Shown here in pieces: positions 1 to 64,000 of a DNA stretch of 64,000 nucleotides. The notes beneath the pieces were generated by a model that saw only the letters and a list, made by a program, of their open reading frames with translations, had not been told where the DNA came from and did not search any database. Within the stretch, counting starts at the first letter, position 1. Each line of letters begins with the position of its first letter. The stretch covers positions 434,001 to 498,000 of the forward strand of contig CP158635.1 of the NCBI GenBank assembly GCA_050273025.1. The letters are read 5' to 3'. Source of the stretch: Cenococcum geophilum (taxonomy: Eukaryota). The position numbers and the translations under genes were made by a program.

Positions 1-1609
1 CTTTAACTAGTACCGCGGCTCTATTTAGACTATTAAGTACTAAAAATAAGGCCTACTCTATTTATACCCACTACTCTTTCTATATCTATATAACTGCGAT
101 AGACTACTAAACCTAGCTATTATTAACTGTTTTATATCCGCGGAGCTTCTATAGCTAGAGGATAATCCTATTAACTGTCTTACTAAGATTATAAAGTTAA
201 TAATAGTTTATGGCCCTTTTAGGTCCTAGAATCCGCGGGCTCCCTATATAGTTATGCTAAGGCTAGGCCTTTTACTAACCTACTTAAAGCGGTACCCTAA
301 GCCTTTTAACCCTACTACCATTGTATATAAGGACGGCTATTTAAAATACCGCCATTATAATAATCTGCGGTTATAGTCTATCCGCTTACTAAAGGGAGCT
401 ATATTTAAAATAGATAACCGCTAGATTATTCCGTACTCTTTATATCTAACCGCAAAGTATTATACGTATATAAATATTAAGGCCTACGCCTTTATAAAGT
501 CCGTTAAGTATATCTATAAGTATATATATAGGGGGAGCGATTATACTACTTTACGACTTATAGATAGTGATAAGGTAAGCTAGTATTTATAGGGCCGTTA
601 TATTAGCCCCTTTTAGGCTATTTAGCGGCTATTTAAGCTTCCTATTTATAAGGAGTTTCCCCCTATAATTTAGCTTACGGTATACCTTCTAGGAGAGTAG
701 CCTGTATACTTTTAGCCGGATTACTCTATAGAGGAGATCTAGCAGCGCCTTAAGCTCTCTTACTCTACCTTAATGGCCTTTATTAAGTATAACGCAGAGT
801 ATAAGGATAGCTATAACTACCTATATTAAGACTTCCCTAAGCTGTATATCTTTTATATAAAGCGCTAAAAGTAGCATCCTCGTTAGTAAGGTACCATAAT
901 AGGCCGTATATATTGCTACAGCTCTATTATAAGTAGGAGGTTTTACTTACGGCTACTACTAACGTCTGTTTCCGGCCCTACCTCCTTTAAAAACCTTCGT
1001 ACTATTGCTAGTATAGCCTATCTAACCTTCTAGACTGCCTATATAGCCTTAAGGCTACTAAAGGATAATTATAAGTAGATTAATTACTTAATAAAGGCCG
1101 CCGTTTTTGCTATTAGCGCCTAGCTACGCTCCTTATTTATAACCGCTTTACTTTATAGCCCTATTGCGGAGCCAGTTACTTTATAGGACCGCTTTAAATA
1201 GTCTATCTATAATAATATATCTTACTTTCTAGCCTGTTAACCTAATACTCCTCCTATAATTAGTGAGGATAATAACGCCTATTTTAATTACGGCCTATAC
1301 CTTATTTATTAGATACTTATAGATTAGCAGAAAACGCTTACGGACTATAGCCTACCCCAGTTCCAGTATTAGTAGGGTATTATTATAGAGGGAAGTAACC
1401 TACTTTTTATAACTAAGTTATAGTAATATAACTGTATAGAGAAAGAACGTTAGTTTACTAACCTATACTAATAGCTAAATGCGGATTAAGCAGCGCAGTT
1501 TAATACTATTGTTATTGCTATAGATATAGATCTATAAACCACCCGCTTTTTCCTTTAGGGCTCTATAAGTACTAGTAAAATATTTTTCTATTACTGCCTT
1601 TACTACTAC
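1..1609 (+). mobile_element. Helitron Rep/helicase fragment (RIP-degraded, truncated just after Walker A)
   Basis: Translation gives IDNR*IIPYSLYLTAKY..INIK..SVKYIYKYIYRGSD (~410-540), GRYISP..AI*RLFKFPI (~590-650), RFYLRLLL..V.GPTSF.NLRT (~940-1005) and RFFL*GS.STSK.F (degenerate GxxGTGKT, ~1543-1585), the motif order of Helitron RepHel proteins. Confidence 0.9.
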
Positions 1610-2033
1610 TATAACGAAGCCTTATAGGAAATATTACAATTAACTTATTATTAGGCTGGGTATATAGGTATAAAATAGTAAACAATATAAATATAACTAG
1701 TAGAGTAGTTACCTAATAGATTAACTCTAATTATATTCTAAGATTTACTATAAAGAAAAGAACTATTTAGGTAGGGACTATAGTCCTTTAAGTATATAAT
1801 ACTACGCCTAAGAAATATACTAAGTACGCTAGTACGTTAGTATGTTAGTACGTCTACTATATTCCCACATTCCTACGTTCCTACGTTTTTAACTTATAAT
1901 ATAACTAGCTATATAACTTAGCTACCTTTTATCCTATAGCTTAATTAGTCCTAGCGCCTTCTATACTATTCTAACTAACCCATTTATATCTCTCCTTAGT
2001 AGTGCTATTACTACTAATATAAGGTCCGTAACA
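1610..2033 (-). repeat. Solo LTR (424 bp) related to the LTRs of the Gypsy at 7336-41393
   Basis: Reverse complement begins TGTTACGGAC (as at 40672) and ends AAGGCTTCGTTATA (as at 7755/41393); 1610-1800 aligns to 7570-7755. No PPT next to it; flanks ACTAC/CTAAT do not match. Confidence 0.85.
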
Positions 2034-3929
2034 CTAATAAAGTTCTTATAGCGTAAGCTTATAGTTAATAAAAACACACTTAAGCCTAAAATAAATAGAG
2101 ACCTTAGCTAGCTAGTATAGTCTAAAACTACTAAGGCCTTACTATAATAACTATTAGTTACCTATCTGCTAGGTACCTAAAGGGTAACCTACCTAATAGC
2201 ATATTATATTATACTCTTTTAAAACTTAACGCGTATAAATAAACTTCTTCTTATAGTAGACGGCAACCTTCTTCTTATTACCCCTATCCTTTACCCTATC
2301 CTTAATATACTAACCTTACTCTTATATTAAGCGTTACTAGCTAGTTTACTAAGAATTATAGGCAGTATAGATAGATATAATATAATCTTAAACTTAACTT
2401 AGATATTTAGTATTAGCGCTTAAATAGGAGAGAGCCTAGGCGATATAGTAGTTAAGGATATTAAAGGAACGTCGCTACTTAGGCCTAGGCTATTAAAGCT
2501 TAAACTTAGTAATAGAAATCTATTAAGGATAGAAAAGCTTACCTTAATATAACTACTGCTCTTAGTACGCATACATTAACTATAAGGAATAACGGCATTA
2601 GATTTAACGTTTTACGTCTTATTATAAGCCTCTAGAATCCTATTATTAAAATTTTAGCCTTTTAAAGACGTATAGGCAAAATTATTTAGGTAGGGCTAGC
2701 ACTAGTTACGGGTTAGTAAAGGTTAGGGTTCTATATATAAAGGCAGGGCTAGAATACGCTATATAATTTACTTAAAAGAATAGTTAGTAGGAGAACGAAG
2801 AGGCATATTAAATTATTAATAGAAAAGAAGAAAATCTTAATAATATATTAAAGATCCGTTTAAATTAGACGAGGGTTAATAATAGGAAGTAAGATGTTAA
2901 GGAAAAGGATTAAGCTCAATAAGTAAAGTATCTTTATACTTTACTGTCCAATACCCTTTTAGTAAATAGCCGCAACCTTACTAATATAACTCCGTTATAA
3001 TAGAGCTATTTTACAAAAAGAAAATACGCGTATAAGCTATTTAGCTATTACTTTCTTATTAAAACCAAGTACGCGGCTAGGGAAAGGAAATTAAACCAGT
3101 AAATAAAAACGTATATAGGTTTTAATTATACCTAAACGATACTATAGTATTAAAGATTAACGTTATAATCGTTTTTCATAATTGTATAATAGCTGTAGTT
3201 GTTATTATAAAGTGTCCCTATTTACTAGGTAGTAGAGCTATACTAAATATACAGTATAGGACTATTAGATTTAAAGTATATATACTAAATCTTAGGAGAT
3301 AAGTCTCCTTAATTAACTAATTAATACCTTAACCGTATTTAATAGCCTAAGGGCAAATATAAGAATAATATGTTAGTAATGTAAAAGATTATAAGAAACG
3401 ATTATAGATTATAAATTATAGATTATATCTTAATAGTTAAAGACAATGGTAAGCTAAGGCCCTATACATTAAGCTATATACCAAATAGTTCTACGGAATA
3501 CTAAATTACCTATAATACTCGCGATTAATTATAGATAGGTATAAAGGCTTACATGTAAAGTTATATAAAAATCCTTAAGTTAGCCTAGATAGTTACTAGT
3601 AGGCTTTTAGTAGGCTTTTAATAGGTTCTTAGTAATCCTCGCGTTTTTTCTCTAGTTACGTTTTCCCTATATTAAGGTTTTTTAGGAGTTTAAAGTAGGG
3701 GTTAGACATATAGATAATATATAGCGATATCTCTCTAATATCTCTCTAAACCCCTTCTGGGAAGAACCCTTATAATATCCCTACTATAAGGTAATAGCGA
3801 TTAGGGGCTAACTATAAGAAGGGGGGGGGAATATAAGGGATAATATTGTAGTTATCTTAGGTTACTCTTAAGATAACCCCAGACACCCCATAAATAGTCG
3901 CTGGTTATATACTAGAGGCATATACCCAT

Positions 3930-5815
3930 AGTATATAGTTATACTACTAGTTAGTAGACTATAGATTAAATACGTAAGTAATAGCGTGCATCTTTTTTGG
4001 ATTAATATAGTCTACTTATTAACTAGGCTTAGGTAGTATACTAAACGCCTAAGATTAAGGGAAGCTGGCTATGTACTACTTCTAGTTATCCTTATGTTTA
4101 AGTTCCTTAAAGAAGTAAAAGCCGCTAAACCTAAACTAGGTAGAGGTGTTAATAAAGAGATAAATATAGGCACGCTTAACGTCGTTAAAGAATAATACCC
4201 TATTACTTATAGTAAGTAGGTTAAGCTAGATATATAAGTCACTTTGTAACTTAATGCTAAATCGCCTAAGTTTATACTTATTTACTAAAGCCTCTAGCTA
4301 AGTAGTAATAAAGATCTAAAGGGATCTAAAGTAAGATTAACTAAGTTTAATTACGTAGGCGTACTATATAAGGTAGCCCGTAAGCTACTAGGCTTAAAAA
4401 AATATTAAGCCGTATTAGAGTGTGGTAGTAACTTTTTTAATAGCGCGTAATTGTTTCTATGGTAATAATCGCGTTTATATTTATATGGTATTAATAGTAT
4501 ATCCTAAAACCTTAATAATAGTTCCTGCTATATCTTTAGAGCTATTTTAAGGAATACCTAGGGAGTTAGTAATAGAGATATAAGTCTAAGTAATAGCCAC
4601 TAAGTTATTTAGGTAGTATTCTACCTTATAAGGTAGTTATACATAGAGTATCTAGTATAGGCCTTCCGCGAAGAGGTTAAATATAAGCGGCGTAGTTTAA
4701 AGATTAGAGGATAGGTAGTATTCCTAGTAAGTAACACCTTCCTACAAAAAGCCTATTAATATTCTTACCCTATAAGATAGGGGGACTATATAAAACATGT
4801 CTTTAATATCTCTTTTAAATAATAGATATTTAAGACCTGCAGATATAATATAGGCTTAAATAGCGGTAGCTGTAGTATATACTAGTGCTCTATATTCTTC
4901 TAGAATTGTGTTATTAACTAAAAATGCTAGTAGAAAGGAGAGATTATAAATTTAGCCGTATTCTCTATCCGATTTTAGCACTAGGCTAAAAGGTAAGACT
5001 ATAATAGGCCCTATTACGATTCTAATATATTCTTTTTTAAGGTCTAATATTATCTTCTTAGAGATAAAGTCGGCGTTATCTTAAGAGGAGTTATAGTTTC
5101 TATAAGATCTTAGGATAGAAATAGATTCGGCTCCTATCTTATAGCTATAGGTTAGAATACCTACTAAAATAGCTAGTAGATTACCTAGGTAGTTAGATAA
5201 AAGGGAGTACTACGCTAAAATCCTTAGGGGCAATAGAGAGTGGTAAAGAGCCTTTACTTTTATAAAGGTAGGGAATAATAGTACTATATTAGGCCTAGGT
5301 CCTAGGCGTATAATTAAAGTTAATATTATTATTAGGCTAGACCCTATATTATAAGGTTTACCTTACTATTTCTAGGCGTAAGCTTTAGATAATACAGTAT
5401 AATCTTTACTATACTTTAAGCACTTATGCGGATATTTATAAGCTATATTATTATAGCATTTACTATTAAACTTGCAGTAGGTATAGGAGGTATAGGAGGT
5501 ATCTAACCTAGGTCTCTTTAAGGCGGCAAAGCTAATGGTACTAGATATTATAAGGTATAGCGCTATATACTAGGCTAGCATTTACTAATTAACGGGCTTT
5601 AGTTAGCTATTAGTTGTTATTTTTTTAATTTTTTTTATTTATATCCATTATATTATACTATATATAATACTGCGCATATAGCCTTAAGGCTATAGCACTA
5701 TAGTCCTATATACATAAATCCCTTAGGGCAGCTTAATGTATACTAGTAACTATATCCTAGTAGTTTATAAACCTCTAAACTAGGTGTTTATAGTTCCTTA
5801 GTAAAATACTAAGTT
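3930..5815 (-). mobile_element. Fragment of a DIRS/Ngaro-type YR retrotransposon (Gag zinc finger, RT, RNase H)
   Basis: Minus strand gives CKFNSKCYNNIAYKYPHKCLKY (~5410-5480), TTPLIFNLFAEGLY*IL..EYYLNN (~4600-4700), VLGYTINT (~4490-4512), LFINTS..GF and INPKKMHAI, collinear with the complete element at 16552-21301. Boundaries approximate. Confidence 0.8.
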
Positions 5816-5819
5816 ATAA

Positions 5820-7335
5820 CTACTAGGGAATAAGAAAGCGGTAAAAAACTATAAAAAATAAGAAATCCTAACGCCTATCCCTATCCTTTTATAATTTTAT
5901 TTCTATCCTTTTACTTACTAATATCTCTTTACTAAAAACCTAGTAGGAGTTATCTCCTTCTATAGATCCTGCTATTATTAGCTACTTTCTAGTAGCTATT
6001 CCTATTCTACTTTAAAATAGAAAAAGCGCCTTTTTTTTATTTATATATATAATAGCTTTTGTAGAGAGAGAGAAAAGCTTAGTTTTTTTTTGCATTTCTC
6101 TTCTTTCTTCTCTATATAGGTTGTAGTCTAGTGGTAGGTACCGGGGTTTATAGTACTCTATATTCCCTAAAGCATCTACTATCTTTATCCTCCCCCCCTA
6201 TTACTTTAGAGAAGGATTTAAAATAGCCTTTTAGAATATTTATCCTTAAGGGCTTTAAGAGAGAAGGAATGGCTTCCTTTATAGATCCTAGTATAGTGTT
6301 TTCCTTTATCCTTATTCTGTTACTAGTTATTTTTCTATAATTTTAATATCTTTTCTCTTACTACTCTCCCTATATAGGCTAGGGAGGTATAAGAAGATTA
6401 TAGTTTTCTCCTAGAAAGGCCCTTTTTAGCTAGCTTATCCGCTATTTCGTTTTTATAGATTCCTAGATGGCTAGGAACTTAGTAAAAGTTAATAGAGATC
6501 CCCTTACTAGCTAGATAGGAATAGCTTTGCATAATTTTAAAGACTAGTTCTTACCCTCTTATAAGAGAATTAAGCTATAATCTCTTAATGGCTACTTAGC
6601 TATCTATAATAATATAAACTTATTTCTCTTTTAGTTTTTATTATTTTAGGTATTCTAGGGCCCTATAGACTATATATATCTCTATATTTATAATTTCTAT
6701 ATAGGGTTCTAGATTCCAGTTTATTATATATTTAATCCTATTTCTCTACCCTATTTTATATACAGCAGCAATATTTAATTTATTATCTTTAGAGCTATCT
6801 ATATAGTATATATCTACTAGGTCCTACTCTAGGGATTCTTATAAATTTTCTACTAGTCTTATATATTCCTATACAGCTTCTTCCTTATAACCTTTTAAAA
6901 TAGAAAAGGATATAGAAATAGGAGGAGACTATAGTTTTTGCCAATCTAAAGAGATTCTCTCTATTTTCTAGTTTTAAATTATCTACTAAACTCTAGAGGC
7001 TAGAGATAGTAGCTATATCTCTAGCTATAAGAGGTACTTTATAGTAGAGTTTTTAGGGCTAGAACTAGCTGCTAATTCGTCTTTATCTTTATTAATCTCT
7101 TCTATATAAACCTTTTTAATTATATAGTTGTCCTTAAATTTTAGGATTCTTAATATATAGTTATTATAAAGCTTTTTAAGTCTAATTCTAGAAGGAGGAA
7201 TAAAGGCTTTAATCTCTATAGCTTAGCTAAAAGATCTTCTAAACGCTCTTAGAACTAGTTTTAAGGCCTTATTTTTATAAAGATTGGTACCTATTTCATA
7301 GGTAGTCTTTAAATTTGCTTTTCTACCATCACTAT
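5820..7335 (-). mobile_element. 3' half of a Tad1-like LINE (RT C-terminus and RNase H)
   Basis: Minus strand gives KALKLVLRAFRRS..AIEIKAFIPP.RIRL (~7180-7270), YIDSSKD (YTDGSK, ~6785-6810), IIIDS*VAI, FY*VPSHLGIY.NEIADKLAKKG (~6420-6490) and VATRK*LI; cut at 7335 by the Gypsy LTR. Confidence 0.85.
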
Positions 7336-7755
7336 TATTATAGACGCTTTAAGTACGATATTATAACTACTTAGAGAAGAGTCGGAAGAAGCTAGTTAGT
7401 TAATTTAGGCACGGTCTAGAATGGAGCCGATAGAGCTATATAATAAGGAATAGTAGCTAAGGTTATATAACGTTGTACGCAGTATACGCAGTGTATAAAG
7501 GGAATGTATGTATAACACGTATAACACGTACCTCACGTATAAAGGGGATTTCTTAGGAGTACGGTTGTGTATTTAAAGGACCACAGTCCCTACCTAGAGA
7601 GTTCTCTTCTTTGTAGTAAATCTTAGAATATAATTAGAGTTAATCTACTAGGCAACTACTCCACTAGTTATTATTACGTTATTAACATCTTGTTTACCTA
7701 TATACCTAGCCTATTAATAAGTCTACCGTAGTTCCTGCTATAAGGCTTTATTATA
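7336..7755 (+). repeat. 5' LTR of Gypsy-1
   Basis: TATTATAGACGC...AAGGCTTTATTATA (RIP form of TG...CA), collinear with 40672-41393. Confidence 0.9.
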
Positions 7756-7789
7756 TATTTACTACTAAGGTTATAGTATTAATAAAGTT

Positions 7790-10700
7790 AAATAATATAC
7801 CACTAAAAGTAGCAGCCACAACGGCGTCTACAGCGGCGACTACCTTAGGATTAGGTAATAACACTAGTATAGTAAATACTAACTCGTAACTAGTTACTGT
7901 TAGATAGCTATAGGAAATAGTTAATTAATTAACAGATAATAATAGGATATTTAAAGAAAGGATTAACGGGATCGGAGTGGCTAAGGTTAAGTTACTCTTA
8001 ATTAAGCGATTCTTAGGGGAGAAGTTAAAGCTTAAAGGATTCCTTATATACACTTTAAGGTTATATAGGAAGGAGTTAAACTAGGAACGCCTATAGATTA
8101 AGCCGCTTACGTAGGATTATTCTTAATAAGAAGGGTACTTAAGTAGTTTAAATCTTACCTTACGGAGGTATAGGAGTACGGCATAACGACTACTAACTAG
8201 GAGGTACGGAATATATTCTTAAGTTAGAGTGGGTTTATAAAACGTTTAATATAAATATTTAGAGACCTAAAGGCAACCACTATAGTAAAAAGAAAACTTT
8301 AAAACCTAGTATAAAGGACTTTAGCAATTAAATATACGATATAGTTTTAAATATTGGTAATATAAGTTAAATAGAATAATAAAGTGCTTATAGTACAGTA
8401 TAAGTAAGGACTTAAGGCGAAAGTCCAGGACGTAATTATCCTAATAGAAGATGCGGATACTCTTAAGGATTTAATTAACTAAGTAATTAAGATTAATGAT
8501 AGGATCTACTAAAGAGAGCAGACTAAGAAGGGTTAGAATAGAGTTCTATAGTTATATAAGGCGTAGAGCATATAACGATAAAGTTAGAGCTAAAAATTAT
8601 AATATAGCGCAGAGCTAATAAACCTAAGTAGTACTAAAGAATCTAAAAGATAAAATAAGAAATTATGGAAACCTAGAGGATAAGGATTAAGTAATTAAAG
8701 ATTTAAGGAGTAGAGGCTAAACCAGGAATCTTAATAGTAGAAGATATTTAGGCAGACTCTATAGTAAGAAAAATAGTTTAAAGAAGGAGCTTATATAAAT
8801 TACGGAAAATAAGGTTATTATATTAAAGACTATAGAAGTAGTTAGAGTTACTATATAGTAAAAGGAATAAGACTAGTAGACGATATATATATATAAAGGA
8901 ATAATAATGTGCTATAAGGAATAAAAGAATATTTAATTAAAAGTTTTGCGTTTAATTATAATAACGCATACTAAATTTATAAAGACGCTAAGTATAGCGC
9001 AAGCTATTGGCTATAGGAGCTAAAATTATTAGAGTTTAGAGGAACTAATAAACCAGTTCGCAGATCGGATATTAAAGATACTAAGTTTAACGCAGGCAAA
9101 ATATTCCGTGACGATAAGGTAATAAAGGTAGCTTACTAGAAGTATATAGACTTTAGAGATATTATATAAGAGGTAGGGGATAATTCTACTACAGAATAGG
9201 GAACATTAGTAGGGATTAAAACCCTATTAGATATAATGTCTATCACTTTATAAGATATAAGAGAAGTAGGATAGCGAACTACTTTAGCACTTAATAAAGG
9301 CAAAAGGCCAAAGGCTTAAGATTCTTAGGAAGAGATAAGAGATAACTAAGATTCTTAAGATAAAATAAGGTAAGCTTAAGGACCTATAATAGACGATAAC
9401 CAATAGAGCAGGGTAATGGCTTAGTTTAGTAATATATAAATAAGCTTAAGACGAAGTTTCCTAAAAGTATAAGACTCTTAGGACAAAATAAGTAAGATTT
9501 AAGACTTTTAAGATAAGATAAGAATACTAAAAAAGCCTAGTTAGACTAAGGCTGGAGTAAAGCTTAAGATAAAAGCAAGCTTAGGATTAAGATTTTAATA
9601 ATAAAATAAGGACTATTAAAGGAATTGCGAGTAAGGCTTAGTAATAGGATCAAAATATTAATACCAGGACTAAGAAGTAAGAGAACTTTAAGGATTTACT
9701 TATAAGACGTAAACCAAAAGAAACCATAGAAGAATTTAGGTAAAAAATTATCGTATAGTAAGAATAGAAACTAAATAAGAGATCTAGTATACTAGGTTAT
9801 ATAAGGGATAAAGCACCTATATAAAGAATTACTAATAGGCCTAGGGTAGGTATACTAAGAGCTAAGTAGCTTACTAAACTAGAAAATAAAGAGGATTTAG
9901 GGATCCCTACTAGGTTTAAAGAATGATATATAAAAGGCTGTTACAATATAGTAATAAGAAGATACTTCTTTATAGACAAGCTGTATACACTCTAGTAGCT
10001 ATACTAAAAGTAGTATAGACAAAGGCATAATAATAAGTAGGAAGATTTCTATATATAGTTAGATAAACAAGTTATCTAAAACCACCTAATTATAGAGAAG
10101 GCTATAACTTATATTAAAGGAGCCTTAATTATAATATTAAAGGATCTAGAGAAACGATTAGGGGACTAAAGAAGTAAAAGACGCATCTTAGTACCTGCGA
10201 ATAAAGTTATAACGTTTAGATTAGTACGGTAAAGGTTTAAACTTAGGGATAAAAACGAGTTAAGAGTTAACCTAAAGCACCTAGCATACTATACGCTATT
10301 ATAGATTATATACGTAGACGATATATATAAGATATATAAGAATCCAAAAGAAAAGAACCGGAAATACCCTATAAGGATATATTAGGCGCTAGAAAAGTAA
10401 TAGTATTGGAATACTAAGTATATGTATAAATAGTATCTAATAGAAGTTTAAGAGTAAGGAAACTTAATACTTTAACTAAAAAGATTCCTTATGGAAGAAT
10501 ACTTAGACGGATAATAGTAGTAGGAATGCCTAAAGAATATATATCTATAGTATATAGAGGATAAGAAGCGAACTAATCATTAGCTAAAGAGCGAGCTAAG
10601 TATAATAGGATTAAATAGCTAATAGTTAAGAAAAGTAGAGGCCTACGGGACTAAAGGGAGCTAGTAGTAGAGCCTTAGACCCTTAAAGGAATTTAAGGAC

Positions 10701-11614
10701 AACACCTAAATTTATAAGATAAGTAGTAAGATTAATAGTTTAAAGTACTAATAGATAGTAGAGTAACGCGGAACTATATCTTACTAGCAGCAGTTAAAAG
10801 AATAGGATTACCTTATAAATAGAAAGAATAACCTTACCTATTAATAACAATTTTAGGAGATCCAATAGCCTACGGAGGAGGTATTATTAACCTTAAAACA
10901 GGACCTATTTAAATAACCATTAAAGGAAGACGAATTAAGATGTCTTTTAATATCCTACTATTAGGAAGGGATAAGGCAGTATTAAGAATGCCTTAGTTAT
11001 AGAAATACAATCTAAAGATTAATTGGGTTATAGGTTAGGTTAATATTAGAGATACTTAACGCTATAAGATGCGATAGCAAACTAAGTTAATATAGTACTA
11101 AGTTAGAGTAATATACGAAGAGACTAAGTAAGGCTTAAGTTACGTATTAAAGAAATACTATAAGTATAGCAAAAAACTATAGAGCCTAAAAAGTAAAAAG
11201 CTGGTAGATTATATAGTATAGGACTATAAGATAGAGTTAAAACTAGAAATAAATCTAAGGTTCTTTCTAACCTATAAGCTTACTAAAGAAAAGTTAAGAG
11301 CACTTAAAGAGTTTATCTAGTAAGAGAACTTATAAAAGGGATATATTAGACTATCGCAGTTATTAGTAGGTTATCTAGTATTATTTATACTAAAGAAAAA
11401 TAGGAAACTTAGGTTATGCATTAACTACAAATAGTTAAATAGCATTACTTGGAAGGATAGATATCCTTTACCCTTAATTAGCGAAATCTAAAACTAAATA
11501 GGCAACGCGCAAATCTTATAAAGATAGATCTAAGATAGGCATACTATTAGATTAAAATTAAAGAAGGTAATAAATAAAAGGCAGCCTTTAGGTTAAGAGA
11601 AGGACTATATAAAC
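7790..11614 (+). pseudogene. Gypsy-1 gag, long Cys/His spacer, protease and RT N-terminus
   Basis: Degenerate CCHC knuckle at ~8791-8835 (YINYGK*GYYIKDY), protease LIDSRVTRNYI at ~10748, RT LFILKK..KLRLCINY.*LN at ~11380-11440. Confidence 0.85.
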
Positions 11615-11899
11615 TGTAACAGTGCAGTGTGAGAGAATTAAGTAAACGACTTGATTTTGAATGTAGCTCTAAGGTCTCTATATATACACAAGGTAGGTAG
11701 CAAAAGCTAACGACGACGTTAACGACAACGTTAACGACGATTCGTAACTGTTACCTAATTGCCACCAGGTCGATATTGCCACTCAGTCAGTAATAGGTAA
11801 TGAATAGGTAATAGAAATAAGTAGTAAGACATACGATGGCAAGATACAGGGTGGTGAGTTATAAGGTAGTATCTAACATAGTACCTATAGTCGGTTACA
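11615..11899 (-). repeat. 3' LTR of the Copia
   Basis: Direct repeat of 21691-21975 with 9 substitutions; adjacent CAACCCCCT is the minus-strand PPT. Confidence 0.97.
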
Positions 11900-14800
11900 C
11901 AACCCCCTAGATTTGACGGTGTAGTCAAAGCTGTAGAACATAAAATGAAGGTAGAAGCTATACCAAAATAGGAAATTTTAGATACAATTTAGGAGTAGTA
12001 AAAGGATAGGGTAATGTTCAAAGGTCTTTGTTAGATGATGCAGTAGTAATTTAATGTCGAATATCCACCAAATTCAATTGCTTTATCCATGCCTCGTGCC
12101 TTTAACGGGGTAAGATTTTGGTAAAGCCGTCGGCAGGCATCTTGTCCGTAGGGACCCACCGGACGTCGATCTTTTTGTCTTAGACTTCCTATCTCAGCCA
12201 GTGCTGATAAACGTCGATATGTCGAAGCTTGGTATCCAGTTTTGGTGTATCCTATCTTAGCAGTCATATAGTCTGCATATTGTCGCATAGTAGGGTAAAT
12301 TCGCGTTCTAAATTGAAGCCGATTACCTCAAAGAAACGCTACCACCAGATAATCTCAACAGCGGCCGTAGACAGAGAGAGAAGCTCTGCTTCAGTAGTCG
12401 AGCGAGTCACTAATCGTTATAGGGTCGCCTTCCAATTAATTAGTCCTCCGAATAGCATAAATAGGTATCCTTAAGAGCTCCGTCTAGTGTCTTTATAGTC
12501 CGCAAATACTGCATCGGATGCTCTGTAAAAGGTAACGTCTTCTCCTTCGGGGTTTCTAAAGTAGACGTGGGCTCCAAATACTTCGCCAGAGTATTCAATA
12601 GCTGTCGATTTTGTTCCAAGGCAGTAGGCAATAGCTTGGTTTGCCGCGTCAAGGTGTTTTTAATTTAGATTGGTAAGGAATTCGGCCAGCTTAGAATGCG
12701 TCTTAGTAATATTAGGTCTTCTAAATACGGCGAGGTGCGCAAGGGAACCGACTCGTTGCTAATAGGCTAGTGTTCTTTAAGGGTTCGTCTGCTGGTTGGA
12801 TAGAATTAGTTCTTCGGCAAGAAGTAGTAACTTAGGAAATCTTTCTAGTGGTTAAATATTAAATCAATTGGCTATCTTTTCGATATAGGAATCTTGGCAA
12901 AGCCAGATCCTTCAACTTGGTTAATCTCGCTCGATTTGAATTCCTAGGAACTACTGTAGGTCTCCTAGTACACGGATCTTGTAGCGGTGTAGTAGTTTGG
13001 CTTCAAATTCTTTAAGTCTTTAAAGGTCCTTTTTAGCAAATAGAACGGCAATATCGTCTATATAGAAGAAGACAATAAGTCGTCTATCGGTAAATAGGCA
13101 GTTAGTACCTGGGATAGGCTTTAACCCAAATTTTGATAGTGTACTGGTAAGCTCTTTGTACCAAAGTAGTGGTGAGATTTTTAATCCGTATAGCGCCATT
13201 AGTAGCTTTAGGATATGTCCATTTTGATTAAATCCTTCTAGACAGTAGCAGTAGACTAGCTTGGCTAGCTTGGTATTTATAAATGCGTTTACAGCGTCAT
13301 ACTATCGAATTTCCAAATCGAATGCAGCTGCTATAGCTATGAGAGCACGGAATATTCAAGCAGCTAGGGTAGCTGCATAGGTCTCTTCCTTAGTGATCTG
13401 CAGGTCTCTGCGGACGTATAGTCAAGCTTTAAGCTTCTAAAGATAACCGTCACTATCGAACTTATATTTAAAGACCTATTTTAGTAGAAGGATCTGCTTA
13501 TTGCTTACTTCTTCTTTTAGTACAGATTCGAATGTCCCTCGGCGCTTTAGGTCGTTATATTCTTTTTCCATAGCTTCTTAGAAGCCAGTAGTTAAAGGAT
13601 GCTTTCTTAGCTCTTTAAGGTTCTTTAGTTCAGGAGGAAGATTGTCCTAATATAGAGATAAGGATAAGGATTTAGCTCAGCTAATGTCCTTTACCAGTCC
13701 TGTGGCAAAGCTAGCGTAGTAACTAAATAGGGTAGATAGATTGGCTATTGCTGTTGCATGCGCTTGACGTCAAGCTTGTTTTGATCCTTTTGGTAGGATA
13801 AGGTCGGCAGAAGGTTTGGCCGAGATTTCGTTAGCTTATAGAGCTGTATTAGTTGCTCTATTAAATAGTTCTGGTAAGCTTAACTAGGTAGAATCTGTTT
13901 TAATTATATCCACGATATCGTCTTAAAGTCCTCCCGGTAAGGTATTTGTTTCTAGTAGATCTAGGGATACCGTTCTACTAGGAGTCGGTAACTGCTTAAT
14001 ATCCTTTATAGGAAGCTCTGCCGAATCGTTTAATTCAGGGGTAGTCGTTTGATCTACATTTAAGGTAGGTCTATATAGGATAGATTCATCCTCAGACTTA
14101 TCCTCGTGGAGAGGTTCTAGTAGACTAATTATCTGGATAGTGTCCTCTAAGGCTTCCCTTAGCAGGTAGTCGATGTTCTGGCCCTTGGGGTTATAAAACG
14201 AGGTCTCGTCAAATATAACGTCTCTAGTTCGAATGACTTTGCGGAGACTTAGAATCCAAATTTAATAGATATTGGTTAAATCGTAGCCGACTAGGTGTCT
14301 AATTAATGCACGAGGAGCTAGCTTATCTCCCTTTCTAACTTGCTTATTTAGCGTATAGGTCTTGCAACCGTATATATACATATGGGTAAGTGATGGCGGC
14401 TTGCCGTAGGCGATCTCGTACGGAGTTCTCCATCCTAGTTGCTCATTTAGGGTTCGATTAAGAGCGTATCCGGCGGCAAGGAAAGCCTCTAGTCCTAGAG
14501 ATGGGGGTAAGGAGGCTTCTAGCTACATAGCCCTTGATCGTTCTATAAGGGTTCGTCCAGATCATTCAGCTCCACCATTTTGTTCTTCTGTATACGGGGC
14601 TCGGCATTTAAAAGTAATACCTTCGTCTACATACCACGTCTATAGGGTGTCTCCCGTTTGTCCAAAAGCTCGTTCGTCATCGCTCCAAAAGAAGACGACG
14701 TCTTGGTGGAATCGTATTTTAATTAGTCGGTAGGTCTTATAAATGGTAGGTAGGACGGTAGCTTTGTTCTTGTTCTTGGAGGTAAATATAAAGTTAAATT

Positions 14801-16743
14801 TGGAATACGTGTAATAGAAATGCATAACGTATCTATCGCCGTTATATCCTTATTCTCCGAGGTCGATGATATCAAATGCTAGCCGTTTAAATAGTCGATT
14901 GGCTGGATATTCGTGTTCTCGTCTTCAAGAGATCTGCTGCATATGCTTTGCTAATAAGCAAGTTTCACATTCGATTTTAAGCGGTGCTCGTTTGGTAGTT
15001 AATTCGGTAAGCTCTGCGCTATTAACATGCTTAGGAAGCTGCTCGATAGCGTTAGGTCCTGCATAGCCGAGTATTTTATGCCATTTTGTAGCTATAGCTC
15101 CGACTAGTTTACGGGCCATTCGGCTTAGTTAATATCTTCCTATTAAGAAGGTCGATTAATTGGTTAGATCTAGGGTCTTTATAGGCTCTCTGTGCATCAG
15201 TGCCCAGTGGCCCCCTAGTCGTCTCGCATAGCATACTATTTCGCCAGTTGCTAGACGGTATAGTACATTTCGTCCTAAGTCGAAATGGATGTCGTTATTA
15301 GTAGCTCTTAAGAGTGCTACGATATTTGTAAAAAAGGTAGGTGCTAGTGCTATATGGGATAGCTTCAATTTTAACTTCCCAGTAGGTGTATCGACAGTAA
15401 TAGTTACTATTCCGTAGGCTTAAATTTTCTCAAAATTTCCGCTAGCAATTAGGTAGTCGTCTTCTGCAGCTGGGTATAAGAAGGTAAAGTCTTCTTCATT
15501 ATTGCAAACGTGGGTATCTACACCAGGGTCAAGTATCCAGGTGTTCTGGAGCTCAAAAGGAATTTAACCAGTACTAAACACGGCAGCATAGCTAGTTAAT
15601 GTCTTAGAAGGTGGGGCTCTAAAATTAAAGTCGATTATAGATTCTATATTCTTCTAGTTCTCCTTTACTTCCTATTCTCTTTTTTAGATACAGTTGACGA
15701 TACGTTTAATCCAAGGTGTAGATAAAATAGTTTCATCTACCTTCTTTTGGACATCTGCCCTTGGTCTCCATCCTTAAGGGCGCTTGTGCTCAGCAATATA
15801 GTAGCATTCGTTAAATCAATATATGAGGCCGCATATGCATTCCTTATTCCATCTCGAATTTAAATTAGAATTGCTGTTAGAGTCTAAATTAGAATTAGAA
15901 TTATTTTAAAGGGTTGCAAAAGCAGAGTTATTGGCAGTCAAGGTAGACGATGCTTACTACATACAGTAGTACTCCTTAAATTCCTTAATTAGATCAATAA
16001 TAGATAGGGCGTCCTTATCCTTCCGTTCTTTCCTAATGAGATCTACTTCTAGAGCTCCTACGAAGCTAGAAGAGATAGGTTTAATAGCTTAAACGAAATC
16101 ATAGTGTGGCCTAAATCCCTACACGTCTAGTAGCTTCAATTGCTCTGCCAGCTTATAGATATTCCGCCAATTGTTCAGCCATTTTTCAATGCTCTGCTTC
16201 TTATTGTAGGTTTTTAAAGCCGTATATTAATTTAGGACGTTGTGCTTTCTACCTAATATAGTAGGAGCTAATGCAGTCTTTAATGCTTGAAGCCGTTCGT
16301 GTACCGTTTTAAGGCCATCGATAAGGGGAAGGTAGGCTACCGATATCAATCGAACAATATAGTTACTGATGTCCCTTATAGCCTGTTCTTTCTTTTGGTA
16401 TACACATAGATCGTCTTTATATTCAGCATAGAGCTAGTTATAGGCAGTAAGCTTAATTTGGTCTAGCTAAGCTATCGTCGTAGCATTAGGAAGTACGTCC
16501 GCTAGTACAGGTCAATGCGGTAGTTCAAGCGTAGGAAGTTTGTCTTTCTTCATAGATGGACATGTCTATATGGCTAAGCGAGCACTGCAGCAGCACCCCT
16601 GCATCTTAGCAACACCAACATCATTAACATTCACAAAATTGAGCCTTGCTTGCTTGCTTTCCATATTAGTCTCATTCAAAAGCCAATGCCTTATTTACTT
16701 AATTTATAATAATTAATTGTTACTGTTAATAACTTAACAACCT

Positions 16744-17847
16744 ATACGCTCGTCTAAACCTTCGCGAATTATCCGTAAAAACCTTAAAAACTTAACCAAC
16801 GACGACACACTCGACGAGCTAAACTCCTTAGAGGTTACCTACCAGTCTCCCTTACCTTCCCCTACACCTTTAGGCGATACGCCGGCGTTATAGTCTCTAT
16901 CCTCTATAATGGCGCCTCTCTCCGCGGCTTAACGCGAGACTTTAGCCGCTAAAAAAGCCAAAGAATAGCTCTAGTAACTATACGAGAAGGACCTAAGAAT
17001 TAGAAGAGCTTAGGCAAAGGAGGTTAAGGACCAGGCAACTAACTAGAAAATAAGACTCCTTTAGAAATAGGAGGACTGTACTAAAATACTACGCGTCTAA
17101 AAAGAATAGGAAGATTAAGCGACTAAACTCTATATATTAAGCCTCGCTATAGTAACAGCGAGATTAGCTACGGCAGTATTATCCTTAACCCTAATTAATA
17201 AACTGGGTAAGTTGCTCCCATCTATAGCTAATATCCTAAATATTCTCTTCCCTGGCGTCCTAAATAAAGAGATACTTAAGGTATTTTGGGGTACTTTCTT
17301 ACCTAATAACCTCTCTTACCTCTAGATACACTAGCTCTGGTCTAAGCCTTAGAATAATATCCTTATTGTTAACAGCGTCCTTTTTATAAGACCAAAAGAA
17401 GGAATAATAAAGGACTACCTATCCGTCAAAGTGTGGGTAAAGGGCTTTCTTAACTATATAATAATTTTAATTGTTATATATAAGAATCTTTTAGTAGATC
17501 TTATTCCCCAAATGCTTACCTTCTATAATTAAGTTATCTGGCTATCTACCACCTACCAAATTGCTCCCTTAATGACTATGGCCTTAGAGCACTACTCTAT
17601 AGTTATTTAAAAGAACTAGTTAGAGCTAGCCAACTAGAAGATCTTTAGTAACTTCCTAAATATCTATTACAATCCTAGTACTTATAAATCCGTATCTATT
17701 TTAAAACGCGCGCGAGTAAGTACTAATATCTTAAGGACCTGTTACAGCTTTAATAGAGGGAAGTGTAACCTAGGCAAGGATTGCAAGTTCCTATATACCT
17801 GCAGCAAGTATAGTGGCCTGTATACTATAAGGAATTATAAGTAGTAA
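16744..17847 (+). pseudogene. Gag-like ORF of the YR element with C-terminal zinc finger
   Basis: TCYSFNRGKCNLGKDCKFLYTCSKYSGLY at ~17737-17825; start codon approximate (RIP-altered). Confidence 0.7.
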
Positions 17848-17849
17848 TT

Positions 17850-19620
17850 ACTAGAGGAAAGTGTTAATAAGGAAAAGGAAGAGAAGGAAGAGGATTTTAT
17901 TAAGCTATACCTATACTCCGCCGAAACTGTGCTCTACCCTTATAGTACGGGTAGGCTAAATACTATACCATTATTTCCAGTTTTCCTGCCCTCCTCTCCT
18001 CTACAGGACTCTCCCTCCCCCTTAATTATTTAAGCGTGGGGGCATTATCTATCCCTGTACCCCGGCAACCTCTAACGCAATATTATTGGTATCTTAAAGT
18101 TTAGATGCCAGATTGGGGCAAACCTAGAAATTAAGCTCCTCTCCTAAAAGAACTAAGCCTTAATAGCTATAAATACGGTCCTAATCTTAGAGAAGATCAG
18201 CGCCAATCTAGATATAGGCAGGATTGCAATAGCAACGTCTCCTATTATATCCTTACCGCTAGGTTTAGTACCTAAAGCGGATAGGAGATAGCGCCGTATT
18301 CACAACTTATCCTTACTATTTAGCTAATCTATCAACGACTTAATCCCTATAGCATTCGCTATACTATAATATTTAATAGTTAATCAGGTTCTCTAATACG
18401 TTATATATACAGGCTATAGTTATATAATTATTAAGAGGGACATTAAGGACGCCTTTTAGAATATCCTACTTTCTATTAAAGCTTAACGCCTTATAGGGTT
18501 CTCCTAGAAGGGTGTAGTGTATTTCGAACGTTGCCTCTTATTTAGCCTTTAAACTGCACCCTTTTTATTTAATCTTTTTATAGAGGGATTCTACTAGATA
18601 CTTATTTAATATATCCTAAACGCCGCCTTAGAGCACTATCTAGATAACTTTATCTTTATACTCTCTAACGCTTCTATCCTCCCTTAATTGCTTAGTGTGT
18701 ATAACTAATTAAGTAATAAATTAGGCATCCTATAAAACGAATTAAAGAATATTAAAGGCACTACGGCTAAAGTCCTAGGTTATATTATAGATACTCTAAA
18801 ATCTAAGCTACGTCTTTCTCCTTTAAAACAGGCTATTACGATTAAGGAGATTAATAAAGCGTTAAGTGGTAGATCCCTAACGCTAGTTTAGAGTCAAAAA
18901 CTGGCTAATAGACTCGCTTAGAGCGCCCGGGTAATTAGGCTTAGGTATTTATATAACCGCTCTATCTAGGAGTTCATCTCCACTTTTATAAAGGTAGGTA
19001 GTTATCCTCGCTAATAGCTAACAGCTAAACTTCGCCAAGACTTGTTATAGTAGAGGGATACTCTTACCCTTTTAAATAGTATCCTCTTTTTTAATAATAC
19101 GGATTAAAAACAATTCTATCTCTTCTTAGACGTATCCAGGATTCTTAGTTACGGGGCCTTCTTTTTTCTTAAGGATTCTTAAGGGACAACATAGCCGCCC
19201 TATTCGGTATCTCTACCCTAAAATAATTCTTTAAGCTACTACCCTAATATAGAACACCGCCTTGCCCTAATTAATAAGCGGGAGGTCCGAGCAATTACAA
19301 CCTTATTCTAGCTCTAGGTAACGCGGTAGGAGCATAGCTTAGTCTATATCTATACAGATAATATAGTAGCACTCTTAGGATTCTAAAATACGGTAGTAAA
19401 AGGACCGGGTAATTACCTACTCCGTGAAATCCTCTAACTGGCCGTAGCCTATAATATTACGCTTTATATAGAGTAGGTTTCCTCTATAGAAAACGGGCTA
19501 GCTAATACTCTATCTCGTTTTAATCGCGATAGGGTGTTATTACTATACCTATATTAGGATACTTCTAATTTACCGTTACTATACGCTTCTTTATTATATT
19601 TAATCTAACGCTAAAATAGA
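17850..19620 (+). pseudogene. RT/RNase H of the YR element
   Basis: *RRIHNLS (~18289), KRDIKDAF.NI (~18433), TAPFLFNLF.EG (~18553), HYLDNF (~18634), FLDVS..YGA (~19123), IYTDN (~19348), ENGLANTLSR (~19489). Confidence 0.9.
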
Positions 19621-19689
19621 AGACCTAGTCCCTCTTAAAGACCCCCTACCTAATTTCTGGATTAAGGTAAAAGCCCCCTTAGAATATTT

Positions 19690-20620
19690 CGGCCAACTAT
19701 TATAGTACGGCCTCTCTAATAGAATGAGAGATTTATACTATTCTATAATTAAGAGTTAGGAGGGCTACTGCGACCTTTATAGAGCGGTGAAGTACCTAGC
19801 GCCCCTTTACTACCTAGGAGAATAGATTACCTAATAGATCTTTAGTAATGCTAGTTTAGGAATAAGCCGTATTAAGCCTACTATAGTTAGAGCCTATATC
19901 TCCGCAATTTAATCCTACTATATTAACGCTAATTATAATACCTCCGTCTTTAATAATCCTATTATTAAAAGGATCCTAGATAGTGTAACATTTATAAATC
20001 CCTCTACTATAGCTAAAAGATTGCTAATTACTAAAGACATTTTTGCCTAATTAGTTACCCTAAATGCCTAATCCGTTAAGGATCTTAACTTTAACGCCGC
20101 CGTTACTACGGCCTTTATAGGATTCCTTTATCTAGGCGAGATTACCTATACTAAGGCTTAGAAAGATAGCCACGCCTTCTCTACTATAAAATATACTAGA
20201 AACAACATAACGCTGGTAGAGGACTATATAATATTACGTCTAAAGCGTAGTAAAACGGACGTTAATTACTAAGGAGTCTTAATTACAATTGCCGCTTCAG
20301 GGCAACTTAAATGCGCAGTTTAAGCTATAAAACACCTGTTTAAAAATAACCCCTAACCTAGAAACGCCCCTCTCTTTCGCTTTAAGAGATCGGCCTTTAT
20401 AAGCTACGCGGTCAGAAATAAGCTAAAGTGTAGAGTCGTCGCTCTCGGCCTTTACTCTAAGCTCTATAACGGACACTTGTTTTAGAAAGGTGCTGCTTAA
20501 CACGCTTAAGATAACGGTTTCACAGACGGCCAAATATAGTAACTGGGCTGGTAGTCCTTATAAGCGTTCTAGCTTTACTATTTATTATTTCTAAAAGACC
20601 TATTCCGGCTAAGTGTAAAC
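19690..20620 (+). pseudogene. Tyrosine recombinase of the YR element
   Basis: AFIGFLYLGEITY (RIP form of AFxGFLRxGE, ~20111), LKRSKTD (~20240), GHLF*KGAA*HA (HxxR, ~20471), I**LGW*S..AF*LY (LGRWxS..Y, ~20535-20580). Confidence 0.9.
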
Positions 20621-21690
20621 TTCTAATGTGGAACGCCAATACCGTTCTTATTATTACTCGCCCTAGATATAATAGGCGAAGATATTTAGGCATAACGGCG
20701 TATAGGAGTGCCTATTTTGGCACTCTAATATATTAACTTAAATCTCTCCTTTCCCCCCCTTTTTTATTTTTTATTTTTTCTTCCCCCTACTCTACCTTGT
20801 GTGGTACGGGCGCTGCGCTTCTAGGTCTATGGGCATCACGTTTAGTTAAGGTAGGGTAATCCCCTACAAATGGCCTTGCGAATATACTCATTCTTAATTA
20901 ATGCCTTTGAGCCCGTACCCACTAATTAGATTAATTAATCCTCTTCTCCGTAAGCGTGTAAATAATAGATAGACATATCTATATAGCTAAGCAAGCACTG
21001 CAGCAGCACCCCTGCATCTTAGCAACACCAACATTATTAACATTTATAAAATTAAGCCTTGCTTGCTTGCTTTCCCTCCCACCTACACCTTTTTCTTTGG
21101 TTGCATATTTTGGGCTTTATAAATAGATACTGCAGCGATATGCTTGCGCACGGGTCCATAGGCATCACGTTTAGTCAAGGCAGGGTAATCCCCTGCAAAT
21201 GGCCTTGCGAATATACCCATTCTCAATTAATGCCTTTGAGCCCGTACCCACCAATCAGATTAATTAATCCTCTTCTCCGCAAGCGTGTGAATAATAGATG
21301 GGTTAATATACTCCCATACCTAGCTAGTTTTAGCAGTGTCTTATACGATAAAGAACCATTAAATCCAATTAAAAGGCTGGTTGAGGATAAGGTTAATTTT
21401 AGAAGAAGATTCGTTCGTATTAGTCGTTATTTTAGAGTTTAATTGGGTTAGGAAGGGTCCAAGCCAGGGTCCAGCTAGCGTCTTAGCGAGACCTTATTTT
21501 AACGTTCCGAGCTCTTAATTTAATTCGTCAGCTTGTTCATCAGTCGGGTTCAATCGTCCGTCAGCGTCGATCGTCCATTTGTTTAATAGGTAAAGAAGCT
21601 CAAGACACTGCAAAGGTGGTAGAAGTAGTGACTTCTTAAATGAGGTAATAGATTAATTGGTCAGCAGGTAGTGCGATCCAGGCTCATAAC

Positions 21691-21975
21691 TGTAACAGTG
21701 CAGTGTGGGAGAATTGAGTAAACGACTTGATTTTGAATGTAGCTCTAAGGTCTCTATATATACACGAGGTAGGTAGCAAAAGCTGACGACGACGTTGACG
21801 ACAACGTTGACGACGATTCGTAACTGTTACCTAATTGCCACCAGGTCGATATTGCCACTCAGTCGGTGATAGGTAATGAATAGGTAATAGAAATAAGTAG
21901 TAAGACATACGATGGCAAGATACAGGGTGGTGAGTTATAAGGTAGTATCTAACATAGTACCTGTAGTCGGTTACA
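21691..21975 (-). repeat. 5' LTR of the Copia
   Basis: TG..CA repeat of 11615-11899, bordered by PBS (GGCTCATAAC on the + strand, 21681-21690). Confidence 0.97.
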
Positions 21976-22931
21976 TAAACTATTAGTTATATAATTTAGG
22001 TTAATAAATGCACTAGTAACGTTTTAAAAGAAAATTAATAGTGTATTAGGAGAATACCTTAATAAGTTTATTATAGTATACCTTAACAATATTATTATCT
22101 ACTTAATAACTAAGGAAGAGCATAAGGAACACGTTAAATAGGTCTTAAAAAGACTATAGGAAAAATAGATACTAGTAGCAATTAAGAAGTGCGAGTTCTT
22201 TATAAGGAAGACTAATTTTATAAGATTTATTATTAAACTAAGTCATATTAGTATAGACCTAAAGAAAATTAAAGCTATAGTAAGTTAGTAAGAACCGAAG
22301 AATATAACAAAGTTAAGGTTATTTTTAGGGTTTTGCAATTACTATAGGAGGTTTATAGCATAATAGTTAAAGAATATTAAACCGTTTACCAGGCTTATAA
22401 AGAAAGAGAAATTATAGGTATAGGGAAATAAATAAAAGAAGTTGTTTAAAGAACTTAAAGAGTTATTTAGCTAAAAGCTAATCCTTAAAATCTATTAACT
22501 AGGACTAGATATAATTGTAAAAATAAATATTAGACTATATACTAGGAGTATACTTACTATAGAAGTATAAAAACGTATAGCACCTAGTATTATATTATAG
22601 CAGAAAGATAACACCACTAAAGTTAAACTATAACGTCTATAACAAGGAGTTATTAGGTATAGTTACAGCACTTAAGGAATAAAGAGCATTCTTATAAGGC
22701 GTAAAGAAACTATTTATAGTTAAGATAGATTATAAGAACCTAATAGGGTTCCTAATAATAAAAGAACTTAATTATAAACAAGTTAGATAGGCAGAAATGC
22801 TTATAGAATACTATTTTAAGATTTAGTATATAAAAGGAACTAAGAATGCAAGGGCAGATATACTTAGTAGAAAAGCTAAACTATAGAACAATAAGAAGCT
22901 ATTAGGAGTAATACTACGTAAAAATAAGGAT
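21976..22931 (+). pseudogene. Gypsy-1 RT C-terminus and RNase H
   Basis: FRLINALVTF, YLNNII (YLDD, ~22079), FLGFCNYYRRFI, NYNVYNKELLGIV.ALKE, IDYKNL, NARADILSR. Confidence 0.9.
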
Positions 22932-25900
22932 TAGTGTGTCTAAGAGTTAGCGACGCTGTCAGCTTCGCTGCCAAGAGGCTACTAATATAAGCAGTCAGCT
23001 AGCTGACTGCTTTATAACAGTTAGTCAGCTATAAGACTACAGCTAGCTAACAGCTCGCTGTCTTAGCGGTAATATTTAGTAGTAAGTTAAAGCTTTTGGT
23101 AGAAGTTGAGGATATTTAGATAATCTAGTTAGTTAATTATACGCCAAGCAATGGGAAACCCATAGGAATCTCTCGCTTAGCTATAGTAAATAAAGCATTT
23201 TCCCTAATATCTCTATTGCGCGCCGAAACCTATACTAAAGCTTACTATTTTATTACCTATATAAAATGCAATGTACATTACATTTTACGCGTTAGCCAGG
23301 CAGTAGAGCTTCTTTATCTACTTCCTCCTCTACTTCTTCCTTATTTAATTTAAAATCTACGCGTTATTTAACTCTAGTACCGTATAGGGTTCGTAGATTA
23401 ACTTCTTCCTCCCCCCTTCTAATTAACGATGATACCAAATCGGGCGACTAAGATTCCGCATCACAAGAGCCTCCTCTAGCAAATCGGAACTATGGCTGTA
23501 TCTTTCCTATTAATTGGGACAATCTCTACCTAATAATATATAGCAAGCTTACTGGCAAATATGGATACCGGGTTATTAATAAGCGGTTGCTATTAAGTAA
23601 AGCTCCTATATTACTAATATAGAAGTATAAAGCAGACCTTTTTTAGGACGGTCCTTTGGGTAAAAAGAGGCTCTAGCTATATAAGCTTTGCTATCTAGCT
23701 TAAAGACCAGGTGCTTTACTTATAATTAACGGTAACGATTATATTAACGGCTATTTAAAGTTAAAGTATAACCTTATTATTAACCCCAAAAGTTATAATA
23801 GTAGAATATAACTACTAAGCATAGAAGCTTCTACTTCCGCTAGTAGTTACAAACGCCAGCCGTTCTAGGCAGCTGGCTATATTTAAGCCTATATTAATTG
23901 GACAATTCTATAAGATATTACCTTCCGTTAAGCTATAAGTCCTTATACACGCACTCTACTAACCTTTAACTGTCCTTAGATTTAAGACTGTCTTATAAAG
24001 GCGCCTATATCACTAAGCGATTGGATTAAAACCGCATTTAAACAGCGACGCGTTAATATTAAAGACCCCCTCCTTACCACACTTAGTAAAATTAATCTTA
24101 CCTACAATATCTGGACATCTATAAACGGAATGTCACTACTTGGTATAGTGGCCCATTTTATTAACAAAGGTGGAAAGCTTTAATTAGTACTTTTAGGCCT
24201 TCCACGACTGCGAGGATTACACTCTACTAAAAATGTAGCAACGGCCCTAGCGTTAGTAATTTAAAAGTATTAATTTAATTATAAGCTTGGCTCCTTAATA
24301 GCCGACAACACCAGCAATAATAACGAGCTCTACAACTACCTCTTACAAAGCCTGTTAGTGGCTAAAAAGGAACAGCTTTAGTGCGTTGGCTATATTATCA
24401 ACCTTATTATTAAGGCTTTGATATATGGTAAAGGCGTAAGTAAGCTTAAACGCTTAATAATCGGCGCGAGCGAGCACGTTAAATTTAATCTTATACAGCA
24501 GAGAGGCTCCGTAGGCAAGGTTTATAATATTGTTAAATATATTATGCGATTAATAAGACGCCGCGAGGACTTTGCTGAGAACTAGGCTAAGGCCTACGTT
24601 AAGGATAAGCTCTTTAATTAAGCAGAGCTTCTACTTATTAAGGACGGAGGCGTTTAGTGGAATTTAACCTACTTTATACTCCGCCGTGCCTACCTTCTTC
24701 GTAAAGCAATTGATAAATATCTACTAACTTAGAGGAAGCCCGCTAATAACAGCTACGATCTATCGCAGGATGCGCTTACTAATGAAGATTAGCAGCAAGT
24801 AGAACAGCTTATTAAGATCCTAAAGCCTTTTATATCAGCCACTAAGCGCATAGAAGGCGACGCTAATAGTCCTAGTATTAAAGGCTTATATGGCGCTTTA
24901 TGGGAGTCAATTACTAATATAGAGCTACTCTATTAAATCCTCTAGCGAACTTAGCAAAGCCTTAAGAACGAATGCGACTCCTTCCTTAAATTAGGCGTTA
25001 ATATAGCTATCCAAAAGATTAACAAGTATTTTAATAAAATAAAGGCCGAGAGCCCTTACTATTTTGCCGTAGTAATCTTTTATCCGTCTCTTAAACGCGC
25101 CTACTTTCGCGATAAGTAGAAACGGTGGCCCTTATAGTAGAAGCATGCCGAGCGGTGCATAAAGACTTTATTTAATGACTATATTAATAAGTAAGTAGAT
25201 AAGGAAGATAAGGAACTAGCTAAGCCACGACGCAGGAAGGTTCCTTATAAATCTGATAATGATTCAGCTGATAAATATACACAGTCCTTAGTTGTAGATA
25301 AGAGCCTTACTTCCTTAAAGCGCAATTAAAAGCGTATTAAGCTCACTAGTAAGCTTAACCGCTACTATAACGTAGGCCTTAAGCTTATTAAGATCCGCTC
25401 TAATAACGGCAACGAGCGGAATAACGTCGTTCCTAATCCTCTTAACTAGTGGCTTAAAATCGGTTAAATCCTTTATCTAATACTTGTCAAGATTGCCCTT
25501 AATCTATTCTCTATACTGGCGATAAGCTCTATATGCAAACGAGCCTTTAGCTAAGCTAAAAGGATTGTTACTAATAAGCGTAATTAACTGTTGGCCGACA
25601 CAATTAAAGCAGATTAATGTTAAGAATGGTGGTTAATCAAAGGCCTTTTATCAAGCAGTTTAATCGACTGTATTAACTCTAATGGAGGTTTAACTATACC
25701 TTGGTTAACGAGCTTGGATATTAATCTTACTGGCTATAAGCCAACTATAGAGGCAGAAAAGCTAGCTTGGTAAGATACATTTAATAGAGCTTCGTATTTA
25801 ATTAAATCTGATATAGAAATAGAGCCTCCGGAGCCCTTACTAATGCCTTCTTTTTAACCTTGCCACTAACGTCACCACCAAACGTTCTACCTTTTTAGCC

Positions 25901-26188
25901 CTCTATGGGTGCGCAGGACGAATTTAGCTATATTTAAATACTATATTGGGTAAATTAGGGTTAGATTTAATCGGGCAACGTTAATATTTGTATATAGAGA
26001 GGTGCTGCCAAAAATCCGCAATGAAACACCATAAAGTCTATATAAATTTCCTAATTGGGACAGCTAGCTGACAGCGTGACAGTCAGCGTACCTTACCTTA
26101 CAGTCAGCTAATGGCGAGCGGTCTAATTGACGCAGTTAGTTAGCTATAAAAGCTGAAGCTCGCAGCTAGCCGACTGTTAGACACACTG
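22932..26188 (+). mobile_element. hAT DNA transposon (3257 bp), full length but RIP-inactivated
   Basis: TIRs (T/C)AGTGTGTCTAA..TTAGACACACTG, perfect 8-bp TSD ATAAGGAT (22924-31, 26189-96), subterminal CAGCT/GCTGAC repeats at both ends. Confidence 0.96.
23430..25770 (+). pseudogene. hAT transposase (BED finger, DDE core, dimerisation domain)
   Basis: NIWTS (DxWT, ~24106), IADNTSNN (~24298), L*CVGYIINL (RCxxH, ~24376), V*WNLTY (RWNS, ~24652), KIALNLFSILAISS.CKRAFS (~25490-25550). Ends approximate. Confidence 0.9.
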
Positions 26189-26196
26189 ATAAGGAT

Positions 26197-27680
26197 AAAT
26201 AGATTAGATATAATTACCCTAAGCTAGTAGCAACTTAAGAGGATAATAAACTAGAAAAAGTCTACGAGATACTAGAGAGCTTTTAGGTATAGAGAATTCT
26301 AAAAGTATAGCTAGAAGATCTATAGATAGATATATATAAAAATTAAAAAGTAAAGTATATTCTAAAAAACATAGCAGAGTATTTTATGGAAGATTTCTAT
26401 AAGGAAATAACTTAAGGATATAATAGAGTAATAGGCTTAGTGTTAAGACTTTAGGAAGAATACATTATTAATAAAACCTAAAATATTATAAGAAAAGTAA
26501 TAAAGGAGTATTTAGATTACTAAAGAAATAAACTAATAAGGCATAAGCTATATAGAGGGCTACAACCTATTAAAATACCAGAAAGACTATAGAAGGTTAT
26601 ATTATAAGACTTTATTATTAAGTTACTAAAGTTAAGAGATCCTATTACCGGATAAGAGTATAACGCAATCTTAGTAATAGTAGATAAGTTAACTAAATAG
26701 GGCTACTTTATAGTATATATAGAAGAAATCTTAGTAAAAGATAGTACTAGAATCTATATTAAAGAAGTGTTTATAAGATATAGAGCATTAAGTAAAATTA
26801 TATTAGATAGAGATCTAAGGTTTATAGCAGTATTTTAAAAGATATTCTTAGTAGAATAGGGAGTTAGAGCAGTAGCTTTTACTGTATATTATCCGCAAAC
26901 GGATAGTTAAATAGAAAGATTAAATTAGACGCTAGAATGGTATCTAAGACATTATATTAATTATACACAGAATAATTAGGTATTACTATTACTAGTTATA
27001 TAGTTTATATATAATATAATACTATAAGAAGAAATAGGTATATTACTATTTAAGGCAAATTATAGATATAAGCTAAGAATATTGTTATTACTATAATAAG
27101 CGAAAAAAAATGAGTGGTATAGCTAAAAAAAAGGATAAAGATACTAATAAATCTTTATATAGACCTTATAGAATTAGTAAAAAAGGTATAAGAAAGAATA
27201 AAAAAGTATTATAATATTAAGAGATCTAAGGGATTAGATCTTAAGGAGGGAGATAAAGTATAGCTACTATATAAAAATTTTAAGAGTTAATAACTAAGTA
27301 AGAAGTTAAATTATGTTAAACTAGGACCTTTTGAAATTATATAAAGGATTTCACCGGTTATATTTAAGTTAAACCTACTAGCTAAGATAAAGATCTACCC
27401 TATATAGTATATTATAATACTAGAGCTAGTATATAGGAATATTAAGCTATTAATCTATAAAGTAGATATATATAGAGGATAAGAAAAAGACAAATAGTAA
27501 GTTTTAAAGATTATTAGTTATAAGGATATTAACAATAAAATATAGTACGAGGTTAAGTAGATAGGCTATACTAAGACTACCTAGGAACTACTATAGAATT
27601 TAAAGAATGCTATAAGAAAGGTATAGGAGTATTAGAAGAAATTAGGTTAGGTAGCAGTAATAAAAAAAATCGCTAAAGAA
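26197..27680 (+). pseudogene. Gypsy-1 integrase and chromodomain
   Basis: DFIIKLLK, LVIVDKLTK, LDRD.RF, YYPQTDS*IERLN, LGPFEI, then YEVK*IGY..TT*E (chromodomain, ~27545-27590). Confidence 0.9.
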
Positions 27681-30600
27681 TAAGTTACCTAAGGGGAACT
27701 TAGGAGAAGTAGTTACTAAACTACTTAGATTTATTTCCTTCTTAGTTAGAAAAAAATCCGTTCTTTTATTGCTAAGTTCCTATAACCCTTATTTTATAAG
27801 CTTTTACTCTTTTAAACGGACCTTTTTATAACCCTTTTTAAGACGGAGTAACTGTAAGGGCACGAAGAGACTTTAGGGTAGATTTAAAGGAATAATATAA
27901 ATTCTATCTAAATCTAAGGGTATAGCTCTTGTAGAGAATAAGACGTTGTGTAAAGAAGAGAAAGGAATAATAAGAGAATCTTATGAATAAATAGTTAGGG
28001 GTCTTAGTAGTTAATATATACGCACGTGCGCACGCGGTCTTTGATGGTATTTAGTAGAATTTAATTAATTTAGCAGAACTTAGCAGAAGTCAATTAAGCT
28101 AGCAGAATTTGGCAGAATTTAATTAAAGCGTCGGAATTTATCTGTTAAGTATTTTATTAAGACATTCCTGCTGTAACTAGGCTAGTCCCGTTATAGTACC
28201 CCCCCCTTAGGCTAAAGGTTTAAAATAATTTAATTTAATTAAGACTTATTACTTGTCGCATTTATATAGCTACGTTAGGTGGTGGTATAGAGTTTTGCCG
28301 TTTCTATCGTTAAATAGACTAATTAGGATTTTCCATCCCTGGGATAGAAAATCGCTATTAGCTTGGTTAAGGCGGTAAGCAGAACTAATATCTTTATAGT
28401 GGGTCTTAGTAAGGCGGATCTAACTAATTAGATAACTTTAACCGGCGGTTAAAGTTCCTTAATATCTTACGTGTCACGTAATCGTATTATAAACGTTATA
28501 ACGTCTTTTGAGTTCTTTTTAAGTTTTGTGTTTTTATGTTGGGTAGTAGTCATTTACCTTTATATTGTGTTTATTTAGCTAGAGTAGGCCGTAAAGGATG
28601 GTCCTTATAGAATTCTTTTACTAAGGAAGGCGTGTTAGCCTTAATCTGGTTATAGGTTTCCTAGGTTTATGTTTTATATCCTTTCCACTTAATAAGAAGT
28701 TTAAATTATTTAGATTATATTTTCCATTGTATGTCGTTAATTAAGTTAATAAAGTAAGAACTATTACTATTATTAACAATTACGGGAGGTGGCGGCGGAA
28801 TTTCGTAAGTTGTAGGGTTATCTTTTAAATGTTATAATAAGCTTACATAAAACGTCAGGTGTATTTTTATCTTAGTCGGCAGTTTAAGCTTATAGGCGTA
28901 TAGGCTTAGTTTTTTCTTAATTTAGTATGGGCCCGTAAACTTCTAGTTAAGTTTCTTTAAGGGCCGTTAAGTCTTTAGGTTTTGTATACTTAGGTAAACT
29001 ATATTACTTTCCTTAAAGTCCTATATAGGAGCTTGTCTTTTATTCACGTGCCATTCCTATACCGTTTAAGTATATATTAATTTACTTCGTAATAGTTCCG
29101 TTAACTACTTTATTTAATTAACGAAGTTGTATACGTTAATTAACTAAATCTGTTTAATTGTAGGTCCTATTATGTTGATTTTAGGTTATAATTTAAATTT
29201 AAGTTAAGGGTCTTATCCGTAGGTTGTGTAGAACGGTGTTACGCCTATTAATACGTTTATTATATTATTTGCAGTAAACTTAGCTAAAGGCAGCTATTTT
29301 TCCCAGTCGTCTTATAGGTAGGAGTAGTATATTTATAGGTATTGTTCTATAATCGTGTTTATAATTTTAGTTTAACTATTTATCTTTAGATAAAATGCAG
29401 TTAAGAGTTATATTTAAATACTTAATTATTTATATAGAGCTTGCCAGAAGTCTAAAATGAACTAGCTTCTATAATCGGATATTATTAAGTTAGGAAGTCT
29501 ATATAGCTTAAAGACATACTTAACAAAACATTCGGCTACTAATATTATGTTAATTAAGTCTATAGGGATTATATATTGCATTTTCGTAAGATAGTTAACG
29601 ACTACTATAATATTTATAAACCCATTACTACTAGGTAAGTCGACTATAAAGTCAATTAAGATGTCGCGCTATCTTTGCATCGGAATTAGTAGCGGTTAAA
29701 GTACTCCTTACTTCTTTATATAAGAGGTCTTTCCACGTACGTATATCCTGTATGCTTAAACGTATTTTCGTATATAGTTGTGTATTATAGGCTAGTAGTA
29801 TGCTCGTTAAACAATCTTATAAGTCTTTATATAGCCAGGATACCCTACTATAGGGAAGTTGTGTATAAATTCAAGTATCTTAAATCGTAAGGGTTCGGAA
29901 TTTAGAACTACTATCTTCTATTAATAATATAATCGATCGTTTCGAATTTCGCATTCAGCAAATATAATATCCTTATACTGTCGTTTTCCTATTTAAATTG
30001 CTTTTATTATATTTATTATCTATATATTATTCTTATATTTATATTCCATTAGCTTATTAATTTCCATTTCCTATTTATTAACTTCTGATTTATTTCTGTC
30101 GAGTTTTATATCTAGGAATATAGGACGTAGTTTTTTGAAATGTTCAGGGGGCAATAAGATCCGTAATTAATTTGTAATCCGTTTGTCTAAAGTATTTACA
30201 GGTAAATCCTATAATTATTATATTAATGCGTTAGGCTTCTAATTGAGTTTACCCGGTTAGTATGTAATCTTAAAGTTAAATTATAAGAGATATTTAGCCT
30301 AACAAATTTGGCGCTATGTTAATTGTTTTATAGTTATAAAATACTATAGGTTCTTATAGTCCGTTAGCACATATATTAAGAATAACAATCCTTTAAGTTT
30401 AGGATGCTATTATTTAAAGCATCTAATGATTATAAGCAGTTCCTTATTATATATCTTGTAGTTTAATTTAGCAGGGGCGAGTTTTTAGGAGAGAAAGGCT
30501 ACTGGATGTAGCTCGCCGTTCTTATTATATTGTAACAACACTCCCCCTAGCGCATAATTAGATGAGTTCGTTTTAATAATATATTTAAGGTTAGGGTTAA

Positions 30601-32655
30601 AGTAGGTGAGAATTAGAGCAGTTATAAAACGATATTTTAGTTTATTAAAAGCTTATTTGTATTTAGTAGTCCATTTAAATTTTACTTTTTTTTTTATTAA
30701 GTTTACTAATAGCTAAACGATTTTCGAGAAGTAATTAATAAATTAATAATAGAAATTTGTAAATCCTAGAAATCCTTAAATGTCTTATACGCTACCAGGA
30801 CTCTCCTAGTTTATAATTGTAGCAACTTTTTTAGGGTCCATTTTAATTCTGTTATGGGATATAATTAAGCCTAAGTACGTAACTTTGGACGCGTAAAACT
30901 TGTATTTTTTAATATCGCATTATAAGCCCATATTTTGTAGGTGTTTAAGGACTATTTTAATGTATTTCCGATGTTTAGAAAGTAAGGATAAGTAGATTAA
31001 GATATTATTAATATACGCGGTAATAAATATATTAAGGAATTCACGAAGCGTATCGTTAACATATTGCTGAAATATACTAGGACCGTTTTTTACGCTAAAT
31101 GGCATTACTAGGTATTTAAAGAGTCCCTATTATATATAAAAAGCTATATACTTCTTATCTCCTTTATATATACGGATTTTGTTAAAGGTAGTAACTATAT
31201 TAAGCTTTGTAAAGTACCGTGCCTTTGCTAAATAGTTAAGTGTCTCTTAAATTAGGGGAATTGGATATTAGTTTTAAATTATAATTGTGTTTAGAGCTTA
31301 ATAATTAATATAGAATCTTAAGCCTCCTTTTAGCTTTTTAATAAATAGTATGGGTAAAGTAAATAGAGATTAACTAGGGTAAATAAATCCTTTTTCTAGA
31401 TGTTCGTTAAGGTATTGTTATATTATAAGTAGTTCTTCTTATAATATACCATATAGCGGACCGAACTTTAGTATTATGCTAGGCTTAAGTTCTATCTTAA
31501 AATCGTACTTATCTTAGTGCGGGGCTAGTTAGTCTGTAAATTGTTTTTTAAATTTATTAATTAGATTATAGTACTCTTTAGGTATAAGAGGTTAAGGGTT
31601 AATATATTGCTTTGGTTCTAGCGCTTTCTTAATGTCTTCTATTATTATAGTGAAGATTTTATAGTCTTGTTTTCTTGCTAATAAAATAAAGGGCGTGGCT
31701 TATATTATACGAATTTTAAGAGGTTTTAACGAAACATCTTCGCATTCTTTACCATAATTGGTAGTTATGGCTTTATTATATTAGTTTAAAGTTTATAGTA
31801 AGGGCAATTTATATTATGTTAAATTTAAATAGTTATATGTATATTTATAGGGCGAGTGGTATTTTAAGTAATAACTTTGGCAGTAGGTTATACGGAACTT
31901 TAGTATTTCTTTAACCCAGCTAATTAAAGGGTTGTATTGTTTTAGCCATCCGTATCTAAGTATTACTTTATAATACTTTAAGGGAGTTATAAATAGGGAA
32001 ATGTATTTAAGGTGTTCGCCTATTTATAATTTCATAAGAGCGTAGTACGTCAGTTTGCTATATATTAAGGGTTTGCCGTTAAAGCCTTATAGGCCTTAGG
32101 GCTTATTAAGTTTCTTTAAATTTAGGTATTAGGTTTTTGCGTAGTTTATATTAATAAAGCCTATACTAGTGGCTCCGCTATTTATAAGGATTTATACTTC
32201 CTTCCATTTTCTAAGTATTTAAATTTCGCTAAGTACATTAAGGGAGTCGTGTTATATATTAGCGCTAGAAGAGCCTATATACTTATACTTTTCCACTTTT
32301 TGTTTTAAGGCGCGACTTAGCCCTAGGATAATTTGTTTTCTAATTTAACTAAAAGCAAGGTGCTTTATAGCGTCTAAGTATAATTTATAGAATAAGTGTG
32401 AGTTAAGGAGCGAGTATAATTTAAAGACCGGGAGGAACTACAGCGGACTTTTTTAAAAGGGTAAGTTCGGTAATTCCTTTAGATATATCCTTTTTTACTA
32501 TATCTAAAGCATTCTCTATTTATAGCTTAGGTTCTTTATTTATTGGTTTTTAAGGGTGTATAGGATTAGGTAGCATTGAGATCTATAGGGTCATATATAG
32601 GGCTTTTAGGTCTTAGAGAAGGATCGCGCTTTAGAGTATATACTGGTTTTATAGA

Positions 32656-35600
32656 TATCGGGAATGAGGCAAGTTGCCGTCGCATGAAGCATATTGCCGT
32701 CACGTGTCGACGTGGCCCTAGCGTGGTGAGGAACCTTAAGTTCCTCACCCCTTTCCTCATTCCTATTAATAAGAATTAACTAACATTACTATAACCCTAC
32801 TTGAGTAGTCGTTATTGGTGAGTCACCCTATATTTCTAATACTAATTAGTAGTTAAATACACAGTCAACCATAAAGCAGCTAGGTTTTTAAACAAAAGAG
32901 ACAGTCTTATATAGGGGTGCTATATGCGCTTATATAGAATAGATCCTAACAATACTATACTACCTTAGACTTACGGAAAACTAGTAATAGAAGTGTTATT
33001 AAGTACTAGGAGATACTAAGTTATATCTATTATATAGAACAACCACGTTTACAAAGATTTGGTTAAGTACTTTAGGTTAGAAGTATCACTAAACCTATAG
33101 TCCTAAAATTAACGTCCGAAACGCGTCAAACAACTATATATATAAAGATTTGGTCAAGTACTTTAGGTTAAAAGTGTTACTAAACCTATAGTCCCAAAGT
33201 TAATATCCGAAACGCGTTAACAACATCTTAATTGCCTACCTTTTGACAGCAAACCTATGAAATTCTATAAAGCCAAAAACCCTACCTACCTTTAACGTAC
33301 GATACCCCGTCGATTTTATACCTACTATGGCATTAACCTACCTAAAGAAGTATAAGAAAAGCATTAACCCGGAGATATAGGATATAGATATTAACCCTAT
33401 AAATGCTAAGGAACAGGACCTGAACGGATTCTTAGTATACCGCATGGTATACTATATAGATAGTAAATATAATAATACTGAGCTATGGTGTTATATAAAG
33501 GAGGACTTTATTAAATAAATAAAGGAAATATAGGCTCTTGCAAAGAAGGACGTTATATAAGACTTCTATAACTTCCTTTAAAAAAATAGAGTATTTGTCC
33601 CTATGGATAGGGGTGCTATTAAAGACAATATCTAGGAGCAAATTATTAACGTAAAAGAAGAGCACGAATAGACTCTATAAGAGGTTAAGCACTAACTACG
33701 TACTAAGAGGAAGCTTAACTTATAATAGAATCCAAATAATACGCTAATAGAGACGCGCTCTAATTTCATTACTCTAGGCATAAGTTCTTATATTCCACAT
33801 CTATTACTTCTACCTCTATCTCCAGCTCCCTAGGATCTACCAATTTAACCAGCAATATTAACTACTACCCCTTAAGAGCAAGCGCAAGATCCCCTTGCTT
33901 CGCGATTTAACAACCTTCAAACTCTACTATAGAAAGATTAGGTACCACGCCGTATTCCACTAAGCCCTATATCTCTACTACAGCCTACAAAGCAATCCCC
34001 ACCTTAATCTCTAATGCAATTTTAATGTGGTCTAACACTACTTAGAGGCACCTTAAAAATGCTTATAGAGCTTACGAAGCTCTATGCGGACCAGGAGAAG
34101 AAGTTTAGCGGGGAACTGTATAATATCCTTAATTCGAAGCTGCGTATCTTCTATAACTATTATTAAAAGGTTGGACTAGAACCTAACCGATATTATAACA
34201 CCTATTCCGTTATACTTAAGGGCCGCGCTAGTACCTTCTATTATAATCATTTAGCAGAAAAAGGATATAATTTCAACCGAATAATATATGAGATAAGATG
34301 CTACTTTAAAACAAAAGAGAATAAGCAGCAATATATATTAGAGTGGAGAGAGACTACCTTTCTAAGAATTATTGCTACGAACCTAGGTGTCTCTTGGCTT
34401 AATTATCTTTAAAAGCTCTTTAATTAATTTTAAATAATTTAGTATAGTTTATCCGAATTATATTAAGAGGACCTTAGCCTATATAATTAAGTTATTAGCG
34501 TATACTGAGGTATTAAAAAATGCAATCTTGCTTTCTTTAACCCTATAAGTACTTATAAAGGAGTATATACTTAATTAAGATCCTCTATTAGCACCGCTCT
34601 ACGCTCTTAAAAAGTATAGCAATTTAACGCCCAACTTTAACCTACTTTAATTGACCTAGCTGACCAATATAATTACAACTAGACTAATTAAATATATAGT
34701 AGACGTAATAGGGGATATAGTAAAGGGTATAATTAACGTCAACTATAAGGCAATTATAGAGGTCCTTGTGGAGGTTTACTTTAGAGTAATTATTAAAAAA
34801 AGTGCTACGTTTATGAGAAGCCAAATTACTAGTTAACTAGACACCCTCTTAATAGACAAAAGGAGGCATATAATAGGTTTCGCTAGAGCGTATAAAATAT
34901 TAGAAACCGAGAGGTTACTATAGCCTACTTTTAAAACTTTCTAGTTTAATATAAAGGCAAAGAAGATCTTAAGGGTAAGGTTAATAAGGCCAAACAGCTC
35001 CTTATAGATATAAAAATTAAGGACTACTCTCCTAACTAATACTTCACTAAGTATGGTAAGGTAAATGGTATATAAACCGTTGCTATCCTTAATAACTAAT
35101 CTATACTCTATTCTATTATAAAGTTAGATATCTTTAATAAGCTAAAGGAAAGTTCCGCATTCTCCTTTAATAATAGATACTCGGCGAACGTCTTCTATGG
35201 CATTATACTAGATACTAAAGCTATAGGAGTATCTATAGTAGGAGAGCCTTAAGTTCGAGCTCTTTAGTAGCTTAATAGCTCTATTTAAATTAACCAATCA
35301 ACAGCAGGCTAATATACAATTCGCTTTAGCAAGGGTACTATAATCTCTCTTAGCATAATTAAGGTCCAAACCCTATTAGGATATATTACTTTCCACATTA
35401 TCCTCATAAATACCCCGTTTCTATTCTACATCTAAAATATAGACAAATTAGGTGTTAAGCTTAATAACCTTAAGAATATGCTTATCTAGGGAGATAATTA
35501 GGTGCCCGTTATACGTAAATAGGGTCACCCTTAGTTGCTCCTTTAACAGCTAGAAAGGAGCGTTGCTTAAAGCTACCTAACTAAGTTAGAGTTACGTTAA

Positions 35601-38600
35601 CTATACCGTTATTTTAGCCACCTATCTATTTACTAATTACTTAGGGTCCTTTAGCAAGCAGGTCATAAAGTTAAGGTTAAGGTAATTAAATATCTTATAA
35701 AGTACTGCCACTACTACTAAATGAACCAGAAGTCCCCTAGCCGATTTAAGTTTACTCTTAAAAACAACTATAACTTTAACTTCTACATTATTATAGATAT
35801 TATATATCTTAGCGGTAAGCCAGTACTCCAAGTTATTAACTTCTTAACCTCCTTCTAAGCCGCACGCTTTTTAAAAGATATATTAGCTAGGAACGCATAG
35901 GATACTCTTTAATTATATTGGATTGATATCTACCTAAAACCCCCTAATTAAATTGTTTATAACGTAGGAAAGAACTTCTTATCTATAGAGTTTTAATAAC
36001 AGGTAAAGGCAATAACAATTAAGGTTAAGGAAGTCCCCGTTAAGGTATATAATAGTATTAGAAAAGTAAAATAATATTATATACCATTATGCCGCGCATA
36101 TAAGATCATTTCTTTAAAACTAAAGGGTACTAGCGAAGAGCTTATCCTATAGATGGCTATTAAGGCTATTAATAATACCGCTAGCCTAAATAGGCTCGTA
36201 CCTACATTACTAGTCTTTAGCGCCTACCCTTAAATAACTAACGATTCTCTACTATCTCCCTCCATTGCGCAATAAGCTAAGGCTATTCGTAAAGTAATAA
36301 AGGAGATACGACGTCTTTATGCTACACGCTAGGTTAATAACGTACTAGGAATAAGAAATAGCCTAAATACCTTAACTACGCTTAATCTACCACTCTAATT
36401 GAAGGTACGCGTATAGCGTAAAAAGGGAGGATAGTTAGGCCTATATAAACTTATTATAATTAATAGTTAAACTTACACTTTTTAAATGCCCCATAGACCC
36501 ACTTAATTCCGCTTAACCGTTATTAAGCCCTATTATAGGGATAATAGCTTTAAGCCTTTACAGGATGCCCTAAAGGATACCCTAGAGGAGAACCACGATT
36601 AATATACTTCAAAAGGCGAAGGCGATTCTAATACAATTATAGTAGACATACCGCAACTATGACGCGGTAGAGGTCGCCTAAAGGGATCATAAAATTGCCA
36701 ACATCTTATTAATTTTGAAGAGCAATTTGTCACCGCTATTGAGAATAGAGATAAACTATTAATGGCCTTTATAATAGCTAAAGAGAAGGCTAACTTCGAA
36801 CTTGCAAAATAGCTCTAAAAGGAAGGCCATATTATAACTCTAGGAGCTCCTTTCTAAGCATCTGACAAGCAGGAGATTAACGGTTTTATTATAAGAGGAG
36901 TCTTTAAATTCAAAAAATATAACCCTACTAAGTTTAATAGAGTCCGTATATTTAAGTTAAGAATAGTTAATAAAATTAAAGGTAAAGCTACTAATACCCC
37001 ATTTAAGAAGTTAAGGCTAGTCATTTAAGGTTATAATGATAATAATAAGGAAGTAATCCTTATATAATCCCCTATAATTCAATAAGCTAGTTAATAAGTT
37101 ATTATTACGCTAGCTCCCTCCTTAATGAAGAATGGGATGGCGGTTTACCTATAAGATATTACTTAGGCCTACACCTAATTAGAGACGCGCCTTTAGCGCT
37201 TAATACTAACATACCTTCTAGAGCAAATTCGCCACTAATATCCCAAGGATACAATTATGGTTGTACTTAAGCCATTATATAGAATCGCAGAGGTAGGAAT
37301 TTATTAGTGGGCTACCTACAGCAAGCACTATAAGGAGAAGCTTTTAATAACTACTTCTATATTTAATCCCTACTTCCTTATTATAACTATAGGAACTCTA
37401 TTTAGAATTGTCGGCATATAAACGGACGATATAATCATCTTAGGAGACGACTAATTCTTAGCTCTTAAAGAAGATAAGCTAGTAAAGATAAACCTTATAG
37501 CAAAGCTAAAGGAAAAACTTAACTTAGCAATACTATTACTCTTTAATAAATATATCCTCTCCCTAAACAAGGGCTCTATTGCTCTATACCAGAAGGGTTA
37601 AGGTAAGAAGATTGATGTTATTAACGTTAATTCTCTAAAGCAAGGATACGTAGAATAATATACTTGTGGAGCTTATATAGCTTCTATCTATTAACCTAAG
37701 GCTTCCTTTAATCTCTCTGTTGCCGCTTAACACTAGGAACCAACTAAAAATAACATTCTTACCCTAAATAAGCGTCTTTTTTAGTAAATAAACCATTTTA
37801 ATAGGGGACTACTCTACGTGCCTATTAACCTTCCTACCGCTAAGCTCTTTGTATTCGTTAATAGATTGTTTATAAATAATAAAGATTTTAGCTCCTAGCT
37901 AGGATATAAAATTATTATTATAAACGAATCTACCGGAGAGAATGACTTTATAATCTACGGTAACCTTATCTATTAGAGCTTAACTAAGAGTAAGTACGTC
38001 ACTTAAAGCGTTCTAGCATTAAAGATATATAGAATAGTTAGCGGAGTTGATATGGCAATTGCAATTGGAACTACCCTTAAGATGATTATAGACCGGCTCG
38101 AACTTCCTGTTATCCCTATAATTGTATATACCGACTTATATTCCCTCTATAAGTGTTTAGTTAAGCTTAGTACTATAAAGAAGAAGCGTCTTATAATTGA
38201 TATTATAGCACTTCAGTAGTCCTATAAGTGTTAAGAACTCTTTAAAATCTAATAGATTAATAGCTAAGATAACCTAGTAGATGCGATGATAAAGGCAAAC
38301 CTAAATAAGGCACTAGAGACGTTTGTTAATATAAATACTCTATATATATAAGTTGAAGGTTAGGTTAAGAGGGAAATTTAGAAAAGTTAAGATTTTATAA
38401 AACTTTAACCGCCGGTTAAAGTTGTCTAATTAATTAGATCCTTACTAAGAGCGCCGCGCCTAATTAATTTAGGTGGTGGTATAGACTTCTGCCAACTAAT
38501 TAGGATTTTCCATACTTGGCATAGAAAATCGCTATTAGCTTACTTACTACTAGCGTCTTAGCGGCCCACCCGTCTTTACATTATCTACTAAATTCTGCCA

Positions 38601-38916
38601 ACTGCCGTATTATTATATATCGTCTGGTTTTGTTATATATTGTCTGGTTTTGTTATATATTATCTGGTATTATTGTATACTGTCTGTTTGTATATATATA
38701 TATAGTAACCATAAAAAGAAGAGTTGCTAGTGTCGGGAATAAGGCAAGTTGCCGTCGTATGAAGCATATTGCCGTCACGTGTTAACGTGGCCCTAGTGTG
38801 GTGAGGAACCTTAAGTTCCTTACCCCTTTCCTTATTCCTATTAATAAGAATCAACCAACATCACTGTAACCCTACTCGAGTAGTCGTTATTAGTAAGTCA
38901 CCCTGTGTTTCCAACA
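32656..38916 (+). mobile_element. GalEa-type Copia LTR retrotransposon (6261 bp) in the Gypsy-2 gag
   Basis: 186 bp LTRs 32656-32841 and 38731-38916 (TGTCGG..CCAACA), perfect TSD ATAGA (32651-55, 38917-21); PR GIILDTKA.GVS (~35199), IN LYRYFSHLS..YCHYY, RT FKKLRLVI*GYND, DIT*AYT*, KPLYRI.E, GI*TDD (~37413), RH FVNRLF.NNKDFSS*LG and NLVDAM.K. Clade assigned from recalled motifs. Confidence 0.9.
33053..33224 (+). repeat. Tandem ~82 bp duplication in the GalEa 5' leader
   Basis: AAAGATTTGGT(T/C)AAGTACTTTAGG...CCGAAACGCGT at 33053-33134 and 33144-33224. Confidence 0.9.
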
Positions 38917-40157
38917 ATAGAGTTTTAAACGCGAGGTGTAGTTAACTTTAGAGAATAAGTCTGTTTATTATACCGAAGGTTCTTATTAATTTGTTAACAT
39001 ATTATAGCGAATTTAGGTAGGTCTTTCAGCAGTTTCCTACCTACTAACTAGGCTCTAATCTTATTTAAAATAGCTTATTAAAGAGCAGCAACTTTAGTGG
39101 CTTTATTTTAATCTAGCTTGCTAATAAGGCCTAAAATTTTTAAAAAGAAGCTGGTAAAGTCTCGGTTCCGTTATTATAGGTTTTTAAGTTTAGTGACAGC
39201 TATATATTTATGGCTGGCGTTATTATACGTTCTTTCTAGTAGAGAGATAAAGATTTTAAAATTAATAAAGGTGCCGTTATAAAAGAATAGATCTATAGTT
39301 TGTATAGCGTTTTTATTTAAACGAGACATTCTATAGCTAATTTTGCTAGTATCGGTAGGGTATTAGTTATAGTTTATTAAAAGTTTTAGATGGAGCTTGG
39401 TTATAAAGGGATATAGGTTATTTTAATTTCTATTAAATATTAGAGGATTAGGAAGCTTTTTGGATTTTATAATAGGTATTAGATTTATTATAAATATAGG
39501 TTAAGTTACCATTACTAGTTTAAGGTTTGTGTTTAACGGGCTAGGTTTAGATACAGTTATTTTAATCTCATTTATAGGTGTTACTGTTGGGGTCTCTAAC
39601 GCGAGTACTTTGGCGTTATAGAGTTCTTTATATATTGCTTTAATCAATTGCTAATACTGGGCTTTTAGTATAGCTTATTACTGGGCTAAGGTATCTATAA
39701 AGGACTGTTGTATTATAGTTATTTGTTCCCTAACTAGGGTTATAATAGTTAACGTAGCGGATTTGAGTTTGTTTGCTATTTTAAGGGTAGTAGTATTAAT
39801 GTAACGTAATATAAGGGCACGAAGAGACTTTAGGGTAGATTTAAAGGAACAATATAAATTCTATCTAAATCTAAGGGTATAGCTCTTATAAAGAATAAGA
39901 CGTTGCGTAAAGAAGAGAAAGGAATAACAAAAGAATCTTATAAATAAATAGTTAGGGGTCTTAGTGGTCAATGCGTGCGTATATACGTATGCGGTCTTTG
40001 ACGGTATTTAGTAGAATTTAATTGATCTGGTAGAACTTAGTAGAAGTCGATCAAGCTGGCAGAATTCGGCAGAATTTGATTAAAGCGTCGGAATTTATCT
40101 GTTAAGTATTTCACTAAGACATTCCTGCTGTAACTGGGCTAATCCCGTTATAGTAAC

Positions 40158-40565
40158 TAAGTAGACGCCGTAATATAGGCTTTGAAGGCCTTCTGCTTTA
40201 CGTTATAGGAATATTTTAACTTAGTAAGGGCTTAAGACAGTTTACTATCTAGCCGCGTAGTAGTAGATTAAATATAAGACCCTAAGGCAACTTAGTTAAG
40301 GAACTAGACGACTATTAAGAGTAATAGGACGCGTATATTTAATATTAAAGATAGAGCGAATATTATAGAACGAATAAATATTCGCTTTAGTGCACTTAAA
40401 ATAAGAGGACGGTTATTATAAGAATAGGCTCGCTAACGTAACGTAAACTAATCCTTTTTTTAAACAGCGAAAATACGGAGACGGTATAATCTTACTAAGA
40501 GATAATATCGCAGCAACAGTATAAGCACGACGTTACGCCTATAAAGAGGAAGGAGCCTTAGGTAT
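40158..40565 (-). pseudogene. 5' part of an antisense 3' ORF of Gypsy-1 with a Cys cluster (continues at ~27750-27852)
   Basis: Minus strand de-RIPs to MPKAPSS..IMPSPCSRCSKKGLVCV..PSSCSECTKANIRSSC; a coiled-coil-like tail LLRLKKGYKKVRLKE reads across the Gypsy-2 insertion site. Confidence 0.6.
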
Positions 40566-40671
40566 AAAAGTAACGATATTAACTAAATTAATTAAACGGA
40601 TATTATACCTCTAGTAAATAACTAAAGATATTTAAAATCATTAAGGACAAAAATAAAGAGGAGGGAGATAG

Positions 40672-41393
40672 TGTTACGGACGCTTTAAGTACAATATTAT
40701 AACTACTTAGAGAAGAGTTAAAAGAAGCTAGTTAGTTAATTTAAGTATGGTTTATAATAGAGCTAATAGAGTTATATAACGAGGAATAGTAGCTAAGGTT
40801 ATATAACGTTATACGCAGTATACGTAGTATATAAAGGGAATGTATATATAATATATATAACACATACCTTACGTATAAAGGGGATTTCTTAAGAGTATAG
40901 TTATGTATTTAAAGGACTACAATCCCTACCTAGATAGTTCTCTGCTTTGTAGTGAATCTTAAAATATAATTAGAGTTAATCTATTAGGCAACTACTCTAC
41001 TAGTTATTATTATATTATTAACTTCTTATTTACCTATATACCTAGCCTATTAATAAGTCTATTAGAGTTCTTACTATCCCTTGACCCGTTAGGGCGAGTA
41101 AGGGGAAGGCCCGTGCGCGAACACCAGAATCAGAACAACGCGTAGGATTCAACCATCAAATACACCACCGTTATGCCTTTTAATCACGCTAGAATTAATG
41201 CAGATCTTGTTTAGAAGACTCAATATAAGATTCCCCCAAATAAGACGGCGAAAAAACCCCCCCGAAGCCTTGGCCACTCCCTGAATTTTGTATTCCTAAG
41301 CACGGCTACCAGATCCTACTGATCTAATTGGTGGGCTCTTATCGATAACTTGCGTGCCCAAGTTGACGGGTTAAGGGATAAGGCTTTATTATA
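40672..41393 (+). repeat. 3' LTR of Gypsy-1, interrupted by a MITE
   Basis: Begins TGTTACGGACGC after the PPT; collinear with 7336-7755 once 41077-41378 is removed. Confidence 0.9.
41077..41378. mobile_element. MITE-like non-autonomous DNA element (~300 bp)
   Basis: TIRs TCCCTTGACCCGT..ACGGGTTAAGGGA; absent from the equivalent site of the 5' LTR; non-coding and richer in GC/CpA than its flanks. Confidence 0.9.
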
Positions 41394-44300
41394 TAATATG
41401 CGGCAATCTATAGTAACTTACCGGTATAAAGTTCTGCTAAGTTTTGCTAACTAAGTTCTGCTATTTTCTGCTAGTACTATAATAGTTTATCTTAAAAAGG
41501 TTTATAAAAAGGTACGCTCTAAGGAGTAGTGTCTTACTAAGGTCTTTATAAGCTTAAGGTTAAGAAGGCTAAAAAGGATTTTAATTAAGTTAAAGCAGAA
41601 ATAACTAATATACTAGTAGTAAATCTCTTAGATAATCTAGCTTATTTATTACCTTTAACTAATTCTTTTATCTTTAACTCCTTCTTAATATTACCTAACT
41701 CTTTCCCTTTTTCTAATACTCCTATACATTTTCTATAGTATTCTTTAAGTTCTATAATAGCTCCTAGGTAGTCTTATTATAGCCTATCTACTTAACTTTA
41801 TACTATATTTTATTATTAACGTCCTTATAACTAATAATCCTTAAAACTTACTATTTGTCTTTTTCTTACCCTTTATACGTATCTGCTTTATAAATTAGTA
41901 GCTTAATATTCCCGTATACTAGCCTAAGTATTATAATATATTATATAGGGTAGATTATTATTTTAGCTAGTAGGTTTAACTTAAATATAACTAGTAAAAT
42001 CCTTTATATAATTTTAAAAGGTTTTAGTTTAATATAGTCCAATTTCTCACTTAGTTGTTAACTCTTAAAAGTTTTATATAGTAGCTATACTTTATCCCCC
42101 TCCTTAAGATCTAGCCCCTTAAATCTCTTAGCGTTTTAATACTTTTTTATTCTTTTTTATACTATTTTCGCTAATTCTATAAAGTCTATATAAATATTTA
42201 TTAGTATCTTTATTCTTTCTTTAGCTATACTACTTATCTTCTTTACTTACTATAATAATAATAATATTTTTAGCTTATACCTATAATTTACCTTAAATAG
42301 TAATATACCTATTCCTTCTTACGGTATTATATTATATATAAACTATATAACTAGTAATAATAATACCTAATTATTCTGCATATAGTTAATATAATATCTT
42401 AAATATTATTCTAGCGTCTAATTTAATCTTTTTATTTAACCGTCTATCTACGGGTAATATACTATTAATATTACTATACAAACCCTTATTCCGCTAAAAA
42501 TACCTTTTAAAATACCGCTATAAATTTTAAATCTCTATTTAATATAATTTTACTTAGTACTCTATATCTTATAAATACTTCCTTAATATAGATTTTAGTA
42601 ATATCCTCTACTAAGATTTCTTTTATATATGCTATAATCTTTATATAATCTTGGGGGCACGCAATATAAGGGATTAGAGAGGAGCTCTTACTACACCCGG
42701 CCCAAAAAGACTAAAACTAACCAAAAGAACCCTAAAAAACACCTAGAGAATCCCCCTAAGATGTATGTATCGCAGGGGAGGCACACGTTAAATAACGGTG
42801 GTTTGCACTCGCGCGCGTCTACTAGAACCACGCCTAGCAATGGCCCTCTATAATAAGAACGGGCGAATACCACACTATAAAGCGGAAAGACCTCTATTAA
42901 GAAGGCATCTAATAAAATATAAAGCCTATTAGACGCGTTTAGTATCCGCAGTTATGGGGGAGCAACCGTCAGCCATAACGAACTAATGCAGCTAGTAGAA
43001 TGGCTCCGCTAATCCAGTAAACCTTAGGCGCCCCTCCAGCAAACCCTTGATTAAATCCTCTAACGGCTAAGCAAAATTAAAAATAAATAAAACCCCTTCT
43101 TACCGGCGAACCGCACCTGGGCTGCCGTAGCTACGTGTCTATAGTATAGGGAACCTACCCCCCTAAAGATAATATCCGGGTATATAATTATAATACGACT
43201 AAATATAAAAAAAGTAGAGGGGCTTAGGGGATAATTAGAAACAGAAGTCCTTATGGAGATTTATAAAGAGGTTTACGACGCTATTATAGTCCGGCACCTT
43301 AGGAGCGGAGATATTAGAGTTACCCTAAGGGACTAATAGGCAAAGGAACGAGCCGTTAGGGTAGGGGATAGGCTAGGAGAACGTATTGGCATAAAAGTGC
43401 TTCGCGAAGATTACTTAGTCGAAGTCCTAGCGGTTCCCCTAAGCCTTAGGGTAAAAAAGGGACGCTAGGCGGATAATACAGCAATTATATATAAGATAGT
43501 AAAACAAACGGAACGCCTTATACTAGGACTTGAGATTACCTAAATCTAATGGCTTTAATAGGAAAATGTAAACTAAGTATATAATAAAAATAATAAAAGA
43601 ATATAAGGGTCGCCAGAGACTTGCTAGGGAAACGCCGGTTAAACGTATAGCTCCCTTATTATCAGCATATATATACTAGGAATGCAAAAACTCCTTATTT
43701 AAAAAGGTATTATTATAAATGGCCTTATATATAACGCAAGGCTCTATAACCACAGACTCCACCTAAAATAATGTTATCGCTACGTATAATGGGGATATAC
43801 TTAATCCACATACGCAGTATAGGTATGCTGCGGCCACTATATAGGCCCCCACGATATAAGATACTACTTAAATTAAGACTAAATAAAATGCGTAAACTGC
43901 CACTAAAGCATATATAAGGCGTGGGAGAGAGAAGACTGCATTAAATACAGGAGACGGAAGGTAAGGGCTTAATAGCTACGGGAATAACTGCACGCTAGGT
44001 TATATAAATAGAAATAATAGGCGATAAGCTAGGGGGGCGTAGGTGCCTTTTTAGCGTTTCCTACCTTTAATACTGGGGGGCTAGGCTAGCTATCCCAAGC
44101 CTTAATGGGCTAGAAGTGACGCTGCGCGATATTATTAGACTATATAGGGATATAAGGGTTACAGGGGATATAAGGGAGAGGACGCCCTGTAGGAAGACCC
44201 TTATAGACAGCTATAGTAAGCTTAAGACCAGGACAATTAAGAATTAGACTTAACGCGGTAAACATAACATTTGTAGTTAACTCTTAAAGGGTATATAGCT

Positions 44301-47300
44301 AACCAGTAAGAATAGGGGAAGAACTGGAGATAATATTAGATTTAGATATAGAAGCGCTAGTAGGAATACAAGACACGGGAATGGAAAGCTCTATATAAAA
44401 TGAGTAGTAACTAGGGTGTAGATACAAGAGACAGAAGTTTTAAATATCCTAGAGAAAGTGGAAATAGAAGAAGTAAGGAATAATGAAAAGGCGAAGGACC
44501 CTTACCGGGGGTCCGCCACCTATCTATTATATAGTATAACTATAGCAATATAAACCACCGTCTTATAAGGCCCTTACTAGACAGTCTAGACCTAGAGAAA
44601 TACTATATCCTTGCTATACAAGAACCGTACTACAATACCTATATATAATTAATATACTGCCCCTAAGGATTCTAGCTCCTATATAAACTAAAAGCAGCCA
44701 TACGCGTATGCTTTATAATTAGTAAGACTATCAGCCTGTCCTTATAGTCATAGTAGGTAGTTAATCTAAATATTGTAGTTGTAATAATCTAGACATATAG
44801 AGGACTGGTATAAATTATTAATGTATATAACCCTAGGGTCGAAGGGGTCCTATAAATAGAGAATATTATATTAGTAATAAGCTTACTTAAAACCGAAGGC
44901 ATAGAGTCTATCTTATTAGGAGACATAAACCTCTACCACCTGTGGTAGGGGGGTATCCACGTCGCTGCTGAACGATAGGTAGAGTGCCTACTAAAAGCTA
45001 TAGATACCTGAGGCCTTAAGCTGGCTACCCCCCCTAGAGCAATTATATGGCAACGAGGACCCGCTAGAAGTATAATTGACCTTATATTTACGGACGAAGG
45101 CCTATACCAGAGACTTAAAAGGTACAACCCCGAAGAAGAATGGGCACTTACCTTAGACTATATCCCTATCCAGATATAGCTAGATTTGGACATTAAGGCG
45201 CAATTAAATAGTAAAAGATACGTAATAAGGATGCTTAAGGCAGATAGTTTCCTTAATATAGTTAAATAATAACTCTAAGACCTAGAAGAAATCTACCTAA
45301 TACTAAATGAGCGAGGCTTATTAGCCACCCCTAAGGAAATCGACCGAAGACTAGAAAGGATTTAGGCAGCGATTAAAAACGGGCTGGAAGAGCACTGCCC
45401 AGTCTTAAGACTAGGCCCCTACGCGTAATATATATGGTCCGCATAATGCGCGGTTCTTATAGCTAGCTAACAATAAGTAAGAAGGAAATACTTAAGTAGC
45501 CACGACCCTAAAGATAAGAGATAATATAAAGACACAAGAAACTAGTTAAAGAACACCCTAAAAAAAGAAGTAAGGAATAATTGGAGACAATTTATAAATA
45601 AGCACACTTTTAACCCGAGCCTCCCCTATAATAAGGGCCTGTGGGCCATAGTAAAATAGGTAAAGAAAAAGGCAGGGTGACTAGCAGAAGACTTATACCT
45701 ACCACCCCTATAAAGAGCAGGGGAATTACAGGCCACTAATAATAATAATAAGAAGGTAAAGATCCTTATAGAAAGGTTCTTCCCCTAACCGGCTTTAGCA
45801 GACCTTAGTAATATTACGGTAAAGTACTAGTAACTCGCCTATAGGTCGACAGCGATATAATAATAGAGGAAATGGCCAGAACTATTAGCCGCCTTTTAAA
45901 TAATATAGTACTAGGTCCAGATGGGATTCTAAATAAGGCCTTAAAGACCTGTGGACCACTTATAGTACCCTAGCTTGTAGATATAGCTAGAGCATGCTTT
46001 ACTATAGGCTATTACCTATAACTTGGAAGATTTATGACGATGGTTATCCTATAAAAAGAAGGTAAAGCAGATTACTTAATCCTAGGAAGCTACCGCCCTA
46101 TTACCTTAGAAAACACCCTTAGTAAGATCTTAGAAAAGGTAATAGCGGACTATATAGCAGATACGGCTAAGGAACACGCCCTACTACTATAGAGCTAAAT
46201 AGGGGCAAGAAAGAACCGCTTAACACTATTAGCACTTACGCTACTCGTTACTACTATTAAATCTATATAGGCGATGCGAAGGGACTTTGTAGTATTAATG
46301 CTTAGCCTAGATATTAGTGGCGCCTACAATAACGTACCCTATAAGCGTCTCCTATATATCCTTAGGGCAAAAGGCTTCTTAGAATAGATTGTACAATTTA
46401 TCTAAGGGTTCATAGGTTAGAAAGAAATATTACTAATCTTTAGCGGATACCAGAGCCCCCCTATCGCAGTTATAATAGGAATACCATAAGGATTACCCCT
46501 CTCGCCTATACTCTTCCTTTTCTTTATAAGTAACCTGCTTAACTCCTTTAAAGAAAGGGTAACCTAGGGGATAGGCTTTATTAATAATATAAACCTAATT
46601 ATATACGGGCTATTAGCCGCAGAGAATTGTAGAATGCTAGAGAAAGCTTATAACACCTATATAGAATGGGTAAGATAATATAGAGTCCAATTCTTACTAG
46701 AGAAATACTAGCTAATCTATTTTATAAGAAAACGTAACTAATTTGCAGATCTTTAGTATATAATCCGCATTTAAGGCTTTAGGGGTTAACCAGTTTAGGG
46801 CCTAAGGGTATTAGGAGTATGGGTAGATAGTAAGCTCCGGTGGAGCGTATATGCGGCATAAGCAGCCTATAAGGGCTAGGCATAGTATATCGCATTATTT
46901 AGGATCGTTAATTTTATATAGGGCCTATGCTTTTAGAGGTTACGCCTACTATATATAGCAGTTGTCCGGCTAACCATAATATATAGGTCTAGTATTTAGG
47001 CCATTAGAGAATCTAAGAAAGGCCCTCCTAAGTCGCTCCTTAAACTACTCTAAAAGGTCTAAATAGCCTGCCTCTGGAGTATAATAGGTGGATATAAGCG
47101 AACGGCCACAGCACTTCTTGAGAAGGAAGCCAATATTCCCCCCCTATAACTATATATTAAAGCCGCTGTAATATAAAAGGCCTAAAATAAACGCAACTCT
47201 AATATTATAAAGTATATTAAGATACGCCTAAATAAACTATAGAGGGACCCTAGGGCGCCCCGTAGGAGAACAAACTAATAACCCTAAAGTAGGGAAGATA

Positions 47301-48381
47301 TATTAGAGAAATAGGTAAAGAAAGCAGAAGAAGAATAGTGCTGCTTTAGGGCCCAGGCCCATATAGAGGAGGAAGGGAGACGCGTAAGAGGCCAGTAAAG
47401 ATAATAGTAAGAGAGAAAAAGGAGCTAAGGCAGAGCATAAAAGAATGCTGGGAAACTATCTACCGCAATGTAATACTAGTTAGACCAACGCTGGAGAGAT
47501 ATATAGGAGTTAAAGGTATAGAGGCTAACTAAGGTAAGAGGAACCTAAGCCGTAGTATAGTTAACACTATGGGGGGTAAACACTCTAGGGCTCTAAGAAG
47601 GCCTAACGAAGGCAGAAAATATAATAGCGATATTCTTAAGAATAGGAATAATAGGACTAAAAGACTGGCTCTACTGGGTAGGTGTCCTAGTAGGTAGCCT
47701 AAGATATAAATATAGCTGGCCAAGACAGACACTAAAACACGTAATACTATTATGCCCCTTACGCACTAACCAAGAAGTAATGCTTTTAGTAGCTGGCACA
47801 GAGAACTATAATACACTGCCCTTAATATAAAAAGGCCTTAAGGCGGTTACCTAGTGGCTTATTAGCCAAAATATACTAAACTAGTTCCGGGTTATAAGGG
47901 AAATAGTAATAGAGGGTAGGGGGGCGAGTAACGGGCGCCCCCTAATAACTCTACAGTAGTAGAGTAAAGTTTGCAATACTAGCGCGTCCGTAGGCTTGTT
48001 ACGGCAGCAGTGGTTCCTAAGGAGGTTAAAAAGTAAGGTAGTAGGAGCACTATAGGTGACTCGCAGGCGCCTTACAGGCGCCTTATAGGCGAGTCCTAAA
48101 GGCAGGGAGATGGATCACGGGGTTTTCTTAAATAGAGTTTTCTCCCTATATGTACATAAGGAGTAGTCCGCGTGGGCCCAATAGGGATCCGAATCGGACG
48201 TTAAGCAATGAATTATTATTATATATGCTATAAAATAGCCCTATTTAGTTAACTTATCTACTATTATAAGGATTATATTATATTCCTATCTAGTAATAGG
48301 ATCTCTTAACTTTAATAACTTAATAATAAAGTTCTATAATATAACCTCTTATAGTCTCTCTAGTATTTTAATAGGTTATAG
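41394..48381 (-). mobile_element. Fragment of 'Gypsy-3' (relative of Gypsy-1): integrase core, chromodomain, antisense-ORF tail; split by a LINE
   Basis: 41700-42637 plus 48234-48381 is the reverse complement of 26560-27660 at high similarity; no LTR of its own is adjacent. Confidence 0.85.
42638..48218 (+). mobile_element. Full-length Tad1-like LINE (5.6 kb)
   Basis: 15-bp TSD TTATATATGCTATAA (42623-37, 48219-33), (ATT)n tail; ORF1 with three CCHC knuckles (~43770-43940); ORF2 endonuclease ILAIQEPY (~44607), LLGDINLYH, LDYIPI; RT GPDGI, YRPITLENTLSKILEK, LSLDISGAYNNV, GIP*GLPLSPILF, GFINN (F.DD, ~46574). Confidence 0.95.
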
Positions 48382-48615
48382 TGTAGGAGGGTACAACCTC
48401 TCTAAGATAGGAAAGTTATAGTGCTGTCTGTCTGTCTGTCTGTCGGTCGGTCGGTTAGTTAGTTAGTTAGTTAGTCAGTAAGAAAGAAAGAAAAGAGTGT
48501 ATTTCCGGTAACTGGTAGGTTCGTAATGTATATAAGATAGAGGAAAGAAGGAAGGAAGTAGAAGGCTTTATAAATACAGGAAAATGCCAAGGTACTAGGC
48601 GTCGTCCAATCTACA
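48382..48615 (-). repeat. 3' LTR (234 bp) of a minus-strand LTR element inserted in the Gypsy-3 integrase
   Basis: TGTAG..CTACA inverted ends, starts exactly where Gypsy-3 homology stops, followed by minus-strand PPT (CCACCATATACCTCCCCCA) and the GAACGTT..AACGTTC hairpin; contains a (CTGT)n(CGGT)n(TAGT)n microsatellite. Partner LTR not in window. Confidence 0.7.
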
Positions 48616-48829
48616 CCACCATATACCTCCCCCACTAAGAACGTTATCCCCTAACGTTCTATACTATAGAAGAATAGCTAAACAAAAGTACAGTAAAAGC
48701 AGAATAAGAAAAGGAAAGAATATCCCTAAAAGAACGCAGGTAACTTTATCCTCAGCCCTCCATAGAACTGCTCTACGGTGTCCTTCCGTTGCCCATAGCT
48801 AAGGTCCGATCTTCCTATTAGTAGCAGCT

Positions 48830-51600
48830 AGGACAGCAGTAACGGCAGTAACAGTAACAGTGGCATAAACAGTAATAAAAGCAGACAGTCAGCGCGGTAA
48901 AATAAGATAGAACAGCCGGCTGTAGAATACTCAGTGGAAGAACTCAGTAACAGTTAGTAAGTAGCAGAACTTTCGGTAGCAGAAATCTCGGTAGCGGCAG
49001 ACAGTCGATGACAGTCAGTCGGTAGCAGTTGGTCAGTAGCAGTCGGTTAGAACGGTAGCGGTAGAACAATCGGAATAGTAGAATAGAACGGTCGGAATAG
49101 CAGTCAGAACAGTTAGAATAGCAGCAGCAGCAGTAGCAGCAGTAACAGAACGGTTAATGGCAGTCGGTCGGAGGCGGCTAGTCAGAACGGCGGCGATCAA
49201 AACGGTAGGGTACGGCGGTCGGTAGAGCAACAGTAGAAATATCCAGCAGATCTAGCAGTAAAATAGATCCAGCGGCGGTACAGATCTAGAACAGTAGAGA
49301 CAGAGCAGTCGGTCGAGACAGCAAGGACGAAATAGCCGAGCGGAATAGTGACAGCAGCAGCGGTGGCGGCAGGGCAGTCGATCAAGGTAGCAGAGGCTCT
49401 GGCTTGATTTGATCGTTCGGTTGGCCGTTTGATATCAAGACTCTGTATCTGGCACTGCATCGGTCTGCATCGTACGCAGCTTCTTAGTCAAGGCTCCGCC
49501 CGTGGCTTTGCATCAGGCCCTGCATCTAGCCGTGTGTCTGGCTGTGCGTCTGGCTACACATCTAGCTGTGCATCAGTAGCTCTACATTGTATATTCTGCG
49601 TCCGTGTCTGCGTGCGTGTCTGCGTGCTTTGACTGCTGGCCGAAGACTGTCTAATTGGTCGACGACGACGTGCTGCAACTGATCGTTCGGTCGTTCGATT
49701 AAGGTAGAAAGTCGGCCCGGTCGAAGGCTCTGACTGTCCTGACTTGAATGCGGAGACGACGTTCAACTGATCAAGATTTGACGAGGCCCTGGCTTGACTC
49801 AAGGTGTCTTCTGCTGCATGTACGACTGGGGCTTTGCATCCGTAGACAGTTGATCAAAGCCTCCGTGTAGACGTCCGATCGGTCAAGGCTTCGCATCTGC
49901 TGTTCGATCAAGGCTTTGCATCTATAAGCGTCCAGTTAAGCTGCCGTACTGTTGTCCAATCAAGGCTCTGCACCTGTATGCTCCATATCCGTAGGCTCCG
50001 TGTGAGACTCCGTGTAAAGCTCCGTACCTATGTCTGCAGGAATGATCGTCCTGGTTAACTAGTCCGTGGGCGTCGAGACGGGTGGCAGTCGATCAATACG
50101 GAGGTCTCGCAGAGGCTCTAAAACGTCAGTTGGCAGTGCTTCCGACGATCTTCCGGCCGTGTACTGGTTTCCTAATTAGGCCTAGTGCCTGCGTGCCTGC
50201 GTGTCTGCCATTATAGGATCTTTGACTGCTAATCGAAGACGTCTGACGGCGACGGGTGACTGATTCGACTAGAATGTGACAACGTACGATCGACTGACGT
50301 TCAAATAGGGTATTAGGTGGGCCCGGCTTGACGGCTTAGGTTGATCTGACTTGACTGTAGAGGCGGCGTCCAATTGATCAAGGCTTAACTGAGGCTCTGG
50401 CTTGACTCAAAGCGTCCTTTGCTGTACGTACGACCTAGGTTCTGCATTCGTAGGCTCTGCACCTGCGGACAACCGATTAAGACTCTGGCTGTGCAGTCGT
50501 TTTGTCAAGGCTTTGTATGCATATAGTCAATTAATTGGGGCTCTGCATCTGTAGTCGATTAAAGCTCTTAGTGTCTACCAGATGTCCAATCCAGAGACCT
50601 GTCTTGAGACTTCCTTGTGAGCATAAGCGGCAGCTTCCAGTAGACCATTTTCGCAGGCCTGGTGCTTTTCTAGATGTCCTTTGTAGCTGCTTGTTTGCCC
50701 TCGTTGCTGGCTGTACGCTCGCGTATCCTTGATCTTCTTCCAGCTTAAGAACCTTCTTGGGGTTGTCTTCTGCTTTTAGTCTCTTTGTCATTGTCCTGCT
50801 GGCTCTGCGCTTCATCTGAGTCGTCCTTGGTATCTTTGAAGCCATCCGGTAATAGCTTCTTAGCTATCGTGACTACTTCCGTCGCATATCCCTTGCCCTT
50901 GTGTCCATAATACAGTCCTTTCGTCAAGACGATCCCTGAGAAGTGCTGGCTCCTGCACGTCCAATTCCTGCTCCCCTTGTAATCCTTGACAAAGCCCCTC
51001 ACTAGCTTGGCCAGATGCGGCTTAATTCTGTCTTCAGTCGCATGAGGATGGCTTGGGTTTATCGTGGTCAGTTGTGCCCCGTGTACGACCTCTTGCAGAG
51101 CATCCTTGTCTTCTCTTGTTGCAGTGCCTCTTTGTATACTGCTTTACCGTTTCCGCGGTGCTTGTTTTCTGGTATCATGCTGCTGCCCTTGTACAGGTCC
51201 CTTCCTTGCCGCGGTGTCCGTTCTCGTCGTGCAGCTGGCGCAGTACTGAATTCGGATGGCAGTGACAGTCGTGCTGCGATCAGTCGTCGTTCGAATAAGG
51301 AACAAGGTCGGCCCGGTCGAAGGCTCTAATTTGACGACATTCGACTGACTTGATTCAGTGACGGGACGTGCTGGTATCGAGGCTCTGGCTTGATTCGATT
51401 CTTCGACCAGTCGTGGCTTCTGTGCAGTCATTCGATTGATCAAGGCTTCTGTGTCTGGCTCTGCATCTAGCTCTGCATCGTACAATCGGCTCTATATCCG
51501 TGCAATCAATTGAGGCTCTTGGTATCCGTTCTCGTCGTGCAGCTGCATCATCGAATTCGGGCAGTCTCCGGGCACATTCATTTGTCTCGTTCCCAGACCT
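48830..51600 (-). other. GC-rich low-complexity/repeat-protein region internal to the minus-strand LTR element
   Basis: CAG/GCA-rich tract 48830-49380; module GAGGC(T/C)CTGGCTTGA at 49393, 49783, 50391, 51379; ORF-track peptides QARAS and EPSTGPT recur on the minus strand. Confidence 0.55.
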
Positions 51601-51771
51601 TCTTGCCAAGGCTTACCTTGCCAAGCCGCTAGCCGCTTTTGGCAAGACCTTCGTTAGAAGGTCTGGTACACGGTTCGGATTTTTGTTAGTCCTGCGCGGG
51701 GTATTTAGGCCTATATACACCTACTTTGAGCTAAATTATCTCAATTTCCATAACTCCCTAAGCTATTCCTG

Positions 51772-54650
51772 ATGGCCAGAATTACCAAATTAAACCTGGC
51801 GAAGAAGACTACGTTGCCCGATTTGCCCGATTCCAATTCATTATCTCGTTATTACGCCCGACGCCCCCAAGTCGTAGCAGCCGCACTTCTCCCATAACCA
51901 CCGCCGCCCTCTTCCTACCACAGCCAGAGTACCCAAACCGATGAGCCAGCTTTAAATAACAATCAAGGACCATAAGTCTTTCATTCAGAACACAAAAGAG
52001 TTAATTTAATATTGGAACAGCTGCATAAGTACTGCTAGGGCATTACAACTTTTATTAAGTATTATATAACCGCTTCCGGCCCTTCTAATTACGATACGCT
52101 AGAGCGACGTGCAAATAGGCTATGGAAGGCAATATTTGAAGAGCCAGAAGTTAAGGAACGGCTTATGGTGTATGGTGATCGCCAGCTAGGAAGGCTCTAT
52201 TAAGAACCTCTGTGCAAGCAGATAGAGTAAGAGTTGGAGGATCTTATGCGCCCAAGAGAAGAGAACGGAGTTATTATTCCTGGTAGGCTTGGACGATTTA
52301 ACGCTAAAGAACCAGTTAAAAAGCTCGAGCTTAATACGATTACTGCTAATATACAGCGCCTTGCTCTAACGCTATGGAGCTTCCTTATAGCTTTAGTTTA
52401 GTAAAGGCCATATGCCAATTTTTGCGATATCACGCCTTACTATAATAAGCTCTTTATGGTGTGCGCAATCCTGGCGAACGTACGAGCCCCTTAAGCTAGC
52501 TACCGGTTCTATGCTGCTTTAGGGGTTCATTTATATAATATAGGTGTTAAACAAAGGTGTATTGCGCTTCTTTATAAGTTAGGAGTTATAATATTATATA
52601 CCGGTCTTGCCAAAATACGAAAGGAACTGGAGGAAGTTGGCAGGGTATATGCTTCCACACTTGAGGGTTTAGATAAGACGCCTCCGTCACTGCGAGTGGA
52701 GGGCATAGTTGAGGTATCTCAGCTGTAGATCGCGCACTTAAGGCGTCTCGGTCACTGCTAGTATAATAAATAGTAACTTTCTTATAGCGTATAATTAAGG
52801 CAACTGCTTTAAAGAACCGGAACCAGCTAATAGTTATATATAATAACTTTAACTAGAATAAAAGGGTTCAATATAAGACTATATTGAACACCAATAAGCA
52901 CCTCTCTGCTACTACTTCTAAGCTTATACTTAACCCCAAGTTTCCATATAACGGTCTTCGCACTTCTATACTTAAACCTACAGAACAGCTTACTCGTAGC
53001 GTAATCTTTAATTATCCTAGTAACTAGGCAGACAGCTACACGGAACAGTGCCAGTTATATTGGATTGCTGAGGCCATTGCGTATACAATACCAAAAGTTA
53101 AAGAGCTTGATATTGCCGTAGACTTCTGGCCCAGTATGCCTATTATAGATCGTCTCCTTCCACGAAAGCTATGCCACTTTGTATTAGGTCCAATTTTAGA
53201 GAATAAGGGTACTTTAGAGGGCACGTATAGTGTTCTTAGGAATATATTTGGTGGTGATGACGGCGAATGCGGGTTTCAAGAGGGCCAGCTGGGGTATAAG
53301 GATGGATCCTTTAATAATGGTGAATTAGTCTTAATTAATGGCGATTAGAAGACCATAGGCCTCCTTTAATCTATATAGCAAGAGCGCTATCTTAAAGAGC
53401 GTCACTATGAACAGCTAAAATGGTTTCTTCCTGTGGCTGGATTGTTCTATTAGCGAACTAACTATATGGATATAATATACGACATTTACCACGGACTATC
53501 TAACTGCTTTGAATTATTGGATTATAGCAAGGTCCACCTTGGCGCGTATTAGGGTTATAGGACGCCGTTCTATTATAAAGAGGAGGTCGCAATTAAGTCC
53601 TTTAACGCCCGAATTACTGCCTACTTCCTTAGTTTTTTTCCTCAAAATATTAAGGACTAGGGTAATAAGGGGGTTAATAATTGGATTACCGGATAAGATA
53701 TTAGAAGAGGTAATAAAACGGCAGCAGTAAGAGTAAGATTCCTTACTACCTTACAGCGTATTTAAGAGGAGTTCTTTTCGCCTAGCTAACGGTCCTGTGG
53801 TGATAAACTAGTTAATAAGGTGTTCTAAAACTATATTCGATTTATATAAGATATAGAGGTCTACCTTATATTAAAGTTTGCTATTAAGCACGCTAATATT
53901 GGGCTTATTAAACGGGTAATTGTTTGCTGCTGTATTCTCTTTACTAGTAGTGCAAAGAGTTAATATATATAGTTGGCTTTATACCTTACTAGATTGCTCG
54001 TAACTAAAGCCGCGGATTAAGTCCTCTAAAGATCATTACTTACTAGCATGTTGGTTAATTATAGAGGCCAGCAAGATAGTTAGTTTAAGATTAATCGACT
54101 TAACGAACATCATAATCTTGTTCTTAAGCTTCTTCTTTAAGGCCGGCGGCGAACTAGTTTAGATGTAACTAAGTTATTTACTCGAGTATTACTTACCGCT
54201 AGTTACTGCCTAGAGCTGTGGTATGCTATAGAGGACGCGTTTGGCTAGTTTAATAGTATATATTATATGCTAGCTGACGCAGCTACTAATATATATTATC
54301 TTATGCTTAAGCTGTTAACTACTATTATAAGGCGGCCTAGCGGACGAAAGAGTTACCTTAGCTGTAAGGATATTGTTAATATTGGAACCTGGAGGCTCTC
54401 TAGGGGTTTAAAGGAAGGATAGCCTACAAAGCTACCTTCTAAATTAACCTTATTACAATTAGAACCTTCTAGAGCTAGAAAGTAAAGAATCCTAAAGTAA
54501 CCAGCTTACTACGACTTGCTTATTAATGGCTTTAATGTAAAGCTGTAAGGGCGTATTCCTGTAGTAGAAGGCCTTAATAATATTGATGTAGATAAGCCTA
54601 AGATAACACTAATTAATACCTTACTTAATAGAGCTGCACTTAATACCTAA
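51772..54650 (+). pseudogene. DUF6589-like protein (possible DDE transposase), RIP-degraded, probable intron 52645-52787
   Basis: ATG at 51772; IYNNFN (YDN, ~52835), ENKGTLEG, LINGD*KT (GDQ, ~53340), WFLPVAGLFY (GLFH, ~53420-53450), FAIKHANIG, MLVN..G..DS*FKINRLNEHHN (~54050-54115), acidic C-terminus. Family recalled from motifs; 3' end approximate. Confidence 0.65.
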
Positions 54651-54689
54651 TCTTGTGGACTTCCTATCTAGTTCTAGTGTTCTATATGT

Positions 54690-57600
54690 GGCTATTGTCT
54701 AGCTAATAAAGAATACTTTAATAAGATAAAGAATACCCGTAAAAGTAAGCTTAAGCCTAGAGAGCTTATGCTAGTATGGGATGTAAAGAAGGTAAAGGAT
54801 ATGTTGCGATGGCAAAAGCTGCAGCTAAAATAGCAGGGCCCCCTCCGGATTAAAAGGTCATTAGAAAAAGGGTTCTATAAAATTAAGAACCTTAATAGCA
54901 CTAAAATAGAAGGCACCCTATATGGGAATTGGTTGAAACGGTTTTATATATAAGATCCCAAGGGGATTAGACCAGAAGACCGTATGAATAAAAGTAACCA
55001 TAATATAGAAGAAGTCTTTGCAGAAGAAGAAGCACCTAAAGAGGAGGCTATGGTAGCGTCTCTTTTTTCTAACTACACTACGATTTTACCGCGTCTTAAG
55101 GATCACACAACCCTACTAAAAAGGCAGTCTTCTATAAAGATTCTTTTATAAATAGGCTATTACTTAGGACACCTATCACTATAAGTAGCAACTTATTTGC
55201 TTTTTTCTCTCTACCTCTATAATAAATACGTAAAGCAACTATAAGGATTAGAGTCTTTTACTGCACTCCTACCTTATCCCACTAGCACGAGGAATTAGGA
55301 AAAGAGTTTAGCTCTTTAAAGCTGGTTTTAAATCCTCTATCTTAATAACTACTCTTATAAGGAATAACTATATATATAGTCTTCTTCCTTCTACCTTTAT
55401 TACCAATAACTATCTCTTATAAGTATTTTATATTTTTACGTTCTATAATTTTTGAATTAATATTTTTGTTTCCTTTTAAGTTAAGAGAAGAGCTATTTTA
55501 CTTTAAGAAGTCTTAGTTAAGTATACTAGAAGTTAAAGTTAGGCATTATCTAAGTCTTGTTTATTCTTTTAAAAAATTGTTAATATTAAAGTTATTATTA
55601 TATAAATGTCTTAGTAAGGAAAATCTAACTAATTAGACAACTTTAACCGGCGGTCGAAGTTCCTTAATATCTTAAGATTTTATGTGACGACTATTTTAAT
55701 TTACCTTTTTAGTAAATACTATAAGATCTTTATTTTGACTTCCTATTATCCTGTTATCCTATTATCCTATTACCCTATCTCGTTTAATTGTACGCGCCCG
55801 TTTGCCTTTCTTTACATTAAGAAGCACTATTGTTACCCTTCTCTTAAATTGCCTGTTGTATACGCGGAATTTCACTGTAAAAATGCCTAGAACTATGGAA
55901 CTCCGCTTAAAAGGAAGGCCGCCGCCTCTGCCTCCTACGCCTCCGCCTTCTACTATCTGGTTGATGGCCCTTATATACTAAGGAAAGGCGTAGATAATAG
56001 AGGTTATTCTTAAAGCTGCCTAAAGCCACCCGGTTAATTAGCGCGTAAATATCTATTATAGTTTAATATAGGTTATTTTAAACTAGGAGCATAATATGGT
56101 TAAGGCTGCAAGAAATGCTATAATTAAGATTAAAAAGGATGGAGAGCTTAAAGGAAACTTGGAAAGTAAAGAGTGGGAAAATACCTTTATAGATATTAGG
56201 AAGCTTTTTAAGATTACTTATAAGATTAATAAGATTAAGATAGTACGGGATATAGTTAAGAAGGAGTAGGGAGAGGAACTTTTAGAAGGTTTCTGTAAGC
56301 TCTTTTATATATATTACGCACTAAAAAGCATTTATATCCTTATTAATTAAGTTAAAAAGAGCGAGATCGCTAGAGAGAATGTGTTAAAGATAGTTAATAA
56401 TATAATGCTAAACCGCCTAGAACTCTTAAAGGCTGGGATCTTAAGGACTCTATGCCTGACACCCTCGGATTTCCTTAATATTTATAAATTCGGACTAGAA
56501 GTTAATAAGGAGCTAGTTAGGAAATAGAGGCTCGCCTGTTATTTAAGCTAGGGCTATAAGCTTTTAGTGCTAGCCTTAACCGTTAAAGCTAGAGGAGAGG
56601 GATTTATACTAGAGCCAGTTACTCTGGGACCTCTATTGGTACCTTTTAAAGAGGTTAAAGGCTTAAACGTAAAGATGCTGTGTAGTATGTTTCTATTTGG
56701 AGGTAAGGTTCCTAAAGCTAATGGAGAGAACTCTAAATCTGATAAATCTACGTCTTTGGAGGATGTCTTTGTTGCTAGCTCCTTGCAGAAACGTAAGGCT
56801 AAAAAAGCTTCTAAGAAATCTCTTAGAAAGAAGCTAAAAATAGGACCTATGGAACCTTTAGCTTCTGGTAAAGCTAATAGACGAAAGGGAAAAGTAGCTA
56901 TAATTGCTGAAGCTGATGGAGAGGTAATTATTAGGAAACTATGGCCAAAATAAAAAATAAAAAGCTTATACTATTTTAAAACGCTAGTTAAATTAATAAA
57001 GGCTCTTAATTTAAAGAAAGAACTAGAAGGCGGTGTCTCTTCCGTCTTATAATAGTTTATTATAGCCTGGCAAGGAAATGAGATAGAAGTCCGCGCGCTA
57101 TGCCGGATATATCTTTAGAAAATGGTAGGATTGCTAGGACTAGATGCTAGTGCTTCCTTTATAAATTTATATTTGCGAATTTACTTAGTCTCTAAGAACT
57201 ATAATGCTATTAATATTCTCCGGACAGCCAAAAGCTCTTATTTTTGGTTTAAAAGGGATAGTTATCCTAAGTATACAAATGATGGTTTTAGGATTTACGC
57301 TTATTCTACTATACGACCTAGTAATTATTAAGTAGATTGTATAGGGTTAAGGAAGCTTATATTAGGCTTAAAAGGGGAAATAGAATAGGACTTGTTTGAA
57401 ATTCACTAGGCCGATTTATTTAAATGGTGGAAAGATGCTAAAATTCTAGATATTTTTAAAGAGGAGTTTAATATATATGCGCATTATTTGCGTAAGACCG
57501 CTAGAGAGGAAAATAGCGGTATCCTTTGGACTATGTGCTATTCTTTGCTATAGTAGGCAGTTCGGATAGATCTGGAGCACTACTGGCATACAGTGGCTTT

Positions 57601-59339
57601 ACGCGCTGATAGCGCTACTCGTTTTATTGCATATCTAAGCTATACGCTTTGGTTCCTTAGTAGCCATCTCCCTGAAAAGCGGAACTTGGAAATTGACCTT
57701 CTGCGAGTGCGTAAAGGAGGGCTAAATTCTGGAGAAAGCTGGCTTTGTTCTTGTGTCTCCTTAATTAATAAGGGGAGTTAGTCTTGCGTAGAGTTTCTAC
57801 CTAGTATGTATTAGTATATACCGGAATAGGTAGGCTTGCTTTAAGAACGTGGTGAACTTAATAGTAGAGGGCGTATTAAGAATATGGAAACTGCTTGGAC
57901 TAAAGCTAATGCTAAGAAGTTTAAGCTTAACTAGATGCCTATTACGTTAAGGACTAATAAAGTGCGGTTTATAAAAGCTACTATTATATAAGGAGCCTCT
58001 TAAGCAATATTAAGTTGCTTAATTATTATACTAGACTTAATCGCAATCCTACTAAATACTAAGAGATTGGAGATTCCTGGGCTTGAGAGCCAGCAGGCCG
58101 TTATATAGATGAATTTAGACGCTTTTCCCTTGGTTTTAAACCCTACTGGCGAACCTATTTCTAACGCTCCTCTATATAAGTTTCTGGCCTATATATAGCT
58201 GTAGGTAAAGAGCGCTGTTTTAAATGCTTTAGTTGGGAGACTTTTATGGGACGACCCTTGAGTAAGAAGAGAGCAACAGTTAATCTTGGATCCTTTATTA
58301 AATAATAAATATAAAGTATTTTGGGAAAGATATAGGACGCGTGTTGCTGAGGCTGTTTGTAAGAGCTTTGGAGAGCTAGAGGAATTTAAGCGGGAGGTAT
58401 TTAGGGTAAAGTCTTACTTTTTGGTAAAAGAATAAGGGCGTAAGCGTCCTGTAGATGACCTAGAATATCCTAAAGACTTGGTTTTAGATCTAGAATATGA
58501 ATATGACCCGGCTGGTATAACTTCTCGCGCTTTCCCGCTAACCGATTATAGTTCTGAAGGCTATTTTAAAGGCGAGGCTGGGGCTGTTATACCTTAGGGC
58601 GCTAGGATTGCTGTGCTAAACCTTGGTCCTGATATATTTAATAATAAGGTAGCGCCTATAGAAATTAACTGGGAGCTAAAGGATATAAGCAAGCTTAAAG
58701 AAGATGGCTTCCGAAATGCTGCTTCTGAATATTCGCCGGTATTTGTTAATGTTTTAGAGAATATTAATAAGCTAGTAGTATTATACTACCTAACGCCTTT
58801 ATTAATTTCAAAAAAGGGTACTACTTTAGAAGAACAGACGATTAATTCTAGTGTTTTTTAACCTCCTGCGTAGAAGATAATATAAGCGGAAATAAATGCT
58901 ATCTGTAAAAAGGTGTCTTTAAAACTCTAGGTTGGTATTATTGATACGTAGAATGATGTAAATGTAGAGCTTAAGGTGGAAGGCGTAGATGATATGGAAC
59001 AGAGGCGATAAATAGGGAAGGGGTATAGGTAGCTTTAGAGGAGTTAAAGGTATACTAGGTGTTAGGTTGTTTTTTTTTATCCTTAAGCGTTTCTTACCTA
59101 CTAAATAGGGTCTGTAAAGAAACGTTAGGGGATAATGTTTTAGGTGGGGGTAGTAATATAGTAGTGTGGAATGCTTCTTGGTTATTTTAGTTTATTTCTT
59201 ATTATATATAGGGGGCTTAGGGTTATATATATTACAGAAGCAACCTAGGCTTTAACCTTATCTTAAAAAAAATCCAACTTACCCTCTAGTTATTCTTCTA
59301 CCTTTCTGGCGTAACTTATCTAGTCCCATTCCCCTTATA
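54690..59339 (+). mobile_element. 3' half of a non-chromodomain Gypsy (copy 1): integrase tail, extra ORFs, PPT and putative 3' LTR
   Basis: LANKEYFNK..LKPRELMLVWD..KLQLK*QGPLRI..YKI.NLNST...GNWLKRF (integrase GPY/F tail, 54700-54945); AAACGTT..AATGTTT hairpin and GGTGGGGG PPT at 59120-59150; TGTGG at 59165 (LTR end ~59339 uncertain). Confidence 0.75.
55883..59011 (+). pseudogene. Extra ~1040-codon ORF of the Gypsy (copy 1) with a PhyH/2OG-Fe(II) dioxygenase-like C-terminal half
   Basis: ATG 55883 and ORF-track pieces 56567, 57122, 57593 and 58613 are all in one frame; interrupting stops are mostly RIP-type TAA/TAG. The family resemblance is inference. Confidence 0.75.
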
Positions 59340-59689
59340 ATGCTTAATTAAGTATTATTTTTTAGTGTTAGGCTTTGCCCTTTTATACTAGCTCTCTATT
59401 ATTTACTACTATAATTAGATTAGTATCTATATATTACCTTCCTTTTTAAAAAGTAGCTAGATCTAATTAACCTATAGCTTTGCCTATAAGCTTATTAAAA
59501 TATTAGATACTTAGTTCAACTTTGATAATATTTTTAACGAGATTCTTAAATCTACTCCTCTTCCTTAGCTTCTACTATAGCTTCTGCCGCTTCTTCCACT
59601 ACCTCTATGGAGGAAGCCTTATATCTAACTTAAATGGCTACCCTTTAGGAACAGGCCTTAATGGATAGCTCTGCCTTCCTATATAGTAG

Positions 59690-62600
59690 ACACTTCTGTA
59701 GAATAAGGTAAAAATAATAGAAGAGTTAATTATTCTAAGAATGAAATAGTTTAAGTAATAAGAGATGAATAATAAAGAAGCTTAAGAGAGGATGCGCCGC
59801 TATCGTCTAGCCAATAGAGAATACCTGTAAGGGCAAGCTTGAGTCTGGGGGGCTTGTGCTAGTATAGGATGCAAAAAAGGCAAAAGATATATCGCGGTAG
59901 TAAAAGCTATAGCCAAAATAGCAGGGTCCCTTCCGGATTAAAATGGCATCAGAAAAAGGGTTCTATAAACTTAATGGTACTAAAATGAGAGGCAATCTAT
60001 ATGGGAATAGGTTAAAACGGTTCCTTATATAAGATCTTAAGGAAGTTAGACCAGAAGGCCATATAAATGAAAGCAACGTAATATAGAAGAGGTTCCCGCA
60101 GAAGAGAAGGCACCTAAGGAGGAGGCCGTAGCGTAGGCAGAGAAAAGGTAATCTCTAGGAAGAATTAGCCGAGTTCTCGTCTATAAAAGTCCTCCTGCCC
60201 TCTTATTTAAGCAACTTAATCGCCACTACTTATTAAAAGAGTTCCTTTAAGCTTCCTAAAAGACAAATAGCTAGTTTCCTACTATACCGGTATAGCGCCG
60301 TACTGCTCTATTAGTATAAGGATTGTATAAGCTAAGCTTAATTAAACCCTTCTAAGGAAAGAAAGTAGAAGGAAAAAAGTAAGAGAGAAAGCCTTTATAA
60401 ACGGTAATTAACTAAGATTATATTATAGTTATAGTTAATTCTACCTATCCTTTGTATATGTTTCTCCCTTCTAATTATATTATAATCTTATTACGTTTTA
60501 AGGATTATAGCTTTACTAAGAGACGGTCTTCTACAAAGATCCTTCTATAGGTAAGCCATTATTTAGGATACCTATTACTATAAGCAGCAACTCTTTCTCT
60601 GTCTTTTCTTTATCTCTATAACGAACGCATAAAGTAACTATAAGTAAGGCTTATCTAAGGAACACTCGGGACTATAATGGCTAGCACTCTTAAAGACTAA
60701 GAGTCTTCTACCGCACTCCTACCTTACTGCCATAAGCAATTAGGAAAAGAGTTTACTTCTTTAAAGCTGGTTCTAAATCCTTAGTCTTAATAACTGCTCT
60801 TATAGAGAATAACTTTATATATAGTCTTCTTCCTTTTATCCTCGTTACTAGTAACTATCTCTTATAAGTATTTTATATTTTTACGCTCTACAATTTTTAA
60901 TTTAGCATTTTTATTTCCTTTTAAGTTGAGAGAAGAGCTACTTACTTTAAGAAACCTTAGTTAAGCATATTGGAGGTTAAAGTTAATTTTTAGTACTAAC
61001 TAATGTTATTATCATAGAAAAGTCTTAGTAAGGAAAATCTAACTAATTAGACAACTTCGACCGCTGGTTAAAGTTCCTCGATATATTAATAATTTACGTA
61101 ATAGTCCTTTTTAATTCACCTTTTTCTAGAAAATATTATAAGGCCTTTATTTTAATTTCTTATTATCTTATCTTATTTAGTTATACGCGCCTGTTTACTT
61201 TTCTCTTACGTTAAGAAGACACTATTATAACTCTTATCTTAAAATACTACCTATACGCCTGTTGCGCACACAAAATATTACTATAAAAATGTCTGGAACT
61301 ATAGAACTCCGCTTAAAAGGAAAGCTGCTGCCTCTGCCTCCTATGCCTCTGCCTCCCGCGCCTCTACCTCCTACTATCTAGTTAATGGCCCTTGCATACT
61401 AAGGAAAGGCGCAAACAATAGAGGTCATCTTTAGGGCCGCCTAAAGCCACCTAGTTAATTAGCGCGTAAACATCTATTATAGTTTAATATAGGCTATTAT
61501 AAACCAGGAGCATAATATAGTTAAGGCTGTAAAAAATGCAATGGTTGAGATTGAGAAGGATAATAAGCTTAAGGGAAATTTGGGAAATAAAGATTAGGAA
61601 AACGCCTTTACGGACATCAGAAAGCTCTCTAAGATTACCCATAAAATTAATAAGATTAAGGCGGTGCGAAATACAATTAAGAAGGAGTAGGGAGAGGAAC
61701 TTTTAGAAGGTCCCTACAAGCTCTTCTATACGTATTACGCACTGAAAAGCATCCGTATCTTTATTAATTAGGTAAAAAGAAGTTAGATCTCCAGGAAAGA
61801 TACGTTAGAAATAATTAATAATGCAATACTAAGCCGCCTGGAACTCTTAAAGGCTAGGATCTTAAGGACCCTATACCCAACACCCTTAGACTTTCTTACC
61901 GCCTATAAATTTAGATCGGTAGTTAATAAGGAGTTAATTAAGAAATAGAAGCTTATTTATTATCTAAGCTAGGGCCATAAGCTTTTAGTACTAGCCTTAA
62001 CTGTTAAAACTGAAGAGGAATCTGCACTAGAGCCAGTTACTCTGGTGCCTCTACTATTACCTTTTAAGGAGGTTAAAGGCTTAAACATAAGAATACTGCG
62101 TAGCTCATTTCTGTTTAAAGGTAAGGTACCTAAAGCGTAAGGAGAAGACTCCGAATCTAATAAATCTACGTCTTTAGAGGATGACTTCGTTGCTGGCTCC
62201 CTATAGAAATGCAGGGCTGGAAAAGCTTCTAAGAAATCCCTAAGAAAGAAGCTAAAGATAGGACCTGCGGAACCTCTAGCTTCTAGTAGAGCTAATAGGC
62301 AGAAGGGAAAAGCAGCAATAATTACTAAAGGAGAGGTAATTATTAGGAAAGCACAGCTAAAGCGGAAAATGAAATGCTCGTATTATTCTAAAACGCTAGC
62401 TGAATTAATTAAGGCCCTTAATTCTAAGAAAGAGCTAGAAGATGGTATCTTTTCTATCTTATACTAATTTATTACGGCCTGGCAGGGAAATGGAACAGAA
62501 GTCCGCGCGTTATACCAGATACATCTTTAGAAAATGGTAGGATTATTAGGATTAGATGCCAGCGTTTCTTCTACTAATTTATATTTACAAATCTGCTTAG

Positions 62601-64000
62601 TCTCTAAGAACTATAATACTATTGACATTCTCCAGACGGCTAAAAGCTCCTATTTCTAGTTTAAAAAGAATAGTCGCCTAAAGTATGCAAACAATAACCT
62701 TGAAATTTACGCATATTCTGCTATATAGCCTAGCGATTATCTAGTTAACTACATAGGATTAAGAAAGCTTATATTGGGCTTAAAAGGGGAACTTAAATAG
62801 GACCTGCTCGGAATCCACTATGCCGATTTATTTAAATGGTAGGAAGACGTCGGAATTTTAGGCATTTTTAAGGAAGAGTTTAATATATACGCGCACTATT
62901 TGCGAAAGACTGCTAGGGAAGAAAAAGATGGTATCCTCCGGACTATGTGTTATTCCTTACTATAATAGGTGGTTCGTATAGATCTAAAGCACTATAGACA
63001 CACCGTGGCTTTACGCACTAATAATGCTACTTGTTTTATTGCATATTTAAGCTACACGCTCCAGTTTCTTAATAGCCATCTTCCTAAAAAACGGAACTTG
63101 GAAATTGATCTTCTTTGGGTACGCGAAGGAGGGCCAAATTCTGGAAACAGCTGGCTTCATTCTTGTGTTTCCTTGATTAAGGAGGGGAGTTAGTTTTATA
63201 CAGAACTTCTACCCGGAATGCATTAGTATATACTAGAATGGGTAGATTTGCTTTAAGAGCGCGGAGAACTTAATAGTAGGGGGCGTTTTAAGAATATGGA
63301 GACGGCCTGGATTAAGGCTAATGCTAAGAAATTCGAGCTTAACTGGATACCCATTGCGTTGAAAACTGAAGAAGTACGGTTTATAAAAGTTACTGTTATA
63401 TAAGGAGCATCTTAAGCAACATTAAGCCGCTTAATTGTTACTTTAGACTTAATTGCAATCCTGCTAAACACTAGGAAATTAGAAATCCCTAGGCTTAAGA
63501 GCTAGTAGGAGGTTATATGGATGAATCTAACTAGTCTTCCCCTGGCATTAACTCCTACTGGCGAACCTATTACTAGTATTCCTCTATATAAATTCCCGGC
63601 CTATATATAACTGTAGGCAAAGAGTGCCCTTTTAAATGCTTTGGTTGGAAGACTTTTATAGAATAATTCTTAAGTAAGGGCAGAACAGCGGGTAATCCTA
63701 GATCCTACCTTAAATAATGAATATGAAGCATTTTGGGAAAGATATAGGGCGCGTGTTGCTGAGGCTGTTTGTGATAGTTTTAAAGAGCTTAAGGAATTTG
63801 AATGAGAGGTATTTAGGGCGAGGTCTTACTTTTTAGTAAAAGAACAAGGCTATAGGCGTCCCGTAGATAACTTAGAATACCCTAAAGACCTAAGTTTAGA
63901 TCTAGAAAACGAGGGTATAACTTCTAGCGCTTCCCTATTAACTAAGTATAGTTCTAAAGGCTATACTAAAGGCGAGGATGGGGCTATTACACCTTAAGGC
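59690..64000 (+). mobile_element. 3' half of the same Gypsy family (copy 2), running off the window
   Basis: *NKVKIIEELIILRMK..ERMRRYRLAN..QGPFRI..GNRLKRF at 59700-60025, then collinear with 54690-58600. Confidence 0.8.
61289..64000 (+). pseudogene. Extra ORF of the Gypsy (copy 2), incomplete at the window edge
   Basis: ATG 61289 is in frame with ORF-track piece 62969; paralogue of 55883-59011. Confidence 0.75.

Follow-up and report, generated by a model that had tools for sequence, protein, structure and literature searches.

A palindromic non-coding cassette common to Gypsy, GalEa Copia and orphan-ORF element families of a filamentous ascomycete

A short palindromic cassette was identified in seven main families of elements whose flanks cannot be aligned with one another: five Gypsy families, one GalEa Copia family and one family with an orphan ORF of about 990 amino acids. 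Its description as a modular non-coding piece of the LTR retrotransposons of one RIP-affected filamentous ascomycete lineage is well supported, and we tentatively favour the reading that it is a DNA cassette of promoter or enhancer type, which these families have passed to one another as a portable unit. No published report of the cassette was found in the literature searched. As a rule, each family of LTR retrotransposons has non-coding control sequences of its own. The near identity across Gypsy and Copia of a 70-nt block and of a 47-nt hairpin points to repeated exchange between superfamilies or to a strong dependence on a common host factor, neither of which was found documented for fungi in the literature searched. 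The cassette provides a short and testable handle on the transcription or restraint of fungal retrotransposons, through its CCAAT boxes, its CCG-S-CGG palindrome and its bZIP-type box, as well as a marker for recombination between element families, and it may be linked to the antisense accessory genes of other fungal elements.

Module copies and host elements in the window

The window, that is the whole stretch of 64,000 nt that was analysed, contains four copies of the module, at the positions given by the initial annotation. Copy 1 (the P1 block, 28404..28469) reads on the plus strand but lies in a minus-strand Gypsy, whose sense strand is the minus strand of the window. Copy 2 (38388..38450, minus strand) starts 37 nt past the stop codon of a Copia pol gene and about 280 nt before the 3' LTR. 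Copy 3 (55609..55674, plus strand) is located about 210-270 nt upstream of the start of an orphan ORF, and copy 4 (61023..61085, plus strand) belongs to a second copy of the repeated unit that holds copy 3. Searching the whole window with a degenerate 24-nt core and up to 3 mismatches returned exactly 4 matches, corresponding to the four module copies, compared with 0 matches in 100 dinucleotide-preserving shuffles (mean 0.00). The stem described previously was recovered in a slightly longer form, an 11+11-nt palindrome with one central base, and its intact left and right arms are indeed those of copy 4 and copy 3, respectively. Copies 3 and 4 are part of one repeated unit (55067-58600 aligned with 60469-64000, 77% identity), so that the window offers three independent contexts of the module, not four.

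The similarity of copies 1 and 2 extends beyond the 65 nt, a second palindrome, P2, being present at both. At copy 1, P2 occupies 28317..28362, with 20-nt arms that correspond to CCAAT boxes once de-mutated and a 7-nt loop; at copy 2 it occupies 38496..38539, and its orientation with respect to the P1 block is the reverse of that seen at copy 1. Copy 1 is also adjoined by a 15-nt palindrome, TTACGTG-T/A-CACGTAA (28467..28481), the version of the TTACGTAA box found at this place.

The Gypsy that carries copy 1 (27855-40155, minus strand) is delimited by an LTR pair, a 344-nt direct repeat of 90% identity with the 3' LTR at 27855..28198 (minus strand) and the 5' LTR at 39812-40155. Its polypurine tract was read from the sequence at 28199..28210 (minus strand), immediately before the 3' LTR. 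The degenerate gag-pol (28586..32188, minus strand) was recognised with Pfam, stops being treated as X, and with tblastn using Gypsy polyproteins. The Pfam domains detected in pol were RVT_1, RNase H, integrase and SH3_Tf2-1, and tblastn placed the pol end at about 28586. As copy 1 lies in this minus-strand element, the module is situated in a Gypsy 3' region and is oriented as in Copia, antisense to the element.

A GalEa-type Copia (32656..38916, plus strand) is nested in the Gypsy. It has LTRs at 32656-32841 and 38731-38916, a 5-bp target duplication (ATAGA), the 9-mer CTAATTAGT immediately 3' of the 5' LTR (32842-32850) and a pol stop codon at 38349-38351. Pfam gave no match on the Copia region with stops as X; the identity of the element was taken from its homologues, which carry PF07727, and tblastn agrees. 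Its family features were compared with the GalEa description in the available portion of PMC5445492. In both window elements, Gypsy and Copia, the polypurine tract and the LTR could be read directly.

Downstream of copy 3 lies ORFx, a degenerate orphan ORF of 992 codons, or about 990 amino acids (55883..58858, plus strand), with intact relatives that are 65-75% identical. ORFx and its intact relatives matched no Pfam family and gave no usable match in the protein atlas. The initial annotation had assigned the module to three unrelated retrotransposon families. The Gypsy and the Copia stand; the third family has the orphan ORF and no pol domain that could be detected with Pfam or tblastn, and a remnant resembling an integrase C-terminus was seen in it by eye only. 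No tRNA or tRNA-like sequence was called in the window, and the idea of a block that imitates a tRNA or pairs with one was therefore abandoned.

Distribution among element families

A wider search was performed with a mutation-tolerant 36-nt pattern on metagenome contigs that stem from this fungus or a close one. At least 122 loci were recovered in addition to those of the window, whereas the same pattern gave 0 matches in a collection of prokaryote genomes and 0 in viral contigs. A profile search recovered 3 further diverged module copies. The copy set analysed below comprises 126 sequences, 4 from the window and 122 among the metagenome matches listed, and all of them are RIP-mutated dead copies. 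Clustering these 126 copies on their pol-side flanks resulted, among the matches listed, in clusters of 36, 20, 17, 16, 11, 10 and 7 copies plus small ones. According to tblastn, families R1, R2, R3, R5 and R6 are Gypsy and R4 is Copia; family R7 bears ORFx and includes window copies 3 and 4.

Pairwise blastn comparisons between families yielded alignments confined to about -21..+48/79 and, separately, to P2. This confinement bears out the proposal of a discrete non-coding module common to Gypsy and Copia, a module that has been exchanged between families. The accompanying statement that the flanks are otherwise unrelated holds insofar as the flanks are unalignable; it has to be corrected for P2 and the TTACGTAA-type box, which accompany the module in many families. 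A swap of entire LTRs between Copia and Gypsy was considered and rejected, R6-O and R4-D sharing only about 100 nt. Among the matches listed, every copy (the 126 and the 3 diverged ones) lies inside an element family. Several loci extend to host-like genes beyond the element end, and still no module copy was detected in genic or anonymous DNA.

Anatomy of the cassette

The P1 block is about 70 nt long and its inferred un-mutated sequence is GTCTTGGCAAGG..ATCTGGCCAAT(C/T)AGAC-AACTTCGACCG-S-CGGTCGAAGTT-CCTTGACATCTTA. It is composed, in this order, of a 9-nt palindrome, a CCAAT box in a small inverted repeat and a perfect palindrome of 23 nt centred on CCG-S-CGG. At the centre of the latter, 51 of the 126 copies have G and 73 have C, and both bases occur within every larger family. 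A palindrome of the TTACGTAA type is found about 17 nt beyond the block. P2, present in many families, is a 47-nt palindrome with 20-nt arms that consist of inverted CCAAT boxes followed by GATTTTCCAT.

Once de-mutated, the P1 block contains one CCAAT box and P2 contains two. CCAAT is found in 3/3 diverged copies at the place where the copies selected by the pattern have CTAAT, and it is kept in 27 of 118 P2 arms. The RNA reads of a less mutated relative have AATCAGG and CTATTGGC (ATTGGC) in P2, in 28/28 reads each, and RNA reads of run X21 align exactly over 28317-28363, with C at 28324 and G at 28360. The optimal site of the CCAAT complex is RRCCAATSRG. The motif of P1 and P2 matches the CCAAT-box element both in the pentamer and in the consensus flanks, which makes it a candidate site. 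TTACGTAA is presumably a bZIP site.

The pieces of the cassette (P1, the TTACGTAA-type box and P2) keep their sequence but not their spacing and relative orientation. TTAYRTAA is located at +53/54 in 29/36 copies of R1, 15/16 of R4, 4/10 of R6 and 5/7 of R7, and at -30 in 11/20 copies of R2. P2 starts at -61 to -116. Its orientation with respect to P1 is one way in R1 and R3 and the opposite in R2-H, R4 and R5, and some subfamilies are devoid of it. The constancy of the 36-nt core is in part a matter of ascertainment, because the core was selected by pattern; that of the TATA box and of other A/T-only motifs proves little, since they are immune to RIP mutation.

Position relative to pol, polypurine tract and LTR

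In five families (R1, R2, R4, R5 and R6) the block is located 33-549 nt past the pol end. It runs antisense to the element and precedes both the polypurine tract and the 3' LTR. An antisense pol C-terminus was detected 33-549 nt from the core in 59 of the 122 metagenome copies among the matches listed (18 in R1, 14 in R4, 11 in R2, 11 in R5 and 5 in R6). The position is fixed within each family, the distance between module and pol being 41-44 nt in 14/14 Copia copies. On the other side, homology among copies stops about 250-590 nt beyond the core, which corresponds to the element 3' end, and the spacer between pol and 3' LTR measures about 150-400 nt. In Copia subfamily D, a run of purines adjoins the module; its reading as the polypurine tract is doubtful, P2 and about 400 nt more of the element lying beyond it.

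The two remaining families are organised otherwise. In R3, a Gypsy family, the cassette is in the middle of a terminal direct repeat of about 850 nt (in locus L074, -1591..-742 aligned with -433..+416, 86% identity) and the element ends at about +430. A TATA box, (T/C)ATATAAA(G/A)(G/A), is found about 120 nt downstream of the core end and in the same orientation in 17/17 copies. This location in the U3 of the LTR with a TATA box downstream, in sense orientation, is specific to R3 and was not observed in R1, R2, R4, R5 or R6. A real ORF has its ATG about 260 nt downstream of the cassette in R7. Both R3 and R7 carry the whole unit in inverted form. The module had been described as always downstream of pol, which is correct for 5 of the 7 main families but neither for R3, where it belongs to the terminal repeat, nor for R7, where it lies upstream of ORFx.

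RNA reads, folding and antisense frames

From about 12% of an RNA run of the relative, 171 reads were retrieved, mostly less than 90% alike. About 30 strand-biased reads (28-32 versus 1-3) cross P2, and they correspond to the element sense strand provided that the library is of the usual dUTP kind, in which case the cassette is present in the sense RNA of the relative. Reads in the opposite direction over the pol 3' end reach a depth of only about 0.6x. No clustered read starts or ends were detected near the cassette among the 171 reads, which as a sample of about 12% of the run cannot show the absence of a transcript. In the DNA run, the summed contig depth was about 2.5-4.5x higher in the cassette bin than in its neighbours, a value that does not measure copy number. 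Among 18 copies, no reading frame on the antisense strand stands out beside the cassette, and no zinc-cluster motif was found in any frame of the window and loci.

A self-cleaving or otherwise known RNA had also been suggested, and the Rfam searches speak against it, having no match at the module: Rfam 15, ribozymes included, gave 0 matches in the window at gathering score and, in 20 loci at E<=1, one weak match (E 0.2) outside the P1 block. Folding 5 copies on both strands (10 folds) led to unremarkable z values of -2.7 to +0.9. For one copy, both the MFE and the centroid structure consist of a closing stem and two hairpins. Watson-Crick pairing in P1 is complete (11/11 pairs) in 38 of the 126 copies, with 10 pairs in 50, 9 in 26 and 8 in 9 copies, 3 window copies being mis-indexed in this count. 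Double changes in P1 gave phi values of -0.07 to 0.58 for true partners against a mean of 0.08 (range -0.12 to 0.53) for non-partners, a comparison of low power because RIP is symmetric on palindromes and all copies are dead.

A proposed role as promoter- or enhancer-type module

Among the functions listed by the initial annotation, that of a promoter fits best, the module lying in the terminal repeat before a TATA box in R3 and upstream of an ORF in R7. P1, the TTACGTAA-type box and P2 have moved between Gypsy, Copia and ORFx families that cannot otherwise be aligned. We propose that they would form a compact module that works at the DNA level, either as an RNA polymerase II promoter or by upstream activation. 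It would present putative sites for dimeric host factors, namely the CCAAT-binding complex, a bZIP factor and, on P1, a zinc-cluster-like or other dimer; both its binding of proteins and its promoter activity are predicted from sequence. R3 would use it from within U3 of its terminal repeat, with the TATA box downstream, and R7, the family of window copies 3 and 4, ahead of its accessory ORF. In the five families that include window copies 1 and 2, it might act from the short spacer between pol and polypurine tract, in antisense, either by giving rise to an antisense transcript or as an orientation-free enhancer.

The free orientation of P2 and of the whole unit, together with the free spacing, is as expected of protein sites. 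In 5/7 families the cassette is outside the LTR and is never brought before the 5' LTR by reverse transcription, so that it is not an ordinary upstream element of the genomic promoter there. What argues against a promoter is that conservation covers the 70-nt block without a break, instead of being limited to motifs set apart by free spacers; a structured RNA or a recent transfer would account for this just as well as clustered protein sites. The cassette in the relative's sense RNA is also what an RNA-level function predicts.

Such an RNA-level function is the main rival reading, if on the unlikely side: P1 and P2 would form hairpins in the 3' UTR of the sense RNA and bind a common host factor, the P1 block perhaps folding into a three-way junction, with a role in export, stability, translation, packaging or dimerisation. 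Every LTR-bearing family does place the cassette in the 3' UTR of its genomic RNA, the strand-biased P2 reads (about 30) would be sense with a dUTP library, P1 is almost perfectly paired across copies, and the closing stem with two hairpins is both MFE and centroid of one copy. Perfect palindromes are identical on both strands and inverted families would therefore show the same hairpins, but the non-palindromic parts (the CCAAT segment and the edges) are equally kept in the inverted R3 and R7, where the RNA is their complement, and P2 occurs in both orientations with variable spacing. Moreover, the fold energies of extant copies are ordinary, no Rfam family matches, and double changes at partners are not above those at non-partners, symmetric RIP hot spots being in any case able to mimic covariation. 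We consider it unlikely that the cassette is a functionless by-product. On that reading, palindromes would make the reverse transcriptase pause and change templates, a patch would thereby enter nested or co-packaged RNAs of other families close to the 3' end, from which minus-strand synthesis sets out, and it would then simply stay there. Against this, the content of the cassette consists of recognisable promoter-type motifs and is not arbitrary, the block is kept in seven families at a constant place within each, one of them having it in the terminal repeat upstream of a TATA box and another before an ORF, and a double template switch without homology between particles of Gypsy and Copia is expected to be very rare. 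The sharp edges of the block, devoid of shared flanks, are nevertheless what template switching would leave, and elements are nested here, the Copia being inserted in the Gypsy with a 5-bp target duplication. The P1 centre, with its mixture of G and C in every larger family, is also four-gamete-incompatible with 18/24 informative transversion sites in R2, a family in which the majority of sites are in conflict with 4-39% of the remaining ones, and it conflicts with 15/17 sites in R1 and 5/11 in R3. These conflicts and the inversion of P2 between families fit a hairpin-mediated flip-flop; in R5, however, the centre base is compatible with the subfamily structure (0/42 conflicts), so flipping is not frequent everywhere.

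A bolder combination, which we regard as quite unlikely, would have the Gypsy, Copia and ORFx elements of a given fungus arrive independently at, or exchange, a single set of long palindromes peculiar to the species, all of them relying on a common dimeric DNA- or RNA-binding factor of the host or encoded by an element; in most families this set would serve as an antisense promoter or roadblock at the junction of pol and LTR, controlling copy number or shielding the elements from genome defence, and hairpin flips in reverse transcription would be its route of transfer. The tiny element targeting retrotransposon 3' regions that had been envisaged, here a non-autonomous MITE-like or hairpin mobile element with a preference for the pol-LTR spacer, is improbable and finds no support in the analysis. 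No target-site duplication varies between families, the repeated TCTTA being inside the conserved block in all of them, and the bases outside the block differ between families and are not duplicated. The pol distance is fixed per family, all 126 copies and the 3 diverged ones among the matches listed are in element families and none elsewhere, and no transposase candidate is known for such a unit. The discrete edges, the short inverted repeat CAAGG / CCTTG within the block ends and the presence or absence of P2 in R1, where subfamily A has about 125 extra nt holding P2 compared with subfamily E, are the features that recall a mobile unit. Pairing between the 5' and 3' ends of the RNA is encountered with Ty1 CYC5/CYC3 and with the bipartite Ty3 primer site, and by analogy the CTAATTAG-type palindromes of the cassette could pair with the GalEa conserved hairpin site and so hold the two ends of the RNA close to each other, in aid of strand transfer or self-priming, which we judge highly improbable. 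The window Copia does have CTAATTAGT right after its 5' LTR (32842-32850), as reported for GalEa in the available portion of PMC5445492, and the element sense strand of the block contains the same 9-mer in a mutated form. This likeness is largely RIP-made, the less mutated 5' site being CTAATCAGT and the less mutated block CCAATTAG (CTAATTGG on the sense strand). In addition, the Gypsy with the block has another sequence after its 5' LTR (TTACGTTACA...), the cassette is inverted in two families, and eight self-complementary bases are weak evidence.

Comparison with known systems

Cis-acting elements are found between the last gene and the 3' LTR of several systems: simple retroviruses have constitutive transport or direct-repeat elements there that work via host factors, and the Ty1 CYC3 and Ty3 3' primer-site segments take part in 5'-3' pairing. 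The cassette would be reminiscent of them all as a putative structured or complementary RNA before the 3' LTR, but they have no sequence or Rfam similarity to it. To our knowledge, these retroviral and Ty elements are orientation-dependent and restricted to one element family each, none being shared across superfamilies.

The brtn gene is an antisense accessory gene between pol and 3' LTR in Boty-like Gypsy elements (Zhao et al. 2011, as cited in the available text of PMC8365987), and, on this description, the pol-3' LTR spacer and the antisense direction are where the cassette points in five families. In contrast to brtn, no antisense ORF or zinc-cluster motif was found here and the spacer is only about 150-400 nt. 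We know of no description of the brtn promoter.

The RM boxes of Sireviruses, which are plant Ty1/copia elements, are CGG-CCG palindromes in U3 and 5' of env that have been read as transcriptional activators (Bousios et al. 2010, PMC2829016, in the part of the article available). Like the cassette, they are conserved palindromes with a CGG/CCG core in non-coding LTR retrotransposon DNA; they are described there as lying upstream of the LTR TATA and, in some Sireviruses, also just past pol and 5' of the extra gene, and as associated with inverted repeats beside the polypurine tract (PMC2829016). According to the same partial text, RM boxes are 11-17 nt long and form high-copy arrays in one plant genus-level Copia lineage (PMC2829016), whereas the cassette is a single 70-nt composite per element plus a 47-nt hairpin, is common to superfamilies (Gypsy, Copia, ORFx) in one fungus, and is mostly outside the LTR and antisense. 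At most the cassette works like RM boxes, and it is not a member of their class, its hosts being fungal Gypsy and GalEa Copia and no array being present.

GalEa's conserved hairpin site (CHS), described in 2017, is a palindromic, hairpin-forming non-coding motif of fungal Copia whose extended form is conserved between distant families within species (PMC5445492, available portion). In that portion it is located directly after the 5' LTR, where it replaces the tRNA primer-binding site, it is reported only for GalEa Copia, and its 9-mer CHSeq1 is palindromic with the last LTR base (PMC5445492). The cassette differs from the CHS by its location at the 3' side, by its occurrence also in Gypsy and other elements and by its un-mutated sequence. 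It resembles the CHS as a palindromic non-coding motif, and the window Copia carries both, its true CHS being at 32842-32850.

Module copies in the window and their host elements

A palindromic module had been noted in the initial annotation at 28404-28469, 38388-38450, 55609-55674 and 61023-61085 (copies 1 to 4), and all four copies were confirmed. A 24-nt degenerate core, searched with at most 3 mismatches, matched the window in exactly these four places, and 0 of 100 dinucleotide-preserving shuffles of the window contained a match. Copies 3 and 4 belong to a single repeated unit (55067-58600 and 60469-64000, 77% identity), so that the independent contexts in the window number three. The window is crowded with dead, mutated repeats; its GC content is 27-50%, and neither strand has 150 consecutive codons free of stops in any frame. 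Differences between copies are nearly all C-to-T and G-to-A, the changes produced by the repeat mutation RIP.

For these degenerate elements, Pfam and tblastn were run with stops read as X. Both detected a Gypsy pol at 28586-32188 on the minus strand, and the Gypsy LTRs were located as direct repeats at 27855-28198 and 39812-40155 (minus). A GalEa-type Copia (LTRs at 32656-32841 and 38731-38916, plus strand) is cleanly nested inside it, with a 5-bp target duplication ATAGA at 32651-32655 and 38917-38921; the interrupted Gypsy continues past the Copia up to its 5' LTR at 39812-40155. The Copia shows the features by which Donnart et al. (PMC5445492) characterise fungal GalEa elements: its LTRs are of the TGT..CA type, the target duplication is 5 bp long, a tRNA primer site is missing, and CTAATTAGT (32842-32850) abuts the 5' LTR. 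In one metagenome locus (L001, ~1741-1752) a less mutated copy of this 5' site reads CTAATCAGT, and the CTAATTAGT form may therefore be a RIP product of CTGATCAGT. Two tandem 91-nt units of 85% identity were also observed in the Copia leader/gag region (33038-33219).

Copy 1 lies 117 nt past the point where the Gypsy pol alignment stops and is followed, in Gypsy sense, by a second, 47-nt palindrome (P2), a polypurine tract (28210-28199) and the 3' LTR. Copy 2 starts 37 nt past the Copia pol stop and is followed by P2, with the 3' LTR ~280 nt further. The module, as the initial annotation wrote it, is antisense to the host element in both. In the third family, which carries copies 3 and 4, no pol domain was detected by Pfam or tblastn; an integrase-C-terminus-like remnant was recognised by eye. 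Its degenerate ORF of 992 codons, ORFx (55883-58858, and 61300-64000 in the second unit), starts ~260 nt downstream of the start of the core. ORFx has no Pfam family and no protein-atlas match; its intact relatives, P0184-P0188, are unannotated proteins of 658-1114 aa with 65-75% identity. ORFx is an orphan protein family borne by a repeated element, downstream of the integrase-like remnant.

Census and position across element families

Metagenome contigs were scanned with a 36-nt pattern in which each C or G was also allowed as its RIP product. At least 122 loci matched, nearly all on long contigs and from few sources, and the pattern had 0 matches in the prokaryote genome collection and in viral contigs. 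The copy set analysed comprised 126 copies, namely 122 metagenome loci among the matches listed and the 4 of the window. A profile search of all available DNA added just 3 further, diverged copies, none of them new in the window. Every copy found (126 and the 3 diverged) is mutated. The constancy of the core is partly due to ascertainment, since the 36-nt pattern fixes it.

Clustering of the pol-side flanks of the 126 listed copies yielded seven main families of 36, 20, 17, 16, 11, 10 and 7 copies; R1, R2, R3, R5 and R6 are Gypsy, R4 is Copia and R7 is the ORFx element. A search with homologous Gypsy and Copia polyproteins placed the C-terminal end of pol antisense to the core, at a distance of 33-549 nt, in 59 of the 122 metagenome copies listed. 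The median distance was 147 nt in R1 (18 copies), 122 nt in R2 (11 copies), 77 nt in R5 (11 copies), 161 nt in R6 (5 copies) and 41 nt (range 41-44) in the Copia family R4 (14 copies). Most copies without an antisense pol end have 300-nt flanks only, are cut short, or come from R3, R7 or R8. On the far side of the core from pol, homology between copies stops ~250-590 nt away, which marks the 3' end of the element.

R3 is inverted: pol shares the strand of the core and stops 820-1000 nt upstream of it; the element itself extends to about +430 relative to the core. At the R3 locus L074, a direct repeat of 854 nt (86% identity), which contains the cassette, surrounds a 309-nt internal remnant; the cassette is therefore central within the terminal repeat. 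A TATA box, (T/C)ATATAAA(G/A)(G/A), is found ~120 nt past the end of the core in all 17 R3 copies. The small family R8 (L003, L005) has no pol match; downstream of the cassette and on its strand, L003 contains a 189-aa stop-free frame (+824..+1391) without Pfam match, and R8 may be a second instance of the cassette ahead of a non-pol ORF.

Anatomy of the cassette

Between families, blastn alignments were limited to about -21..+48 (maximum +79), plus P2 on its own; LTRs and coding flanks gave none. The aligned P1 block extends from about -21 to +50, and its centre is an 11+11-nt palindrome about a single base, G in 51 and C in 73 of the 126 copies, with both forms within every larger family. 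This difference is a transversion, beyond the reach of RIP. The centre conflicts with 18/24 informative transversion sites in R2, 15/17 in R1, 5/11 in R3 and 0/42 in R5; for comparison, the majority of R2 sites each conflict with 4-39% of the remaining ones. Recurrent flipping of the centre is thus partially supported. In 107 of the 123 copies with correct indexing, the TCGA of each arm is now TTAA. The CpGs of P1 differ greatly in how often they are mutated, those of the CCG-S-CGG centre being altered in just ~20-40% of copies, which points either to former selection on the centre or to a mutation process that prefers certain contexts.

The 3 diverged copies have CCAAT where the pattern-selected copies have CTAAT, which makes the 'CTAACTAATTAG hairpin' a mutated GGCCAAT box. 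The arms of P2 read AGCCAAT(A/C)(G/A)(C/G)GATTTTCCAT, with CCAAT retained in 27 of 118 arms. With a strict expression, P2 was recovered from 59 copies, where its start lies between -61 and -116; it is oriented one way in R1 and R3, the opposite way in R2-H, R4 and R5, and is missing in some subfamilies. Between the R1 subfamilies A and E (L018 vs L011), ~125 nt containing P2, at about -20 to -140 from the core, are present in one and missing in the other while the other flanks are collinear, so P2 acts as a separate insertion/deletion block. A TTAYRTAA box stands at +53/54 in R1 (29/36), R4 (15/16), R6 (4/10) and R7 (5/7), and at -30 in R2 (11/20).

The motif TTCTGCC(A/G)(A/G) occurs 4-5 times in the U3 of the Gypsy LTR (28060-28130, minus strand), near P2 in the Copia 3' region (38480-38600), in LTRs belonging to other families (L011 and L075) and in RNA reads adjoining P2; it may be a further shared control motif.

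Transcription

RNA evidence came from one raw-read run of related label, of which ~12% was read, with 171 reads aligned. About 30 of these align across P2 alone (28317-28363), with flanks from a less mutated R1-type 3' region, and have C at position 28324 and G at position 28360, so that the sequences there are AATCAGG and ATTGGC. Their strand bias is strong (28-32 vs 1-3), towards the sense strand of the element if the library is of the usual type. No clustered read starts or ends were seen among the 171 reads from this ~12% of one run. The cassette is transcribed in the sense RNA of a relative.

For X22 and X23, two runs whose RNA origin is a guess, contigs extend over the Copia LTR, the leader and gag region (32768-34423) and the 3' LTR, but barely over pol (34424-38149); if the runs are truly RNA, short gag-region transcripts would outnumber full-length ones.

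Possible roles of the cassette

The cassette, made of the P1 block, the TTACGTAA box and optionally P2, is modular, has been exchanged among Gypsy, Copia and the ORFx element of one ascomycete lineage, and always lies in a non-coding region at or beside the 3' repeat. As to mechanism, we tentatively favour a promoter or enhancer module that would act at the DNA level and be built of putative sites for dimeric factors. The motif content, the free orientation and spacing, the U3 placement 5' of the TATA box in R3 and the placement ahead of an ORF in R7 argue for it. Its weak point is the five families in which the cassette is found outside the LTR, in antisense orientation; for these, a promoter role would follow by analogy with antisense accessory genes in the equivalent spacer of other fungal Gypsy elements. 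One such gene, brtn, was reportedly described by Zhao in 2011 in the spacer between pol and the 3' LTR of Boty-like Gypsy elements. No antisense ORF stood out beside the cassette in the 18 copies examined, and none of the frames of the window or the loci contained a zinc-cluster motif. In print, the closest parallel is with plant Sireviruses, whose palindromic CGG-CCG boxes lie both in U3 and just past pol, like the cassette (PMC2829016).

A hairpin element acting in the RNA of the 3' UTR is a doubtful alternative. Sense RNA across the cassette is expected under this and the promoter/enhancer reading alike. A known RNA was not found: no Rfam family matched the module in the window or at the loci, and no tRNA was called in the window. 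Folding of 5 module copies, each on both strands, was not exceptional, and in these RIP-mutated copies the associations at the stem partners of P1 did not exceed background. That the cassette has no function and arose as a side effect of template switching at palindromes seems unlikely. The suggestion of a tiny element targeting retrotransposon 3' regions fared worse, and a mini-transposon is very improbable: no variable target duplication was found, and neither the copies listed nor the 3 diverged ones include any outside the element families. A partnership with the GalEa 5' hairpin site is scarcely credible, the likeness between the two being mostly a product of RIP.

Full-text searches on LTR retrotransposon palindromes, the motif string and brtn/Boty turned up three published systems, namely the brtn gene, the Sirevirus boxes and the GalEa 5' hairpin site, but no report of a 3' cassette common to Gypsy and Copia elements of a fungus.

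Other elements in the window

The youngest LTR pair in the window (291 nt, 97% identical) belongs to a ~10.4-kb element at 11612-21978, which interrupts a plus-strand Gypsy (11222-11616 / 21971-22880) within its reverse-transcriptase region and has no match to the Gypsy and Copia reference proteins used. A remnant of a hAT dimerisation domain (25450-25636, plus strand, E 9e-6) lies inside a plus-strand Gypsy, and a DUF6589 domain (53019-54137, plus strand, E 1e-31) just upstream of the first ORFx unit; both stretches are remnants of DNA-transposon-type genes.
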